Source: Caulobacterales bacterium
Lineage (GTDB): Bacteria; Pseudomonadota; Alphaproteobacteria; Caulobacterales; Caulobacteraceae
Length of the DNA: 51,148 nucleotides
Direction: 5' to 3'
Assembly (NCBI GenBank): GCA_027312185.1
Contig: DAICXL010000001.1
Coordinates: 1-51,148 of the forward strand
Both the position numbers and the translations under genes were made by a program. This document shows positions 1-51,148 of this stretch, piece after piece. The first letter of the stretch is position 1. Each line of letters opens with the position of its first letter. The notes under the pieces were generated by a model, which saw only the letters and a list, made by a program, of their open reading frames with translations, was not told the DNA's origin and ran no database searches.

Positions 1-13
1 GAGGAATCGCGCT

Positions 14-535
14 GTGCTGGAACTCGCAAACTGGCTTTCAAATTCCGCCGCGAACAGCCTGATCAAGGATCACGCTGAGTGGCTGATCCCGCTGATCCAG
101 TCGATCCACATCCTGGCCATCGCCGTGGTCGTCGGCTCGGTGCTCGTCATGTCGATGAGGGTGCTGCGGGTCGTCGCGATGGATCAGACCGTGCGGGAGG
201 TGAACCGCCGCTTCATGCCCTGGCTGCACGGCGCCCTTTGGATGCTGCTGGCCACGGGCCTCGTGCTGATCATCAGCGAACCGCCCCGTGAACTGCTCGC
301 CTTCTCGTTCTGGGCCAAGATGGCCTTCCTGGCGATCGGCATCGCCATCGCCGCCGCCTTCTCGCGGTCGGTCCGCGCCGACGAAACGCGGTGGGAGACG
401 GACCTGACCCGGCGCGGCCCGGTCAAGGCCCTGGCCGTGGGCGCCCTGGTCGTCACCGTCATCGTGATCCTGCTCGGCCGCCTCATCGCCTACAACCACG
501 TCTGGGACTCGCTCCTGGGCGTCGCTCAATCCTAG
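14..535 (+). CDS. Integral membrane protein, about 4 TM helices, uncharacterised family (paralog A of a tandem pair)
   Basis: GTG at 14 lies 8 nt after GAGGA (1-5). Hydrophobic segments: IHILAIAVVVGSVLVM, ALWMLLATGLVLII, MAFLAIGIAIAAAF, ALAVGALVVTVIVILLG. Clear similarity to the next ORF (SIHILAIAVVVGSVLVMSMRVL vs TVHVVAITLVVGTILIVDLRLL). Confidence 0.6.
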   Translation: MLELANWLSNSAANSLIKDHAEWLIPLIQSIHILAIAVVVGSVLVMSMRVLRVVAMDQTVREVNRRFMPWLHGALWMLLATGLVLIISEPPRELLAFSFWAKMAFLAIGIAIAAAFSRSVRADETRWETDLTRRGPVKALAVGALVVTVIVILLGRLIAYNHVWDSLLGVAQS

Positions 536-547
536 GAGCCTCCACTC

Positions 548-1144
548 ATGGCAAACCTGCTGCAGAGCCTGTACGACACCGGCCTGGCTGAAACGCTCCG
601 GACCTCGCTGCTGGCCTTTCCGCTGGTCGAGACGGTGCACGTCGTCGCCATCACCCTGGTGGTCGGCACCATCCTGATCGTCGACCTGCGCCTCCTCGGG
701 GTGGCGTCCGGTCGCCGGCCTTACACGCGCCTGTCCTCCGAACTGCTCAAGTGGACCTGGATCGGCTTCGCCATCGCCGTGGTCAGCGGGGTGATCATGT
801 TCACCTCGAACGCCATGGTGTACTTCGAGAACACGGCTTTCCGGCTGAAGATGATCATGATGCTGGTGGCCGGGATCAACATGGTGATCTTCCAGTTCCT
901 GACCGAAAAGTCGGTGCGTCTTTGGGACGACCGCCCGTCCGGCCCGCCGGCCGCCAAGATCGCCGCCGTCGTGTCCCTGTGCATGTGGGTCTCCGTCGTC
1001 GTCGCCGGCCGCTGGATCGGCTTCACGCTAGCAGGTAAGACCGAGGCTCCGGCTGCGGCCGACATGAACTTCGAAGACTTCCTCGGCGACTCGTCCGAGG
1101 CTCCGCCCCCCGCCCCGGTCGCTCCTGCGCCGCCGGCGCCCTGA
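548..1144 (+). CDS. Integral membrane protein, about 4 TM helices, paralog B, with a Pro/Ala-rich C-terminal tail
   Basis: ATG at 548 is preceded by AGGAG (534-538). It has the same helix order and conserved TM1 His/Arg pattern as ORF 14-535. The tail reads EAPPPAPVAPAPPAP. Confidence 0.6.
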   Translation: MANLLQSLYDTGLAETLRTSLLAFPLVETVHVVAITLVVGTILIVDLRLLGVASGRRPYTRLSSELLKWTWIGFAIAVVSGVIMFTSNAMVYFENTAFRLKMIMMLVAGINMVIFQFLTEKSVRLWDDRPSGPPAAKIAAVVSLCMWVSVVVAGRWIGFTLAGKTEAPAAADMNFEDFLGDSSEAPPPAPVAPAPPAP

Positions 1145-1163
1145 CCCAGAAGAGGACCTCTTC

Positions 1164-1793
1164 ATGAAGCCACAGTCCTGGATGCTGATCGCGGCCCTCG
1201 CCGCGAGCCTGGCGGCCTGCGACCGGCCGACGGAAGAGGCCAAGGCGCCGGCTTCGGCCGAAGAACAGGCGGCGGCGGCGGCGACCGCCGCCGCCGGTCC
1301 GCTTGAGCGGCCCGAGCTGACCGTCAAGGACATCATGAACCTGCTGGACCCCGGCGCCGACCTGCTGTTCGAGTCGGTGCAGGAGGTCTCTGACGACAAG
1401 GGGACCCACCAGAAGGCGCCCAGCACCGACGCCGAATGGGCCGAGGTCCAGAAGCACCTGCAGGTCCTGTCCGACTCGTCGCGGATGCTGATCCAGGCGG
1501 GCCGCAAGGGCGGACGGGCCGGCGACACCACCGAGTTCCCCGAGGTCGAGAACACGCCCGAACAGATCCAGCACCTGATGGACACCCAGCGGCCCGACTG
1601 GGTCGCCAAGAGCAACCGCCTGCGCGACGCCGCCGCCGAGGGGCTGACGGCCGTCCAGGCCCGCAGCGTTCCCGGCCTTTCGGCCGCGCTGCTCAGCATC
1701 GACAAGGCCTGCGAGAGCTGCCACCTGGTGTACTTCTACCCCGGCGACGAGCGCGCCAAACAGGCCGCCAGGGAAGAGGGCCTGATCAAGTAG
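1164..1793 (+). CDS. Lipoprotein mono-haem c-type cytochrome (single CXXCH near the C-terminus, class II/cytochrome c'-like layout)
   Basis: Signal peptide with lipobox LAAC (Cys19). One CESCH haem motif at nt 1710-1724, 22 aa from the C-terminus. RBS AGAGGA upstream. Sits 20 nt after the preceding gene. Confidence 0.6.
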   Translation: MKPQSWMLIAALAASLAACDRPTEEAKAPASAEEQAAAAATAAAGPLERPELTVKDIMNLLDPGADLLFESVQEVSDDKGTHQKAPSTDAEWAEVQKHLQVLSDSSRMLIQAGRKGGRAGDTTEFPEVENTPEQIQHLMDTQRPDWVAKSNRLRDAAAEGLTAVQARSVPGLSAALLSIDKACESCHLVYFYPGDERAKQAAREEGLIK

Positions 1794-2004
1794 AGGCCCT
1801 TGCGGCGGGGGCCGAGGCCCCGGCGGCGCTCCAAAATCCGCGTTGACTCCGACGCCCGTTCTCCCCCACATCGAAGACGCGGGCCGTGAGAGCCTGTTTA
1901 TTTGGGCTGTGCTGGCGCGATCTTAGTGTTCGGAAACCATTGAAGATTTCCGGCGTGAGTTTGTCCCCAGTCCGCATCACGAACTAAAAAACCGGGAGCA
2001 AGCT

Positions 2005-2886
2005 ATGAAGGTCGGCGTCGTCGGACTCGGTCGGATGGGACACGCGATGGCCACGAGGCTGCTCGCAGCCGGCCACGACCTCATCGTCTACGATCCCTTC
2101 CCCGCCGCCGCCGTGTCGCTCGGCGAGAAGGGCGCCCGCGTCGCCAAGGACCTCGCCGAGGTGTGCGAAGGCCGCGAAGTGGTGATGACCGTACTGCCCA
2201 CCGACGCCATCTTCGAAGACGTGGTCACCAAGCCGGGCGGCCTGGCCGACAGCCTGCCCAAGGGCGTGATCCACATGGTCAGCGGCACCCACGGCTTGCC
2301 GCTGGTGCAGCGCATGGCCAAGGTCCACGCCGATGCCGGGTCCGTGCTGATCGTCGCCAATCTGCTGGGGCGCCCCGAGCGCGCCGTCTCCGGCGAGCTG
2401 GGCTTCATCACCGGCGGCCCCAAGGACCTCTGCGACAAGCTGCAGCCCCTGCTCGACGCCATGGGCTCGTCGTTCATCTACGCCGGCGCCACGCCGGAAG
2501 CCGCCGTGGTGTGCAAGCTGGCCAACAGCTTCGTGCTCGGCTGCGCCATCGAGGCCATCGGCGAGGGCATCGCCCTGACCCGCAAGTACGGGGTGGACGC
2601 CGACGTGTTCCACCACGTGCTGAGCGACGGCCTGTTCAACTGCGTCGCCTACAAGATGTACGGCGACGTGATCTCCAAGGAGGACTGGGGCCGCGTCGGC
2701 GCCACGGTGACCATCGGCCTGAAGGACACCAACCTCGCCTTCGAGGCCGCCGAGCACAACGGCGTGCCGCTGCCCGCCGGCGAGGTCTACCGCGAGCACC
2801 TGCACGCCTGCCAGGCGGCGGGCGAGAGCGACCTCGACTGGTCGGTCATGGCCCGCGAGCAGTTCCGCCGCAGCGGCCTGGAATAG
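2005..2886 (+). CDS. NAD(P)-dependent oxidoreductase, 3-hydroxyisobutyrate/6-phosphogluconate dehydrogenase-like
   Basis: N-terminal Rossmann motif MKVGVVGLGRMGHAMATRLL. Length of 293 aa and overall layout are typical of HIBADH-type enzymes. Confidence 0.8.
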   Translation: MKVGVVGLGRMGHAMATRLLAAGHDLIVYDPFPAAAVSLGEKGARVAKDLAEVCEGREVVMTVLPTDAIFEDVVTKPGGLADSLPKGVIHMVSGTHGLPLVQRMAKVHADAGSVLIVANLLGRPERAVSGELGFITGGPKDLCDKLQPLLDAMGSSFIYAGATPEAAVVCKLANSFVLGCAIEAIGEGIALTRKYGVDADVFHHVLSDGLFNCVAYKMYGDVISKEDWGRVGATVTIGLKDTNLAFEAAEHNGVPLPAGEVYREHLHACQAAGESDLDWSVMAREQFRRSGLE

Positions 2887-2895
2887 GCCCTTTGG

Positions 2896-2928
2896 CCTGT
2901 CATCCCGGCTCAGGGCCGGGATGGCAGG
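2896..2928. terminator. GC-rich hairpin between convergent genes (candidate bidirectional terminator)
   Basis: Arms cctgtcatcccggc / gccgggatggcagg form a 14-bp stem with one G-U position and a 5-nt loop. It lies between stop 2886 (+) and stop 2930 (-). There is no clear U-tract. Confidence 0.35.
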
Positions 2929-2929
2929 A

Positions 2930-4159
2930 TCAGGTCGCCGCCGCCACCGCCCTGAGCCGCAGCGGCCGCAGCACCAGAAGCGCCAGCAGGGCCGCCGACA
3001 CGTCCATTCCGCTGACGATGTAGAACACCGTCGACCACGAGCCGGTCAGCTCGAACATATAGGCCGCCAGCGGACCGCCGAGCACCGAGGCCACCGCCAC
3101 CGCGATCAGCAGCCAGCCGAGATTCTTAGCCCCGTGCTTGGGGCCGAAGAAGTCGGCCTGGGCGGCAGGGAACAGGGAGAAGATCTCGCCCCACCCCAGG
3201 AACACCACCCCGGTCAGCAGCACGAACAGCACCGGGTCGTGGCCGAAGTGCAGCAGGGCGACGATGCCGCACGCCTCCATCACGAAGGCCAGGGCCATGG
3301 TCGGCTCGCGGCCGATGCGGTCGGAAATGGCGCCGAACAGGGGCCGGCTGGCGCCGTTGGCGATGCGGTCCAGGGTCAGGGCCAGCGGCAGGGCGGCGAC
3401 GCCGAACACCAGGGTGGCCGGGCCGATCCCGAAGGTCCGGGCGATCACCCCGATCTGCGAGATGGCCATCAGCCCGCCGGTCCCCACCATGATCATCATC
3501 AGGAACAGCAGCCAGAACACCGGCGTCTTCAGCATCTCTCCCGGGGTGTAGCTGCGGCGGGCCGCGGACGCCCCGCCCGCCTCGCTCTCGGTCGCCACCG
3601 GCGCCGCCCGCATGCCCAGGCCGGCGGCGGCGCAGACCACGCCGAGGATGACGCCGACCCACAGCAAGGCGGTCCGGAAGTCGTAGGCCTTGATGATCGC
3701 GTCGATCGGCAGGGTCGTCAGGATGGCGCCCATGCCGTAGCTGCCCACGACCATGCCGACGGCGAAGCCGCGCTTTTCGGGGAACCACTGAGCCACGAGG
3801 TTGGTCACGGCCACGAAGACGAAGCCGGTGCCGACCCCGCTCAACACGCCATAGGTGACATAGAACAGCGGCAGGCTGGTCACGAACGAGGAGAGCACCC
3901 AGCTCAGCCCCAGCAGGAGGCCGCCGGCGGCCACCATCCAACGGGCCTGGAAGCGCTCGACCAGCAGGCCGTGGAGCGGCCCGAAGGCGCACTGGAAAAT
4001 GCTGAACAGGGCGATGGTCACCTGCAGCGCCGGCAGGCTGACCGCCAGGCTCTCCTGCGCCGGCGGTACGAACAGGGCCCAGACATATTGCGGGCTCGAG
4101 GCGGCGAGCATGGCGATGACGCCCAGCATGAGCTGCCAGCCGCGATTGGACAGCGTCAT
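2930..4159 (-). CDS. MFS transporter, probably oxalate/formate antiporter (OFA)-like subfamily
   Basis: 409 aa with about 12 hydrophobic helices. N-terminus GWQLMLGVIAMLAASSPQYVWALF is typical of OFA-type MFS. RBS GGGAG lies upstream of ATG 4159. Confidence 0.75.
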   Translation of the reverse strand: MTLSNRGWQLMLGVIAMLAASSPQYVWALFVPPAQESLAVSLPALQVTIALFSIFQCAFGPLHGLLVERFQARWMVAAGGLLLGLSWVLSSFVTSLPLFYVTYGVLSGVGTGFVFVAVTNLVAQWFPEKRGFAVGMVVGSYGMGAILTTLPIDAIIKAYDFRTALLWVGVILGVVCAAAGLGMRAAPVATESEAGGASAARRSYTPGEMLKTPVFWLLFLMMIMVGTGGLMAISQIGVIARTFGIGPATLVFGVAALPLALTLDRIANGASRPLFGAISDRIGREPTMALAFVMEACGIVALLHFGHDPVLFVLLTGVVFLGWGEIFSLFPAAQADFFGPKHGAKNLGWLLIAVAVASVLGGPLAAYMFELTGSWSTVFYIVSGMDVSAALLALLVLRPLRLRAVAAAT

Positions 4160-4287
4160 ACGCTGGAGCTCCCTAAGCAGGGGGCTGACTGCATGGCCCG
4201 CCCCTCATCGGCTATATACACCCGGGCCAAAAGGCCGGAAAAGTACGAAAAGAAATTCGGTAAACGAACCTCAGGGCGCCCCACAAA

Positions 4288-5550
4288 ATGAAGAGACTCG
4301 CGACCGTAGCCGCCGCTTCGCTGGCGACTGTTCTGACCACCGCCGGCGCGGCTTCGGCGCAGAACCTGGTGATCTCCAACGCCCGCATTATCGTCGGCGA
4401 CGGCAAGGTGATCGAGAAGGGCTCCCTCGTCGTCAAGGACGGCAAGATCGCCTCGGTCACCGCCGGGGCGGCGCCCGCGGGGGCCGCCGGGACGCGGATC
4501 GACGGGACCGGCAAGACCCTGATGGCCGGCTTCATCGACGCCCACCGCCACATCGTCTACGGCCCGGTCGACAAGTACTTCCAGGAGCAGGCGGCCGACC
4601 GCATGCGGGAGTTGCTGGAAGCCGGCTTCACCACCGTCCAGTCCGGCGGCGACGACAACGCAGGCGTCGCCGAGCTGAAGCGGCGGATCGACAGCGGCGA
4701 GCTCAAGGGCCCGCGCATCCTGACCTCCTATCGCGTCGCCACCGGCCGCATGGCCAGCGAGGAAGAGGCCCGTGCGGGCGTTCGCGCCGCCGTGGCCGCC
4801 AAGGCCGACTCGATCGCCGAGGTGCACTTCCCCACCATGCCGCCGCCCGCCGCCGCCACCGAGCAGGAGACCAAGAACATGGTCGCCGGGCTCGACGAGG
4901 CCCGCAAGCTGGGTATTCCGTTCCAGATTCACGCCGTCAGCCCCAAGAACATGGTCGACGTGGTCCGCCTGGGCGGCCGCAAGCTGATCCACACGCCGCA
5001 CTGGGACTGGGTGACCGAGGCCGACGCCAAGGTGGTCAAGGACGCCGGCGCCGAGATGGCCTCGTGCACGGGCTTCGGCCCGCCGGTGTTCGACGTGCAC
5101 AACCAGGACAACAAGCCGACCTTCCGCGACGGCAAGCCCTGGCCGCAGGGCATCGTCTCGAACGAGGGCCAGGGCCGCGAGGCTGGGCTGCTGCCGGTCA
5201 ACGGCCGCACCGTCTTCGACGCCGGGGTGAACTACGGCTACTGCACCGACACCAACTACAACGCCACCATGGCGCTGAACCAGGAGCTGAAGACCCTCAA
5301 CCTGACGTTCTCGATGCTCGACATCATCAAGATCATGGGTCCGAACTCGGCCAAGTTCATCGATCGCGAAAAGGACCTCGGCACGCTGGAGGCCGGCAAG
5401 ATCGCCGACATCGTGGTGCTCGGGGCCAACCCCCTGATCGGCTATTGGAACTGGTTGACCACCGAAGTGGTGGTCAAGGGCGGTGTCGTGGTCGTGGACA
5501 AGCGCCGCGAGCCCAATGCCGGCAAGCCCCTGGGCAAGCCGGCCACCTAG
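4288..5550 (+). CDS. Exported metal-dependent amidohydrolase family protein
   Basis: Sec signal MKRLATVAAASLATVLTTAGAASA. HxH metal motif in AGFIDAHRHI. C-terminal GTLEAGKIADIVVL motif is typical of the amidohydrolase fold. Confidence 0.75.
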   Translation: MKRLATVAAASLATVLTTAGAASAQNLVISNARIIVGDGKVIEKGSLVVKDGKIASVTAGAAPAGAAGTRIDGTGKTLMAGFIDAHRHIVYGPVDKYFQEQAADRMRELLEAGFTTVQSGGDDNAGVAELKRRIDSGELKGPRILTSYRVATGRMASEEEARAGVRAAVAAKADSIAEVHFPTMPPPAAATEQETKNMVAGLDEARKLGIPFQIHAVSPKNMVDVVRLGGRKLIHTPHWDWVTEADAKVVKDAGAEMASCTGFGPPVFDVHNQDNKPTFRDGKPWPQGIVSNEGQGREAGLLPVNGRTVFDAGVNYGYCTDTNYNATMALNQELKTLNLTFSMLDIIKIMGPNSAKFIDREKDLGTLEAGKIADIVVLGANPLIGYWNWLTTEVVVKGGVVVVDKRREPNAGKPLGKPAT

Positions 5551-6395
5551 TTCGGAACGGGCGCTGTCCCGACGATCCGGGACAGCTTCTCGGCGCTCGC
5601 CGCATCGTAGGGCGCGTAGATCACCGTGCGCAGGGTCGGCGCGCCCTCCACCACATAGGAACTGTGGCCGAAGGTGATCTCGCCCGCTTCGGGGTGGCGT
5701 TCGACATGGACGCCCTCGGACCGGCCGGCTCGAATCTCGCTGGCCCGCCAGTAGCGGCGGAACGTCGGGCAGGTCTCGTTCAGTTCCTCGATCAGGGCGT
5801 CGAAGGCAGGATCGGCGCTGGCGAGGCCATAGTCGACCCGCAGCTTGGCCAGGATGCGCCGCGCCATGGCGTCGTAGTCGTCCGCGTCGGTGCGCCACTG
5901 CGGGTTCATCAGCAGCATCTTCAGCAGATTGCGATCGCTCGGGTCGATCTGGGCGTAGTCGCGGATCGCCAGCGCCATGGCCCGGTTCCAGTAGACCACG
6001 TCCCAGCGCAGGGTCATGACCAGGGCGGGCAGGTTCAGGGCGTCGAGGGTCCGGCGGACCGGATCGCTAAGCCGGGCCGGCTGCAGCCGCTGCAAGGCGG
6101 CGGGGCGATGCTGCGCCAGGCTGAAGAGGTGGTCACGCTCCTCATCCGTGAGGCGAAGGGTGCGGCTGAGGCTCTCCAGCACATTGTCCGAGACGCGAAC
6201 GTCGCGGCCCTGCTCCAGCCACGTGTACCAGGTGGAGGAGACCCCCGCGAGGGCGGCCACGTCCTCGCGGCGGAGGCCGGCGGTGCGGCGGCGCGCGCCC
6301 GTGGGCAGGCCCACCGCCGCGGGGCTGAGCCGCCCGCGGCAGGCCTTGAGGAAGTCGGAAAGCTGCACCCGCTGGGGGGCGGCGGCGGCGGGCAT
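5547..6395 (-). CDS. Helix-turn-helix transcriptional regulator, MmyB-like (XRE N-terminus plus ligand-binding C-terminal domain)
   Basis: LRREDVAALAGVSSTWYTWLEQGRDVRVS is the HTH signature I associate with MmyB-type regulators. AGGAG RBS lies before ATG 6395. Its stop shares the CTAG tetranucleotide with the convergent gene. Confidence 0.75.
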   Translation of the reverse strand: MPAAAAPQRVQLSDFLKACRGRLSPAAVGLPTGARRRTAGLRREDVAALAGVSSTWYTWLEQGRDVRVSDNVLESLSRTLRLTDEERDHLFSLAQHRPAALQRLQPARLSDPVRRTLDALNLPALVMTLRWDVVYWNRAMALAIRDYAQIDPSDRNLLKMLLMNPQWRTDADDYDAMARRILAKLRVDYGLASADPAFDALIEELNETCPTFRRYWRASEIRAGRSEGVHVERHPEAGEITFGHSSYVVEGAPTLRTVIYAPYDAASAEKLSRIVGTAPVPN

Positions 6396-6565
6396 GGCGG
6401 CTCCTAACCCTCGCGCGACCTCTTCAGTCCGGCGAAGCTAGTACTTACAATACCATCATAACCGCCGCGATTGTCCCGGCGAAGACGCTCTCGCAAGCTG
6501 AGGCCGATGCGCAAGCAACGGGGAGGCCGTTTCGATGTTCGAAACGCCAACTCCGCTGTATGCGG

Positions 6566-6600
6566 AAAAGAAAACGGCTGCATCGTCGCCGATGCAGCCG
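6566..6600 (-). terminator. Orphan rho-independent terminator (minus strand)
   Basis: On the minus strand: CGGCUGCAUCG-GCGA-CGAUGCAGCCG (11-bp perfect stem, nt 6575-6600) followed by UUUUCUUUU (6574-6566). No minus-strand CDS lies upstream of it. Confidence 0.5.
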
Positions 6601-6664
6601 AGTTGGGAGGGTATCGTTGTTCCCGCCGCCGTAAATCCAGGTTTTACCGGAGGTTAGAACAACG
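6566..6664 (-). ncRNA. Candidate small RNA of about 100 nt (5' end unknown) with CCUCC / CCCUCCC anti-SD-like motifs
   Basis: Minus-strand reading: stem CGUUGUUC...GAACAACG (6664-6657 / 6622-6615), then single-stranded AUACCCUCCCAACU, then the terminator above. It sits in an AT-richer 320-bp spacer with no credible ORF. Confidence 0.25.
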
Positions 6665-6786
6665 AAGGAGCTGTCTTGCGGACCAGCCGCTTGACGAAGC
6701 CGAGGATAATCTAAGGGCAATTGAGGTCTTCGTATAGTGAAGATTTTTTCGCGATGCTGGTTTTTCGGTTCCCTTGGGAGGACGCC

Positions 6787-7353
6787 GTGGTGAGCTTGGC
6801 TGGAACGATGACCCAACGGCCCGAAGTGGCCGCGCGGGAGCGTATCGGGCGGTGCTGGGCCTTGATCAAGGCGGGCCGCTGCCTCGAAGCGCGCGCCCTG
6901 CTGTCGGGCCTAGCCGAGGACACGCCCCGCCTTCCCGCCGCCCGCAGGATGCTGGCGTCCGGCCTGCAGGGCCAGGGCGACCTCGATAGCGCTGAGGCGG
7001 AGATGCGCGCCGCCATCCGGCTCGACAGGAGCGACCCCGCCCTGCTCACCGGGCTGGGAGAGATTCTGTTCGCCAAGGGCGCGTGGAACGAGGCCGAGCG
7101 GACCCTGCGCGGCGCCCTGGCGCTCAACCGCTTCTTCGCCGGCGCGACGGTGACCCTGACCCGGCTGCTGCTGGCCATGGGGCGCCCCGCCGAGGCGCTG
7201 CAGGTGACGACCCCGCTGGCCTTGCGCCCGGACGCGCCCGCGGCGGTGCTGGAAGCCCAGGTCTGCGCCCTGCGCGCCCTGGGCAAGCCGGAAGACGCCC
7301 TCGTCGTCGCCGCCCGGGCCCGGCGCGTCGCCGGCGCGGAGTCTCGGCTGTAA
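6787..7353 (+). CDS. Tetratricopeptide-repeat (TPR) protein, short; start uncertain
   Basis: Repeated A/L-rich TPR-like helices (GDLDSAEAEMRAAIRLD..., AWNEAERTLRGALALN..., GRPAEALQVTTPLAL...). GGGAGGA (6776-6782) precedes GTG 6787/6790. Alternative starts are ATG 6754 and ATG 6808. Confidence 0.55.
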   Translation: MVSLAGTMTQRPEVAARERIGRCWALIKAGRCLEARALLSGLAEDTPRLPAARRMLASGLQGQGDLDSAEAEMRAAIRLDRSDPALLTGLGEILFAKGAWNEAERTLRGALALNRFFAGATVTLTRLLLAMGRPAEALQVTTPLALRPDAPAAVLEAQVCALRALGKPEDALVVAARARRVAGAESRL

Positions 7354-7386
7354 GATCGCGTGCGGGCTTGCCGCCGTGCGCCCGGT

Positions 7387-7929
7387 TCAGGCGGGGTGGC
7401 GCAGCCGGTTGTTGGGGGCGTGATCGCCGGCCAGCCAGCGCCTCAACTCGGCGTGGGCGTCGCCGCGGCGGTGCTCGGCGATGTCGTCCACATTTGGCGC
7501 GTCGACGGCGAATTCGACGATCATGCCGTTGGGGTCGGTGGCGTAGATCGAGCGGCAGTAGCCGTGCTCGATCACATAGAAACCGGCCGCATAGGGCGAC
7601 GCCGTCAGCCGGGCCTCGATCGCCTGCTGCGTCGCGGCGTCGACGTTAAGGGCGATGTGGCGGAAGGGCGAGGCGGTGATCTCGGGCCCGAACTTGGCCT
7701 GGTCCTTCGGATCGGCGAACTGGAAGAAGGCCAGGGCGGACCCGTCGGCGAGGCCGAAGAAGCAGTGGCAGTAGGTGCGCACCGCCCCGAACATCTCCTC
7801 CTGCTCGCACCAGGTCGCGACCAGCGGCATGCCGATGACGTCTTCGTAGAAGGCCCGGGTCTGCTCCAGATCGTTGGTGACATAGGCGGTATGGTGCAAC
7901 CGGTCCGGGATGCCCACTGGCCTGATCAT
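7387..7929 (-). CDS. VOC (glyoxalase / bleomycin-resistance / extradiol dioxygenase) family protein
   Basis: N-terminus LHHTAYVTNDLEQTRAFYEDVIGMPLV and second module FRHIALNVD...GYCRSIYATDPNGMIVEF match the paired beta-alpha-beta-beta-beta VOC signature. Confidence 0.8.
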   Translation of the reverse strand: MIRPVGIPDRLHHTAYVTNDLEQTRAFYEDVIGMPLVATWCEQEEMFGAVRTYCHCFFGLADGSALAFFQFADPKDQAKFGPEITASPFRHIALNVDAATQQAIEARLTASPYAAGFYVIEHGYCRSIYATDPNGMIVEFAVDAPNVDDIAEHRRGDAHAELRRWLAGDHAPNNRLRHPA

Positions 7930-8227
7930 CTTGCCGCCCCGTGTTCGCTGAGAGTGAACGCAGCTTTTTGCGGACCATCAGCGTCGCTCCGCCTGCTGTC
8001 AAGGCGCACCCGGGGCCCGGATCGGGACGGGCTGGCCGTCAATCCGATACGGGTTGCGCTGGCCGGCGCGCATCCGTCCCGGACCAGCCTGACAGCGCGC
8101 ACGCGCCTGACCTTGACCCGGATCAACACGAGGCTGGGCTCCCGAGGCCCCGTTGTGCTGCGGGGGAAACTGCGTTACCGCCGAGATGAGGCGCTAGAGG
8201 CGCAATTGTCAGGGCCCGCCCAGTCGG

Positions 8228-9061
8228 ATGAAGAGCAGCAGCCCGGCCATCGCCGTCGATCCCATCGGCTCGATGAACGGTGATCGAGAGACCATCGCCG
8301 GTCTCGCTCGCGGCCTGGCGGTGATCCGCGCCTTCAGCAGCGGCGGGCCGTTCTGCACCCTGACCGAGATCGCCAATATCACGGGCCTCAGCCCGGCGGC
8401 CGCTAGGCGCTGCCTGCACACCCTCGAGGCCTTGGGCTACGCCGGGCGGGACGGCCGCCGCTTCTTCCTGCGCCCCCGGGTGCTCGACCTCAGCTCCGCC
8501 TACCTCGACAGCGTCAACGGAGAGACCCTGGCGCGCGAGTACCTGCAGGAGGTGGCGTCGAGCAGCGGCCACTCCTCATCCCTGGCCGTGCTCGACGGCG
8601 GCGAGGTGCTCTATCTGGCCCGGGTCGGCGCGCGGCGGATCGTGCGGCTCGAGGCGGGGGTCGGCACGCGTTACCCCGCCTATCCGACCAGCATGGGCCG
8701 GGCGCTCCTGGCCGGCCTGGCGCCGCCGGAACTCGCCGACTACCTGCGCGACACCAAGTTCGAGCGCCTGACCCGCCGCACCGTGGTCGAGCGCTCGATG
8801 CTGGCGGAGCTGATCCGCGTAACCGGTGAGAACGGCTATTCCATTGTCGCGGACGAACTGGCCGTCGGGGTGACGGCCCTGGCCGTCCCCGTCTATGACG
8901 CCAAGGGCGCCGTGGTGGCCGCGATCAACTGCTCGGCGCAGAGCGGCGACGTCACCGAACACGGCATGAAGGACTATATTCCCCTGGTCCGGGACGTAGC
9001 CCAGCGCATCTCGAAAGCCCTGCTGCATTTCCCGGGTCTGACCCCAGTCACATTGACCTGA
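8228..9061 (+). CDS. IclR family transcriptional regulator (PcaR/PobR-like)
   Basis: LARGLAVIRAF...TLTEIANITGLSPAAARRCLHTLEALGY is the wHTH. The C-terminal effector domain carries VGVTALAVPVYD. Confidence 0.85.
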   Translation: MKSSSPAIAVDPIGSMNGDRETIAGLARGLAVIRAFSSGGPFCTLTEIANITGLSPAAARRCLHTLEALGYAGRDGRRFFLRPRVLDLSSAYLDSVNGETLAREYLQEVASSSGHSSSLAVLDGGEVLYLARVGARRIVRLEAGVGTRYPAYPTSMGRALLAGLAPPELADYLRDTKFERLTRRTVVERSMLAELIRVTGENGYSIVADELAVGVTALAVPVYDAKGAVVAAINCSAQSGDVTEHGMKDYIPLVRDVAQRISKALLHFPGLTPVTLT

Positions 9062-9185
9062 GATGCTGCTATTCGGGACGCCCGGGCGGAGTTCGCCCGC
9101 CGCCCCACGCTTTCGTTATACGAAGCAATATGCGATTATCGAATTCTACGACGCCCGGCCACGCCGGGACAGGTGGGGGGAGACA

Positions 9186-10202
9186 ATGAAGAATTCCGCG
9201 CGCCGGACGGCGTTGCTTTGTCTGGTCGCGACATCGGCCGCCGCCCTGGCTTCCGGGGCCGCTGCGCAGCTCCTGCCGGGTGAACGCGCCGCCGATGTCC
9301 AGGCCATAAGCGATGTCGTAGCCGCTGGCGCCAAGTGGGAAACGGTCCGCGCCGGCTTCGCCGCCGCCGACGGCATCGTCGGCACGCCCGACGGCGGCCT
9401 GTTGTTCGGTGAGGAACAGAGCCAGAGCATCCGCCGCCTCGACGCGGCCGGCAAGGAAACCGTGGTCCTCACCGACAAGGCGGGCGCGCCGAGCGCCGTC
9501 TCCCTCGACGCCAAGGGCCGGCTCTACGCCGTCATGCGGACCTGCACCGATCCCGGCCTGCGCATGGGCGTCGCCTGCACCGAGCGCACCTCGGTGCGGC
9601 AGATTTCGCCCGACATGCGCCTGCTGGCGAGCAGTTTCGCCGACGGCCGGCCGCTGGGCCGCCTGAACGACCTCATCGCCGACGGCAAGGGCGGCGCCTA
9701 CTTCACCGTGGGCGGCGCCTATTACGTCAACGCCGATGGCGTGGTCAGCGTCGTCGCCGAACAGGGGACCATCGCCTCCAACGGCATCATGCTGAGCCCG
9801 GACGGCAAGACCCTCTACGTCACCAACAACACCGACGTGCAGGCCTTTGACGTCCAGGCGGACGGCACGACCCGCAACCGCCGCACCTTCGGAGCCTTGA
9901 ACGGGGATAACGGCGGCGACGGCATGGCCATCGACTCCACCGGCCGGCTCTACATCACCGGGAACCTCGGGGTGCATGTGCTGTCGCCACGGGGCGAACA
10001 CCTGGGGATGATCCCCACCCTGCGCCGCGCCATCACCGTCGCCTTCTCCGGACCGGGCAAGAAGAGCCTGTTCGTCTCCGAACTCGGCGTCGTCGGCCCC
10101 GACGGCAAGAACTGGACGACGCCGGAAGGCGTCCGCAACACCGCCACCACCATCCGCAAGCTGCCCATGGTCGCCCAGGGCTTCATGGGCCGGCCGAAAT
10201 AG
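9186..10202 (+). CDS. Exported SMP-30/gluconolactonase/LRE-like beta-propeller protein
   Basis: ATG 9186 follows GGGGGGAG. Signal peptide MKNSARRTALLCLVATSAAALASGAAAQ. Repeated propeller strands (PDGGLLF, GRLYAV, GGAYFT, PDGKTLYV, GRLYITG). The longer ORF start at 9063 lacks an RBS and a signal peptide. Confidence 0.8.
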   Translation: MKNSARRTALLCLVATSAAALASGAAAQLLPGERAADVQAISDVVAAGAKWETVRAGFAAADGIVGTPDGGLLFGEEQSQSIRRLDAAGKETVVLTDKAGAPSAVSLDAKGRLYAVMRTCTDPGLRMGVACTERTSVRQISPDMRLLASSFADGRPLGRLNDLIADGKGGAYFTVGGAYYVNADGVVSVVAEQGTIASNGIMLSPDGKTLYVTNNTDVQAFDVQADGTTRNRRTFGALNGDNGGDGMAIDSTGRLYITGNLGVHVLSPRGEHLGMIPTLRRAITVAFSGPGKKSLFVSELGVVGPDGKNWTTPEGVRNTATTIRKLPMVAQGFMGRPK

Positions 10203-10242
10203 GCCGGCGCACCCCATCAGACGACAACGGAGACCACACACA

Positions 10243-10671
10243 ATGTTCAAGGACGTGACCCCCCGCCCGATCGCGGCGATCCTGGAATCCCAAGCCCTCT
10301 GGATTCTCGCCCGCGTGCTGATCACCTTCATGTTCTGGTGGGAAGGCCTGCAGTTCCTCCTCAACTTCGGCGCCGTCGCCGCCGGCATCAACGTCCTGGG
10401 CCTGCAGCCCGTGTGGCTGGGCCCGGCGATCACCATCGCCATGATGATCGGCGGCTCGATCCTGATCCTCCTCGATCGCTACGTCTGGATCGGCGTCGGC
10501 ATGCTCGCCGTCTTCACCGCCATGACCATCCCGACCGTGCACCCATTCTGGGCCATGGAAGGCGCGGACCGGATCGCGAACTGGCAGAAGGCCGAAGAGC
10601 ACGTCGCCACCATCGGCGGCCTGATCTCCCTGGCGATCATCTCGCAGCTGCGCCGCCGCCCCGTCGTCTAG
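10243..10671 (+). CDS. DoxX-like small integral membrane protein
   Basis: 142 aa with 4 hydrophobic helices. WILARVLITFMFWWEGLQ is typical of DoxX-type proteins. Confidence 0.6.
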   Translation: MFKDVTPRPIAAILESQALWILARVLITFMFWWEGLQFLLNFGAVAAGINVLGLQPVWLGPAITIAMMIGGSILILLDRYVWIGVGMLAVFTAMTIPTVHPFWAMEGADRIANWQKAEEHVATIGGLISLAIISQLRRRPVV

Positions 10672-10692
10672 GCCGAGCCGCAGCGCACAAAC

Positions 10693-10735
10693 AAAAACCC
10701 CGGCGGCCGATCTGGCCGCCGGGGTTTTCTTTTGG
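10693..10735. terminator. Bidirectional rho-independent terminator
   Basis: aaaaaCCCCGGCGGCCgatctGGCCGCCGGGGttttctttt has an 11-bp perfect GC stem flanked by an A-run and a T-run. It lies between convergent stops 10671 (+) and 10751 (-). Confidence 0.75.
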
Positions 10736-10750
10736 CCGTAAGGCCCAGTG

Positions 10751-12247
10751 CTACCAGAACATCTCGCGCTCGATGCCGGCCCGCTGGAACAGGGCGTCGC
10801 GGCTGGCGATCAGCTGGCGGCGCAGCGAGGGCAGATCGACGTCGAGAAGCTGGCCGTCCCACTTGCGGAACTTGCCGGCCACCATGACGGCGTCGACGTT
10901 GGAGCGCTCCATCAGGGTGACCACCGCGCCCGCCACGTGGTTCAGCGGGGTGACGTTGATCGCCGTCGCGTCGAGGATCAGCAGGTCGGCTTCCTTGCCC
11001 GGGGTGATCGAGCCGACCTTCTTGTCGAGCTTCAGGCCCTTGGCGCCTTCCAGCGTCGCGAACCGCAGCACGTCCTTGCAGGTCAGCATTTCCTGGGTAT
11101 CGGACGCGCCGCCCAGGCAGGCCTCGTTGATCGCCATGCGCTGCAGCGTCAGGGTCGTGCGCATCTGGGTGAACAGGTCCGCCGTCATGGTGCATTCCAC
11201 GTCGGTGGACAGGGACGGCTGCATCCCCATGTCCAGGCACTTCTGGATCGGCGGCATGCCATGGCGCATGCCCATCTCGATCGGCACCGACAGGGACACG
11301 TGGCTGCCGGCGTCGGCCGCCGCTTTCCACGCCATGTCGCTCATGCCGGTCATGTGGATGAAGATGTTGTCAGGGCCGAACTTGCCGGCCTTGGCCAGTT
11401 CGTCGAAGGTCGCCTGCATGCCGAAGGTGCCCACCACGTGCAGGGCGATCGGCAGGTCCAGCTCGCGGCCGATCTTCCACGACTCTTCGGCCCACGGCAG
11501 ATAGATCTCGCCGCCCATGACCATGGTGGTGAGCTGGTCGTCGCTGGAGAAGTACTGCGACTTCAGCCGGCGCGCATCGCCCGGATAGCTGACCTTGTCG
11601 AAGCCGCCTTCGAAGTAGCCGAACACGCCCCGACGGCCGGCGTCGACGAGGCCCTTGTAGGCCGCGTCGGAGTGCTCGGGCGTGTGGTGGATCTGCGAGA
11701 CGTCCAGCACGGTGGTGACGCCGGCGTCGAGCTGCGACAGGCCGCCGACCAGCTCGCTGATGTAGATGTCGTTGGGATCGTAGACCGGAGCGAATTTCTG
11801 CAGCACGTGCTCGTAGTAGTTGATGCGGCCGTGCGGCTTGCCGTCGTTGATCAGGATGCTGTCGGCCAGGAAGCCGCGCAGCGCCGTCTCGAACTGGTGG
11901 TGGTGGGTGTCGATGAAGCCCGGGGTGACGATCATCCCCTCGGCGTCGACCACAGTGGCGTCGCCGGCCTCGAGGTTGGGGCCGACCGCCTTGATCAGCT
12001 TGCCCTCGATGAGGATGTCGGCCTTCTCGAAGTCGCCGACGGCGGGGTCCATCGACAGGATGGAGGCGCCGCGGATCAGGATCCGGCGGCCGTCGGTCCC
12101 GCTGCCCTGGGGCATGACCTTGCCGGCCGGGCGGGATTGGCCGCCGCCGGCTTCAGAACCGGAAGACACGGAAGCTACCATCGGCTGGTAGCCGCCGAAC
12201 GAACCGCGGGCGGCCCCCGCGCGACGCTGGTCGCAGACGATGCACAT
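10751..12247 (-). CDS. Amidohydrolase superfamily protein (TRZ/ATZ or cytosine/guanine deaminase-like metal hydrolase)
   Basis: PGFIDTHHHQ metal motif, later HV..H and STDVE motifs, GSITPGKEADLLILD near the C-terminus. AGGGA lies 9 nt before ATG 12247. Internal ATGs at 12181 and 12115 are alternative starts. Confidence 0.8.
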   Translation of the reverse strand: MCIVCDQRRAGAARGSFGGYQPMVASVSSGSEAGGGQSRPAGKVMPQGSGTDGRRILIRGASILSMDPAVGDFEKADILIEGKLIKAVGPNLEAGDATVVDAEGMIVTPGFIDTHHHQFETALRGFLADSILINDGKPHGRINYYEHVLQKFAPVYDPNDIYISELVGGLSQLDAGVTTVLDVSQIHHTPEHSDAAYKGLVDAGRRGVFGYFEGGFDKVSYPGDARRLKSQYFSSDDQLTTMVMGGEIYLPWAEESWKIGRELDLPIALHVVGTFGMQATFDELAKAGKFGPDNIFIHMTGMSDMAWKAAADAGSHVSLSVPIEMGMRHGMPPIQKCLDMGMQPSLSTDVECTMTADLFTQMRTTLTLQRMAINEACLGGASDTQEMLTCKDVLRFATLEGAKGLKLDKKVGSITPGKEADLLILDATAINVTPLNHVAGAVVTLMERSNVDAVMVAGKFRKWDGQLLDVDLPSLRRQLIASRDALFQRAGIEREMFW

Positions 12248-12271
12248 GGCGTTTGATCCCTAGAGCTGTTT

Positions 12272-12314
12272 TGAAAAAAGAAGAGGCGCGCCCGGGATTG
12301 CCCGCGCGCGCCTC
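12272..12314 (-). terminator. Rho-independent terminator after the SDR gene (minus strand)
   Basis: Minus-strand GAGGCGCGC-gCGGGcaatCCCGg-GCGCGCCUC followed by UUCUUUUUU. Confidence 0.55.
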
Positions 12315-12341
12315 GCTATAGTCAGGTTCGGCAGGCCGCAA

Positions 12342-13049
12342 TCACTTCAGCAGCCAGCCGCCGTCGATGTTCAGGTTGACGCCGTTGACGCCCTGATTGT
12401 CGAGCATGAACAGGATCGCGCCCGTCACGTCGGCGGTCGTGCAAAGGCGGTTGATCGGCGTGCGCGCGATCAGGCCGTTCAGGAATTCGTCCGGCTTGCC
12501 GCTCCAGGTGTCGGTGTCGCCGATGATGCCCGGGTGGATCGCATTGACGCGGACCGGGCCCATTTCCACCGCCAGGGTGTGGACCATGCCCTGCACGCCG
12601 CCGTTCACCGTCGAGACGGTGGTCGAGCCGACGTAGGGGCGCTCCTTGGCCAGACCGCCCAGCAGCACGATCGACGCGTCGTCGGTGTAGCGGCCGATCA
12701 GGGTGTGGACGACCTCGGCGTAACCCACGAGCTTGAGGGTCACCAGGCGCAGGGCCTTGGCCTTGTCGTAGGTCTGGATCTGGTTCGAGTCGCGCTCGAT
12801 GGCCGAGATGACCACCTTGTCGATCTTGCCGATCCCCTTCAGCGCCGGCTCGATGCAGTCCGGATCGGACAGGTCGAGCGCGATCGCCTTGACGTTGCCC
12901 GGGATCGAGTCCGCCACCGCCTGGGTGCGGGCCTGGTCGCGGCCGGTGATGTAGACGAGTTGCCCGCGGGCGGCGAGCGCCTCGGCGACGGCCTTGCCGA
13001 TGCCGGAAGTGCCGCCGACGACGAGGGCGCAGGTGTCCTGGTTAGCCAT
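12342..13049 (-). CDS. Short-chain dehydrogenase/reductase (SDR) family oxidoreductase
   Basis: ALVVGGTSGIGKAVAEAL matches TGxxxGIG. The IHPG motif is in NAIHPGII. Length is 235 aa. Confidence 0.85.
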   Translation of the reverse strand: MANQDTCALVVGGTSGIGKAVAEALAARGQLVYITGRDQARTQAVADSIPGNVKAIALDLSDPDCIEPALKGIGKIDKVVISAIERDSNQIQTYDKAKALRLVTLKLVGYAEVVHTLIGRYTDDASIVLLGGLAKERPYVGSTTVSTVNGGVQGMVHTLAVEMGPVRVNAIHPGIIGDTDTWSGKPDEFLNGLIARTPINRLCTTADVTGAILFMLDNQGVNGVNLNIDGGWLLK

Positions 13050-13070
13050 GGATGCTCTTTCTCTGGCGTC

Positions 13071-13985
13071 TTAGGCGGGGACCGGCGCGCCCGCCGAGAC
13101 GGTCTCGGCGAGGTAGTCCCAGTCACGGCTGAAGCGGTAGGAGTGCTGCAGGGGCGGAGCCGGCGAGGCGGTCTCCAGCCAACGCACCTTCTGGCCCTTG
13201 CGCTCGTAGAAGGCGTGCACGCAGCCGACGCCGGCCCACATGATGTCGCCAGCGGTCGCTTCGTACTTCACGCCGTCGGCGATGAACTCAACATCGCCGC
13301 TGAGCATCATATAGGCTTCTTCCAGCGGGTGATCGTGGGGGTGAGCCACGGCGCCCGGCTGGTAGTCGACCATGAACATGGTGGACTGGCTGGCGCCCAT
13401 GCGGCCATCGACCAGCATCTTCACCGCGATGCCGCTATAGGCCAGCACGGCGGTGGCCATCGAGGCCGAAACCGTCGGGGCGTTGACGCGCGAACCGGCC
13501 TTCAGCTTGTCGAGGTCGATGTCCTCGTCGCGCATGCGGAACAGGTGGCGCGAGCGGGGGTCGCGGATGTCGAGTTCCTCGACCTTCAGGTCCGGAGTCT
13601 CGCCGACGAAGAAGGTGTCGGGACCGGCGATGCTGTCGACGGGGCGGGGCCGCGGGGTCAGGTTCTCGATCCACTTCGAGGTGCCCTCGCCGCTACCCTT
13701 CCAGGCGTGCGGGACGCCGGTCAGGATCACGCCGCAGGCGCCCGGAACCAGGCGGACAGCACGGCCTTCGGTGATCAGGATCGGATTGCCTTCGGTGACG
13801 TAGAAGGTCTCTTCGTACGACTGCACCCGCATGTCGATGTGGCCGTCGGCGTCGAGTTCGCAGATGCCGATGTCGGTGTGGACGGCGGTGCCGTCGGGAA
13901 GGGCCTTGAAGCGGCGATAGCCCTTGGAGTGACCAACGTACTCGGGAACCGGCTTCACATCTTGGGCGCGGACGAAAACGTGCAT
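13071..13985 (-). CDS. Bicupin protein (two cupin barrels; dioxygenase/isomerase-like)
   Basis: Two cupin-like modules: ETFYVTEGNPILITEGRAVRLVPGACGVILTGVPHAW and GAVAHPHDHPLEEAYMMLSGDVEFIADGVKYEATAGDIMWAGVGCVHAF. The second has the H-x-H...E...H metal pattern. GAGG RBS is present. Confidence 0.7.
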   Translation of the reverse strand: MHVFVRAQDVKPVPEYVGHSKGYRRFKALPDGTAVHTDIGICELDADGHIDMRVQSYEETFYVTEGNPILITEGRAVRLVPGACGVILTGVPHAWKGSGEGTSKWIENLTPRPRPVDSIAGPDTFFVGETPDLKVEELDIRDPRSRHLFRMRDEDIDLDKLKAGSRVNAPTVSASMATAVLAYSGIAVKMLVDGRMGASQSTMFMVDYQPGAVAHPHDHPLEEAYMMLSGDVEFIADGVKYEATAGDIMWAGVGCVHAFYERKGQKVRWLETASPAPPLQHSYRFSRDWDYLAETVSAGAPVPA

Positions 13986-14068
13986 GATAAGCCTCGATCT
14001 AAAATGTCGGTTGTGATCTATCGGCGGGGGCGTTTAGTGTCAATGAACAACCAGGGATTGGGCGACCA

Positions 14069-14683
14069 ATGGCTGCGGACGGCGCGGCGCCAGCTTTAGG
14101 TAGGGATTTAGGCCCGCGGCTCAACGCCGCGCGCATGCAAGCCGGTGTCGGGCTCCGCGCCTTGGCCCGGCAGATCGGCGTCTCTCCCGCCTTGATATCG
14201 CAAATCGAGAGCGGACGCACGGCGCCATCGGTGTCGACCCTCTACGCGATCGCGACGGCGCTCAACCTGTCGTTCGACTATCTCTTCCGCGGCGAGAGTC
14301 CGGCCGGGGACCGGGCGACCCCGGGCCCGGCGAAGGTCCAGCACGCTCACGAGCGGCCCACGGTGCGGCTGGCCTCCGGGGTGCGCTGGGAGCGCCTGAC
14401 CTGGACGGTGCGCAACGACTTCGAGTTCCTGCATGTGGTCTACGAGGTCGGCAGCGCCTCGTGCGAAGAGGGCGTGCTGCTGCAGCATGGCGGCGAGGAA
14501 TACGCCTATGTCCTGTCGGGGCGGTTGGGCCTCATCATCGGCTCGGACCATTACGAGCTCGGCGCGGGCGACTCCCTGAGTTTCGACGCCAGCACGCCGC
14601 ACCGGATCTGGAACGCCGACGACCATCCCGCCTTGGCCATCTGGGCCGTACTGCAGCGACGGTTCGATGAACGCGCAGGCTGA
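14069..14683 (+). CDS. XRE-family HTH regulator with C-terminal cupin sensor domain
   Basis: LGPRLNAARMQAGVGLRALARQIGVSPALISQIESGRTAPSVSTLYAIATAL is the HTH_3 motif. Cupin module: EEYAYVLSGRLGLIIGSDHYELGAGDSLSFDASTPHRIWN. It is divergent from the cupin-SDR-amidohydrolase genes. Confidence 0.8.
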   Translation: MAADGAAPALGRDLGPRLNAARMQAGVGLRALARQIGVSPALISQIESGRTAPSVSTLYAIATALNLSFDYLFRGESPAGDRATPGPAKVQHAHERPTVRLASGVRWERLTWTVRNDFEFLHVVYEVGSASCEEGVLLQHGGEEYAYVLSGRLGLIIGSDHYELGAGDSLSFDASTPHRIWNADDHPALAIWAVLQRRFDERAG

Positions 14684-14787
14684 GCGCGAGCTGTTCGGTG
14701 TGCGAAAACCGTATTGAATTTCGTCTTTGCCGGCACGCCTTGAGGCGGGGCGCCCGAGGCGGCCTCTCCTGCGGCGGCAAGGTAGGT

Positions 14788-14803
14788 ATTTCCCACTGGA
14801 AAT
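14788..14803. promoter_or_regulatory. Candidate operator: perfect inverted repeat ATTTCC-cact-GGAAAT
   Basis: A 16-bp dyad in the AT-richer 334-bp spacer upstream of CDS 15018. Confidence 0.25.
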
Positions 14804-15017
14804 GTGTCTCCTGAGAAATGCACTTCCCGGCCACGATTCCGGCTTGATAGTCGGGGATATTCTTCGATAAACGGCGCCTGGGTTCGTATATCGAAAACGG
14901 CGGCAGCCGGCCGCAGGCAATGGCCGCCGTGCCGGCCGCGTCTGGGCGCGCGGAGTTTCGCCGCCCTGCGGCGACGGTCCGATAGAACGAGACTTTAGTG
15001 GATAGGAAACCGCCTGA

Positions 15018-16358
15018 ATGAAGACCCTGTCGTCCGCCCTGGCCAGCGCGATGCTGATCGCCCTCAGCCTGGCGCCCATGACGGTCGCGGCCCAGCAGCC
15101 CGCGCAAGCGGCTCAGGCTGGAGGCGCGGGCGCCGGCGGCTTGACGCCTGGTCCTCTTCCGCCCTTCGTCGGCCCGCCGGCGGGCGTGCAGCCCCTGGCC
15201 GTCGACCTGTTCACCACCAAGAACTTCTACAAGGACGAGGCGTCCTGGTCGGACCCGCGATACTATCGCTGCAACACGCCCCGTGAACTGGTCGAGTCGA
15301 TCTGGGAGACGGGCCGCATCGGCGCGAACCCGCCGACCTCCGCCTCGTGGAGCGACTGCAAGAACGACATCCCGCGCGAGAAGATCGTCAGCCCCTACCC
15401 GTACAAGACGGCCAAGGAGCACTACGACGCCCTGATGGCCGACGCCAAGACCCGCGGCGGCCCGACGGCCTACACCAAGGCGACGACCCCCGACTGGGAC
15501 GGCTTCTATCGCCGCGACCTGCAGGCCAGCGACACCCCCGGCGTCATCGCCCCGGACCGCAAGCCCCGGGTCGCGGGCCAGCCTGTCCGCTTCCCCGGCG
15601 AGCGCTGGTTCTGGGGCGGCATCACCCAGGCCCCCACGGTCCTGTCGGTCATGACCCCGGAGTACCAGAAGCGCTTCGTGCAGATGATGTACCACGAGGC
15701 CATCAGCCGCTCTCACCAGTGGCCGACGACCTTCTGCCATGCCGAGGGCTTCATCCGCTGGTGGGCCTGGCCGTCGCGGGGCGACCAGTTCCAGCTGACG
15801 GTCAACCAGAACCAGGTCCAGTTCCTGTCCGGCGTCGCCGACAACTTCATCCGTCAGGTGCTGATCGGCAAGAGCCACGTCCAGAAGGTGCCGCAGTGGT
15901 ACGGCGAGACCGTCGGCTTCTGGGACGGCGAGAAGCTGATCGCCTGGACCGCCAACGTGCAGCCCTGGACCCAGCACACCATGGGCGAGTGGAGCGGCAA
16001 GCTCGAGGCGATCGAGACCTTCACCCCCATCAAGGACGCGGCCGGCAAGTTCATCGGCCTGGACCAGGAGGTCGTGTTCTATGACCCGGAGGTCTACACC
16101 CAGCCCGTCCGCATCCACGACCGCTTCCTGCGGCGCGCAACCCTCGATGACCCGAACGAGCGCTACACGGTCATCGAGTGCCTCTCCAACATCGCCAACG
16201 TCAACGGTCACCCGACCCAGCTGACCAAGGCTGATCCGCGTTACGTCGACTACTACGGCCGCCCGTGGGTTCAGGTGTGGGAAGAGAATTTCGAAAAGGG
16301 CTGGGACAAGCCCGAGAGCAGTGCGGCTCCGACCGACGTGCTCGATCTGTTCAAGTAG
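15018..16358 (+). CDS. Secreted protein of unknown function (shares a domain with CDS 35760-37301)
   Basis: Sec signal [26 protein letters not shown] and AGGAAA RBS. No enzyme motif recognised. The C-terminal half is similar to both repeats of the 513-aa protein at 35760. Confidence 0.6.
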
Positions 16359-16440
16359 CGTTCAGTTCAGTTGGTACATACGTACATGGCGGCCCCAACC
16401 AACAAGAGGCCGAAGCCGCCGCTCCAAGGAGGATACAGGC

Positions 16441-16917
16441 ATGACTAAGCAGATTAAAGGTTGGGCGATCGCAGGCGCCGTTGCAGCAGCCGCTCTCGGC
16501 GTCGCCGCCGGCCCCGCCCTGGCGCACCACTCGTTCGCCATGTTCGACCAGACCAAGACCGTCACCCTGACCGGCGTGACCTACCAGTTCGTGGCCCAGG
16601 CCAACCACGCCGAGCTGCACTTCTACGTGCTCGGCCCCGACGGCAAGCTGGCCAAGGGCAAGGACGGCAAGAACGTCGACTACGGCATCGAGATGGCCGG
16701 CGCCGCCGCGGTCGCCCAGCAGGGCATCACCGCCGCCACCTTCCCGGCCGGCACCATCTTCTCGGTGAAGGTCAACCCGATGCGCGACGGCTCGAACTTC
16801 GGCTCGCGCGCCGGCGGCACCGCCCTGGTCAAGTGCCCCTGGAAGAAGCCCCCGGCTCCGGGCAAGGCCTGCGACACCGTCGCGGGCAGCGAGAAGCTCG
16901 GCGGGACCACCTTCTAG
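16441..16917 (+). CDS. Small secreted protein, DUF6152-like; the mature N-terminus is predicted to be His-His
   Basis: AAGGAGGA RBS lies before ATG 16441. Signal peptide ends ALA|HHSFAMFD (HH codons 16525-16530). The pattern HHSFAMFD...TLTG...NH...PMRDG matches my recollection of the DUF6152 signature. Confidence 0.6.
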   Translation: MTKQIKGWAIAGAVAAAALGVAAGPALAHHSFAMFDQTKTVTLTGVTYQFVAQANHAELHFYVLGPDGKLAKGKDGKNVDYGIEMAGAAAVAQQGITAATFPAGTIFSVKVNPMRDGSNFGSRAGGTALVKCPWKKPPAPGKACDTVAGSEKLGGTTF

Positions 16918-16937
16918 TCTGAAGGCCCGGACTGACG

Positions 16938-16980
16938 ACAAAGCGGCGGCGCGAACACTCGCGCCGCCGCTTTTGTTTGT
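16938..16980. terminator. Bidirectional rho-independent terminator
   Basis: acaaAGCGGCGGCGCGaacactCGCGCCGCCGCTtttgtttgt has a 12-bp perfect stem. It lies between stop 16917 (+) and stop 16983 (-). Confidence 0.75.
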
Positions 16981-16982
16981 CC

Positions 16983-17942
16983 TTACTGGGCCTTGTGCAC
17001 AACCGCCGCCTCCGGGGCGCTGAGGCCGAACGCCCCCTGGTCGCTCTCGCACCAGGACTGAAGGGCCGAGGCCATGCGCCAGGCCGGATCGGTCGGCGGC
17101 TCCGACTTGCGGGTGACCGCGTGCCAGTCGACATACAGCCCCTTGCGGGTGACCTTGGCCGAGGCCAGCACGCCTGAGCGCAGGTACTGGCTGACCGCCC
17201 AGCGCGACAGGATGCTGATCCCGAACCCCGCCGCCACCAGCTCGACGATGGCCTCGGTCAGCTCCACCTTCAGCAGCTTGCGATAGGTCACGTGCGCCGG
17301 CTTCAGGAAGCTGTCGTACTCGTGGCCCTTCTCTGCGACGTCGCTGTACGAGATATAGACCTGGTCGGCGAGATCCTGGGCGACCACGAAGGGCTTGGCG
17401 GCCAGCGGGTGATCCGGCGCCATGATCAGGATCAGCTCGTCGCGGAACAGGATCAGCGAGCGCGTCGCCGACTTGGCGGGCTTGCCCGATGTCACGGCGA
17501 TGTCGAGGTGGCGGTCGGTCAGGGCGGTCAGCGGTCGCTGGGTGGCGTCCGCCACCACCTCGATGTCGATGTCAGGATCGCTCTCCTGGAAGGCTCGCAT
17601 GAAGCGCGGCAGCCAGCGGTAGGCGCTGTAGGCCCCGCACCCGATCCGCACCACGTGACGCATCCCCTCCCCCGGGTTCTCCACCGCCCGCTCGGCCCGC
17701 TCCAGCTGGGCCAGGATGCGGCCGGCCTCTTCGTTGAGAATCTGCGCCGCCGGGGTCATCTGCATCTGCTTGTTCCCCTGCACGAAGAGGTCGAGCCCGA
17801 GCCGCCGCTCGGCCTCGCGGATCTGATGGCTCAGGGCCGACTGGGTCAGGTTCAGCAGGGCGGCCGATCGGGTGACGCTGCCGGTCAGGGCCATGGCCTG
17901 CAGCATGCGCAGGTGGCGCATCTCGAGCTTAGGCGGGCGCAT
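16983..17942 (-). CDS. LysR family transcriptional regulator
   Basis: MRHLRMLQAMALTGSVTRSAALLNLTQSALSHQIREAERRLGLDLF is the LysR wHTH. 319 aa. AGGAG RBS is present. Confidence 0.85.
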   Translation of the reverse strand: MRPPKLEMRHLRMLQAMALTGSVTRSAALLNLTQSALSHQIREAERRLGLDLFVQGNKQMQMTPAAQILNEEAGRILAQLERAERAVENPGEGMRHVVRIGCGAYSAYRWLPRFMRAFQESDPDIDIEVVADATQRPLTALTDRHLDIAVTSGKPAKSATRSLILFRDELILIMAPDHPLAAKPFVVAQDLADQVYISYSDVAEKGHEYDSFLKPAHVTYRKLLKVELTEAIVELVAAGFGISILSRWAVSQYLRSGVLASAKVTRKGLYVDWHAVTRKSEPPTDPAWRMASALQSWCESDQGAFGLSAPEAAVVHKAQ

Positions 17943-17982
17943 GGGCGCTCCTATGAACAGCTTTCATGGATCGTCTGAAACT

Positions 17983-18003
17983 TAGGAATTTTATTGATTC
18001 CTA
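17983..18003. promoter_or_regulatory. Candidate LysR-type operator: TAGGAAT-tttattg-ATTCCTA
   Basis: Perfect 7-7-7 dyad, 41-61 bp upstream of the LysR start codon, in the divergent LysR / ammonia-lyase-like spacer. Confidence 0.4.
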
Positions 18004-18246
18004 CCGGGCTCGTAGATTGGGGTCGGGGGCCGGCGAACGCAACGCGGTCCGCACCCTGGGATATCCTGGAGCCAAGGTGAGATCAGGCGCTGCGGCAAAA
18101 GAGGGCAGGACGTCGGCCATGACGAGCCAGGGCGCCCATGGATTCGGCCCAGATAAGCGCTACGCGGCCGCGGTCGGAGATCTCGCTGGCGAGCGCCACG
18201 GCGGCGGCCGATCTTCAGCTTCGCGATCTAACCAGATTTGGCCGAG

Positions 18247-19725
18247 ATGACCGTTTCCCTCAATACGCGCCAGGACATCAATCTGGACGCCCTCTACAGG
18301 GTGGCGTGGCAGGGCGAGGGCGTTCACCTGTCTCAAACCGTGCTTGGCCGCATCACGGCTTCCCGCCAGTCGTTCCTCGACCTGATCGACAACGACCCCA
18401 ACGTCGTCATCTACGGCGTCACTACAGCCATGGGCGAGTTCGCCAGCCTGCGCCTCTCCCATGAACAGCGCGACCGGCACTCCCGCATCAAACCCTTCCC
18501 CGCCGCGACCTCCTTCGGTGAAGACCTGCCCGAGCGCGTGGTCCGCGGCATGGTGCTGGCGCGGCTGGCCAATTTCATCGAGGGCCATGCCGCCACCTCG
18601 CCGCGCATCGCCATGGCCGTCGCCGGCATGCTGGACGGCGGCGCGCCCATGCCCCGGATCGCGTCCTGGGGTCACGGCGGCGCCGGCGAGATCCAGGCCC
18701 TCTATCCCCTCTTCGCAGAGCTCTCGACCCGGTTCGAGCTCGAAGTCCGCGAACGCGGCTCGCTGATCAACGGCTCGCCCTGCGCCGCCGCCCTGGTCGG
18801 CGACGCGGCCCTGGCGGCCCGGCGGCGCTATCAGACGGCGCTGAAGACCTTCGCCCTGTCCATCGAGGCCTTCCGCGCGCCCCTGGAGCACTACGACGCC
18901 GCGCTCGAGGGCCTGTGGGGCGACCCGAACGAGGCCGCCGCCCTGCGGGGCCTGCGCGAACTGCTGGTCGGCGCCGGCGACGGACGGCGCAACTACCAGG
19001 CTCCGGTCAGCTACCGCATCGCCCCCAAGGTGCTGGGTCAGGCCCACCGCGCCATGGTTCAGGCCGAACAGGCGGCGACGGTCTCCCTGTCCTCGATCTC
19101 CGACAATCCGGTGTATCTGCCGCCCGACAAGGAGCATCCGCTCGGCCGCTGCATCTCGACCGGCGGCTACCATAACGCCCTGGCCGCCCCGGCCCTGGAT
19201 GACCTCGCCGCCGTCTGGGCCGACCTGTGCCAGCTCTCCATGCGCCATTGCGTCAAGCTGCTCGACGGGCGCGCCTCGCACATGCCCGACATGCTGCTGG
19301 TCGGCAGAGAGCCGGGCGACAGCGACGGGCGCGGCAACGTCGGCTATCTGCCCTGGGCCATCGCCGGCTACATCGAGCAGGCCAAGGCCGCCGCCCAGAC
19401 CACCTTCATCCCCTCGACCGACACCGGCGGCGCCGGCCAGGACGACGTGGCGCCTCCCGCCTTCCTGGCCTTCACCAAGGAAGCGACCGCCGCCCGCTGC
19501 GTGGACGCCTCGCTGGCCATGCTGGCCGTGATCGCCGCCCAGGCCCTGCACATCACGAACCGCCAAGCCCCGCCGGCGCTGCGCGGCTTCATGGACATGA
19601 TCCACGGCGTTGTCCGCCCGGTCGTCGAGGACCGCGTCCTCGGCCCCGAACTGGCCAAACTCGCTCAAGTCTTCACCGACGAGGCCTTCGCCGCGGACCG
19701 GCCGCTGGAACAGGCGGTCGCCTAG
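18247..19725 (+). CDS. Aromatic amino acid ammonia-lyase (HAL/PAL/TAL) family homolog lacking the Ala-Ser-Gly MIO triad
   Basis: Family motifs: YGVTTAMGEF (cf. YGxNTGFG), SLINGSP (cf. LLNGT), QAPVSYRIAPKVLG (cf. QDPYSLRCxPQVxG), SDNPV, TGGYHNA (cf. GGNFHAEP). The triad position reads G-A-G (nt 18679-18687). The longest ORF starts at TTG 18238; the first ATG is 18247. Confidence 0.8.
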   Translation: MTVSLNTRQDINLDALYRVAWQGEGVHLSQTVLGRITASRQSFLDLIDNDPNVVIYGVTTAMGEFASLRLSHEQRDRHSRIKPFPAATSFGEDLPERVVRGMVLARLANFIEGHAATSPRIAMAVAGMLDGGAPMPRIASWGHGGAGEIQALYPLFAELSTRFELEVRERGSLINGSPCAAALVGDAALAARRRYQTALKTFALSIEAFRAPLEHYDAALEGLWGDPNEAAALRGLRELLVGAGDGRRNYQAPVSYRIAPKVLGQAHRAMVQAEQAATVSLSSISDNPVYLPPDKEHPLGRCISTGGYHNALAAPALDDLAAVWADLCQLSMRHCVKLLDGRASHMPDMLLVGREPGDSDGRGNVGYLPWAIAGYIEQAKAAAQTTFIPSTDTGGAGQDDVAPPAFLAFTKEATAARCVDASLAMLAVIAAQALHITNRQAPPALRGFMDMIHGVVRPVVEDRVLGPELAKLAQVFTDEAFAADRPLEQAVA

Positions 19726-19733
19726 GTCCCCTC

Positions 19734-19758
19734 ATCCCTCCCCATGAATGGGAGGGAT
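19734..19758. terminator. Hairpin between convergent genes (ATCCCTCCC-catgaat-GGGAGGGAT)
   Basis: A 9-bp perfect stem in the 39-bp spacer between stop 19725 (+) and stop 19765 (-). No U-tract. Confidence 0.3.
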
Positions 19759-19764
19759 AGGAGG

Positions 19765-21729
19765 CTACAACTCCCCCACCGGAATGTGGCACCGGATCTC
19801 GTGTCCCGGCTCAGCCCCCGGCAGCATCGGCGGCTCCTGCTGCTCGCAGATCGGGCCCAGCTTCCTCGGACACCGTGTGTGGAAGACGCATCCGCCGGGC
19901 AAGTCGATAGCGCTGGGGATCTCGCCCTCCAGCCGCACCCGCGCGGCTGTGCCCTCCAGCGACGGGGCGGCCGACAGCAGGGCGGCGGTGTAGGGGTGGT
20001 GCGGGCCTGAGAACACCCGCTCGGACGGCCCGGTCTCCATCAGCCGGCCGAGATAGAGGACGGCGATGCGGTCCGACAGGTAGCGCACCGTCGCCAGGTC
20101 GTGGCTGATGAACAGATAGGCGACGCCCTCGCGCGCCTGCAGCTCGGCCAGCAAATTGAGGATCGCGGCCTGCACCGACACGTCGAGGGCCGAGGTCGGC
20201 TCGTCACAGACCACGATGCGCGGCCCGCCCGCGAAGGCCCGCGCAATGGCGACGCGCTGCTTCAGCCCGCCGGACAGCTGGGTCGCCCGCCGCTCCAGAT
20301 AGCGATCGGCGAGCTGGACCGAGCGGGTCAGGGCCAACAGCCGGGCGGGCAACTCCGCCCTGGGAACCCCGCCCAGCCGGGCCATCACCCGGCCGATCAG
20401 GCGGCGCACGCTGTGCGACCGGTTCAGCGCCGAGTCCGGGTTCTGGAAGACGATCTGCAGAGCCTTGAGCTGATCGCGCCGCCGTTTGGGGCCGAGAGCC
20501 TGGCCGTCCAGCTCCAGCAGGCCGCCTGGATCGGGAGCGACGAGGCCCAGGAGCAGCCGCGCCAGGGTGGTCTTGCCGCTGCCGGATTCCCCGACCAGCC
20601 CCAGGGTCTCGCCCGCCCGCAGGTCGAACGAAACCTCGTGCACGGCGCGGACGGGGCGCCCCGCGCCGCCGAAAGTCTTCGACAGCCGCGCCTTCAGGAT
20701 CGGCGCGCCCCGCTGGAACGGGACCGCCAGGTCGGCAGGGGTGGCGCGCGGCGTGGTCGGGGCCAGCTCCGGATAGTGGCAGCGGCTCAGCCGGCCTGCG
20801 CCCAGGTCGTGCAAGGGCGGCGGCTGGGTGCGGCAGAGGTCCGTGGCCAGGCCGCAGCGCGGGGCGAAGACGCAAGGGGAAACCGCCTCCCCCGCCGCCG
20901 GGGGAAAGCCCGGAATGGTGTCGAGCCGGCCGTGGTCCTTGCGGGCGCCGGGCCGCACCAGGCAGCGCATCAGAAGGGCGGTGTAGGGATGGCGCGGGCT
21001 GGCGAAGACTTCGCGCGTCGGCCCCTCCTCGACCAGGGTCCCGGCGTAGAGCACGCCGACGCGGTCGCACATGGCCGCCACCACCGCGAGGTTGTGGCTG
21101 ATGAACAGCAGGGCCATCCCGCGCTCGGCGCGGATGTCGGCCACCAGCTCCAGGATCTCGGCCTCGACCGTGGCGTCGAGGCCCGTGGTCGGCTCGTCGA
21201 GGATCAGCAGCTTCGATTCGGTCGCCAGGGCCATGGCGATGGCCACCCGCTGCTGCATGCCGCCGGACAGCAGGTGGGGATAGCGGTCGGCCACGGCGGC
21301 AGGGTCGGCGATCCGCACCCGGGCCAGCATCGCCACCGCCCGCGCCATGGCCTCGGCCGGCGCCAGGCCCTGCAGGCGGAAGATCTCGGCGATCTGCTCT
21401 CCGACCCGGATCGACGGGTTCAGCGCCCGGCCCGGGTCCTGATAGACCATCGAGACGTCCGTGGCCCGCAGACGGCGCAACCCCTCGGGGTCGAGGTCGT
21501 AGAGGTCGCGCCCCCCGACCAGGACCCGCCCGTCCGTCACCCGGCCGTTGGGCGGCAGATAGCGTACCGCCGCCAGGGCGACGCTCGACTTGCCCGAGCC
21601 GGATTCCCCGACCAGGCCATAGGACTCTCCGGCCGCGATGCTCAGGCTCAGCCCCCGCAGCACGGGCAGGTCCCGGCCGCGGACCCGGTAGGCGAGCTCC
21701 AGCGCCTCGAGCGACAGCGCCGCCGTCAT
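19765..21729 (-). CDS. ABC transporter ATP-binding protein, fused double ATPase (DppD/DppF-like)
   Basis: Two Walker A motifs (GESGSGKS, GESGSGKT), two LSGG signatures (LLSGGMQQRV, LSGGLKQRV) and two Walker B motifs (LLILDEPT, IVVCDEPT). ATG 21729 overlaps the upstream permease stop (ATGA). Confidence 0.85.
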   Translation of the reverse strand: MTAALSLEALELAYRVRGRDLPVLRGLSLSIAAGESYGLVGESGSGKSSVALAAVRYLPPNGRVTDGRVLVGGRDLYDLDPEGLRRLRATDVSMVYQDPGRALNPSIRVGEQIAEIFRLQGLAPAEAMARAVAMLARVRIADPAAVADRYPHLLSGGMQQRVAIAMALATESKLLILDEPTTGLDATVEAEILELVADIRAERGMALLFISHNLAVVAAMCDRVGVLYAGTLVEEGPTREVFASPRHPYTALLMRCLVRPGARKDHGRLDTIPGFPPAAGEAVSPCVFAPRCGLATDLCRTQPPPLHDLGAGRLSRCHYPELAPTTPRATPADLAVPFQRGAPILKARLSKTFGGAGRPVRAVHEVSFDLRAGETLGLVGESGSGKTTLARLLLGLVAPDPGGLLELDGQALGPKRRRDQLKALQIVFQNPDSALNRSHSVRRLIGRVMARLGGVPRAELPARLLALTRSVQLADRYLERRATQLSGGLKQRVAIARAFAGGPRIVVCDEPTSALDVSVQAAILNLLAELQAREGVAYLFISHDLATVRYLSDRIAVLYLGRLMETGPSERVFSGPHHPYTAALLSAAPSLEGTAARVRLEGEIPSAIDLPGGCVFHTRCPRKLGPICEQQEPPMLPGAEPGHEIRCHIPVGEL

Positions 21730-22556
21730 GACGCCAGGGCCTCCTGCACCCCGTCGGCGACGAGGTTGACCCCGATCACCAGCGAGGCGATCGCCGCGGC
21801 GTTGGCCAGCACGATCCACCATACCCCGCCGCTGAGCAGCCCGTAGTTCTCCGAGATGGCCAGGCCCCAGTCCGGAGAGGGCGGCTGGATGCCGAAGCCC
21901 ATGAAGCTGAGCGTCGCCACCGTGAAGACGGCGTAGCCGAGGCGCACCGTGGCCTCGACCAGGATCGGCGGGACGATGTTGGGCAGGATCTCGACGAACA
22001 GGATGTAACCGCCCCCCTCGCCCCGCAAACGGGCGGCGGCGACGTAGTCGAGGGCGCTTTCGGTCAGGACGGCGGCGCGGACGGTGCGCGCGATCAAGGG
22101 CGCGTAGATGACGCCGATCACCACGATCACCGTCGCGGTCGAGGGGCCGAGCGCCGCCAAGGCCAGCAGGGCGATGATCACCATCGGCAGGGCCAAAAGG
22201 GCGTCGATCACGCGGCTGACCGTCGCGTCGGCAAAGCCGCGGAAATAGCCGGTCACCAGGCCCAGGATCACGCCGCCCGCCACGCCGACCGCCGTGGCCA
22301 GGGGCGCGACCACCAGGATGTCCCGCGCGCCGACGATGACACGGCTGAACACGTCGCGGCCGAGCTGGTCGGTCCCGAACCAGTGCCCTCCCGACGGCGG
22401 GGCGAGGGCGGCGATGATGTCGGTCGCCAAGGGGTCGTGAGGGACCAGCATCGGCCCGAACAGGGCGCAGCCGATCCAGAACAGGATGATCGCCGCCCCC
22501 GCGACGACGGTCTTGGACCGCAGCAGTTGCTGAAGCCGCTCGCGCCCAGGGCTCAC
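21726..22556 (-). CDS. ABC transporter permease (DppC/OppC-like)
   Basis: GTG 22556 overlaps the stop of the upstream permease (GTGA). Motifs HWFGTDQLGRDVFSRV and the EAA-loop region AAARLRGEGGGYILFVEILPN are present. Confidence 0.85.
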   Translation of the reverse strand: MSPGRERLQQLLRSKTVVAGAAIILFWIGCALFGPMLVPHDPLATDIIAALAPPSGGHWFGTDQLGRDVFSRVIVGARDILVVAPLATAVGVAGGVILGLVTGYFRGFADATVSRVIDALLALPMVIIALLALAALGPSTATVIVVIGVIYAPLIARTVRAAVLTESALDYVAAARLRGEGGGYILFVEILPNIVPPILVEATVRLGYAVFTVATLSFMGFGIQPPSPDWGLAISENYGLLSGGVWWIVLANAAAIASLVIGVNLVADGVQEALAS

Positions 22557-23515
22557 GCGCCCGCTCCGTGGCGGATGCGCGGGTTCAGCCAGGCCGACAG
22601 CACGTCGGCCACCAGGGCGGCGGCGGCGTAGATCAGCCCCACCGTCAGCACCCCGGCCTGGAGGACCGGGAAGTCCTTCTGCTGGGCCGCCTTGAAGATC
22701 AGGCTGCCGATGCCCTGGTAGCGGAACAGGATCTCGATCACGACCAAGCCCCCGATCAGGGTGCCGAGCTGGGTGGCGATGACGGTGATGGTGGGCAGCA
22801 GGGCGTTGCGCAGCACGTGGCGCCAGATCACGGCCTGGCGCGGCAGGCCCTTGAGCACGGCGGTGCGGGTGTAGTCGGCCGCCAGCACGTCCAGCACCCC
22901 GGCCCGCACCATCCGCGCCAGATAGCCGAACAGGGCCAGCACCAGCGGCAGGGACGGCAGAAGCAGGTAGCGCAGTTGCGTCAGGGGCCCGGCGCCGGGG
23001 GGCCAGTCGGCGCTGATCGGCAGCACCTTCAGCCACACCCCGAAGATCAGGATCAGCACGATGCCGGTGACGAACTCCGGCAGCACCGTCGCCGACAGGC
23101 CGACCAGGCTGACGACGCGGTCGACGGCCCGCCCCGCATGCAGCGCCGCCCACACCCCGGCGGCGATGCTGAGCGGCACGACCAGCACGAAGGCGACGGC
23201 GCCGAGCTTCAGGGAATGGCCGAGGGCCGCGGCGATGATCGGCCCGACCGGCGTGCGGAAGGCGTAGGACACCCCCATATCGCCGCGTACGAAGCCGCCG
23301 ATCCAGTCCAGGTATTGGGTCAGCAGCGGCCGATCGAGGCCGTACTGCTGGTTGAACGTATCGACCGCGCGCTGATCGGCCAGCGGCCCCAGCATGGCGC
23401 GGGCCGCGTCCCCGGGCAGCAGCTGGCCGCCGACGAAGACGATGACGCTGAGCAGCCACAGGGTGACCAGGGTCAGGCCGAGCCGCTTGAGGAGGATGCC
23501 GAAAAAGCCCGTCAT
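22553..23515 (-). CDS. ABC transporter permease (DppB/OppB-like)
   Basis: N-terminus ILLKRLGLTLVTLWLLSVIVF and EAA-loop YTRTAVLKGLPRQAVIWRHVLRNALLP. 320 aa. Confidence 0.85.
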   Translation of the reverse strand: MTGFFGILLKRLGLTLVTLWLLSVIVFVGGQLLPGDAARAMLGPLADQRAVDTFNQQYGLDRPLLTQYLDWIGGFVRGDMGVSYAFRTPVGPIIAAALGHSLKLGAVAFVLVVPLSIAAGVWAALHAGRAVDRVVSLVGLSATVLPEFVTGIVLILIFGVWLKVLPISADWPPGAGPLTQLRYLLLPSLPLVLALFGYLARMVRAGVLDVLAADYTRTAVLKGLPRQAVIWRHVLRNALLPTITVIATQLGTLIGGLVVIEILFRYQGIGSLIFKAAQQKDFPVLQAGVLTVGLIYAAAALVADVLSAWLNPRIRHGAGA

Positions 23516-23646
23516 CCTCGGGCGGAGGCGCGAAGCGCCGCAGACCCGAGGACCCAGCAGCTCCCGCCCTGTCCGTTTCGCAACCCAGCTTCACCGTGGA
23601 GCTTGCTGGGTCCTCGGGTCTTCGCTGCGCTACGCCCGAGGATGAC
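23511..23646. repeat. 136-bp imperfect palindromic (REP/MITE-like) element inside the ABC operon
   Basis: Outer arms gtcatcctcgggcg (23511-23524) and cgcccgaggatgac (23633-23646) are perfect 14-mers. Inner arms acccgaggacccagcagctc (23544-23563) and gagcttgctgggtcctcgggt (23599-23619) pair over 20 bp with one bulge. The left outer arm contains the permease start codon (23515-23513). Confidence 0.6.
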
Positions 23647-23667
23647 GGAGTTGGGGTGCGCCATATC

Positions 23668-24507
23668 TCAGTAGTACCCGTGGGACGAGGCCGAGATGGG
23701 CCTCCCCTGCTCCACCCCGTCGATCACCACCTTGTCGACGAACTCGTCGTAGAAGCTGACCAGCCCCTTGATGCGGGCCGCCTCGTGCACCGGGTCGGGG
23801 TAGTACCAGACCACGTTCTCGTGCCGCTTCCCGCCGACCTCGAGGTGATAGTAGCTGGCGATCCCCTTGTAGGGGCAGCGCGAGATGTAGCGGCTGGGCC
23901 GGAACATATCGAGCCGGGTGTCGGCGATCGGCATATAGATGCGGGTGTTCAGCCCGGTCTCGAACAGGAAGGTGGCGCGGCGGGTGTCGGCCACCTTCTC
24001 GCCGCCCAAATAGACCTCGACATGCCGCGAGGACGGCAGGGTGTCGATGCGCCGGTACGGATCGCGGGCGTGGACGAAGACCTCCTCGTCCTCCTCGTAC
24101 CAGTGGTTCATCTTGTTCCAGTAGAAGGCCATGTAGCCCTCGATCGGCGGGCAGCCCTCCACCGGCTCCAGATAGCGCCAGCCGGCGTCCTCCACGAGGG
24201 TGACGCCTGTGTTCAGGGAGTAGTGCGTGGCGACGCCCTTGAACGGCGACTCCGTCTTGGTCGAGGAGCTCATCAGGAACTCCTCGCGCACGTCCTTCAT
24301 CGGGAAATAGTACACCGGCAGGTGATCGGACTCGTACATGACGAGCCCTTCGATGGTGTCGGCGACGAAGATGTCGCCCACCTTGATGCGCAGCCGCTTG
24401 GGGCTCGGCATCATGAAGACGACATAGCCCGGCTCGGCCTCGTACTGCACGACGCGGTCGAGAATGGGGAAGTGCGGCCCGCGGCCGCGCAGGTGGGCTT
24501 TGCGCAT
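23668..24507 (-). CDS. Tandem DUF427 domain protein (two DUF427 repeats)
   Basis: Repeat 2: SSRHVEVYLGGEKVADTRRATFLFETGLNTRIYMPIADTRLDMF...CPYKGIASYY...GLVSFYDEFVDKVVIDG. Repeat 1: KRLRIKVGDIFVADT...LPVYYFPMKDV...SPFKGVATHY...YMAFYWNKMNHWYEEDEEVF. The start lies 2 nt after the binding-protein stop. Confidence 0.7.
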   Translation of the reverse strand: MRKAHLRGRGPHFPILDRVVQYEAEPGYVVFMMPSPKRLRIKVGDIFVADTIEGLVMYESDHLPVYYFPMKDVREEFLMSSSTKTESPFKGVATHYSLNTGVTLVEDAGWRYLEPVEGCPPIEGYMAFYWNKMNHWYEEDEEVFVHARDPYRRIDTLPSSRHVEVYLGGEKVADTRRATFLFETGLNTRIYMPIADTRLDMFRPSRYISRCPYKGIASYYHLEVGGKRHENVVWYYPDPVHEAARIKGLVSFYDEFVDKVVIDGVEQGRPISASSHGYY

Positions 24508-24509
24508 GG

Positions 24510-26168
24510 TCAGCTCCGGGTGACGCGGTCGAGCAGGAGGCCGGCGGCGATGGGCGGCAGGCCGGTGATCCCCTTGCGCACGGGCACGAGCAGGTTGGGG
24601 AAATAGCTGATGATCACCGGCGTCTCGTCCAGCAGCAGCCGCTGGATGTCGCCCGCTGCGGCGCGCTGGGCCGCTGGATCGAGGGCGCGGGTGTAGCGCG
24701 CCACCAGGGCGTCATAGGCAGGGCTCTTGAAGTGGGCCGCGTTCCAGGCCCCGTCGCTGCGCAGGGGATTGCCGAGGGCGACGTCCGGCGTGGCCCGGTG
24801 GGCGTAATCGGTGATGCCGAATTCGCTGTCCAGCCAGTCGGACTGGCCGGGGACCGACTTGCCATAGTACTGGCCCTGGCTCTCCACCTTCAGGGCGATG
24901 CGCACGCCGATGGCCTTGGCCTGGTCCTGGATCAGCTGGGCGTACTGGGCGATGTCCGAGTACTGCATCGCCGTCAGGGTCACGTCGAAGCCGCCGGCCT
25001 TGCCGGCGTCGGCCATCAGCTGCCTGGCCTTGGCGATATCCTGGGTCCGCTGCGGCACGGCCGGGTCGGTGGACGGGTAGAACGACCCGAACGGGCTGTC
25101 GTTTCCGATGGTCGCCATGCCGTGGCACAGGCCGTCCACCAGAGTCTTGCGGTCAAGACACAGGGCCAGCGCCTGGCGCACCCGCTTGTCGGCGAAGGGG
25201 CCCGTGTCGCACTTCATGTGCACCTGGCGATGGCTGGCCGACTGCACGCGGATCAGCTCGATGGCGGGATTGCGCTGCAGGCTGGGGGCCAGGACGATCG
25301 GCACGGCGTCGAGGATATCGACCTCGCCCGCCTGCAGGGCGAGCAGGCGCGGCTGCGGCTCGGCGTAGAACTTGAACTCGATGCGGTCCGGCAGGGCCTT
25401 GTCGCCCCAGTACTCCGGGTTGCGCACCAGGCTGGCCCCGACCCGCGGCCGGTACGCCTCCATCCGGAACGGGCCGGTTCCGATGAAGCTGGCCTCATAG
25501 TTCCCGGCGTATGTCGCCGGCAGGATCACCGCATTGTAGTTGTCGATCGACACCGCGTACGGGAAGTTCCCGTTCGGGGCGTCGAGGTGGAAGGCCACCG
25601 TATAGTCGTCGACCTTGCGGCACCCGCCCTTGGACAGGACGCCCTTGAACACCGACAGGGCGTTGGATCCACCCTTGGGGTCCGACAGCCGATCGAAGGT
25701 GGCGACCACGTCGGCGGCTGTCATCACCTGGCCGTCGTGGAACTTCACCCCCCTGCGCAGCTTGAAGGTCCACACCGATCCGTCGGTGTTGGGGCTCCAG
25801 CTCTCGGCCAGCACCGGCTTGAGGGTCAGGTCCGGCTGGGTGACGCAGAGGAATTCGGCGGTCTGGAAGAACAGCTGGTAGCTGCCGCTGTCGTGGACCG
25901 TGACCGGATCGACGGCGCCGACCGGCACGGCGATCCCAGCGGTGATGGTCCCGCCCGGCTTGCCGCCCTGGGGGGCCGCCGCCTGCTGGGGCCCGTCGCC
26001 GCACGCCGCCAGCCCGCCCAGCAACGGCAGGCCGAGGCCGAGGACGCTGCCCGCGCGCAGGAAGGCGCGGCGGTCGAGCCGGCCGCTCAGCCACTCGTCG
26101 ACGAGGGCGTTCCCCGCCCCGCCCAGCCCGGCCCGGGCGCCGTCGATCAGCCTGTGGTCAGCGCCCAT
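24510..26168 (-). CDS. ABC transporter substrate-binding protein, family 5 (DppA/OppA-like), TAT-exported
   Basis: Twin-arginine signal LDRRAFLRAGSVLGLGLPLLGGLAACG. 552 aa. It is the first gene of the minus-strand operon 26168->19765. Confidence 0.85.
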   Translation of the reverse strand: MGADHRLIDGARAGLGGAGNALVDEWLSGRLDRRAFLRAGSVLGLGLPLLGGLAACGDGPQQAAAPQGGKPGGTITAGIAVPVGAVDPVTVHDSGSYQLFFQTAEFLCVTQPDLTLKPVLAESWSPNTDGSVWTFKLRRGVKFHDGQVMTAADVVATFDRLSDPKGGSNALSVFKGVLSKGGCRKVDDYTVAFHLDAPNGNFPYAVSIDNYNAVILPATYAGNYEASFIGTGPFRMEAYRPRVGASLVRNPEYWGDKALPDRIEFKFYAEPQPRLLALQAGEVDILDAVPIVLAPSLQRNPAIELIRVQSASHRQVHMKCDTGPFADKRVRQALALCLDRKTLVDGLCHGMATIGNDSPFGSFYPSTDPAVPQRTQDIAKARQLMADAGKAGGFDVTLTAMQYSDIAQYAQLIQDQAKAIGVRIALKVESQGQYYGKSVPGQSDWLDSEFGITDYAHRATPDVALGNPLRSDGAWNAAHFKSPAYDALVARYTRALDPAAQRAAAGDIQRLLLDETPVIISYFPNLLVPVRKGITGLPPIAAGLLLDRVTRS

Positions 26169-26212
26169 GTGCAGCTCGCTTGGGATGGGGACGGCGCAAG
26201 CCTTGGACGGCT

Positions 26213-26224
26213 TTGTCTAGACAA
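26213..26224. promoter_or_regulatory. Candidate operator: perfect 12-bp palindrome TTGTCTAGACAA (GntR/HutC-type half-sites)
   Basis: Lies 45-56 bp upstream of the binding-protein start codon. The core GTcTAgAC fits the GT-N-TA-N-AC pattern described for HutC-subfamily GntR operators. Confidence 0.35.
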
Positions 26225-26478
26225 TTGGCGCGAGCTTAGCGTCCGCGGCGGGGGCTATCAATCGCGCGATGAGGGGCGAAGCGGCCCTTGCACAACCCCC
26301 GATGGTTATTTTCCCTGTTCGCCTCCGCATTGTGGAGCCACCATGATTAACTTGTAAGTTTCTATAAAGCCTCAGTTCTTCCACACTCCCTCCCCGATCT
26401 AATCTGAGAAGCAGCGGGCCTGTTCGCACCGTCTTAACCTCGAGTTCTTAGCTTCCGCGGCTCGCCGGGAGCGTCAGT

Positions 26479-26694
26479 ATGCCGACAGAAGATGAAGTGA
26501 GGGCGGAGGTTCACGCCCTGTGGACCGCGCTGTTCGGAGAACCGCCGATCGTCGAGGCGGCGCCCGCCGTCCTGCTCGACGTGCTGATCGCCTCGCTCCC
26601 GAAAGCGGACTACACGCCGCCCACGGCCCTGGCGCCCCCGCGCCCCTCGGCCGCCCCCCGTGAAGCCGCGCCTGCCGCGAGACGCGCCGGCTGA
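26479..26694 (+). CDS. Small hypothetical protein (71 aa)
   Basis: GGGAG lies 8 nt before the ATG. Third-position G/C bias is strong through most of the ORF. No recognisable domain. Convergent with the FHA gene, 13-bp gap. Confidence 0.4.
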   Translation: MPTEDEVRAEVHALWTALFGEPPIVEAAPAVLLDVLIASLPKADYTPPTALAPPRPSAAPREAAPAARRAG

Positions 26695-26707
26695 GCTCGC
26701 TCGCCGG

Positions 26708-27658
26708 TCAGTCCGCGCGGGGACTTTCGCGGCCCTCGTCCGCATAGGCTTCGCGGAAGGCCGGGCCGCCGATCTTGCCGCCCAGCTCCTTGCACGCCTT
26801 GGCGTGGACGCGGCGGTATTCGGCCCACAGCGCCTCGGACCTGTTCTTCATGAACATCGACTGGCCCTGGAGGGCGTCGGCGACGGCGTCGGGCGAGAGG
26901 TCGGCCAGGAGCGCGTCGATCACCGCCTGCGCGCCTGCCGCTTGCCGCACCTGGTGGTCCCCCACGTCCTCGAACGAGGCGCGTACGGCCGCGTCGCTGC
27001 TGAGGAAGCCCTCCTGCCGCGCCTGCAGCAGGTCTATGGCCACGCGCTGAGGCGGCGCCCAGCGGAACGGATTGTTGTCCAGCGCCTGGACGGACGTCCA
27101 TTCCAGACCGTGCTCGGCCTTGGCCCGGGTCCGCTCGTCCACCAGCTTACCTAGTCCCTGGACCATCTCGCGGTAGACTGCGCCCAGACGGCGCATCACC
27201 TCGGTGGGGTCCTCGGCCGAGAGCACCGAGGAATCGATCTGGGCGCCGCTGCAGAAGGCGTCGAGGAGCCGCCCCGCCTGGGTCTCGTCGGCGGGGGGCG
27301 GGATGGTCGTGGCCGGCGCCGGCTCGGCGAGCGCGGCCTGCGGCGGCTGGGCCTCGATGCGGATCAGGAAGGCGCCGAGAACGACCGCGTCGCCGATGTT
27401 CACCGGCGTCGGCGTCTTGGCCGGCAGCCGCTCGCCCCCGATCAGCGAGACGCCGTTGGTGCTGTCGTCGCGCACGCTCACCACGCCGTCCTTGAGGGCG
27501 AACAGGCAGTGCCGGCGCGACAGGGTCCGGGTCGGGTCGTCGATGGCCCAGTCGGCGCCCTTGTCGCGGCCGACCACGATCTCGCCCTCGGCCAGCACGC
27601 GGCTGGCCAGTTCGATCGCCGGGGCGTCGGCCTCAAAGAGCCGCAGGACCACCGTCAT
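26708..27658 (-). CDS. FHA-domain protein, TagH (T6SS-associated FHA protein)-like architecture
   Basis: N-terminal FHA: GEIVVGRDKGADWAIDDPTRTLSRRHCLFALKDGVVSVRDDSTNGVSLIG. The C-terminal half shows the pattern I associate with TagH/ImpI: LLDAF..GA...EDP..., NNPFRW, FEDVGDHQ, FREAYADE. ATG 27658 overlaps the EAL gene stop (ATGA). Confidence 0.7.
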   Translation of the reverse strand: MTVVLRLFEADAPAIELASRVLAEGEIVVGRDKGADWAIDDPTRTLSRRHCLFALKDGVVSVRDDSTNGVSLIGGERLPAKTPTPVNIGDAVVLGAFLIRIEAQPPQAALAEPAPATTIPPPADETQAGRLLDAFCSGAQIDSSVLSAEDPTEVMRRLGAVYREMVQGLGKLVDERTRAKAEHGLEWTSVQALDNNPFRWAPPQRVAIDLLQARQEGFLSSDAAVRASFEDVGDHQVRQAAGAQAVIDALLADLSPDAVADALQGQSMFMKNRSEALWAEYRRVHAKACKELGGKIGGPAFREAYADEGRESPRAD

Positions 27659-29334
27659 CCGACGGCCTTTCGCGGCAGGCGCGTGGGCTCCGGCGCCAGA
27701 CGGCCCAGCCACGCCTGGTCACGGGCGGCGGTCACGAAGGCGGCGGCGGCGAGGGGGCGCGAGAAGTAATAGCCCTGGAACAGCCGGCACCCCATCTCGC
27801 GCAGGGCCTCGACCTCTTCGGCCGTCTCCACCCCTTCGGCGAGCAGTTGGATGTCGAGACCGCGGGCCAGGGCGATCAAGGCGGCGCAGATGGCGCGGCT
27901 GTCGCGGCGCTTATCCACGTCTGTGACGAACTCGCGGTCGATCTTCAGCTTCGAGAACGGCAGGTTCTTCAGATAGCTCAGGCTGGAATAGCCGGCGCCG
28001 AAGTCGTCGATGGCGACGCTGACGCCTTGCGAACGCAGCTCGCCCAGCAGGCGGCGGATATGGTCGGCGTCTTCCATCGCCGCCGTCTCGGTCAGTTCCA
28101 GCTCCAGGCAGGACGAGGCCATGCCGTGACGCTCCAGCGTCCGCATCACCATCTCGCTCAGGCGGGGATCGCGGCATTGGGTGGCCGACAGGTTCACGGC
28201 GATCTTGAGGTCGTCCAGCCCCTGGCCGCGCCAGGCGCAGGCCTCTCGGCAGGCGGTGTTGAGCACCCAAAGGCCGACCTCGGCCATCATCGGCGACTGT
28301 TCGAGGATGGGAATGAACTGGTTCGGGGCGACCAGGCCCAGCTTGGGATGGCGCCAGCGCAGCAGGGCTTCGGCCCCGACCATCCGGCCGGCCTCGACGT
28401 CGACCACGGGCTGGTAGTGCAGCAGCAGTTCGTCGCGGCTGACGACGCCGCGCAGATCCTGCTCGAGAGAGAAGCGGTCGCGGGCCGCGGCCGAGCCCTG
28501 GGCGGAGAAGAAGGCCACCTTCTGGCCGGCGGTACGGCCGATCTCCAGGGCGGCGATGGCGCGGGTGAGCAGTTCGGCCGGGGCGGTCCCGTCCTCGGGA
28601 AACACGGCGGCGCCGATGGCGATGCCAGGAGTCAGGGTCAGGTCGCCGGCCTTGAGCTCCTGGCCCAGCACATAGGCGAGGGCCTGCATCTCCTGCGCGG
28701 CCGCCTGCTGGCCCTGGGCGCCGCGGAACCAGACCGCGAAGCAGTCGCGGTCCGCCTGAGCCACAGGACGGGAGGGGGGAACCGAGGCGCGAAGCCGTCC
28801 GGCGAAGGCGCGCAGGGCGAGATCCGCGGCGGCCTGGTCGAAGGCGGCGAGGCGGTCGTAGTCGGCGAACCGCACCACGCCCAGCACCACGGGGCCCGCG
28901 GCGTCCTGCACGTCGCCGATCAGCTCGGCCAGGAACGGCTCGCGGGTCGGCAGGCCGGAGACCGGATGGCGGTTGGTCAGGCGCTGGCGCATTCCGTCGA
29001 TCCGGACGCCCAGCTCGGTCACGGCGCCGACCATGCCGCCGGCGCCCTTGGGATTGGGGGCGGCCCGCGGTTCGTCGTCGGTCTCGGGGGCCTCGTCAGC
29101 CAGGCAGGCGCGCAGGCCCCGCGCCACGGCGGCCAGAGGGCGGACCAGATAAGCGAGGAAGAGAAGGGCCAGCAGGCTGGCGCCCAGGGCCACGAAGACG
29201 GGGCCGACCGGCCCGTCCCGCGTCCACAGGACCAGGGCGGGAAACCCCGCCGCAAGCACGGCGCACGCCACGACCGCCGCCGGAAAGCGGTGGACGGGCG
29301 GGGCCAGCTCAGCAGTGGAAGACGTCTTCTGCAT
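27655..29334 (-). CDS. Membrane-anchored degenerate-GGDEF / EAL protein (probable c-di-GMP phosphodiesterase)
   Basis: Two N-terminal TM helices. The GGDEF position reads DRDCF (nt 28738-28752), and the upstream metal/GTP-contact residues also diverge. The EAL domain is intact: GAEALLRW, NLS, ELTE, DDFGAGYSS, KIDREF, EGVE, QGYYF. Confidence 0.85.
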   Translation of the reverse strand: MQKTSSTAELAPPVHRFPAAVVACAVLAAGFPALVLWTRDGPVGPVFVALGASLLALLFLAYLVRPLAAVARGLRACLADEAPETDDEPRAAPNPKGAGGMVGAVTELGVRIDGMRQRLTNRHPVSGLPTREPFLAELIGDVQDAAGPVVLGVVRFADYDRLAAFDQAAADLALRAFAGRLRASVPPSRPVAQADRDCFAVWFRGAQGQQAAAQEMQALAYVLGQELKAGDLTLTPGIAIGAAVFPEDGTAPAELLTRAIAALEIGRTAGQKVAFFSAQGSAAARDRFSLEQDLRGVVSRDELLLHYQPVVDVEAGRMVGAEALLRWRHPKLGLVAPNQFIPILEQSPMMAEVGLWVLNTACREACAWRGQGLDDLKIAVNLSATQCRDPRLSEMVMRTLERHGMASSCLELELTETAAMEDADHIRRLLGELRSQGVSVAIDDFGAGYSSLSYLKNLPFSKLKIDREFVTDVDKRRDSRAICAALIALARGLDIQLLAEGVETAEEVEALREMGCRLFQGYYFSRPLAAAAFVTAARDQAWLGRLAPEPTRLPRKAVG

Positions 29335-29426
29335 CTACTGCATCGGGTCTCGGTTTACACGCACACCCTAATCTCAAGGTGCTTCCGCGAGATGAACGGC
29401 GATGCTTAACCCGGTCGAAAGCCTGG

Positions 29427-29441
29427 CCTGTTAACAACAGG
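29427..29441. promoter_or_regulatory. Candidate operator CCTGTT-aac-AACAGG in the divergent EAL / kinase spacer
   Basis: Perfect 6-3-6 dyad in the 151-bp AT-richer spacer between starts 29334 (-) and 29486 (+). Confidence 0.25.
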
Positions 29442-29485
29442 GCTGAACTGAGGGGCGACATGCGGCTGTCGACGGACACTTCAAC

Positions 29486-31195
29486 ATGCAAGCACGGGCC
29501 GGGATCATGGCGGTGAACGCGCTTCCTGCCGACGACGAGCGGACGGTCTTCCAGCCGGAAACCTCGCAGCCGGCGACCGATGGACCCGCCCCGCCGCCGC
29601 GTCACGGCCGCAGCGGCTTGCCGGCCGGCACGCTCCTGAACAACATCTATGAAGTCCGCCGCTTCCTGGCCCGCGGCGGCATGGGCGAGGTGTACGAGGG
29701 CGTCAACGTCAACACCGACGAGCGCGTCGCCATCAAGGTGATGCTGCCGCACCTGGCCGCCGACCCCAAGGTCCAGGCCATGTTCCGCAAGGAGGCGCGC
29801 ATCCTGACGGAGCTCGCCCACCCGGCCCTGGTGCGCTACCGCGTCCTGGCGCACGAGCCGGATCTCGAGCTCTTCTACATCGTCACCGAGTTCATCGACG
29901 GGCGCTCCCTGTCCGACCTCCTGGGCGAGATCCGCCCCACGGCCGACCAGTTGAAGGCCCTGATCCGACGCCTCGCCGAGGGCCTCGCAGCCGCCCACGC
30001 CATGGGCGCGACGCACCGGGACATGTCGCCGGACAACGTGCTTCTGCCCCATGGCCGGCTCGACCAGGCCAAGATCATCGACTTCGGCATCGCCCGCGAA
30101 ACCAGCCTTTCGCACCAGACCGTCGTCGGCGAAGGCTTCGCCGGCAAGCTGGGCTATGTGGCGCCCGAGCAGTTCGGCGACTTCGGCCGCCGTATCGGTC
30201 CGTGGACCGACATCTACAGCCTGGGCCTCGTCGGCCTGGCCCTGGCCTCCGAGCGCGCGCCGGACATGGGGGTCACCCTGGTCGACGCGGTCGACCGCCG
30301 CCGCCAGGGCATGGACCTCGATTCCGTGCCCTCATCCCTGCGGCCGATCTTCAGGAAGATGCTGGCGCCGGATCCCAGCCATCGGTTCCAGACCATGGCC
30401 GAGGTGATCGCGGCCGTGGACGCAGTCGGCCAGCCCGCTCCTCCCCCCTCCCCAGCCGTTACGGCCCCATCCTTCATGCAAGCCGCGCAGCCCCCAGCCG
30501 CGCAGCCCGGGCCGGCGCCTCTGACGGCCGGGCTTTCGGAGGATTCCGAGCCCGCGTCCCACGGGGCGAAAGGGTGGCTGATCGGCGGCGCCGCTCTCGC
30601 GATCGTGGCCGCCGTCGCCGTCGTCGTCGGGATGGGCGGCCAGCCCAAGCCCAAGGCCGGACCGCTGGAAAACGTCGTGCCCATCGGCCCCGCGATCATC
30701 GAGGGGCCCATCCCCGAAGCGGTCCCCCTCGGGGCCACGCCCGAAACGGGCGCCGAAACGGGGACGTCCGCTGAGACCCCGGCCGTCCCCGCCACGGCGC
30801 CGGCCCTCGCCAAGCCGAAGCGGCCGCCGCCCGGCCAGGCCCGCGGCGAGGTGGTGATGGCCACGCCCGCACCGATAGCCCCGCCCCAGATCGTCGCCGC
30901 GGCGCCGATCGCCTTGCCTGCTCCGGTGGAGCCTGTCGCGGCTACCGCATCGGCCGCCGAAAAAGGCGTCGAGGCCTGCTGGCGCGCGACAGGCGGCGAG
31001 TGGAGCTACATCGGCTACGCCGCCCGTTCGAGCTGCGCCGCCCAGGCCTTCAACAGCTGCCAGGTGGTGCACGGCCGCTGGGGCAAGACCCGGATGCGGC
31101 GCTACGACGGCAAGCTGCAGGCCAAGGGGACCGGGCTGCTGGCCAAGTGGCAGACTGTGGGAACCTCGCACTGCCCCGCCGGCGCTGCGCCGTGA
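29486..31195 (+). CDS. Hanks-type Ser/Thr protein kinase with one TM helix and an extracytoplasmic Pro/Ala-rich linker plus 4-Cys C-terminal domain
   Basis: GGMGEVY, VAIK, HRDMSPDN, DFGIA and GYVAPEQ are all intact. TM helix is WLIGGAALAIVAAVAVVVGMGG (aa 363-384). Cys498/517/525/563 sit in the last 75 aa. ATG 29507 is an alternative start. Confidence 0.85.
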   Translation: MQARAGIMAVNALPADDERTVFQPETSQPATDGPAPPPRHGRSGLPAGTLLNNIYEVRRFLARGGMGEVYEGVNVNTDERVAIKVMLPHLAADPKVQAMFRKEARILTELAHPALVRYRVLAHEPDLELFYIVTEFIDGRSLSDLLGEIRPTADQLKALIRRLAEGLAAAHAMGATHRDMSPDNVLLPHGRLDQAKIIDFGIARETSLSHQTVVGEGFAGKLGYVAPEQFGDFGRRIGPWTDIYSLGLVGLALASERAPDMGVTLVDAVDRRRQGMDLDSVPSSLRPIFRKMLAPDPSHRFQTMAEVIAAVDAVGQPAPPPSPAVTAPSFMQAAQPPAAQPGPAPLTAGLSEDSEPASHGAKGWLIGGAALAIVAAVAVVVGMGGQPKPKAGPLENVVPIGPAIIEGPIPEAVPLGATPETGAETGTSAETPAVPATAPALAKPKRPPPGQARGEVVMATPAPIAPPQIVAAAPIALPAPVEPVAATASAAEKGVEACWRATGGEWSYIGYAARSSCAAQAFNSCQVVHGRWGKTRMRRYDGKLQAKGTGLLAKWQTVGTSHCPAGAAP

Positions 31196-31938
31196 GCCGC
31201 GCCATGGCGCTCAGCCCCGCGCCCCGGCGGGGCGCGACCGCCGCCGCCCGCACCGACGTCGGCCTGGTCCGCGGCTCCAACGAAGACGCCTTCCTGACCC
31301 GATCCGCCGCCGGCCTGTGGGCCGTCGCCGACGGGATGGGCGGCCACGAGGACGGCGAATGGGCCGCCGCCGCCATCGTTCGCGCCCTGGACGATATCGC
31401 CATCCTCGGGGACTTCGAGGCCGACCGCACCGCGGTGGCGCAGGGCGTCCTCGCCGCCAACGCCGTCATCCACCAGCGGGCCCAGGCCTACCGCCTGCGC
31501 ATGGGCTCCACCGTCGTGGCCCTCCTGGTCGGCGACGACCGCTTCGCCGTGGTCTGGGCCGGCGACAGCCGCGCCTACCGGCTGCGGGACGGCGCCCTGG
31601 TCCAGCTCACCACCGACCACACCCAAGTCCAGGCCAAGGTCGCCCGCGGCGAGATGACCGTCGCCGAAGCGCGGGTGCATCCGATGGCCCATGTGCTGAG
31701 CCGCGCCGTCGGCGCGGAAGCCGACCTCAACCTTTCCAGCCTGGACGGCGACGTCCAGGCCGGCGACGTCTTCCTGCTGTGCAGCGACGGCCTCCACGGG
31801 ATCGTGTCGGGTCCGGAGATCGCCGCCGCCCTCGCCCAAGGTGCCCCGGACCAGGCCTGCGAGCAGCTGGTCGCCCGCTGCCACGCCAGGGGCGCCCCGG
31901 ACAACATCACCTTGGTGATCGTCGCCGCCGGGGCCTGA
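31192..31938 (+). CDS. PP2C-family Ser/Thr protein phosphatase
   Basis: RTDVGLVRGSNEDAF, ADGMGGH, LLCSDGLHG and DNITLVIV motifs. GTG 31192 overlaps the kinase stop (GTGA). ATG 31204 is the alternative start. Confidence 0.85.
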   Translation: MSRAMALSPAPRRGATAAARTDVGLVRGSNEDAFLTRSAAGLWAVADGMGGHEDGEWAAAAIVRALDDIAILGDFEADRTAVAQGVLAANAVIHQRAQAYRLRMGSTVVALLVGDDRFAVVWAGDSRAYRLRDGALVQLTTDHTQVQAKVARGEMTVAEARVHPMAHVLSRAVGAEADLNLSSLDGDVQAGDVFLLCSDGLHGIVSGPEIAAALAQGAPDQACEQLVARCHARGAPDNITLVIVAAGA

Positions 31939-31996
31939 TCGGCGGCCTTGATCCGCCGCCGCTTCCAATCGGGCGGCGAGCGGCTACATAGCGGCC

Positions 31997-33631
31997 ATGC
32001 TGCGCCTGACCCAACTGACGCTGCCCCTGGGCCATCCCCCCGAGGCGCTGGCCGACGCGATCACCCTGCGGCTGGGCGTGCCGGCGGCGGACGTGCTGTC
32101 CTGGTCGTTGTGGCGGCGCGCCCACGACGCCCGCCGCAAGTCGGCGATCCTGATGGTCTATACGGTGGACGTGGCCGTGCGGGACGAGGCCGAGGTGCTG
32201 GACCGCCTCGCCGCCGACACCCGGGTGGCCTCGACGCCGGACACCGGTTACCGCCCCGTGGCGCAGGCGCCCGCCGATGGGCTTCGGCCGGTGGTGATCG
32301 GGGCCGGGCCGTGCGGCCTGTTCGCCGGGCTGATCCTGGCCGAGATGGGCTTTAACCCGATCATCCTCGACCGCGGCAAGGTGGTGCGTGAACGCACCAA
32401 GGACACCTGGGGCCTGTGGCGCAAGGGCAAGCTGGACCCGGAATCCAACGTCCAGTTCGGCGAGGGCGGGGCCGGCACCTTCTCCGACGGCAAGCTCTAC
32501 AGCCAGATCAAGGACCCGCGCTTCCTGGCCCGCAAGGTGCTGACCGAATTCGTCGAGGCCGGCGCGCCCGAGGAGATCCTGACCGAGGCCCACCCCCACA
32601 TCGGCACCTTCCGCCTCGTCACCATGGTCGAGGCCATGCGGCGCAAGATCGAGGCCTTTGGCGGCGAGTACCGCTTCGAGCGCCGGGTCACCGACATCGA
32701 GGTCGAGACCGGCGCGGACGGCGGGCGGCGCCTTCGCGGCCTGCACCTGCACACCGGCGAGTTCCTGCGGTGCGATCACGTGGTCCTAGCCGTCGGCCAC
32801 TCGGCCCGCGACACCTTCGAGATGCTGCACGCCCGCGGCGTCCACATCGAGGCCAAGCCGTTCTCGATCGGCTACCGAATCGAACATCCGCAGTCGTGGA
32901 TCGACAGGGCCCGCTTCGGGCCCTGCGCCGGCCATCCGGACCTGGGCGCGGCCGACTACGCCCTGTCGCATCACGGCAAGGACGGGCGCTCGGTCTACAG
33001 CTTCTGCATGTGCCCGGGCGGAACGGTGGTGGCGGCGGCGTCCGAGCCCGGCCGTGTCGTCACCAACGGCATGAGCCAGTACTCGCGCAACGAGCGCAAC
33101 GCCAACGCGGCCATCGTGGTCGGGATCACCCCCGCCGACTTCCCCAGCGACCACCCATTGGCCGGCGTCGCCCTGCAGCGACACTGGGAGGAGAAGGCCT
33201 TCGAGGCCGGCGGCGGGACCTATGCCGCGCCGGGGCAGAGGGTCGGCGACTTCCTGGCCGCCCGGCCGTCGACCGAGCTCGGGGCCGTGGCGCCTTCGTA
33301 CCGCCCGGGCGTCCGCCTCGGCGACCTCTCGACCGTCCTGCCCGACTATGCGGTCGCCGCCATCCGCGAAGCCATCCCGGTGTTCGGCCGCCAGATCCCC
33401 GGCTACGACGCGGCCGACGCCATGCTGACGGGGGTCGAAACCCGCACCTCCTCGCCGGTGCGCATCACCCGCGGCAAGGACCTGGTCAGCCTCAACACCC
33501 GCGGCCTGTTCCCCGCGGGCGAGGGCGCGGGCTACGCCGGCGGCATCCTCTCGGCGGCCGTCGACGGCATCAAGGTGGCCGAGGCCGTGGCCCTGTCCAT
33601 CGTCAACAAAGGCGGCGCCTCCGCGGCTTGA
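31997..33631 (+). CDS. FAD-dependent oxidoreductase (uncharacterised COG2509-type dehydrogenase)
   Basis: Dinucleotide motif VVIGAGPCGLFAGLILAEMG followed by FGEGGAGTFSDGKL and the C-terminal GLFPAGEGAGYAGGI, typical of this family. Confidence 0.8.
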   Translation: MLRLTQLTLPLGHPPEALADAITLRLGVPAADVLSWSLWRRAHDARRKSAILMVYTVDVAVRDEAEVLDRLAADTRVASTPDTGYRPVAQAPADGLRPVVIGAGPCGLFAGLILAEMGFNPIILDRGKVVRERTKDTWGLWRKGKLDPESNVQFGEGGAGTFSDGKLYSQIKDPRFLARKVLTEFVEAGAPEEILTEAHPHIGTFRLVTMVEAMRRKIEAFGGEYRFERRVTDIEVETGADGGRRLRGLHLHTGEFLRCDHVVLAVGHSARDTFEMLHARGVHIEAKPFSIGYRIEHPQSWIDRARFGPCAGHPDLGAADYALSHHGKDGRSVYSFCMCPGGTVVAAASEPGRVVTNGMSQYSRNERNANAAIVVGITPADFPSDHPLAGVALQRHWEEKAFEAGGGTYAAPGQRVGDFLAARPSTELGAVAPSYRPGVRLGDLSTVLPDYAVAAIREAIPVFGRQIPGYDAADAMLTGVETRTSSPVRITRGKDLVSLNTRGLFPAGEGAGYAGGILSAAVDGIKVAEAVALSIVNKGGASAA

Positions 33632-33703
33632 AGGCGCCACGATCCCGCCCCGGGTCGGTGCTCTTCTGAGGCCGACGAGTTTTAGTCGGCGACCGGAGGT
33701 GCG

Positions 33704-34462
33704 GTGCCCATACCCCCGCAGAACCTGCGCCGCCGGTCCAACAGGGCGGGGCGCCTGCTGGCCACCGCCGTCAGCGTGGCGGCCCACGGCGGCTTGGCGG
33801 TGGTGCTGTTCTCCACCTATGCCGGCACGCCCCCGACCCCGGAGCCCGAGCCGGTCAGCGTCACCCTGTTCGACGCCTTGCCGCCGTCGCCCAAGCCTGA
33901 CCCGGCGCCGGCGCCCCCCGCCCCCCAGGCGGCGCCCGTCCCCGAACCGCCCGCCGCGCCCAAGCCGACCCCGCGCCGCGACCCGCCGCCGAAAAAGTCC
34001 GCCATACGCAAGGCCAAGGTTCCGCCCCGGGTGGCGGCCATCGCCGCGCCGGAAGAGGCCGAGGAAGAGACCGTCGTCTCCGAGCTGAACGATTCAGAGC
34101 TGGGCGGAGCGACCACCGCCGGCTCGGGTCCGTCGGGGCGCGGCTGCGACATGGTGCGGGCGCTGGAAAACGCGCTGCGCAAGGACCGTCTGGTCCAGGC
34201 CGCCGTGGCGCAGGCCCATACGGGCAAGGCCATGCTGGTGTGGAACGGCGACTGGGTGAAGAGCCCCGGCCAGGAGGGCAAGGGCCTGGCCGCCGTGCGC
34301 CAGGCGATCATGTGGCAGGTGGCCTTCTCCCCCGAGCCCTGCCGGACCGAGCCGGTACGGGGCCTGGTGCTGATCTCGCTGCGAGACGGGCCTGGCGCCG
34401 CCCGCCTGGCCGTCGGCGGCGGCCAGTGGCGCTGGAGCGACCTTGTCAGCACGCGGCGCTGA
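33704..34462 (+). CDS. Membrane-anchored proline-rich protein (TonB-like N-terminus, unrelated C-terminal domain)
   Basis: GTG 33704 follows GGAGG. Single TM helix LLATAVSVAAHGGLAVVLF, then a long (P-x)n/PEP-type spacer. The C-terminal ~110 aa lacks the TonB C-terminal signature. Confidence 0.5.
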   Translation: MPIPPQNLRRRSNRAGRLLATAVSVAAHGGLAVVLFSTYAGTPPTPEPEPVSVTLFDALPPSPKPDPAPAPPAPQAAPVPEPPAAPKPTPRRDPPPKKSAIRKAKVPPRVAAIAAPEEAEEETVVSELNDSELGGATTAGSGPSGRGCDMVRALENALRKDRLVQAAVAQAHTGKAMLVWNGDWVKSPGQEGKGLAAVRQAIMWQVAFSPEPCRTEPVRGLVLISLRDGPGAARLAVGGGQWRWSDLVSTRR

Positions 34463-34659
34463 GGACTTGGCCCGTATTCGCTTCATTTGACAATTACCCA
34501 TCAATAACCGGTCACGCTCGTCACATTCCGCGACTGACGGATCGTACTGCGCTCGCTGATTTGCGCGATCCCTTGTGGCCGCCCCCGATCGGGTTATGAT
34601 CTTCGCGAGGCGACGCAAGCGCGCCCGGAGCCCGCGCAAAGCGGGCAGCGGAGGAAACG

Positions 34660-35763
34660 ATGAGGAAGGCGCTCTTGGGAGCCGCCGGCGCCGGCTTGTT
34701 GGCGCTGGCCTGCGCCCAACCGGCCAAGGCCCAGGAGGCGGGGGCCAACCCCTCCGGCGATCTCGAGATTCTCCCCGTGAAGGGTGCGGTCTGGGCCATA
34801 TTCGGCGCCGGCGGCAACATCACCGTTTCGGTCGGCAAGGACGGCGTCTTCATGGTCGACACCGGCCTCGCGGCGAACGCCGATCGGGTGCTGGCGGCCG
34901 TGCGGCGTATCCAGGCCATCGTCCAATTGCGCGAGGGGGCGCCTGGCCTGGGCTACGGGGCCGAGACCCGGGGCACGCTGCAGCGCTCGCTGAGCCCCCT
35001 GGATCCGCCCAAGCCGATCCGCTTCATCGTGGACACTCACGCCCACCCTGACCACGTCGGCGGCAACGCCAGGATCAGGGCGGCGGGCCGGACCTTCACC
35101 GGCGGCAATGTGGCCAACGATATCGGAGACGCGGCCGAAGGCGCCATGGTGATGGCGCACGAGAACGTTCAGTCCACCCTGACGAGCCCCCCGCCGGGGG
35201 TATCGCCCGCGGCCGACGACGGGCTGCCCACCACCACCTATTACGGAGCCGCGTCCAAGTTCAGCCACTTCTTCAATGGGGAGGGCATACAACTCTTCCA
35301 CCCGACCAACGCCCACACCGACGGCGACACCTACGTCTATTTCCGCGGCTCGGACGTGATCGCCACCGGCGACCTGTTCGTCCAGGACTCCTACCCGGTC
35401 ATCGATCTGGCGCGCGGCGGCACGATCAACGGCGTCATCGACGCGATCAACGCCATCATCGCCATCTCGGTCCCCGAGTACCGCACCGAGGGCGGGACCA
35501 TGATCGTACCCGGCCACGGTCGCATCTCTGACCTGGCCGACCTCGCCTACTACCGAGACATGATCACCATCATCCGCGACCGGGTGCAGGCGATGGTCGA
35601 TCGCAAGATGACCCTGGACCAGGTCAAGGCCGCCCGGCCGACTCGGGACTACGACCCTCGCTGGGGGGCCACGAGCGGCCCCTGGACCACCGACCAATTC
35701 GTTGAGGCGATCTACCGCAACCTGCAGCCGGTTGCGCGTGGTCGCGGGCAGGCGCGCCGATGA
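34660..35763 (+). CDS. Exported MBL-fold metallo-hydrolase
   Basis: Signal peptide MRKALLGAAGAGLLALACAQPAKAQ. HxHxDH motif in VDTHAHPDHVGGN. GGAGGA RBS. Confidence 0.8.
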   Translation: MRKALLGAAGAGLLALACAQPAKAQEAGANPSGDLEILPVKGAVWAIFGAGGNITVSVGKDGVFMVDTGLAANADRVLAAVRRIQAIVQLREGAPGLGYGAETRGTLQRSLSPLDPPKPIRFIVDTHAHPDHVGGNARIRAAGRTFTGGNVANDIGDAAEGAMVMAHENVQSTLTSPPPGVSPAADDGLPTTTYYGAASKFSHFFNGEGIQLFHPTNAHTDGDTYVYFRGSDVIATGDLFVQDSYPVIDLARGGTINGVIDAINAIIAISVPEYRTEGGTMIVPGHGRISDLADLAYYRDMITIIRDRVQAMVDRKMTLDQVKAARPTRDYDPRWGATSGPWTTDQFVEAIYRNLQPVARGRGQARR

Positions 35764-37301
35764 TCATGCAGATGCAACCCTCCCGGGCAGCCCGCGCGAC
35801 GCAGCGCCTCCTCCTCGCGGCCGTCGCCGCCTTTGTCGTCTCGTCCCCCGCCGCCGCCCAGGTCGACCTGAGCGGTGAATGGGGCGTGCGCTTCCATGAG
35901 GACAACCCCGAGCGGGGCACCGGGCCGGACCTCGGCGAATATTACGGCATCCCCCTCAGCGACGCGGCGCGCTGGCGCGGCGAGGCCTGGAACGGCGCCG
36001 TGATGACCGAGGCCGAGTGGCAGTGCCGCCCGCACGGGGCCGACTATATCTGGCGCGGGCCTTCGGCCTTGATGATCTCCAGGAAGATCGACCCCACCTC
36101 CCGCGACGTCACCGAATTCAATCTCGAGTGGCTGCGCTCCATCGAGCGGCCGGTCTATCTCGACGACCGCCCTGCCCCGTCGCCCAACGCCCCCCATACC
36201 TGGGCCGGCTTCTCCAAGGCCAAGTGGGTCGGCGACATGCTCATGGTGCAAACCACGCACCTGAAGGAGAGCTACCTGCGCCGCAACGGCCTGCCCCGCA
36301 GCGACAAGGCCACGCTCACCGAATATCTGATCCGCAACAACGACGTGCTGACCGCCGTCGCCCTGATGCACGACCCCGTCTACCTGACCGAGACCTTCAT
36401 CCGCACCACCGACTACGAGCTGGACCTCAAGCAGCATATCCCGCCCTACCCCTGCCACGTGGTCGAGGAGATCGACCGGCCGGCCGGCCAGGTGCCCCAC
36501 AATCCGATGAACTCGGACCGGTCCCAGGAAGAGTTCGCGGCCAAGTGGAAGATCCCGATCGATCAGGTGCGCGGCGGCGCGCGGACGATGTACCTGCCGG
36601 GCGCCCCGGTGAGTCCGGCCAAGGGACAGACGGGGGCCTCGACCCGTCCGGGCGTCCCGATCGATCTCACCGGGACCTGGATGGCGGTCGTCAGCGAGGA
36701 CTGGCGCTGGCGCATGATGACCCCGCCGAAGGGCGACTTCGCCAGCGTCCCTCTGAACACGGAAGGTCAGAAGGTTCTGGCCGCCTGGGACCCCGCGCGC
36801 GACGCCGGCGCCGGTCAGCAGTGCAAGGCCTACGGCGCTCCGGCGGTGATGCGCCGCCCGGGCCAGATCCGCATCTCCTGGGCGGACGAGCGGACGATGA
36901 AGCTCGAGACAGAGGCGGGAAACCAGGCCCGCAACTTCCTGTTCGGGGCTGAGCCCGCCCCGGCGGGCGGCGCCAGCCTGCAGGGCGTGTCGCGGGCCAA
37001 CTGGCAGACGCCGGGCCGTCCCGCGCGCGGGGCCGCGCCTCCGCCCGGCGGCTCGCTGCGGGTGGTCACCACCAATCTGTCCGAGGGCTACCTGCGCAAG
37101 AACGGCGTGCCCTACAGCGCCGGGGCCCGGTTGACCGAATACTACAACCGCATCGACGACCCTGACGGCGCCTCTTGGCTGATCGTCACCACGGTGGTGG
37201 AGGACCCGGCCTATCTGACCGGCCGCTTCATCACGAGCTCTCACTTCCGCCGGATGGTCGACGACAATCCCTGGACTCCCGCCCCCTGCACCGCGAACTG
37301 A
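35760..37301 (+). CDS. Secreted protein of unknown function with an internal domain duplication
   Basis: ATG overlaps the MBL gene stop (ATGA). Signal peptide ...VVSSPAAAQ. Two repeats: LSGEWGVRFHED / LTGTWMAVVSED; ESYLRRNGLPRSDKATLTEY / EGYLRKNGVPYSAGARLTEY; HDPVYLTETFIRTTDY / EDPAYLTGRFITSSHF. Confidence 0.6.
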   Translation: MIMQMQPSRAARATQRLLLAAVAAFVVSSPAAAQVDLSGEWGVRFHEDNPERGTGPDLGEYYGIPLSDAARWRGEAWNGAVMTEAEWQCRPHGADYIWRGPSALMISRKIDPTSRDVTEFNLEWLRSIERPVYLDDRPAPSPNAPHTWAGFSKAKWVGDMLMVQTTHLKESYLRRNGLPRSDKATLTEYLIRNNDVLTAVALMHDPVYLTETFIRTTDYELDLKQHIPPYPCHVVEEIDRPAGQVPHNPMNSDRSQEEFAAKWKIPIDQVRGGARTMYLPGAPVSPAKGQTGASTRPGVPIDLTGTWMAVVSEDWRWRMMTPPKGDFASVPLNTEGQKVLAAWDPARDAGAGQQCKAYGAPAVMRRPGQIRISWADERTMKLETEAGNQARNFLFGAEPAPAGGASLQGVSRANWQTPGRPARGAAPPPGGSLRVVTTNLSEGYLRKNGVPYSAGARLTEYYNRIDDPDGASWLIVTTVVEDPAYLTGRFITSSHFRRMVDDNPWTPAPCTAN

Positions 37302-37307
37302 CGCCAT

Positions 37308-37340
37308 GAAAAAAGCCCCGCCGTCGCCGGCGGGGCTCTC
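37308..37340 (-). terminator. Rho-independent terminator of the dienelactone-hydrolase gene (minus strand)
   Basis: Minus-strand AGCCCCGCCGgcgaCGGCGGGGCU followed by UUUUUUCA. It lies between stop 37301 (+) and stop 37361 (-). Confidence 0.6.
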
Positions 37341-37360
37341 ATGATCCGGTCCGTGAACGC

Positions 37361-38245
37361 CTAGGCGATCGTCGTCTTGTACAGGGCCATCAGCTCGTTC
37401 CACGCCTTCTCGGCCTGGGCTTCGTTGTACGCGGCGCCATCCTTGACGCACCAGCCGTGGTTGGCCGGATAGACCTCGACGGTGGCCTTCTTCCTGGTGT
37501 CGGCGAAGGTCTTCCTCAGCGTCTCCTTCACCGTCGTGTCCTGCGCGTCGTCGTTCTGGGCGACGGCGATGATGTAGGAGGCGTTGGTCTTGCCGATCAG
37601 CAGGTGCGGGCTGCTCGGCTCCTTGGTGACGAGGCCGCCGCCGTGGAAGCTGCCGACCGCCGCCACGCGGCCAGGGACGGCCGCCGCGGTGCGCACCACC
37701 AACGGGCCGCCCATGCAGTAGCCCTGGGTGCCGACCTTCTTGGCCTTGTTGGTCTGGGGCTGGGCGTCGAGGAAGGCGATGAAGGCCTTGGCGTCGTTGT
37801 CGATGCCGGGGTCGGTCATGGCGGCGCGCAGGGCGAACACCTTGGCGCGGTCTTCCGGCTTGCTGAAGTCGAAGGCGCCGTCCACCACCGGCGCCCGCTT
37901 GGAGCGGTAGAACGGGTTGGGGACCAGCACCACATAGCCCTCGGCCGCCAGCCGGCGGCCCATGTCGCGGAAGGCGGGGCGCAGGCCCAGGATGTCGGTC
38001 CAGATCAGCACCGCCGGCCAGGTTCCTCGCCCTTGCGGGTAGTAGAGGGCGGCGTCGGCGGTCCCGTCGGGGGTCTTCACCTCGACGTCCTTCTCGACCA
38101 CGTTGGAAGCCGCGGCCTGGGCCGCGCTCGCCACGCCCGTGGCCGCGACGGTCATCAGGCCGAACGTGCGGCGCGAGACGGTGGGGTCCAGCACGACGCC
38201 GGGGTCGAGCATCATCTTGCCGTTATGGATATCGTCGTCACACAT
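37361..38245 (-). CDS. TAT-exported dienelactone hydrolase family protein
   Basis: Twin-arginine signal VSRRTFGLMTVAATGVASAAQA. Nucleophile motif GYCMGG. GGGAGGA RBS lies 8 nt upstream of ATG 38245. Confidence 0.8.
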   Translation of the reverse strand: MCDDDIHNGKMMLDPGVVLDPTVSRRTFGLMTVAATGVASAAQAAASNVVEKDVEVKTPDGTADAALYYPQGRGTWPAVLIWTDILGLRPAFRDMGRRLAAEGYVVLVPNPFYRSKRAPVVDGAFDFSKPEDRAKVFALRAAMTDPGIDNDAKAFIAFLDAQPQTNKAKKVGTQGYCMGGPLVVRTAAAVPGRVAAVGSFHGGGLVTKEPSSPHLLIGKTNASYIIAVAQNDDAQDTTVKETLRKTFADTRKKATVEVYPANHGWCVKDGAAYNEAQAEKAWNELMALYKTTIA

Positions 38246-38382
38246 CTTGGCGTTCCTCCCGGAAGCTCGTTTTCAAGCGGCGCGATGTTGCTTCGACTTC
38301 TCCTCTCGGGAAAGGGGCTATCGCAGTCCGCCGTGGTCCTGCATTCAATACGCATAGCGGGGCTGAAGAACCGGGGGGAGAC

Positions 38383-39534
38383 ATGATCAAGCTGTCGAGA
38401 GTTGGCGTGCGCGCGGTGCTGACGGCCTGCGCCCTGGGACTTGCAGCGTCGGCCGGGGCCGCGCTCGGCCACGACAGCAGCGACCTCGTCAGGGTCGACC
38501 ACTATGTGAAGACACGCTCCACCGCCCCGGCCATGGCCGGCCGCGACGCCATGCTCTACGTCCGTGAGGTGGTGAAGCCCGGGCCCGCACTGCGCGGAGC
38601 GACCCCTGAGGTCGTGCTGTTCGTGCATGGGGCCGGCACCCCCGCCGAAGTCGGCTTCGACGTGCCGTACAAGGACTATAGCTGGATGGCCTATCTGGCC
38701 GAGGCCGGCTTCGACGTGTTCTCGATGGACATGACCGGTTACGGTCGCTCCAGCCGGCCGGCGGCGATGAACGACGCCTGCAATCTGGCGCGCGACGCGC
38801 AAGGCCTCATCGTGCCCAGCGCGCTTTCCGGGCCCTGCGCCCCCAGCTACACCCGTCCGATCACCACCATGAGCTCGGACTGGGACGACATCGGCGCGGT
38901 GGTCGACAAGCTCCGGGCCCTGCGGCGGGTGGAGAAGGTTTCCTTGGTCGCCTGGTCGCAGGGCGGGCCGCGCGCCGGCGGCTACGCCGCGCGCAATCCC
39001 GGCAAGGTCAACCGGCTGGTCGTGCTCGCCCCGGCCTACAACCGCACCATGCCGACCGCCGGCCCGGCGACCCTGCCGACCGTCGAGGCCCCGATGAGCC
39101 TGCAGACCCGCGATCAGTTCGTGGCCAATTGGGATCGCCAAGTCGGCTGCGCGGCGCAATACGAGCCGGAGGTCAGCGCGTCGGTATGGCGCGAGATGCT
39201 GGCGTCCGATCCTGTGGCCGCCACCTGGGGCCCGGGCGGGCGCACCGCCCCGATCGTGCCGAGCTGGGGCTTCAACCAGGAAATCGTGGCCAAGATGCAG
39301 ACCCCGTTCCTGATGGTGGCCCCGATCCACGACAAGCAGGTCCTGCCCGAGCGCGTCCACGAACTCTACGCCGACCTGGGCTCCAGCCAGAAGGTGCTGA
39401 TCGACCTCGGCTGCTCTTCCCACAACGCCATGTGGGAGAAGAACCACCTGCTGCTGTTCAAGGCCACGGCCGACTGGCTGCGCGACGGCAAGGTGGGCGG
39501 CGCCAGCCAGGGCGTGATCAAGATGGGCTACTAG
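38383..39534 (+). CDS. Exported alpha/beta-fold hydrolase
   Basis: Signal peptide MIKLSRVGVRAVLTACALGLAASAGAALG. LFVHGAG oxyanion region. Nucleophile elbow LVAWSQGG. GGGGGGAG RBS. Confidence 0.75.
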   Translation: MIKLSRVGVRAVLTACALGLAASAGAALGHDSSDLVRVDHYVKTRSTAPAMAGRDAMLYVREVVKPGPALRGATPEVVLFVHGAGTPAEVGFDVPYKDYSWMAYLAEAGFDVFSMDMTGYGRSSRPAAMNDACNLARDAQGLIVPSALSGPCAPSYTRPITTMSSDWDDIGAVVDKLRALRRVEKVSLVAWSQGGPRAGGYAARNPGKVNRLVVLAPAYNRTMPTAGPATLPTVEAPMSLQTRDQFVANWDRQVGCAAQYEPEVSASVWREMLASDPVAATWGPGGRTAPIVPSWGFNQEIVAKMQTPFLMVAPIHDKQVLPERVHELYADLGSSQKVLIDLGCSSHNAMWEKNHLLLFKATADWLRDGKVGGASQGVIKMGY

Positions 39535-40568
39535 CCCAGCCGTCCCCGCGCGATCGCCGCGCCCTGCGCCAGGGCCTTCAGCTTCCCGAAGGCCACGTCG
39601 CGGGGCATGTACTTCATGCCGCAGTCGGGGGCGGCGACGATCTTTTCGGGCTCCACGAACGGATAGGCCGCCTCGATCCGCTCCGCCACGGCCTCAGGGG
39701 TCTCGATCTCCATCGCGCCGAGGTCCAGCACCCCCAGCATGATGGTCTTGCCGGCCAGCTCGCGCAGGATGCCGAGGTCGAGGCGGGGCTGGGCCGCCTC
39801 GATGGAGACCTGGGTGGCGATGGTGTCGGCGAACTGGGCCAGGAAGCTGTAGCCGGAGGGTTTGTCGGCGACCACATGGGCGTAGCCGAAGCAGACGTGC
39901 ACGGCGGTGTCGCCTTCGATCCCCGCCAGCGCCCGGTTCACCGCCGCGATCCCGAAGCGCTGGGCCTCTTGCGGAAAGGCCTGCATCCACGGCTCGTCGA
40001 GCTGGACCACGTCGATCCCGGCGGCCTTGATCTCGCGGAGTTCCTCGTTGACCACGGCGGCGAAGGCCATCGCGACCTCTTCCGGGTCGCCGTAGTGCTC
40101 GTCCTTCATCTGCCGGCTGAGGGTGAAGGGGCCGGGCATGGTGATCTTGGTCCGCCGGGTGGCGACCGCGCACAGGAATTCGGCGTCGCGCACCTCGACC
40201 GCCGCCCTGCGCCGGATAGGGCCAACGATGCGCGGCACGATCACGGGTATGCCGGTGCGGCCGGTGACGGTGGCGGTCTCGTCCGTGTCGATCCCGGCCA
40301 GCTCCAGGCCGAAGCGGGTGCCATAGCTCTCGCGGCGGATCTCGCCATCGGTGACGATGTCGATGCCGGCGGCCTCCATCTCCAGCACGGCCAGGCGGGT
40401 GGCGTCGTCCTTGGCGGCGTCGAGGTAGGGCTCGGGCACCCGCCAGATCTCCGGCATGTGGGTGCGGGCCACCTTGCTGCGCAGCAGTTGCCGGTTCACC
40501 AGCCATTCCGGGGGCGGATAGCTGCCGACCACGGTGGTCGGGATAAGCCTGGTCGGATCCGGCATCAT
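39531..40568 (-). CDS. Cobalamin-independent methionine synthase (MetE C-terminal domain)-like methyltransferase
   Basis: N-terminus TTVVGSYPPPEWL. Zinc-ligand-like VHVCFGY and APDCGMK. 345 aa (single catalytic-domain form). AAGAGGA RBS. Confidence 0.8.
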   Translation of the reverse strand: MMPDPTRLIPTTVVGSYPPPEWLVNRQLLRSKVARTHMPEIWRVPEPYLDAAKDDATRLAVLEMEAAGIDIVTDGEIRRESYGTRFGLELAGIDTDETATVTGRTGIPVIVPRIVGPIRRRAAVEVRDAEFLCAVATRRTKITMPGPFTLSRQMKDEHYGDPEEVAMAFAAVVNEELREIKAAGIDVVQLDEPWMQAFPQEAQRFGIAAVNRALAGIEGDTAVHVCFGYAHVVADKPSGYSFLAQFADTIATQVSIEAAQPRLDLGILRELAGKTIMLGVLDLGAMEIETPEAVAERIEAAYPFVEPEKIVAAPDCGMKYMPRDVAFGKLKALAQGAAIARGRLG

Positions 40569-40696
40569 GTTTCCTCTTATTTCAGCATCTTCCCCCGCGC
40601 TTCAGCTTTGCGTCAAGCAAACCCTCGGATTTGTTCGAGTTTACCGATGGCAAGAATACTGGTTGCTAAAGCAACAATTGGCGGCGTAGGCCCGCC

Positions 40697-41746
40697 TCAG
40701 CCCAGCTTGAGCAGCCGCTGCAGATTGCCGCCCAGCATCGCGGTCTTCTGGGCGTCGGTGAAGTGGCGGGAGCTGGCGATGATGTCGATGGTGTCTGGCC
40801 AGACGTAGGGCAGGTCCGAGCCGTAGACGATCTGGCTGGGCCCCACCTCGGCGGCGAGGTGGCGCAGGCCTTCTTCGGAGAACACCATGGAGTCGACCAG
40901 GATCTGGCCCTTGAAATAGGCCGACGGCGGCTTGGCGTTGGCGCAGTCCGCCCCGTCGCGGACACAGGCCGCGTCGCTGCGGCCGAGGTAGGACGGCAGG
41001 TAGCCGCCCCCGTGGGCCGCGCACAGCTTGAGCCGCGGGAAACGGTCGAACACCCCGTCGAAGATCATCCGGCTGAGGAAGAGCGTGGTCTCCAGCGGGT
41101 TGCCGATGATGTTGTCCACCCCGCCGCGGCCGGCCCAGGCCCCCTCGCGGGCGATGTTGGCGGCGCTGTTGGGGTGCATGAAGACGGGGACGTCCAGTTC
41201 CTGGCACTTGGCCCAGAAGGGATCGTACCGGGCCGTGGTCGGGCTCTCGCCGGCCACATGGCCGCCGATCGACGCGCCCTTGTGGCCGAGGTCGCGCACG
41301 GCCCGCTCCAGCTGGCGCGCCGCCAGCTGCGGGTGCTGCAATGACACCGAACTGAGGGCCACGACCCGGCCCGGATAGGCGGCCGCCAGCTCGGCCAGGC
41401 CCTCGTCGTGGGTTCGCACGATGCGGTCGGCCAGGGCCTCGTCGGCGGCGTACCACCAGAAGAAATTGACGGTCAGCACCTGTACGTCGATGCCGCGCCG
41501 GTCCATCTCGGCGATCCGCTGCGGGCCGAAGATCACCAGGGGCTGGATGGTCCGGGCGAGCGGCGTGCCGGCGATTATCGGCTCGACCGCCTTGAAGGCG
41601 CAGTGCCCATGGACGTCGATCACCCGGGCCGGCCGGCCGCCGATCCGCACCACCTTGCGCGCGGGCCCCGCTCCGGCCTTGGTCGCCAGGGCCACGGCCC
41701 CCGCACCGCCAAGGAACGCCCGTCGGCTGGTCTGGTCAGATGTCAT
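40697..41746 (-). CDS. Amidohydrolase_2 (ACMSD/LigW-type decarboxylase or hydratase) family protein carrying a TAT signal
   Basis: ATG 41746 gives MTSDQTSRRAFLGGAGAVALATKAGA. Metal motifs IDVHGHC, MHPN, CAAHGGG and YGSDLPY. The longer ORF start 41803 adds 19 aa with no RBS. Confidence 0.75.
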   Translation of the reverse strand: MTSDQTSRRAFLGGAGAVALATKAGAGPARKVVRIGGRPARVIDVHGHCAFKAVEPIIAGTPLARTIQPLVIFGPQRIAEMDRRGIDVQVLTVNFFWWYAADEALADRIVRTHDEGLAELAAAYPGRVVALSSVSLQHPQLAARQLERAVRDLGHKGASIGGHVAGESPTTARYDPFWAKCQELDVPVFMHPNSAANIAREGAWAGRGGVDNIIGNPLETTLFLSRMIFDGVFDRFPRLKLCAAHGGGYLPSYLGRSDAACVRDGADCANAKPPSAYFKGQILVDSMVFSEEGLRHLAAEVGPSQIVYGSDLPYVWPDTIDIIASSRHFTDAQKTAMLGGNLQRLLKLG

Positions 41747-41812
41747 CGCCGCCCCCCGCTCTTGTCTTTTCACCAGAACAGACCGGAGGAGCGAAGATTG
41801 CAACGGCGCGCG

Positions 41813-42316
41813 CTAATCCTCGCCGGCCGCGCCCGACTGGCTCAAGCGGCGCAGCAGGGTCATCAGCTGGCCCAGTTCCTTGGGGGTGAACAGCGCCTTG
41901 ATCCGCGCCTCGTGCCCGGCGATCAGGGCGCGCGCCTCGTCCAGCACCTGGACGCCTTCGGCCGTGAGGTAGAGCTCCTGGCGGCGGCGGTCGATCCGCG
42001 ACGGGGTGCGCAGCAGGAATCCCCGGTTCTGCAGCCGGTCGATGATCGCCATCATGGTGGCGCGGTCGGTCCCCAGGGTGGTGGCCAGCGCGATCTGGGA
42101 GCAGCCCGGGTTGGCGCTGACGAGGGTCATCACCGCGCACTGCTTCTGGGTCAGGTCGAGGTCCCGCAGGGTGAACAGGAAATCGCGGTGGAAGGCGGCC
42201 TGGGCCTGTTTGACGTGGAAGCCGAGCAGCTCTTCCAGGCCTTCGAGCGACAGGTCGTCGGAGATGGCGGGGGTGTCCGCTTCCGCGGCTGCGCGCCGCG
42301 CCTGCATGCGTGCCAT
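41813..42316 (-). CDS. MarR family transcriptional regulator (FerR-like position, divergent from ech)
   Basis: LTQKQCAVMTLVSANPGCSQIALATTLGTDRATMMAIIDRLQNRGFLLRTPSRIDRRRQELYLT is a typical MarR wHTH. Confidence 0.85.
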   Translation of the reverse strand: MARMQARRAAAEADTPAISDDLSLEGLEELLGFHVKQAQAAFHRDFLFTLRDLDLTQKQCAVMTLVSANPGCSQIALATTLGTDRATMMAIIDRLQNRGFLLRTPSRIDRRRQELYLTAEGVQVLDEARALIAGHEARIKALFTPKELGQLMTLLRRLSQSGAAGED

Positions 42317-42503
42317 CGCGGGCGTAGACCTCGTTTACCGTCGCGCCAGTATCGGGCCTTGCCTGCCTGCGGCAAGCGAAAATACCTTCGATCCGGGCGG
42401 GCGGACTAAGACCTTCGTCGCGCATGACTGTTGCGTCCGCCCGGCATATTTGTATGTTTAACTAACAATTGGCCCGCCGGGCCTCATAGCGGGGAGACCG
42501 TGC

Positions 42504-43331
42504 ATGGACGATGCGCTTCGCAAGGAGACGGTCTACGTCGAGTTCGAGGACCGGGTGGCCTGGGTCACCCTGAACCGGCCCGACAAGCGCAACGCCATGA
42601 GCCCGCAGCTCAACCGCGACATGCTGCAGGTCCTCGACGCGCTGGAGGTCGACGACCGCTGCGGCGTGGTGGTGCTCACCGGCGCCGGCCAGTCCTTCTC
42701 CGCCGGCATGGACCTCAAGGAGTACTTCCGGGAGAACGAGGGCAAGGGGCGCATGGCCACCATCCGCGCCCGGCGGGAGTCCGCCGGTTGGTGGAACCGG
42801 CTGATGTGGTTCGAGAAGGCCACCATCGCCATGGTCAACGGCTGGTGCTTCGGTGGCGCCTTCACGCCGCTGGTCGCCTGCGACCTGGCCATCGCCGCCG
42901 AGGAGGCGACCTTCGGCCTGTCGGAGATCAACTGGGGCATCTTGCCAGGCGGCAACGTCACCCGCGCCGTCGCCGAGGTGATGAGCCACCGCGACGCCCT
43001 CTACTACATCATGACCGGCCTGCCCTTCGACGGGAAGAAGGCGGCCGAGATGCGGCTGGTCAACGAGGCCGTGCCCCTGGCCCAGCTGCGCCAGCGCACC
43101 CGCGCCCTGGCCGACGTCCTGCTGGAGAAGAACCCCACCGTGATGAAGGCGGCCAAGGACACCTACAAGCGCAGCAAGACCCTGCCGTGGGACCTGTCCG
43201 ACGACTACATCTACGCCAAGCTGGAGCAGATGCTGCTGATCGACGAGAGTAAGGGCCGGGAAAAGGGCCTGAAGCAGTTCCTCGACGACAAAACGCTGAA
43301 GCCGGGCCTGCAGACCTACAAGAACGAATAG
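42504..43331 (+). CDS. ech: 4-hydroxycinnamoyl-CoA (feruloyl-CoA) hydratase/lyase
   Basis: Near-collinear similarity to my recollection of Pseudomonas HCHL: NRPxKRNAMSP, LTGAG..(F/W)(S/T)AGMDLKEYFRE, TIAMVNGWCFGG.F.PLVACDLAI..EATFGLSEINWGI.PG, YYIMTG..F.G.KAAEM.LVNE.VPLAQLR, KQFLDDK..KPGLQ.YK. Confidence 0.85.
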   Translation: MDDALRKETVYVEFEDRVAWVTLNRPDKRNAMSPQLNRDMLQVLDALEVDDRCGVVVLTGAGQSFSAGMDLKEYFRENEGKGRMATIRARRESAGWWNRLMWFEKATIAMVNGWCFGGAFTPLVACDLAIAAEEATFGLSEINWGILPGGNVTRAVAEVMSHRDALYYIMTGLPFDGKKAAEMRLVNEAVPLAQLRQRTRALADVLLEKNPTVMKAAKDTYKRSKTLPWDLSDDYIYAKLEQMLLIDESKGREKGLKQFLDDKTLKPGLQTYKNE

Positions 43332-43347
43332 GGCGGAGACTAGACCG

Positions 43348-44799
43348 ATGGACGCGCTCGGACTGCTGATCGGCGACCGCATGGGCCCTGCGGCCGGCGG
43401 CGCCACCTTCGACCGGTTGAACCCGATGACCGAGGCGGTCGCCACCCGCGCCGCGGCCGCGGGCCTTGAGGACGTCCAGGCCGCCGTCGCCGCCGCGCAG
43501 GACGCCTTCCCCGCCTGGTCGGCCCTGGGCCCCAACGCCCGGCGCGCCCTGCTGCTCAAGGCCGCCGACGCCGTGACCGCGCTGGCCGACCCGTTCGTCG
43601 ACGCCATGAAGACCGAGACCGGCGCGACCGAGGGCTGGGCGCGCTTCAACGTCATGCTGGCCTCCAGCATGCTGCGCGAAGCCGCCTCGCTCACCACCCA
43701 GGTCGGCGGCGAGACCATCCCTTCCGACAAGCCCGGCTGCCTGGCGATGTCCCTGCGCACCCCGGTCGGGGTCTGCGTCGGCATCGCCCCGTGGAACGCG
43801 CCAGTGATCCTGGGCGTGCGGGCCATCGCCACGCCGCTGGCCTGCGGCAACACCGTGGTGCTGAAGGCGTCCGAGACCTGCCCCCGCACCCACGTCCTGA
43901 TCGGCCAGGCCATGCGCGACGCCGGCCTGCCGCCGGGCGTGGTCAATGTCCTGACCAACGCGCCCAAGGACGCGGCCACGGTGGTCGAGGCCCTGATCGA
44001 CCACCCGGCGGTGGCGCGGATCAACTTCACCGGCTCCACCCGCGTCGGCCGCATCATCGCCGAGCGGGCGGGACGCCACCTCAAGCCCGTGCTGCTGGAG
44101 CTGGGCGGCAAGGCCCCGCTGCTGGTGCTGAAGGACGCGGACCTGGACGAGGCGGTCAAGGCCGCCGCCTTCGGGGCCTTCTTCAACCAGGGCCAGATCT
44201 GCATGTCGACCGAGCGGATCATCGTCGAGGACGCCGTCGCCGACGCCTTCGTCGAGAAGTTCGCCGCCAAGGCCCGCGCCCTGACCGCCGGCGACCCGGC
44301 CGCCGGGGCCACGCCGCTCGGCGCGGTAGTCAGCCGCGAGGCCGTCGCCTGTGTCCGCACCCTGATCGAGGACGCCGTCGCCAAGGGGGCCCGGGTCGTA
44401 GCGGGCGGCCCCAGCGACACCCTCCTGATGGACGCCACGGTGGTCGACGGCGTGACCTCTGAGATGAAGCTCTACGCCGACGAGTCCTTCGGCCCCGTGG
44501 TGGCGGTGCTGCGGGCCAGGGACGCCGACGACGCGGTCCGCCTGGCCAACGACACCGAGTACGGCCTGTCGGCGGCGGTGTTCTCCAGGGATGTCGCCAC
44601 GGCGGTCTCGGTCGCCCAGAGGATCCGATCCGGCATCTGCCACATCAACGGCCCGACGGTTCACGACGAGGCCCAGATGCCGTTCGGCGGAGTGAAGGGC
44701 TCGGGCTACGGCCGGTTCGGCGGCCGGGCGGGGATCGCGGAGTTCACCGACCTGCGCTGGATCACCATCGAGACCCGCCCCGGCGCCTACCCGTTCTAA
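43348..44799 (+). CDS. vdh: NAD(P)+ aldehyde dehydrogenase, vanillin dehydrogenase by context
   Basis: ALDH motifs ELGGKAP and FFNQGQICMSTERIIV (catalytic Cys), plus PFGGVKGSGYGR. Its position between ech and fcs matches the Pseudomonas ech-vdh-fcs order. Confidence 0.75.
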   Translation: MDALGLLIGDRMGPAAGGATFDRLNPMTEAVATRAAAAGLEDVQAAVAAAQDAFPAWSALGPNARRALLLKAADAVTALADPFVDAMKTETGATEGWARFNVMLASSMLREAASLTTQVGGETIPSDKPGCLAMSLRTPVGVCVGIAPWNAPVILGVRAIATPLACGNTVVLKASETCPRTHVLIGQAMRDAGLPPGVVNVLTNAPKDAATVVEALIDHPAVARINFTGSTRVGRIIAERAGRHLKPVLLELGGKAPLLVLKDADLDEAVKAAAFGAFFNQGQICMSTERIIVEDAVADAFVEKFAAKARALTAGDPAAGATPLGAVVSREAVACVRTLIEDAVAKGARVVAGGPSDTLLMDATVVDGVTSEMKLYADESFGPVVAVLRARDADDAVRLANDTEYGLSAAVFSRDVATAVSVAQRIRSGICHINGPTVHDEAQMPFGGVKGSGYGRFGGRAGIAEFTDLRWITIETRPGAYPF

Positions 44800-46325
44800 T
44801 GGCGGGCGCCGACTTCATCGCCTACCACGCCGTGGTGAGGCCAGGCCGCCTGGCCTGCCTCGACCTGCGCAGTGGCGAGGCCCTGGATTATCGCGCCCTC
44901 GACGCGCGGGTGGCGCGCGCCGCCGGCCAGCTGACCCGGATGCTGGACGGCGCCCCGGGCGAGCGGGTGGCGACCCTGACGCGCAACCGGCTCGAAGCCG
45001 TCGTGCTGCACTACGCCTGCGCCCGGGCCGGGGCGATCTTCGCGCCCCTGAACTGGCGCCTCGCCGGCCCCGAACTCGCCGCCCTCGTGTCCGACGCGGC
45101 CCCCCGCCTGCTGTTCTACGAAGCCGAGTTCGAGGCCCTGGCCCAGGCGGCGGCCGGCGGGACCGTCGCCATCGTTCCGATCGATGCGAACCTGACCGCC
45201 CGCATCGCCGCGGCCGAGCCCCCCGCGGGCGACCTCGGGGCGGCCGACGCGCCCTGGACCCTGCTCTACACCTCCGGCGCCACCGGCCGGCCCAAGGGTG
45301 TGGTGATCACCCGCGACAACGCCCGCTCGGGCGCGGCGAACCTAGCCATGATCGCCGACATCGGGCCGGGCTCGGTCATGCTGTGCGACCCGCCCCTGTT
45401 CCACACCGTCGGCCTGTTCGCCATCGCCGCCACCGCCCTGCAGATGGGCGGGACCCTGGTGCTGTCCGACCGCTTCCACGCCGCCACGACCCTGCAGCGG
45501 CTGAGCGACCCGGCGCTTGGCGTCACCCACTATTTCGGCGTGCCCCAGATCGGCCAGATGCTGGTCGCCGAACCCGGCTTCGAGGCCGCCGACCTGTCTC
45601 GGCTGCGCGCGGTCCTGATGGGCGGTTCACCCTTGCCGGCGGCCGTGACCGAGCGTTTCGCGCAGCGGGGCGTGGTGGTCTCCAACGGCTTTGGCATGAC
45701 CGAGACCTGCACGGTGATGCACATGCCCCTCGACATCGAGACGGCGCGCCGCCGCCCCGGCTGCGTCGGGGCCCCCACGCCCTTCGTCGCCGCCCGCATC
45801 GTCGGGCCGGACGGTGCGGACATGCAGGCCGGCGAGGTGGGCGAGCTGTGGCTGAAGGGCCCGGGGATCACTCCCGGCTACTGGAGGCAGCCGCAAGCGA
45901 CCGCCGAGGCCTTCCACGACGGCTGGCTGCGCACCGGCGACGCGGCCGTGCGCGACGCGGACGGCCTGTACCGGCTCGTGGACCGCTGGAAGGACATGTA
46001 CATCTCGGGCGGCGAGAACGTGTACCCGGCCGAGGTCGAGGCGGTGATCGCCCTCGTCCCCGGCGTCGCTGAAGCGGCGGTGGTGGGGGTGCCGAGCCCG
46101 CGCTGGGGCGAGACCGGCTGCGCCTTCGTGGTGGCCGCGCCCGGCGCCGACCTGGGGGAGGCGGCGATCCACGAGATCTGTGGCCAGCGCCTCGCCGGCT
46201 ACAAGCGCCCGGGCGTGGTGCGCTTCGTGGACGCCCTGCCCCGCACCGCCTCGGGCAAGGTGCTCAAGGGCGAACTGCGCCGCATCCACGCGGCGACGCC
46301 TCAGGCCTTGCTGAGGCCCCAGTAG
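44799..46325 (+). CDS. fcs: AMP-forming acyl-CoA synthetase, feruloyl-CoA synthetase by context
   Basis: AMP-binding motif LLYTSGATGRPKGV, then GFGMTE, then GDAAVRDADGLYRLVDRWKDMYISGGENVYPAEVE and the C-terminal SGKVLK. The start overlaps the vdh stop (TAATG). Confidence 0.7.
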   Translation: MAGADFIAYHAVVRPGRLACLDLRSGEALDYRALDARVARAAGQLTRMLDGAPGERVATLTRNRLEAVVLHYACARAGAIFAPLNWRLAGPELAALVSDAAPRLLFYEAEFEALAQAAAGGTVAIVPIDANLTARIAAAEPPAGDLGAADAPWTLLYTSGATGRPKGVVITRDNARSGAANLAMIADIGPGSVMLCDPPLFHTVGLFAIAATALQMGGTLVLSDRFHAATTLQRLSDPALGVTHYFGVPQIGQMLVAEPGFEAADLSRLRAVLMGGSPLPAAVTERFAQRGVVVSNGFGMTETCTVMHMPLDIETARRRPGCVGAPTPFVAARIVGPDGADMQAGEVGELWLKGPGITPGYWRQPQATAEAFHDGWLRTGDAAVRDADGLYRLVDRWKDMYISGGENVYPAEVEAVIALVPGVAEAAVVGVPSPRWGETGCAFVVAAPGADLGEAAIHEICGQRLAGYKRPGVVRFVDALPRTASGKVLKGELRRIHAATPQALLRPQ

Positions 46326-47899
46326 GCCGAGACCGGGCACGGAAACAGGCCCTTCACCGTGTCGCGATAGACGCTGCGGGTCATGGTTGAGCCCAGCGGG
46401 ATGTAGGGCAGGGTCTGCAGGGCCCGGACCTGCACCGCCGTCGCCATCCGCTTCTGCTCCTCCGGGTCGGCCGAAAAGGCCCAGGCGGCGCGCAGCCGCT
46501 CGAGTTCGGGATCGTCGCACCAGCCGGGGAAGCCGGTCAGGCCCGATCCGCGCAGCATGGGGTTCACCGCCGGATTGAGCACGTCGTTGCCCGTCCAGCC
46601 GGTGAGATAGAGGCTCCAGCCGCCCTTATCGAGCCCTTCCCGGTTGAGCCGGCGCGAGGCCAGGGTCGCCGCGTCCATGGCCACCAGTTCGACGTTCATC
46701 CCGAGCTTGCGCAGCAGGTCCTCGGCCACGAAGTTCAGCGAGGCGAGCTGAGCGCTCTCCTGGTTGGCCAGCAGCACCACCTTCTCGCCCTTGTAGCCCG
46801 CCGCCGCCAGGGCCGCCTTGCCCTTGTCGATGCTGCGGACCTTGAGGATGTCGGCCCCGGCCTCCGTCGCGTACTGGGTGCCGTTGGTGTAGATGCCGTA
46901 GTGGGTCGATCCGAGCTCGGGGTCGCTCTGCACCGCCTTGATGAAGTCCTCCTGGTCCACGGCCATGGCGACAGCCTGGCGCACCGCCTGGCTGTTGAAC
47001 GGCGCCTGCAGATGGTTGAACTGCAGCATGAAGTAGCCGCCCGCCTTGTTGCGGCTCTGGACCTGCAGGTGGGGGTCGTCCTTCATCTTCTCGACCAGCT
47101 CCGCGGGCGGGAAGTCCCAGCCGTCCTGCTCGCCGGCCAGCAAGGCGGCCATGGCGGTGGAGCTGTCGGTGATCACCGTCCATTCGATGCGGTCGACCGC
47201 CGGGACCCGGCCGCCGGCGATACCGCTCGGCGGCTCCTTGCGCGGCACATAGTCGTCGTTCTTCGCCCAGGCCGCCTTGGCCCCGGAGATCCACTCGTCC
47301 TTGAGGAACTTGTAGGGGCCGCTGCCGACCCATTCGGTGATCTGCTCCGTGGCCGGGACCTTGGCCATGCGTTCGGGCATCATGAAACACTGCGGCCCGG
47401 CGGTCTTGCCCAGCGCATTGGGCAGCAGCGGGAACGGCTTGGTCAGCTGGATGCGGAAGGTGCGGTCGTCGACCGGAGTCATGGACTCGACCGCGGTCAT
47501 CATGATCTGGCCGAAGCTGTCGCGGATCGCCCAGCGCTGGATCGAGGCGATGCAGTCCTGGGGCCGCACCGGCGCGCCGTCATGCCACTTCAGGCCCTCG
47601 CGCAAGGTGAAGACATAGGCCTTGCCGTCGTCCTCCACCGTCCAGCCCTCGGCCATCTGCGGCTGGGGGACATAGTCGGCGTCGAGCGCGACCAGGTTGT
47701 CGAAGGTCAGGAAGGCGTAGTCCTTGGTCGCCGCCGCCGTGGTCCAGACCGGATCGAGGCTGGCCAGGTTGCTCGGGTGGATGATGCGCAGCACCTTCGG
47801 CCCGGCCGCCGTGTCGGCCTTGGGCCCGCAGCCTGAAAGAAAGGCGGCGGACAGCCCGCCGAGAGCCAGTCCGCCGCCCAGGAATACGCGCCGATCCAT
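46301..47899 (-). CDS. ABC transporter substrate-binding protein, family 5, lipoprotein/TAT-like signal; no cognate permease nearby
   Basis: MDRRVFLGGGLALGGLSAAFLSGCG. 532 aa. GGAGG RBS. Its 3' end overlaps the fcs 3' end by 25 bp. Confidence 0.8.
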   Translation of the reverse strand: MDRRVFLGGGLALGGLSAAFLSGCGPKADTAAGPKVLRIIHPSNLASLDPVWTTAAATKDYAFLTFDNLVALDADYVPQPQMAEGWTVEDDGKAYVFTLREGLKWHDGAPVRPQDCIASIQRWAIRDSFGQIMMTAVESMTPVDDRTFRIQLTKPFPLLPNALGKTAGPQCFMMPERMAKVPATEQITEWVGSGPYKFLKDEWISGAKAAWAKNDDYVPRKEPPSGIAGGRVPAVDRIEWTVITDSSTAMAALLAGEQDGWDFPPAELVEKMKDDPHLQVQSRNKAGGYFMLQFNHLQAPFNSQAVRQAVAMAVDQEDFIKAVQSDPELGSTHYGIYTNGTQYATEAGADILKVRSIDKGKAALAAAGYKGEKVVLLANQESAQLASLNFVAEDLLRKLGMNVELVAMDAATLASRRLNREGLDKGGWSLYLTGWTGNDVLNPAVNPMLRGSGLTGFPGWCDDPELERLRAAWAFSADPEEQKRMATAVQVRALQTLPYIPLGSTMTRSVYRDTVKGLFPCPVSAYWGLSKA

Positions 47900-47993
47900 C
47901 GCCAGCCTCCACGTTTCGAAGACAGTTTCCGCGCGACTTTGCGAAAAAAGCGAGGCGAAAGCGAAAGTATAGTCCAGATATCGTGGCCGGCGC

Positions 47994-49295
47994 TCAGAAC
48001 GCCATCATGTTGTCGCGGAACTGCTCATGGCTGTACTCGCTGCGGGTGAGCTGACGCTTCTGCAGCACCGGGATCAGCTCGTCGACGATCGAGGTGATGT
48101 ACTTGGGCGTGAAGCCGCCGGCGATCAGGAAGCCGTCCGAGCCCACCTCTTCCACCATCTCCTTCATCTGGCCGGCGATGGAATCGGCCGTGCCCACCAT
48201 GGCGGCCAGGCCGCCCTGGCCCGGCGAGGTCATCACCTCGCGCAAGGTCGCCTGCGGGCCGTGTTCGGCGAAGTAGCGGTTGATGGTCTGCGAGCCGTTG
48301 GTCTTGATCTCGCCGATCGGCGCGTCCAGCTCGAACTTCGACAGGTCGTGGCCCGACATGAAGGAGAAGGCCGCCAGCATGTGCTCGAGGCTGTTGGCGC
48401 GCATCTTGGCCATGCGTTCCTTGTGCTCCTCGGCCTCCTTGGCGTCGCGCACCACGGCCGGCGAGGCGATGAACAGGGTCTTGATCTTGGAGGTGTCGCG
48501 GCCGTAGGCGGTCGCATGGGCCTTCACGTCTTCGACGTAGCCCTTCATCTCCTCGATCGTCGAGGCGCTGCCCAGCACCACCTCGGCGTTGCGGCCCGAG
48601 AACTTGCGCCCGCGAGTCGAGCCGCCCGGCGCGACGAAGACGGGGCGGCCCTGCGGCGAACGCGGCAGGTTCAACGGCCCGCGGGTCTTGTAGTGCTTGC
48701 CCTCGAAGTGGACAGCCTTGACCTTGGACGGGTCGATGAAGACGCCGCTGGCCTCATCCATCACCACCGCGTCCGGCTCCCAGGCGTCCCAAAGGGCGTT
48801 GACGCAGTCGAGGAACTCGTCGGCCATGTCGTAGCGCAGGTCGTGCTCGAACTGCTTGTCGTAGCCGTAGTTCTGCGCCGCCGCGTCCGAGGTGGCGGTG
48901 ACGATGTTGAAGCCGATCCGGCCGTTCGAATAGAAGTCCTGGGTGGCGAGGTTCCGCGCCAGCAGCCAGGGCGGATAGAAGGTGGTGGTCAGGGTCGGGG
49001 CGATGCCGATGTACTTGGTCGCCGCCGCGACCAAGGGCGTGAGGACGACCGGATCCATCTTCGGCGTCATCGTCGCGTGGCTCAGGTAGTAGTCCATCGA
49101 GCCCTTGTAGGTGTAGGGCACGGCCGAGCTGTCCTCGAAGATCACCATGTCGAAGCAGGCCCGCTCGAGGCGCTTCACGGCGTCGATGAAGATGTCGGGC
49201 TTGGTCCAGTCATAGCCGCGGCTGTAGCCGGGCTGATTCCAGTTCTGGACCGTGATGCCGGAGCCGAGGAACCAGCCGAGGTGGAAGTGGGTCAT
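47994..49295 (-). CDS. LLM-class flavin-dependent monooxygenase (NtaA/SnaA/DszA family)
   Basis: ATG 49295 gives MTHFHLGWFLGSG...WNQPGY, the characteristic N-terminus of this family. About 433 aa. Confidence 0.85.
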   Translation of the reverse strand: MTHFHLGWFLGSGITVQNWNQPGYSRGYDWTKPDIFIDAVKRLERACFDMVIFEDSSAVPYTYKGSMDYYLSHATMTPKMDPVVLTPLVAAATKYIGIAPTLTTTFYPPWLLARNLATQDFYSNGRIGFNIVTATSDAAAQNYGYDKQFEHDLRYDMADEFLDCVNALWDAWEPDAVVMDEASGVFIDPSKVKAVHFEGKHYKTRGPLNLPRSPQGRPVFVAPGGSTRGRKFSGRNAEVVLGSASTIEEMKGYVEDVKAHATAYGRDTSKIKTLFIASPAVVRDAKEAEEHKERMAKMRANSLEHMLAAFSFMSGHDLSKFELDAPIGEIKTNGSQTINRYFAEHGPQATLREVMTSPGQGGLAAMVGTADSIAGQMKEMVEEVGSDGFLIAGGFTPKYITSIVDELIPVLQKRQLTRSEYSHEQFRDNMMAF

Positions 49296-49497
49296 CGCGC
49301 CGCCGCTCCGCAAAAAGAATGGGGAGCATCCGGCGCCTCCCGCGCCGCCACCGTCGAGAAATAAATATACCGGTCGGGAAATAATACGCGGATGACCGCC
49401 GGTTCAGCGATCGGCGCCGCCTGGGCGGGCGCCGAGGACGCCCCGGCCGCCGGCGCGGCTAGTCACGCGGGGTGCTGACACCTCCGATAAGGCGCGA

Positions 49498-50004
49498 TCA
49501 GTCCGCCGACAGCCAGCCCAGCAGCTGCAGCTTGAAGACCAGGACGCTGTTGGCCGGAATGGGCCCGGTGGACTGGTCGCCGTAGCCGAGGGCCGGGGGG
49601 ACGTAGAGAATCCACTCGTCGCCGGTGTGCATCAGGGGCAGGGCCTCCATCCAGCCCGGCACCAGGTTGTAGAGCTGCATCAGGCTCGGCCGTGGCTTGG
49701 CCATGCTGGAGTCGAACACCGTGCCGTCGGTCAGGGCCCCCTCGTAGCGGACCTTGATCACGTCGCCGATCTTGGGCGAGCCGGTCCCCGCCGGCCCGGC
49801 CTTGACCACCTTGTACTGCAGGCCCGAGGGCAGGACGACGACGCCCGGCTCCTTGGCGTTCTTGGCCAGGAACGCATCGACGGCGGCCGGCGGAGCGGCG
49901 GCCGGCAGCGGCGGAGCCGGCTGGGCCCATGCCTGGCTGGGAGCGGTCCCGGCGGCGAGGGCGAGACCGAGGATCAGGGCGGGCAGGGTGGCGATTCTGA
50001 GCAT
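49498..50004 (-). CDS. Exported FKBP-type peptidyl-prolyl cis-trans isomerase
   Basis: ATG 50004 gives the signal peptide MLRIATLPALILGLALAAG. FKBP core GLQYKVVKAG..G..P..GD.I.V.Y.G.L.DGTVFDSS...VPGW.EAL..M..G....L.VPP.LGYG...GPIPANSVL.F...LL. Confidence 0.8.
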   Translation of the reverse strand: MLRIATLPALILGLALAAGTAPSQAWAQPAPPLPAAAPPAAVDAFLAKNAKEPGVVVLPSGLQYKVVKAGPAGTGSPKIGDVIKVRYEGALTDGTVFDSSMAKPRPSLMQLYNLVPGWMEALPLMHTGDEWILYVPPALGYGDQSTGPIPANSVLVFKLQLLGWLSAD

Positions 50005-50063
50005 GAGCAGACCTAATCGCGCGGCGCCCGCCTTGTCATCTTGCAATTGAGGGGTCCGGTGCG

Positions 50064-50558
50064 GTGAATGGACGGATGACCGACCCCCGCCCCGACCTGT
50101 GGACCTTCGCCGTCGCCGCCTATGCCGAGGCCGGCGACGCGTGCCTGGCCCTGCAGGACGGGTACGGCGTGGACGTCCCCCTGCTGCTGTTCGCCGCCTG
50201 GATCGGGCAGGCCCGGGGCGTCCCCCTGGACGCCGCCCGCGTCGCCGAGGCCGACGGCTGGATCCGCGACTGGCGCCGCGAGGTGGTCCAGCCCCTGCGC
50301 GCCGTGCGCCGCCGGCTCAAGGACGCCGGCGCCGAGACCCTGCGGGCGACGGTGAAGACGGCCGAACTCGAGAGCGAGCGCGTCGCCCTGTCGATCCTCG
50401 AGCAACGGTCGGCGGGCTGGACCGGCGCCGCGACCGATGCGGTGGGCGGGAACCTCGACGCGGTGTTCGCCTTCGCCACCCGGCACGGGGCGGAGCCGGA
50501 ATCGAAGGGCCTGCTGTCCGCCGTGGCCGCCGCGGCGCGGCCGAAGGCGGCGGCCTGA
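50064..50558 (+). CDS. TIGR02444/DUF2390-like conserved hypothetical protein
   Basis: LWTFAVAAYAEAGDACLALQDGYGVDVPLLLFAAWIG matches my recollection of this family's N-terminal signature. GTG 50064 lies 8 nt after GAGGGG. ATG 50076 is the alternative start. Confidence 0.55.
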   Translation: MNGRMTDPRPDLWTFAVAAYAEAGDACLALQDGYGVDVPLLLFAAWIGQARGVPLDAARVAEADGWIRDWRREVVQPLRAVRRRLKDAGAETLRATVKTAELESERVALSILEQRSAGWTGAATDAVGGNLDAVFAFATRHGAEPESKGLLSAVAAAARPKAAA

Positions 50559-51127
50559 TGCGCCGGCTGATCGTCGCCATCACCGGAGCCTCCGGCGCCA
50601 TCTATGGCGTGCGGGCCCTGCAGTTGCTCCGCGACGTTGCCGACGTCGAGACCCACCTCGTCATGTCGCCGGCCGCGATCCAGACCGCCCAGGCCGAGCT
50701 CGCCATGGAGGCGCAAGCCGTCCGCGACCTCGCCGACGTGGTGCATGGCTACAAGGACATCGGCGCCTCGATCGCTTCGGGATCGTTCAAGACCACCGGC
50801 CTGCTGGCGGCGCCCTGTTCGGTGAAGACCCTGTCGGGGATCGCCCACTGCTACGACCAGGACCTGATCGTCCGCGCCGCCGACGTCTGTCTGAAGGAGC
50901 GTCGGCGGGTCGTGCTGCTGTTCCGGGAGACGCCCCTGCACGCGGGGCACATCGCCCTGATGGACCAGGCCACCCGCAACGGGGCCGTGGTCATGCCCCC
51001 CGTGCCCGCCTTCTACCACCGGCCGACCACCATCGAGGAAATCGTCGACCAGACCGTGGCCCGCGCCCTCGACCTGTTCGACATCGAACTGCCGACCCTG
51101 AAGCGCTGGAAGGACGCCTCCGACTAA
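50558..51127 (+). CDS. ubiX: Flavin prenyltransferase UbiX
   Basis: MRRLIVAITGASGAIYGVRALQLL...HLVMS..A......E...., APCS.KTLSGIAHCY.DLI.RAADV.LKERR.VVL..RETPL. The ATG overlaps the preceding stop (TGATG). Confidence 0.9.
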   Translation: MRRLIVAITGASGAIYGVRALQLLRDVADVETHLVMSPAAIQTAQAELAMEAQAVRDLADVVHGYKDIGASIASGSFKTTGLLAAPCSVKTLSGIAHCYDQDLIVRAADVCLKERRRVVLLFRETPLHAGHIALMDQATRNGAVVMPPVPAFYHRPTTIEEIVDQTVARALDLFDIELPTLKRWKDASD

Positions 51128-51148
51128 GGCCGCCTTGTTCGGGCCGGA

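Follow-up and report, generated by a model that had tools for sequence, protein, structure and literature searches.

The window, by which the whole analysed stretch of 51,148 nt is meant, encodes a HAL/PAL-fold protein, P0001, which lacks the MIO-forming triad. With a probability of roughly one half, P0001 is predicted from conserved residues and gene neighbourhoods to be an active MIO-independent C-N lyase whose substrate is a betaine-type amino acid taken up by the cell. The gene and the codons of its diagnostic residues are as follows:

18247–19725, plus strand: MIO-less HAL/PAL-fold lyase P0001, 492 aa (PF00221, AF2 model, and homologs)
18412–18414, plus strand: codon of Tyr56, which corresponds to the catalytic base Tyr53 in HAL of P. 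putida
18679–18687, plus strand: codons of G145-A146-G147, at the position of the MIO-forming Ala-Ser-Gly (alignments with HutH and with Ala-Ser-Gly-bearing members)
19006–19017, plus strand: codons of V254-S255-Y256-R257, with Val for HAL Tyr280 and Arg257 for the carboxylate-binding Arg283

The open reading frame was translated into 492 residues with no internal stops, and all motifs that a preceding sequence-only reading had listed for the product (YGVTTAMGEF, SLINGSP, QAPVSYRIAPKVLG, SDNPV, and TGGYHNA) were found. In the Pfam profile search, P0001 matched PF00221 with 178 bits and an E-value of 3.5e-52 (cut-off 27.3); its homology to this family is therefore far above chance, and the protein belongs to the PF00221 superfamily. 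The AF2 model, a structural check suggested by the same reading, had a mean pLDDT of 93.3 and comprised the full HAL fold. Foldseek TM-scores of the model ranged from 0.81 to 0.87 against HAL, TAL, TAM, and ergothionase; the value was 0.87 for both P. putida HAL and ergothionase 6s7j, so the fold search was uninformative for telling a HAL-like from an ergothionase-like protein. The 120 orthologs share 67–89% identity with P0001. P0001 and its homologs align from residue 1, and thus an N-terminal leader is not apparent. The gene is a singleton in the window, with no tandem pair.

Where MIO enzymes carry an (Ala/Thr/Ser/Cys)-Ser-Gly triad, P0001 has Gly-Ala-Gly. As claimed from the sequence alone, GGAGEI spans residues 144–149 (nt 18676–18693), with the triad-equivalent codons at 18679–18687. 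The loop from P-x-V-P to E/D is one residue shorter in P0001 than in HutH, which makes a HAL-only alignment ambiguous by one position. The true Ala-Ser-Gly of the family members P0132, P0141, and P0143 falls exactly in the columns of G145-A146-G147, which supports the register assumed earlier, and Ser is absent in either register. Residue 146 is Ala in 111, Ser in 5, and Pro in 4 of the 120 orthologs, in all of which G145, G147, and E148 are invariant. Only the three members named above have Ala-Ser-Gly among the 75 aligned family sequences (65 representatives and 10 orthologs), and in the tree they are scattered within the clade and are not basal. The proposed survey of Gly-Ala-Gly variants thus revealed a family-wide loss of the triad, and the statement that a canonical MIO cannot form holds, with Ala clade-wide and Pro in relatives at the Ser position.

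Tyr56 lies in a region that aligns with the HAL motif YG(V/I)NTGFG and corresponds to the lid-loop Tyr53 of MIO lyases; it is invariant in the 120 orthologs and present in 57 of the 65 family representatives. This Tyr and the carboxylate binders Asn/Gln/Arg/Asn are nearly invariant clade-wide among members that are only 30–50% identical. The sequence-only reading had offered two possibilities, a non-lyase such as a binding protein or a different mechanism; the near-invariance of these residues makes the former unlikely, while the latter is likely. P0001 combines the features of MIO-independent trimethylammonia-lyases, namely the PF00221 fold without the triad and with the Tyr and carboxylate binders. 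At the position of Tyr280 in HAL and Tyr351 in PAL, it has Val254, which is invariant in the orthologs and is Val in 55 of the 65 representatives; the clade signature is QAPVS(Y/F/W)R. The imidazole binders His83 and Glu414 of HAL (His117/Glu467 of Swoo_3913) are Ala86 and Asp399 in P0001 by alignment through HAL, both invariant in the 120 orthologs; given the variable length of the loop near residue 86, the equivalence to His83 is less certain than that to Glu414. Because the imidazole-binding residues are replaced, the substrate may not be hercynine or ergothioneine. A deletion of about 27 residues follows the triad loop in the P0001 clade. The segment GYLPWAIAGY, located about 28 residues before Asp399, contains no Lys; by the HAL alignment it would correspond to the region of ergothionase Lys384. 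The specificity positions 85, 86, 62, and 399 are fixed inside the orthogroup and variable between subfamilies, a pattern which, as read from the alignments, is that of enzymes sharing one chemistry but acting on many substrates.

The P0001 clade is monophyletic with respect to canonical HutH, and appears in the tree as a separate, long-branched group. P0001 scored 152 bits against TIGR01225 (cut-off 539) and 158 bits against NF006871 (cut-off 524); with these scores and without His83/Glu414, it falls outside the HutH equivalog. The database names 'histidine ammonia-lyase' and 'aromatic amino acid lyase' are almost certainly wrong for this branch. The family profile gave 190 bits for HAL (7tqr), 171 for TAL, and 112 for ergothionase 6s7j, and by these scores the clade is not closer to characterised trimethylammonia-lyases than to MIO enzymes. 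The clade may therefore have lost MIO independently of ergothionase, in which case the same leaving group need not follow. At 50% identity, 211 cluster representatives were obtained at E ≤ 1e-30, including some fragments. The distribution is patchy: the lyase was detected in 15 of 401 sampled genomes of the class, one small genome has up to 11 tandem copies of the family, and some relatives form tandem paralog arrays (L011, L040, and L042). Cultured carriers of the family include Rhizobium tropici CIAT 899, R. jaguaris, and many Mesorhizobium species; the orthologs of the first two share 90.6% identity. A separate, exported, and truly ergothionase-like homolog with a GEGD motif is encoded in the same genome as the lyase. 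The hutH model was unmatched at E ≤ 1e-100 in the window's own assembly, which is 59% complete.

The divergent LysR gene and the convergent Opp/Dpp-type ABC operon with a tandem DUF427 gene are present as the sequence-only reading described them:

16983–17942, minus strand: divergent LysR-family regulator (HTH_1 and LysR_substrate)
17983–18003, no strand assigned: perfect dyad TAGGAAT-N7-ATTCCTA, candidate LysR operator (sequence reading)
19765–21729, minus strand: fused double ABC ATPase, DppD-DppF/GsiA-like (two ABC_tran and two oligo_HPY domains; predicted ATG start at 21729)
21726–22556, minus strand: ABC permease of the OppC/DppC type (OppC_N and BPD_transp_1; predicted GTG start at 22556)
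22553–23515, minus strand: ABC permease of the OppB/DppB type (NCBIfam Opp/Nik/Gsi permease models)
23668–24507, minus strand: tandem DUF427 protein within the importer operon (PF04248 twice)
24510–26168, minus strand: family-5 (Opp/Dpp-type) substrate-binding protein, first gene of the importer operon (SBP_bac_5, 273 bits)

The stop codons of the ATPase and lyase genes are 39 nt apart. In L007, L045, and L046, LysR orthologs (72–76% identity) adjoin the lyase or the ABC genes, and in L059 gene calling likewise gave a divergent LysR gene at this position. The dyad occurs in a single copy in the window and is largely conserved at the same place in the ortholog locus L059. A riboswitch in the 300-nt leader was rejected, since none of the 4227 Rfam families matched positions 17800–18400 at E ≤ 1. 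Orthologs of the binding protein (53–58% identity) adjoin the lyase in L006, L007, L045, L046, and L047; those of the OppB/DppB-type permease and the ATPase share 64–67% and 59–63% identity, respectively. Searches of NCBIfam and PDB sequences gave no specific equivalog that would indicate the ligand of the binding protein, which had generic family-5 matches only (nickel, glutathione, peptide, and agrocinopine), far below the cut-offs.

The LysR gene and the Opp-type importer are kept with the lyase in 9 of 12 ortholog loci. Orthologous Opp-type ABC genes are found beside the lyase in the window, L006, L007/L008, L045, L046, and L047, by called genes also in L058 and L059, and partly in L044; in L007 and L046, the lyase is inside the transporter operon. 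This survey of neighbours, suggested earlier, showed an ABC operon conserved with the lyase, in some genomes as one operon, and the ABC operon is thus no chance neighbour. The genomic context supports an active catabolic enzyme. The tandem DUF427 gene occupies the same position in L058, L059, and about 26 other genomes, and its distant relatives occur in clusters with Mo-hydroxylases, aldolases, and enoyl-CoA hydratases. EgtU/OpuC-type quaternary-amine (OpuAC) importers, for which Lmo1422 and the ergothioneine-binding EgtUC domain are the closest natural relatives of solved structure, directly adjoin family lyases in R. jaguaris (L048) and L059; betaine-type importers were found beside family lyases in these two loci only and are absent in R. 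tropici CIAT 899. UbiD/UbiX genes adjoin the lyase in L006, L047, L048, L057, and L036, representing at least three lineages and a minority of the loci, and the genome from which the window comes carries a UbiD ortholog (73%) at another location. A search with the UbiD query hit 7 of the 401 class genomes at E ≤ 1e-60, only 2 of them among the 15 lyase-positive ones; two shared genomes being too few, genome-wide co-occurrence was discarded as evidence.

Several other candidate partners were rejected. The bicupin, SDR, amidohydrolase, 446-aa unknown, and DUF6152 genes of the window are not kept beside orthologs, one weak DUF6152 match being the sole exception among the window neighbours tested. 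A supposed trimethylamine monooxygenase beside the L044 ortholog is a 452-aa flavoprotein without a solved relative and found no support. The FAD_binding_2 protein that sits after the operon in L007, considered as an enoate reductase, had weak matches only to the FAD-binding ends of fumarate/urocanate reductases and is absent from the sister locus L046.

In the proposed mechanism, the substrate would be imported by the adjoining Opp-type ABC system under the control of the divergent LysR regulator, and its carboxylate would be held by Asn175, Gln251, Arg257, and Asn287. Tyr56 on the mobile loop would remove the beta-proton, and the alpha-substituent, already a good leaving group and most likely trimethylammonium as in amino-acid betaines, would depart without an electrophilic cofactor, yielding a free amine and an alpha,beta-unsaturated acid. 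Where a prenylated-flavin UbiD/UbiX decarboxylase is encoded next to the lyase, as in several lineages, this acid would probably be handed on to it. Against a betaine substrate, the importer in the window is of the peptide/opine/nickel type and not of the betaine type, and the equivalents of His83/Glu414, kept in known trimethylammonia-lyases, are replaced. Searches of the literature for hypaphorine lyases and for UbiD with ammonia-lyases yielded nothing.

More tentatively, and at less than even odds, HAL-fold lyases without a cofactor might have evolved a second time, independently, in this clade, with betaines other than those of histidine or further N-substituted amino acids as substrates. 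Along with an Opp- or EgtU-type importer, DUF427, and a prenylated-flavin UbiD, the clade could then constitute an undescribed route of import, amine elimination to an acrylate-type acid, and decarboxylation, which would give DUF427 its first functional setting. If trimethylamine or related amines are indeed released from plant, fungal, or algal betaines, volatile methylamines of soil and water would have an unrecognised source in this clade, and such betaines an unrecognised route of use as nitrogen or carbon sources. The links to UbiD/UbiX and DUF427 offer concrete, testable partners for two families with often unknown substrates.

A different reaction on the HAL scaffold is an unlikely alternative to betaine cleavage. 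P0001 might eliminate another leaving group (for example, dimethylamine or an N-acyl, N-hydroxy, or O-linked group), hydrate or isomerise an unsaturated acid, or catalyse the reverse addition. In favour of this, the clade forms a deep branch apart from ergothionase and carries a deletion and a QAPVS(Y/F/W)R signature of its own, its importer type is known for peptides, opines, and metal chelates, and the clusters of DUF427 relatives point to heteroaromatic or organic-acid catabolism rather than to betaines. However, trimethylamine elimination is the only precedent for MIO-less PF00221 enzymes (bioRxiv 10.1101/2025.08.13.670108; 10.64898/2026.04.22.720169), and betaine-type importers flank family members twice. 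It is slightly less probable again that P0001 is simply an ergothionase or a histidine-betaine (hercynine) trimethylammonia-lyase feeding a route from (thio)urocanate to hydantoin-propionate. The R. jaguaris ortholog, placed between an EgtU-like importer and a hydantoinase-like amidohydrolase (nearest solved relative L-hydantoinase 1gkr) with an M20 peptidase, speaks for such a route. In Burkholderia sp. HME13, the hydantoinase-like and M20 families reportedly perform the last two steps of ergothioneine breakdown. In addition, an ergothionase-type enzyme of Agrobacterium radiobacter is mentioned as characterised in the citing text (ref. 43 in PMC13405746). Yet the other loci tested had no homologs of the hydantoinase-like and M20 genes of L006 or L048 adjoining the lyase, and no urocanase-like gene was present in the Pfam-annotated loci. 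The invariant Ala86/Asp399 in place of the imidazole binders, the segment presumed to match Lys384 but devoid of Lys, the low similarity to 6s7j (17% identity, 112 profile bits), and the GEGD-bearing ergothionase-like homolog in the same genome also argue against this assignment.

The loss of both the cofactor and Tyr280 would suit a pseudoenzyme without catalytic activity, or a subunit with a ligand-binding or regulatory role, and inactive partner subunits are conceivable in the tandem arrays L011, L040, and L042. This is very improbable for P0001, given that the catalytic Tyr, Asn, Gln, Arg, and Asn remain nearly invariant at 30–50% clade identity, the gene in the window has no tandem partner, and the operon position with the transporter is conserved. 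Hardly any weight is left for an ammonia-lyase or aminomutase that still acts on a free amino acid through another electrophile or a Gly-Ala-Gly-derived ring. Gly-Ser-Gly in 5 of 120 orthologs and Ala-Ser-Gly in 3 of 75 family sequences suggest that ring formation may be possible in a few members, but the exocyclic methylidene cannot come from a central Ala or Pro, MIO enzymes are inactive after Ser-to-Ala replacement, as in RxPAL S153A (PMC3903478), and the Ala-Ser-Gly members do not take a basal position.

The best-scoring solved relatives of the proposed MIO-independent C-N lyase by profile and fold are the HutH proteins (P. putida 1gkm/1b8f; TIGR01225), with which P0001 is collinear over the whole length; unlike them, it lacks the MIO triad, Tyr280, and His83/Glu414 and has a 27-residue deletion. 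For the transporter type of the window, the Opp-like Prb system of Sinorhizobium meliloti sets a precedent as an importer of an amino-acid betaine, namely proline betaine (PMC1595395, as cited in PMC11337228); the likeness is one of transporter type, and Prb, unlike the importer in the window, is not known to be linked to a lyase. A MIO-less class of PF00221 has been described, comprising ergothionase and histidine-betaine trimethylammonia-lyases, and all its characterised enzymes are trimethylammonia-lyases (bioRxiv 10.1101/2025.08.13.670108; 10.64898/2026.04.22.720169); they dispense with MIO because trimethylamine is a good leaving group. Ergothionase (Treponema denticola 6s7j; Burkholderia sp. 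HME13) resembles P0001 in the PF00221 fold without Ala-Ser-Gly (TM-score 0.87 at 17% identity), in the retained catalytic Tyr and carboxylate-binding residues, and in the replacement of HAL Tyr280 by an aliphatic residue with an aromatic one two positions later (QDPLSFR in 6s7j, QAPVSYR in P0001). It differs in having a GEGD loop and in keeping the hairpin after the loop and the Ser-His of HAL, whereas P0001 has a GGAGE loop, about 27 residues fewer after it, Pro-Ala for Ser-His, and Asp for Glu414. The Shewanella lyases Swoo_3913, SO_3057, and SO_3299 are MIO-deficient PF00221 proteins that require a trimethylammonium leaving group, their substrates being histidine-betaine and N(pi)-methyl-histidine-betaine (bioRxiv 10.1101/2025.08.13.670108; 10.64898/2026.04.22.720169). 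They are periplasmic, are coupled to flavocytochrome c reductases in anaerobic respiration, and have retained both imidazole binders, His and Glu, whereas P0001 lacks these binders and an apparent leader and is associated with an ABC importer and, in some lineages, with UbiD/UbiX. Since MIO-less PF00221 enzymes are already known, the P0001 clade is a new, uncharacterised branch of a known kind and not a new principle.

The gene under study spans an uninterrupted frame of 492 codons and has a GC3 of 0.91, as usual for coding sequence (window GC, 69%). Its product, P0001, matched Pfam PF00221 (Lyase_aromatic) with 178 bits (E 3.5e-52) and scored far below the curated cut-offs of the histidine ammonia-lyase models TIGR01225 (152 bits; cut-off, 539) and NF006871 (158 bits; cut-off, 524). 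All motifs quoted in the sequence-only reading were found in the translation, with GGAGEI at residues 144-149. The AlphaFold model was confident (mean pLDDT 93.3, pTM 0.93) and superposed alike on HAL and ergothionase (TM 0.87 each). The window features considered here are as follows.

17943-18246, 304-nt spacer upstream of the lyase gene
17983-18003, perfect LysR-type dyad inside the spacer
18247-19725 (+), lyase-family gene encoding P0001
23668-24507 (-), tandem DUF427 gene
50099-51127 (+), 342-aa ORF with a UbiX-type flavoprotein domain (PF02441, residues 156-324)

P0001 was aligned to canonical HutH proteins from related genomes, and HutH GSVGASGDLAPLAH was aligned with P0001 GH-GGAGEIQALYP. 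Because the P0001 loop is one residue shorter, alignment to HAL alone leaves the register uncertain by one position. In three members of the P0001 family (P0132, P0141, and P0143), a genuine Ala-Ser-Gly occupies exactly the columns of P0001 G145-A146-G147, which settles the register in favor of the triad assigned from the sequence alone. The P0001 triad contains no Ser in whichever register, and the feature is real. A word-indexed search with P0001 retrieved 120 orthologs (67-89% identity), in which G142, G144, G145, G147, and E148 were invariant and position 146 was Ala (111), Ser (5), or Pro (4). An exhaustive search against representatives of clusters formed at 50% identity yielded 211 proteins at E <= 1e-30. 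The family alignment comprised 75 sequences (65 full-length representatives and 10 close orthologs), with the triads GAG (24), GPG (10), AAG (7), GSG (6), EPG (5), and other variants; ASG was found in 3/75. Several family members have Gly-Ser-Gly or Ser-Ser-Gly at this position. The maximum-likelihood tree with a HutH root showed the family as a single long-branched clade, within which the ASG members P0132, P0141, and P0143 were nested and scattered rather than basal. About 27 residues following the HAL MIO loop were absent from the whole clade. Judged from these alignments, the triad loss is a family trait and not a lesion.

Active-site residues were mapped by HMMER alignments of P0001 to T. 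acidophilum and T. cruzi HAL. The mapping relied on the known roles of the P. putida HAL residues, in part as given in the Shewanella lyase papers.

Active-site positions of HAL, their P0001 counterparts, and conservation
HAL Tyr53 (base): P0001 Tyr56, kept in 120/120 orthologs and 57/65 representatives
HAL Asn195: P0001 Asn175, kept in 57/65 representatives
HAL Gln277: P0001 Gln251, kept in 59/65 representatives
HAL Arg283: P0001 Arg257, kept in 61/65 representatives
HAL Asn313: P0001 Asn287, kept in 59/65 representatives
HAL Tyr280: P0001 Val254, Val in 55/65 representatives
HAL Leu282: P0001 Tyr256, Tyr/Phe/Trp in 58/65 representatives
HAL Ser82-His83: P0001 Pro85-Ala86, constant within the orthogroup, varying family-wide
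HAL Glu414: P0001 Asp399, constant within the orthogroup, varying family-wide

Constant chemistry residues together with subfamily-specific pocket residues are the pattern expected if the family is enzymatically active and its substrates have diversified.

The neighborhood proposed earlier, a divergent LysR gene and a convergent ABC operon with a DUF427 gene, was read in the same arrangement from the window genes. LysR lies on one flank of the lyase gene, and the importer operon ends convergently 39 nt away on the other, with the order SBP_bac_5, tandem DUF427, two permeases, and a fused double ATPase as the last gene. The spacer also holds a GC-rich leader of ~240 nt. The dyad is largely conserved in L059, the locus of an 82% ortholog. 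Conservation of the spacer extends over its LysR-proximal part in L059 and, to a lesser degree, in L045, and the spacer gave no Rfam match. ABC genes 53-68% identical to those of the window accompany the lyase in L006, L007/L008, L045, L046, and L047 and partly in L044, and the same gene order was judged from called genes in L058 and L059. In L007 and L046, LysR is followed by a co-directional block of permease, permease, ATPase, lyase, and binding protein, and the binding-protein gene overlaps the lyase stop in L006, L007, L046, and L047. No such Opp-type importer adjoins the lyase orthologs of Mesorhizobium (L005) or Rhizobium (L048 and L057). A 2.7-Mb genome (G103) carries 11 lyase-family paralogs, with tandem arrays of six and five (L040:565-10973 and L042:7520-14859); after the second array come the genes of an Opp-type ABC importer whose ATPase is fused. 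A tandem pair of family lyases occurs in L011.

Importers of another type adjoin some orthologs. A 68% ortholog on Rhizobium jaguaris pRCCGE525c has three same-strand genes behind it, which encode a ProV-like ATPase, a permease, and an OpuAC binding protein. In L059 (3405-9834, - strand), the operon that begins with the divergent LysR gene also encodes a fused OpuAC-permease, another permease, an ATPase, a second MIO-less lyase, and a single DUF427 protein. This second lyase (GSIGTSDL, without the triad Gly) is unrelated to the first and 26% identical to P0001. Beyond the operon lie a CMD-family gene and genes for nitrile hydratase subunits. For both OpuAC proteins, the closest natural proteins of solved structure were Lmo1422 and the EgtUC domain, which binds ergothioneine; ProX/OpuCC-type proteins ranked next. 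A precedent among Opp-type importers is S. meliloti Prb, which transports proline betaine (PMC1595395, as cited in PMC11337228). On these grounds a betaine-type compound is our best guess for the substrate, although for the window's own copy they bear on it only indirectly.

The tandem DUF427 gene is a constant part of the Opp-type operon (the window, L060-L082, and L090). This operon, with all parts at ~70% identity, was found in 22 Mesorhizobium genomes, a Rhizobiales isolate, a Woeseia MAG, and two other gammaproteobacterial MAGs, and a Dongiaceae MAG contig carried only DUF427 and the binding-protein gene. No lyase gene was adjacent to the DUF427-Opp operon in any of those Mesorhizobium, Rhizobiales, gammaproteobacterial, and Dongiaceae loci. 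A 70-71% lyase ortholog was present elsewhere in the genome in 3/5 tested DUF427-operon genomes (two of these three are Mesorhizobium and hence not independent); for comparison, the lyase family occurred in 15/401 sampled genomes of the class. DUF427 stands alongside the second lyase in L059, and two Acidimicrobiales contigs (L126 and L131) combine it with both an Opp importer and a lyase of the family. In six further loci (L091, L094, L097, L107, L127, and L132), it lies within ~5 kb of a UbiD gene, directly upstream in five. Distant tandem-DUF427 genes (43-51% identity; L083-L139) occur near xanthine-dehydrogenase-type molybdenum hydroxylases in 14 loci and also beside SDR, HpcH-type aldolase, enoyl-CoA hydratase, and MarR regulator genes, neighbors that hint at heteroaromatic-acid catabolism. 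The fold of DUF427 is a beta-tent, and the domain has no known function (PMC4287342).

UbiD and UbiX genes are divergent from the lyase in L006 and L047 and adjoin it in R. jaguaris (L048) and R. tropici CIAT 899 (L057); in L036, UbiD/UbiX lie directly upstream of a 49% paralog, co-directional with it and separated by 3 nt. The nearest solved relative of this UbiD was HmfF, a furan-dicarboxylate decarboxylase (238 bits). A 73% UbiD ortholog with a flavin reductase gene next to it was found on another contig of the window's own assembly (C186:21265-22626 (-); L050:13257-14702), 785 bases from the contig end in an assembly 59% complete, so pathway linkage there cannot be judged. The UbiX-type part of the window's 342-aa ORF, 31 kb from P0001 at the window's end, was 61% identical to the UbiX beside the lyase in L047; this ORF is probably a housekeeping prenyltransferase. 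Alpha,beta-unsaturated acids are among the substrates of Fdc1 and other prenylated-flavin decarboxylases. A lyase of the HAL fold yields such an acid, which a UbiD decarboxylase could then process; this putative coupling is chemically sensible. A hydantoinase-like amidohydrolase adjoins the lyase in L006 and R. jaguaris, with an M20 peptidase alongside in the latter; in R. tropici CIAT 899, the M20 gene is reduced to a 77-residue remnant. Downstream of the R. tropici ortholog (L057:8666-15207, pRtrCIAT899c) lie genes for a luciferase-like monooxygenase, an acyl-CoA-dehydrogenase-type protein, a MetN-like ATPase, and an NlpA/MetQ-type lipoprotein. Organosulfur scavenging typically involves such a combination. 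Taken in pairs, the associations among lyase, importer, DUF427, and UbiD are suggestive of a single pathway but do not prove it.

From its lack of a canonical MIO, P0001 had been read as either a non-lyase or an enzyme of different mechanism. This dilemma is answered in principle, since a class of MIO-less PF00221 lyases is already established: ergothionase and the Shewanella histidine-betaine and N(pi)-methyl-histidine-betaine trimethylammonia-lyases, in which, according to their authors, MIO is dispensable because trimethylamine leaves far more readily than ammonia, and all related MIO-deficient lyases require the trimethylamino group (bioRxiv 10.64898/2026.04.22.720169; 10.1101/2025.08.13.670108). 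The principle of a cofactor-less HAL-fold lyase is thus already published; within the literature searched, no publication was found on the present clade, its pocket, its importer, or its UbiD/DUF427 partners. P0001 is most likely an active MIO-independent C-N lyase of a large uncharacterised branch, acting on an imported betaine-like amino acid, a reading to which we give about even odds (roughly 0.5).

The same assembly encodes a second MIO-less PF00221 protein (C214:9077-10549 (-); L001:1351-3324, - strand) in an ORF of 657 aa, whose domain starts at about residue 111 after a long extension resembling an export signal. It has TLGEGDL at the MIO site, with GEGD as in T. denticola ergothionase, its best solved match (91 bits), and its predicted function is probably that of an exported ergothionase-type betaine lyase. 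In the alignment, GEGD of T. denticola ergothionase falls at the MIO site, whereas its Tyr280 region is QDPLSFR; ergothionase shares with the P0001 clade an aliphatic residue in place of HAL Tyr280 and an aromatic residue two positions later. The P0001 family profile scored 190 bits against HAL, 171 against TAL, and only 112 against ergothionase, and the imidazole binders kept by the known betaine lyases are absent from P0001. By these sequence comparisons, P0001 is not close to the known MIO-less betaine lyases.

Follow-up and report, generated by a model that had tools for sequence, protein, structure and literature searches.

A predicted threonine-phosphorylation module with a TagH-family adaptor is co-inherited with a degenerate-GGDEF/EAL protein, apart from T6SS genes, in Caulobacterales and Sphingomonadales

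Introduction

In the H1-T6SS of Pseudomonas aeruginosa the kinase PpkA phosphorylates the FHA protein Fha1 (TagH) and the phosphatase PppA reverses this modification, which together make a post-translational switch for secretion that receives its input through TagQRST. In T6SS the target of the TagH C-terminal domain is believed to be a large membrane machine and not an enzyme. In the PpkA-TssL-Fha pathway of Agrobacterium tumefaciens, a TagH-family FHA adaptor binds a phosphothreonine in TssL, a T6SS core protein located in the membrane, and thereby switches it on. Related arrangements are also found outside of T6SS. DgcB of Bdellovibrio bacteriovorus is an FHA-GGDEF cyclase activated by a phosphorylated peptide, and the actinobacterial PknB/PknA, PstP and FhaA/FhaB cluster, like the PASTA kinases, brings together a PP2C phosphatase, FHA adaptors and a Hanks kinase whose extracytoplasmic sensor is related to the cell wall. 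Inner-membrane proteins of the HmsP/DibA/LapD type combine a TM anchor, an inactive GGDEF-like domain and an EAL domain. TagH, PpkA and PppA are established as accessory genes of T6SS and are found together in its loci (PMC2660368).

This study concerns a locus of a Caulobacterales bacterium in which a TagH-like FHA protein, a Hanks kinase and a PP2C phosphatase are encoded together with an EAL protein. The original prediction proposed that a T6SS-style phosphorylation switch had been re-targeted to c-di-GMP turnover in a region lacking T6SS genes. The window, meaning the whole stretch of 51,148 nucleotides that was analyzed, amounts to approximately the entire 51.6-kb contig.

Results

Locus layout

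Four genes lie at 26708-31938, at the positions first reported, in two divergent pairs. The genes and their features are:

26708..27658, minus strand: TagH-like adaptor, 316 aa, with FHA domain, short linker and C-terminal T6SS_FHA_C domain (Pfam PF00498 and PF20232, TIGR03354)
27350..27658, minus strand: FHA domain, residues 1-103, phosphothreonine-binding residues G30-R31, S47-R48-x-H50 and N68-G69 (alignment, AF2, Foldseek)
26738..27280, minus strand: all-helical T6SS_FHA_C domain, residues 127-307 (AF2 model, alignment)
27655..29334, minus strand: membrane-anchored degenerate-GGDEF/active-type EAL protein, 559 aa, HmsP/DibA-like (PF00563, PF00990)
29143..29280, minus strand: TM hairpin of the EAL protein, two helices, residues 19-64, periplasmic domain absent (hydropathy scan)
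28522..28959, minus strand: degenerate GGDEF-like domain, residues 126-271, GG[DE]EF replaced by QADRDCF (Pfam, alignment)
27754..28461, minus strand: EAL domain, residues 292-527 (PF00563, orthologue alignment)
29335..29485, no strand: divergent intergenic spacer (conserved block in alignment)
29486..31195, plus strand: Hanks-type Ser/Thr kinase, 569 aa, with kinase domain, a single TM helix, an extracytoplasmic segment rich in Pro and Ala, and a four-Cys C-terminal domain (PF00069)
29648..30394, plus strand: kinase catalytic domain, residues 55-303 (Pfam)
30578..30634, plus strand: single TM helix of the kinase (hydropathy scan, score 2.58)
30947..31192, plus strand: rare four-Cys domain of about 80 aa in the extracytoplasmic tail, presumed to be a sensor (conserved in loci L002 and L003)
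31192..31938, plus strand: PP2C-type Ser/Thr phosphatase, 248 aa (PF13672, PF00481)

The spacer between the two pairs is 151 bp, or 172 bp if the kinase starts at the alternative ATG at 29507. A block of about 55 nt within it (about 29371-29425) is conserved in the window, L002, L003 and L083, which are all four independent loci of the divergent architecture, and was not found in collinear-type loci. Searches of the spacer gave no Rfam match and no match to the sigma-70 consensus.

The adaptor

The FHA protein matched the Pfam FHA domain (E=1.7e-11), and its C-terminal half matched T6SS_FHA_C with E=1e-32 over positions 2-178 of the 180 in the profile. When searched against NCBIfam, it scored 173.8 bits with TIGR03354, the model of TagH (COG3456), above the curated cut-off of 120.25. 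The motifs on which the TagH assignment had rested (LLDAF..GA, NNPFRW, FEDVGDHQ and FREAY) all occur in the protein, at columns that are conserved when the family is aligned. The C-terminal half is thus a bona fide TagH-type domain, as had been proposed. The phosphothreonine-binding residues of the FHA domain (GR, SxxH and NG) are invariant across 28 family members, the AF2 model of this domain has pLDDT above 90, and Foldseek matched it to solved FHA domains with E down to 1e-8; FHA-phosphopeptide structures of Bdellovibrio DgcB are among both its sequence and its fold matches. The AF2 model of residues 120-316 has pLDDT 87.4 and pTM 0.76, and the T6SS_FHA_C model had no fold match in the PDB (best E 2.2). 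An invariant threonine, Thr188, sits in the loop immediately ahead of the NNPF(R/K)W motif.

Eight C-domain residues are invariant in both the short proteins found here and canonical TagH proteins. The short TagH-like proteins (300-360 aa, versus 415-550 aa for canonical TagH) form a clade of their own that was monophyletic in 50/50 bootstraps, apart from canonical TagH, with a gap in bit scores between at least 169 for the short clade and at most 111 for canonical TagH. By sequence grouping and size the short clade therefore falls outside canonical TagH. Public databases label its members simply TagH. Members of the family are very frequent in Sphingomonas, where they make up at least 642 protein clusters.

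The EAL protein

Motif alignment, Pfam and hydropathy all agree with the description of this protein as a degenerate GGDEF and an intact EAL domain behind two TM helices. The EAL domain matched PF00563 with E=9.5e-77; the match of the GGDEF-like domain to PF00990 was weak (E=1.4e-8, 35 bits). A diguanylate cyclase identity was rejected on the replaced signature; 51 orthologues share the replacement motif, (Q/H)(V/I)DRDCF. The EALxR, N, ExxE, DDFG(T/A/S)GYSS, KxD, EGVE and QG motifs are intact in the window protein, and the catalytic positions are conserved in 51/51 orthologues or nearly so. The domain thus carries the motifs of a c-di-GMP phosphodiesterase, and this activity is predicted for it. 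The two predicted TM helices are joined by a minimal loop, and the Phenylobacterium terrae orthologue has an identical hairpin layout. An EAL protein that has no periplasmic sensor is consistent with a regulated output placed beside a membrane kinase.

The kinase and the phosphatase

The window kinase matched Pkinase (PF00069) with E=2.6e-34, and the hydropathy scan agrees with one TM helix followed by an extracytoplasmic tail of about 185 aa, as predicted. It had also been called catalytically intact. VAIK, HRD, DFG and APE are present, and both the catalytic residues and an activation-loop Thr are invariant in 70 kinases. However, the catalytic-loop Lys is replaced by Ser (HRDMSPDN), which makes the activity of the window kinase less certain. 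The usual kinase of the family carries sCache_3_2 and HAMP, and the window kinase shares about 30% identity with it in the kinase domain only. The four-Cys tail has no Pfam family, and a search of 1.84 billion proteins found it in only 14 representative clusters. Six matches of at least 228 aa were scanned; five carry a Hanks kinase domain, and the one of 228 aa had no Pfam match. A PpkA-type identity was considered for the kinases, which have a kinase domain and a TM helix, and rejected because they lack the vWA domain and do not lie in a T6SS locus. The likeness to a T6SS kinase drawn by the original prediction therefore did not hold; the window kinase is instead a non-orthologous replacement of the usual Cache/HAMP kinase.

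The phosphatase matched PP2C_2 (PF13672) with E=5e-11 and 43 bits, over a cut-off of 24, and PF00481 with 42.2 bits, over a cut-off of 20.3. Every metal-binding motif expected of an intact enzyme is present (DGxGG, GDSR, SDG and DN) and conserved in 59 orthologues. These PPM fold matches and metal-binding Asp motifs place the protein in the PP2C (PPM) family. The GTGA overlap between its start and the kinase stop does exist, but translation could equally well begin at an ATG at 31204, 9 nt past the kinase stop.

Separation from T6SS genes

The window was scanned with Pfam over all 47 called ORFs of at least 60 aa (43 flanking and the four cluster genes), and no T6SS family was found besides the PF20232 domain of the FHA protein itself. 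When the window was searched by tblastn with 12 T6SS core and accessory proteins other than PAAR from a canonical locus, there was no match at E<=0.01. The claim that the 51-kb window is free of T6SS genes thus stands in both searches. The same 12 proteins gave zero matches over 1.43 Mb comprising the window and 81 related loci with about 10 kb of flanks, whereas canonical TagH, used as a control, matched all 81 loci. Neither in the window nor in any of these 81 loci does the TagH-like gene lie in or beside a T6SS core cluster. Both of the nearest canonical TagH genes, which were the ones examined, sit inside complete T6SS loci. The adaptor passes the TagH cut-off, yet the clade is separate and has no T6SS genes nearby, which argues for independence from T6SS.

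Conservation and operon forms

The TagH-like gene occurs with an EAL gene and a kinase gene in 66 of the 67 species-level genomes of Caulobacterales and Sphingomonadales that had enough flanking DNA; one locus (L069) lacks both. A PP2C gene is present in 59/64 species-level loci, five having no recognizable one. The association of the TagH-like gene with the EAL, kinase and PP2C genes is not due to chance. The original prediction had staked itself on three points, and two of these, a match to the TagH model and a conserved link to the EAL protein, are what was found.

The usual form of the locus is a collinear five-gene operon encoding the EAL protein, a TPR/LysM lipoprotein, a Cache/HAMP kinase, the FHA protein and PP2C, with frequent 4-nt overlaps between genes. 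The overlap of the EAL stop codon with the FHA start in the window (ATGA at 27655-27658) is real, but this coupling is peculiar to the subclade of the window, and in the common form the EAL gene does not adjoin the FHA gene. The common gene order puts the wiring at the level of the operon and does not bear out the fixed EAL:FHA stoichiometry that had been read from the overlap. No other conserved gene was found beside the operon, and the flanks differ in every locus. Its neighbors are housekeeping or metabolic genes.

In the window the locus has a derived form with four genes, in which the lipoprotein has been lost, the EAL protein has been retained and the kinase is non-orthologous with a rare four-Cys tail. 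This divergent form recurs in six independent contigs with different neighbors in each. Kinase identity is 30% between the two forms versus 56% within the common form. For the FHA, EAL and PP2C proteins it is 41, 52 and 44% between forms versus 46, 51 and 47% within the common form. By these values the kinase was exchanged while the other three proteins stayed orthologous, so that the conserved core consists of adaptor, phosphatase and EAL protein, with an interchangeable sensor kinase. The operon proteins co-vary (r = 0.65-0.82) and are vertically conserved across the two orders.

Discussion

The locus has the same triad as the P. aeruginosa H1-T6SS pathway, namely a membrane Hanks kinase, a PP2C phosphatase and an FHA/T6SS_FHA_C adaptor that passes the TagH model and has the eight invariant C-domain residues of canonical TagH. 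A lipoprotein accompanies the kinase in the common form, as TagQ does. However, there are no T6SS genes nearby, the adaptor is a third shorter with a short linker, the kinases have Cache/HAMP or a four-Cys tail in place of vWA, the lipoprotein is of the TPR/LysM type, and the constant partner is an EAL phosphodiesterase. The A. tumefaciens pathway is the closest analogy for docking of the adaptor on the membrane-anchored EAL protein or the kinase, although its target, TssL, is absent here. DgcB is a precedent for a c-di-GMP enzyme gated by FHA-phosphothreonine recognition. In DgcB the FHA domain and a c-di-GMP-synthesizing cyclase form one fusion protein, whereas here the FHA domain is in a separate protein with a TagH C-domain, the partner is predicted to degrade c-di-GMP, and the locus includes a kinase and a phosphatase of its own. 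The actinobacterial cluster resembles the locus in operon content and in what the window kinase and phosphatase match best in NCBIfam, namely PknB_PASTA_kin and NF033484 Stp1/IreP (Stp1_PP2C_phos, 186.7 bits against a cut-off of 230), both below cut-off. It differs in that the sensor here is a LysM lipoprotein with Cache/HAMP, or a four-Cys tail, and not PASTA, the adaptor C-domain is TagH-type, and the output partner is an EAL enzyme. The EAL protein has the architecture of HmsP/DibA/LapD-type proteins, but it falls below every NCBIfam equivalog cut-off (DibA 318.7 and HmsP 245.6 bits, far below 980 and 733), has a minimal periplasmic loop with no HAMP detected, and is encoded with a Ser/Thr phospho-switch.

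Taken together, the locus is probably a self-contained, T6SS-independent threonine-phosphorylation switch in which a TagH-family adaptor is coupled to a c-di-GMP phosphodiesterase. In the proposed mechanism the membrane Hanks kinase would sense an envelope or periplasmic cue, through the Cache-like periplasmic domain and HAMP with the TPR/LysM (peptidoglycan-binding) lipoprotein in the five-gene form and through the four-Cys tail domain in the four-gene form of the window. The kinase would then autophosphorylate, phosphorylate the adaptor, or both, and the phosphothreonine would be bound by the FHA domain of the adaptor. Its helical TagH-type C-domain would engage the membrane-anchored degenerate-GGDEF/EAL enzyme, itself devoid of a sensor domain, and so alter c-di-GMP hydrolysis, with the PP2C phosphatase resetting the switch. 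Gene clustering shows shared function and says nothing of direction. Control of the phosphodiesterase by the phospho-switch, or at least a wiring of one to the other, is the most likely arrangement; we infer which protein phosphorylates which, what kind of signal is sensed, and that EAL activity is the output.

Three other explanations were weighed. The phospho-switch may work as described with the EAL protein as an input or scaffold that sets or reads local c-di-GMP, and with the adaptor C-domain controlling some other envelope process such as peptidoglycan remodeling or a polar or surface organelle. The LysM/TPR lipoprotein of the common form points to the cell wall, and action on a membrane machine is what is thought of the T6SS C-domain. 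However, the operon has no further conserved gene and no constant flank, the window form kept the EAL protein while it lost the LysM protein, and the invariant EAL catalytic residues favor an enzyme over a pure sensor, so that this explanation is unlikely. It is considerably less likely still that the locus acts as a detached post-translational regulator on a T6SS whose genes lie in another part of the genome, with the EAL gene as a co-regulated passenger. The score above the curated TagH threshold and the established role of TagH, PpkA and PppA as T6SS accessory genes (PMC2660368) would fit this, but 0/81 loci have a T6SS gene within about 10 kb where canonical TagH is embedded in T6SS clusters, the clade is separate, shorter and monophyletic, and the vWA domain that PpkA carries is missing from the kinases. 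Its constant partners are the EAL protein and the LysM lipoprotein, not T6SS parts. The family also abounds in Sphingomonas, of which T6SS is not known to be a typical feature. Finally, an anti-phage defense module built on a Ser/Thr kinase, similar to PD-T4-6, is very unlikely, as the matches of both kinase types to the PADLOC PD-T4-6 and mad6 models (E=1e-55 to 1e-98) do not extend beyond the generic kinase domain, PADLOC gave no match for the FHA, EAL or LysM protein, the co-varying proteins are conserved vertically across two orders, and housekeeping or metabolic neighbors and periplasmic sensor domains are atypical of defense islands.

The switch coupled to a phosphodiesterase, which is the explanation favored here, leads to a broader and more tentative proposal. 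The TagH C-terminal domain may be a general kinase-controlled adaptor module that is not specific to T6SS, and may form the core of an undescribed pathway of Sphingomonadales and Caulobacterales. Such a pathway would turn an envelope or peptidoglycan cue, received by an interchangeable Hanks kinase, alone or together with the LysM lipoprotein, into changed c-di-GMP degradation by way of threonine phosphorylation, and the invariant loop threonine before NNPF(R/K)W could be a phospho-acceptor common to this pathway and to T6SS.

Gene content of the module and its surroundings

All four open reading frames (ORFs) predicted for the module are present and were top-scoring in a codon-usage gene caller, in a window whose G+C content is ~70% along its entire length. 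The features are as follows:

26708-27658, minus strand: FHA adaptor, 316 aa, with a match to PF00498 (E=1.7e-11)
27655-29334, minus strand: EAL protein, 559 aa, with an N-terminal two-helix hairpin and without a periplasmic domain
29486-31195, plus strand: Hanks kinase, 569 aa, with one TM helix and an extracytoplasmic tail of ~185 aa
30947-31192, plus strand: four-cysteine extracytoplasmic domain at the kinase C-terminus, conserved in window-type kinases
31192-31938, plus strand: PP2C phosphatase, with all metal-binding motifs present

The observations behind the original prediction were confirmed, with small caveats concerning two start codons and the kinase catalytic loop. The C-terminal half of the FHA protein, which had been called TagH-type, matched PF20232 ("C-terminal domain of T6SS FHA protein") over its full length (E=1e-32), and the protein scored 173.8 bits with the NCBI TagH model TIGR03354, above the curated cut-off of 120.25. 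The EAL protein does combine a degenerate GGDEF domain with an intact EAL domain: the GGDEF-like match is weak and its signature reads QADRDCF, while the EAL domain (E=9.5e-77) has all catalytic motifs. The proposed overlap of the EAL stop with the FHA start is real (ggATGAcg). The kinase had been described as catalytically intact, and it is a Hanks kinase with one TM helix, but its catalytic loop, HRDMSPDN, carries Ser in place of the usual Lys. This loop (29993-30016) reads HRDMSPDN in window-type kinases versus HRDIKPSN in 67 common-type kinases. The overlap of the PP2C GTG with the kinase stop also exists, though an ATG 9 nt after that stop is an alternative start. The spacer between the EAL and kinase genes is 151 bp, or 172 bp if a second kinase ATG is used.

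The Pfam scan covered the 43 flanking ORFs and the four cluster genes, out of 47 ORFs called, and found no T6SS gene among them, as had been claimed for this window. The flanking genes encode a peptide ABC transporter, amidohydrolases, dehydrogenases, transcription regulators and similar products. The transporter operon, complete and of peptide/opine type (19765-26168, minus strand), lies immediately downstream of the FHA gene and comprises a family-5 solute-binding protein, two permeases and a fused double ATPase, with a gene for a tandem-DUF427 protein (23668-24507) in its middle; its adjacency to the module is not kept in other loci. Two DUF6644 membrane-protein genes, tandem paralogues, occupy the left end of the window (14-1144, plus strand). 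Three further plus-strand ORFs are well supported and have no Pfam match at E<=0.001: 15018-16358 (446 aa), 33704-34462 (252 aa) and 35760-37301 (513 aa). In the 252-aa protein, a TM segment precedes a Pro-rich stretch.

The adaptor belongs to a short clade outside T6SS loci

A search of 5.8 billion proteins returned ~90 clusters of short TagH-like proteins (300-360 aa, 169-689 bits), after which the score dropped sharply to canonical TagH/ImpI proteins (415-550 aa, no more than 111 bits). The short clade was monophyletic in 50 of 50 neighbour-joining bootstraps when its C-domain alone was compared with ten canonical sequences. A profile built on Sphingomonadales members recovered at least 642 clusters at E<=1e-30, all of ~330-345 aa and including cultured strains of Sphingomonas, Sphingobium, Stakelama, Sphingosinicella and Phenylobacterium. 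A profile search with canonical TagH matched solely metagenomic and uncultured relatives. Public names of short-clade proteins are "type VI secretion system-associated FHA domain protein TagH", "FHA domain-containing protein" or "hypothetical protein".

The TagH adaptor family co-occurs with a kinase and a phosphatase in T6SS loci (Boyer et al. 2009, PMC2660368). Both canonical TagH proteins that came closest in score are encoded within complete T6SS loci; the first locus encodes, in order, TssB, TssC, Hcp, TssE, TssF, TssG, TagH, TssJ, TssK, TssL, TssM, TagF and VgrG, and the second also has PP2C and kinase genes downstream. When twelve T6SS proteins from the first locus were compared by tblastn with 1.43 Mb of DNA (81 loci plus the window), there were zero matches at E<=0.01. 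The canonical TagH of the same locus, used as a positive control, matched 81 of 81 loci. At the level of the locus, the window adaptor lacks the T6SS association that defines TagH functionally, and it belongs to a separate clade.

The phosphothreonine-binding residues of the FHA domain are invariant (G30-R31, S47-R48-x-H50 and N68-G69). Eight C-domain residues are invariant in both short and canonical proteins, one of them a threonine (T188 in the window adaptor) directly before the NNP(F/L)(R/K)(W/F) motif. The AF2 model of the C-domain is good, and AF2 modelling places Thr188 in the loop that joins a long helix to the NNPF helix. Thr188 is a plausible phospho-acceptor, shared with T6SS TagH proteins, and may correspond to the PpkA target site of P. 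aeruginosa Fha1 (PA0081), reported as Thr362. No fold relative of the C-domain was found in the PDB (best E 2.2), and the adaptor's sequence relatives include no solved structure beyond the FHA domain. The linker between the FHA and C-domains of collinear-type adaptors carries a conserved motif, PLG.S..VP.DW.D (~122-135 in the protein of locus L076), in which P122, P130 and W133 are invariant in ten isolates; this could be a docking or phospho-acceptor motif. The linker is shortened to (T/A)(I/L)P in the window subclade (protein ~117-125, nt ~27284-27310).

Conservation of the neighbourhood

Relatives were sought in one genome per GTDB species, and the best 80 of the 153 found were analysed as loci. 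These 80 belong throughout to the Caulobacterales (Phenylobacterium, Caulobacter, Terricaulis, Vitreimonas, Hyphomonadaceae, Henriciella) and Sphingomonadales (Sphingomonas, Sphingobium, Novosphingobium, Qipengyuania, Stakelama, Sphingosinicella), apart from a few MAGs labelled as other phyla. Loci L052 and L069 and protein P0365 come from MAGs labelled Binatia or Eremiobacterota, and are probably mis-binned because their proteins are typical Sphingomonadales/Caulobacterales sequences.

The predicted link between the FHA and EAL genes is widely conserved. Among loci with at least 4.5 kb of upstream DNA, EAL and kinase genes lie beside the TagH-like gene in 66 of 67 (tblastn with the window proteins), which rules out chance adjacency; L069 is the sole locus without them upstream. 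PP2C was detected in 59 of 64 loci by tblastn with the window protein. Clustering of all called proteins showed that the dominant layout is on a single strand, in the order EAL, a ~240-aa protein, kinase, FHA and PP2C, with no conserved gene outside this five-gene set. Overlaps of 4 nt are frequent at the EAL/240-aa protein, kinase/FHA and FHA/PP2C junctions, and the four shared proteins diverge in step from locus to locus (correlation of pairwise identities r = 0.65-0.82).

The ~240-aa protein is a lipoprotein in which TPR repeats flank a peptidoglycan-binding LysM domain (detected in 41 of 42). Its gene, translationally coupled to the EAL gene, lies for example at 7494-8204 of locus L013 and 7547-8272 of L076. 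The common-form kinases run from kinase domain through TM helix, periplasmic Cache-like domain and second TM helix to HAMP, with HAMP detected in 59 of 60 and sCache_3_2 in 24 of 60 (E<=0.001). The LysM/TPR lipoprotein and the Cache-like domain together suggest that the common form reads a cell-wall or periplasmic cue. As a single case, the operon of one Caulobacterales-type genome (L084/L085, 5532-11796) has its kinase gene inverted, and mdoG/mdoH-like genes for periplasmic-glucan synthesis stand immediately upstream of this operon.

A derived four-gene variant in the window

The divergent layout of the window, with kinase and PP2C genes on one side and EAL and FHA genes on the other, is shared with its closest GTDB relatives (L002 and L003) and three metagenomic contigs (L083 and those encoding P0006 and P0023), and its neighbours are different in each. 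The EAL-FHA overlap, present as predicted, is confined to this variant and so is not a family-wide feature. When the window, L002 and L003 were searched for a LysM lipoprotein with an HMM built on 50 family members, none was found; the sole match, at 6754-7353 of the window, is an unrelated TPR protein. The window layout is a derived four-gene variant. Kinases of the two layouts share 30% identity over half the length, compared with 56% within the common layout, whereas identities of FHA, EAL and PP2C are 41/52/44% between layouts and 46/51/47% within the common one. The window kinase is a replacement, different from the family's usual kinase, and the stable core therefore consists of adaptor, PP2C and EAL protein; the exchangeable part is the sensing kinase, whether or not the lipoprotein goes with it.

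The four-cysteine domain of the window-type kinase has no Pfam family and is rare, with 14 representative clusters among 1.84 billion proteins, where it either makes up a whole small protein (67-154 aa) or forms the C-terminal end of a longer one. Of six hits of at least 228 aa scanned with Pfam, five contain a Hanks kinase domain, and the 228-aa one has no Pfam match.

The divergent spacer (29335-29485) contains a non-coding block of ~55 nt at 29371-29425 (plus strand, TCTCAAGGTGCTTCCGCGAGATGAACGGCGATGCTTAACCCGGTCGAAAGCCTGG), also found at ~8236 of L002, ~8124 of L003 and ~6185 of L083. It is kept in four of four independent divergent-type loci despite 50-75% protein identity, is partly duplicated in L003 and is absent from collinear-type loci. 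A sigma-70 scan of the spacer gave no match. A riboswitch or other RNA element was rejected, as neither spacer nor block has an Rfam match. Read towards the kinase, the block resembles an ECF-type promoter (TGAAC-N17-TCGAAA), an assignment that is putative.

Discussion

The anatomy and conservation of the module suggest, with moderate confidence, that it is a threonine-phosphorylation switch coupled to a c-di-GMP phosphodiesterase. The switch parts are a membrane kinase that carries an extracytoplasmic sensor, an FHA adaptor whose phosphothreonine-binding residues are intact, and a PP2C. Kinase activity would generate a phosphothreonine, located on the EAL protein, on the adaptor or on the kinase itself; the FHA domain would bind this residue, the helical C-domain of the docked adaptor would alter phosphodiesterase activity or assembly, and PP2C would reverse the phosphorylation. 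The EAL enzyme has an intact EAL site and a conserved, non-catalytic GGDEF-like domain. Since it is the only other constant member and is membrane-anchored and sensor-less, the simplest reading is that it is the regulated output, although this specific direction is less certain than the reading as a whole.

Alternatively, the EAL protein could act as input or scaffold, and the adaptor could control some other envelope process. The LysM link would fit such an arrangement, as would a C-domain whose partner is as yet unassigned, but no further conserved gene accompanies the operon and the EAL catalytic residues are invariant, which leaves it unlikely. That the module is a detached regulator of a T6SS elsewhere in the genome is considerably less probable, given the separate adaptor clade, the non-T6SS nature of its constant partners and the complete lack of T6SS genes in 81 neighbourhoods. 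An anti-phage kinase system is the least credible reading, as PADLOC returned generic kinase matches and nothing else.

The phosphorylation switch favoured here would work as PpkA, PppA and Fha1 do in the H1-T6SS of P. aeruginosa, and uses the same adaptor family. PpkA-type kinases carry a vWA domain and the kinases of the module do not, so they are not PpkA-type. The operon logic resembles that of the actinobacterial PknB/PstP/FhaA cluster. Bdellovibrio DgcB, with FHA structures that were among the adaptor matches, sets a precedent for an FHA domain controlling a c-di-GMP enzyme, but DgcB is a fused cyclase whereas the module pairs a separate adaptor with a phosphodiesterase. To our knowledge, the combination of a TagH-type phospho-switch with a c-di-GMP phosphodiesterase is undescribed.

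In this module a known phospho-switch architecture, built on a T6SS-type adaptor, is brought together with a c-di-GMP phosphodiesterase and with sensor modules that are new. The combination is conserved across two alphaproteobacterial orders. Systematic over-annotation of short-clade proteins as TagH is likely, and if so, hundreds of "TagH" names in Sphingomonas, Sphingobium, Phenylobacterium and related genera can mislead T6SS surveys. If the proposed reading is true, TagH adaptors function outside type VI secretion, and this small operon would be a simpler system for learning the role of the C-domain, whose structure and mechanism are unsolved. Additionally, the kinase swap, with adaptor, phosphatase and EAL protein retained, would be a clean case of modular rewiring of sensory input. 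The c-di-GMP system is otherwise fed mostly by two-component and ligand-binding sensor domains, and the module would add a path by which Hanks-type Ser/Thr signalling reaches c-di-GMP turnover, a signalling link that we regard as solid, testable and fairly surprising rather than as a new principle.
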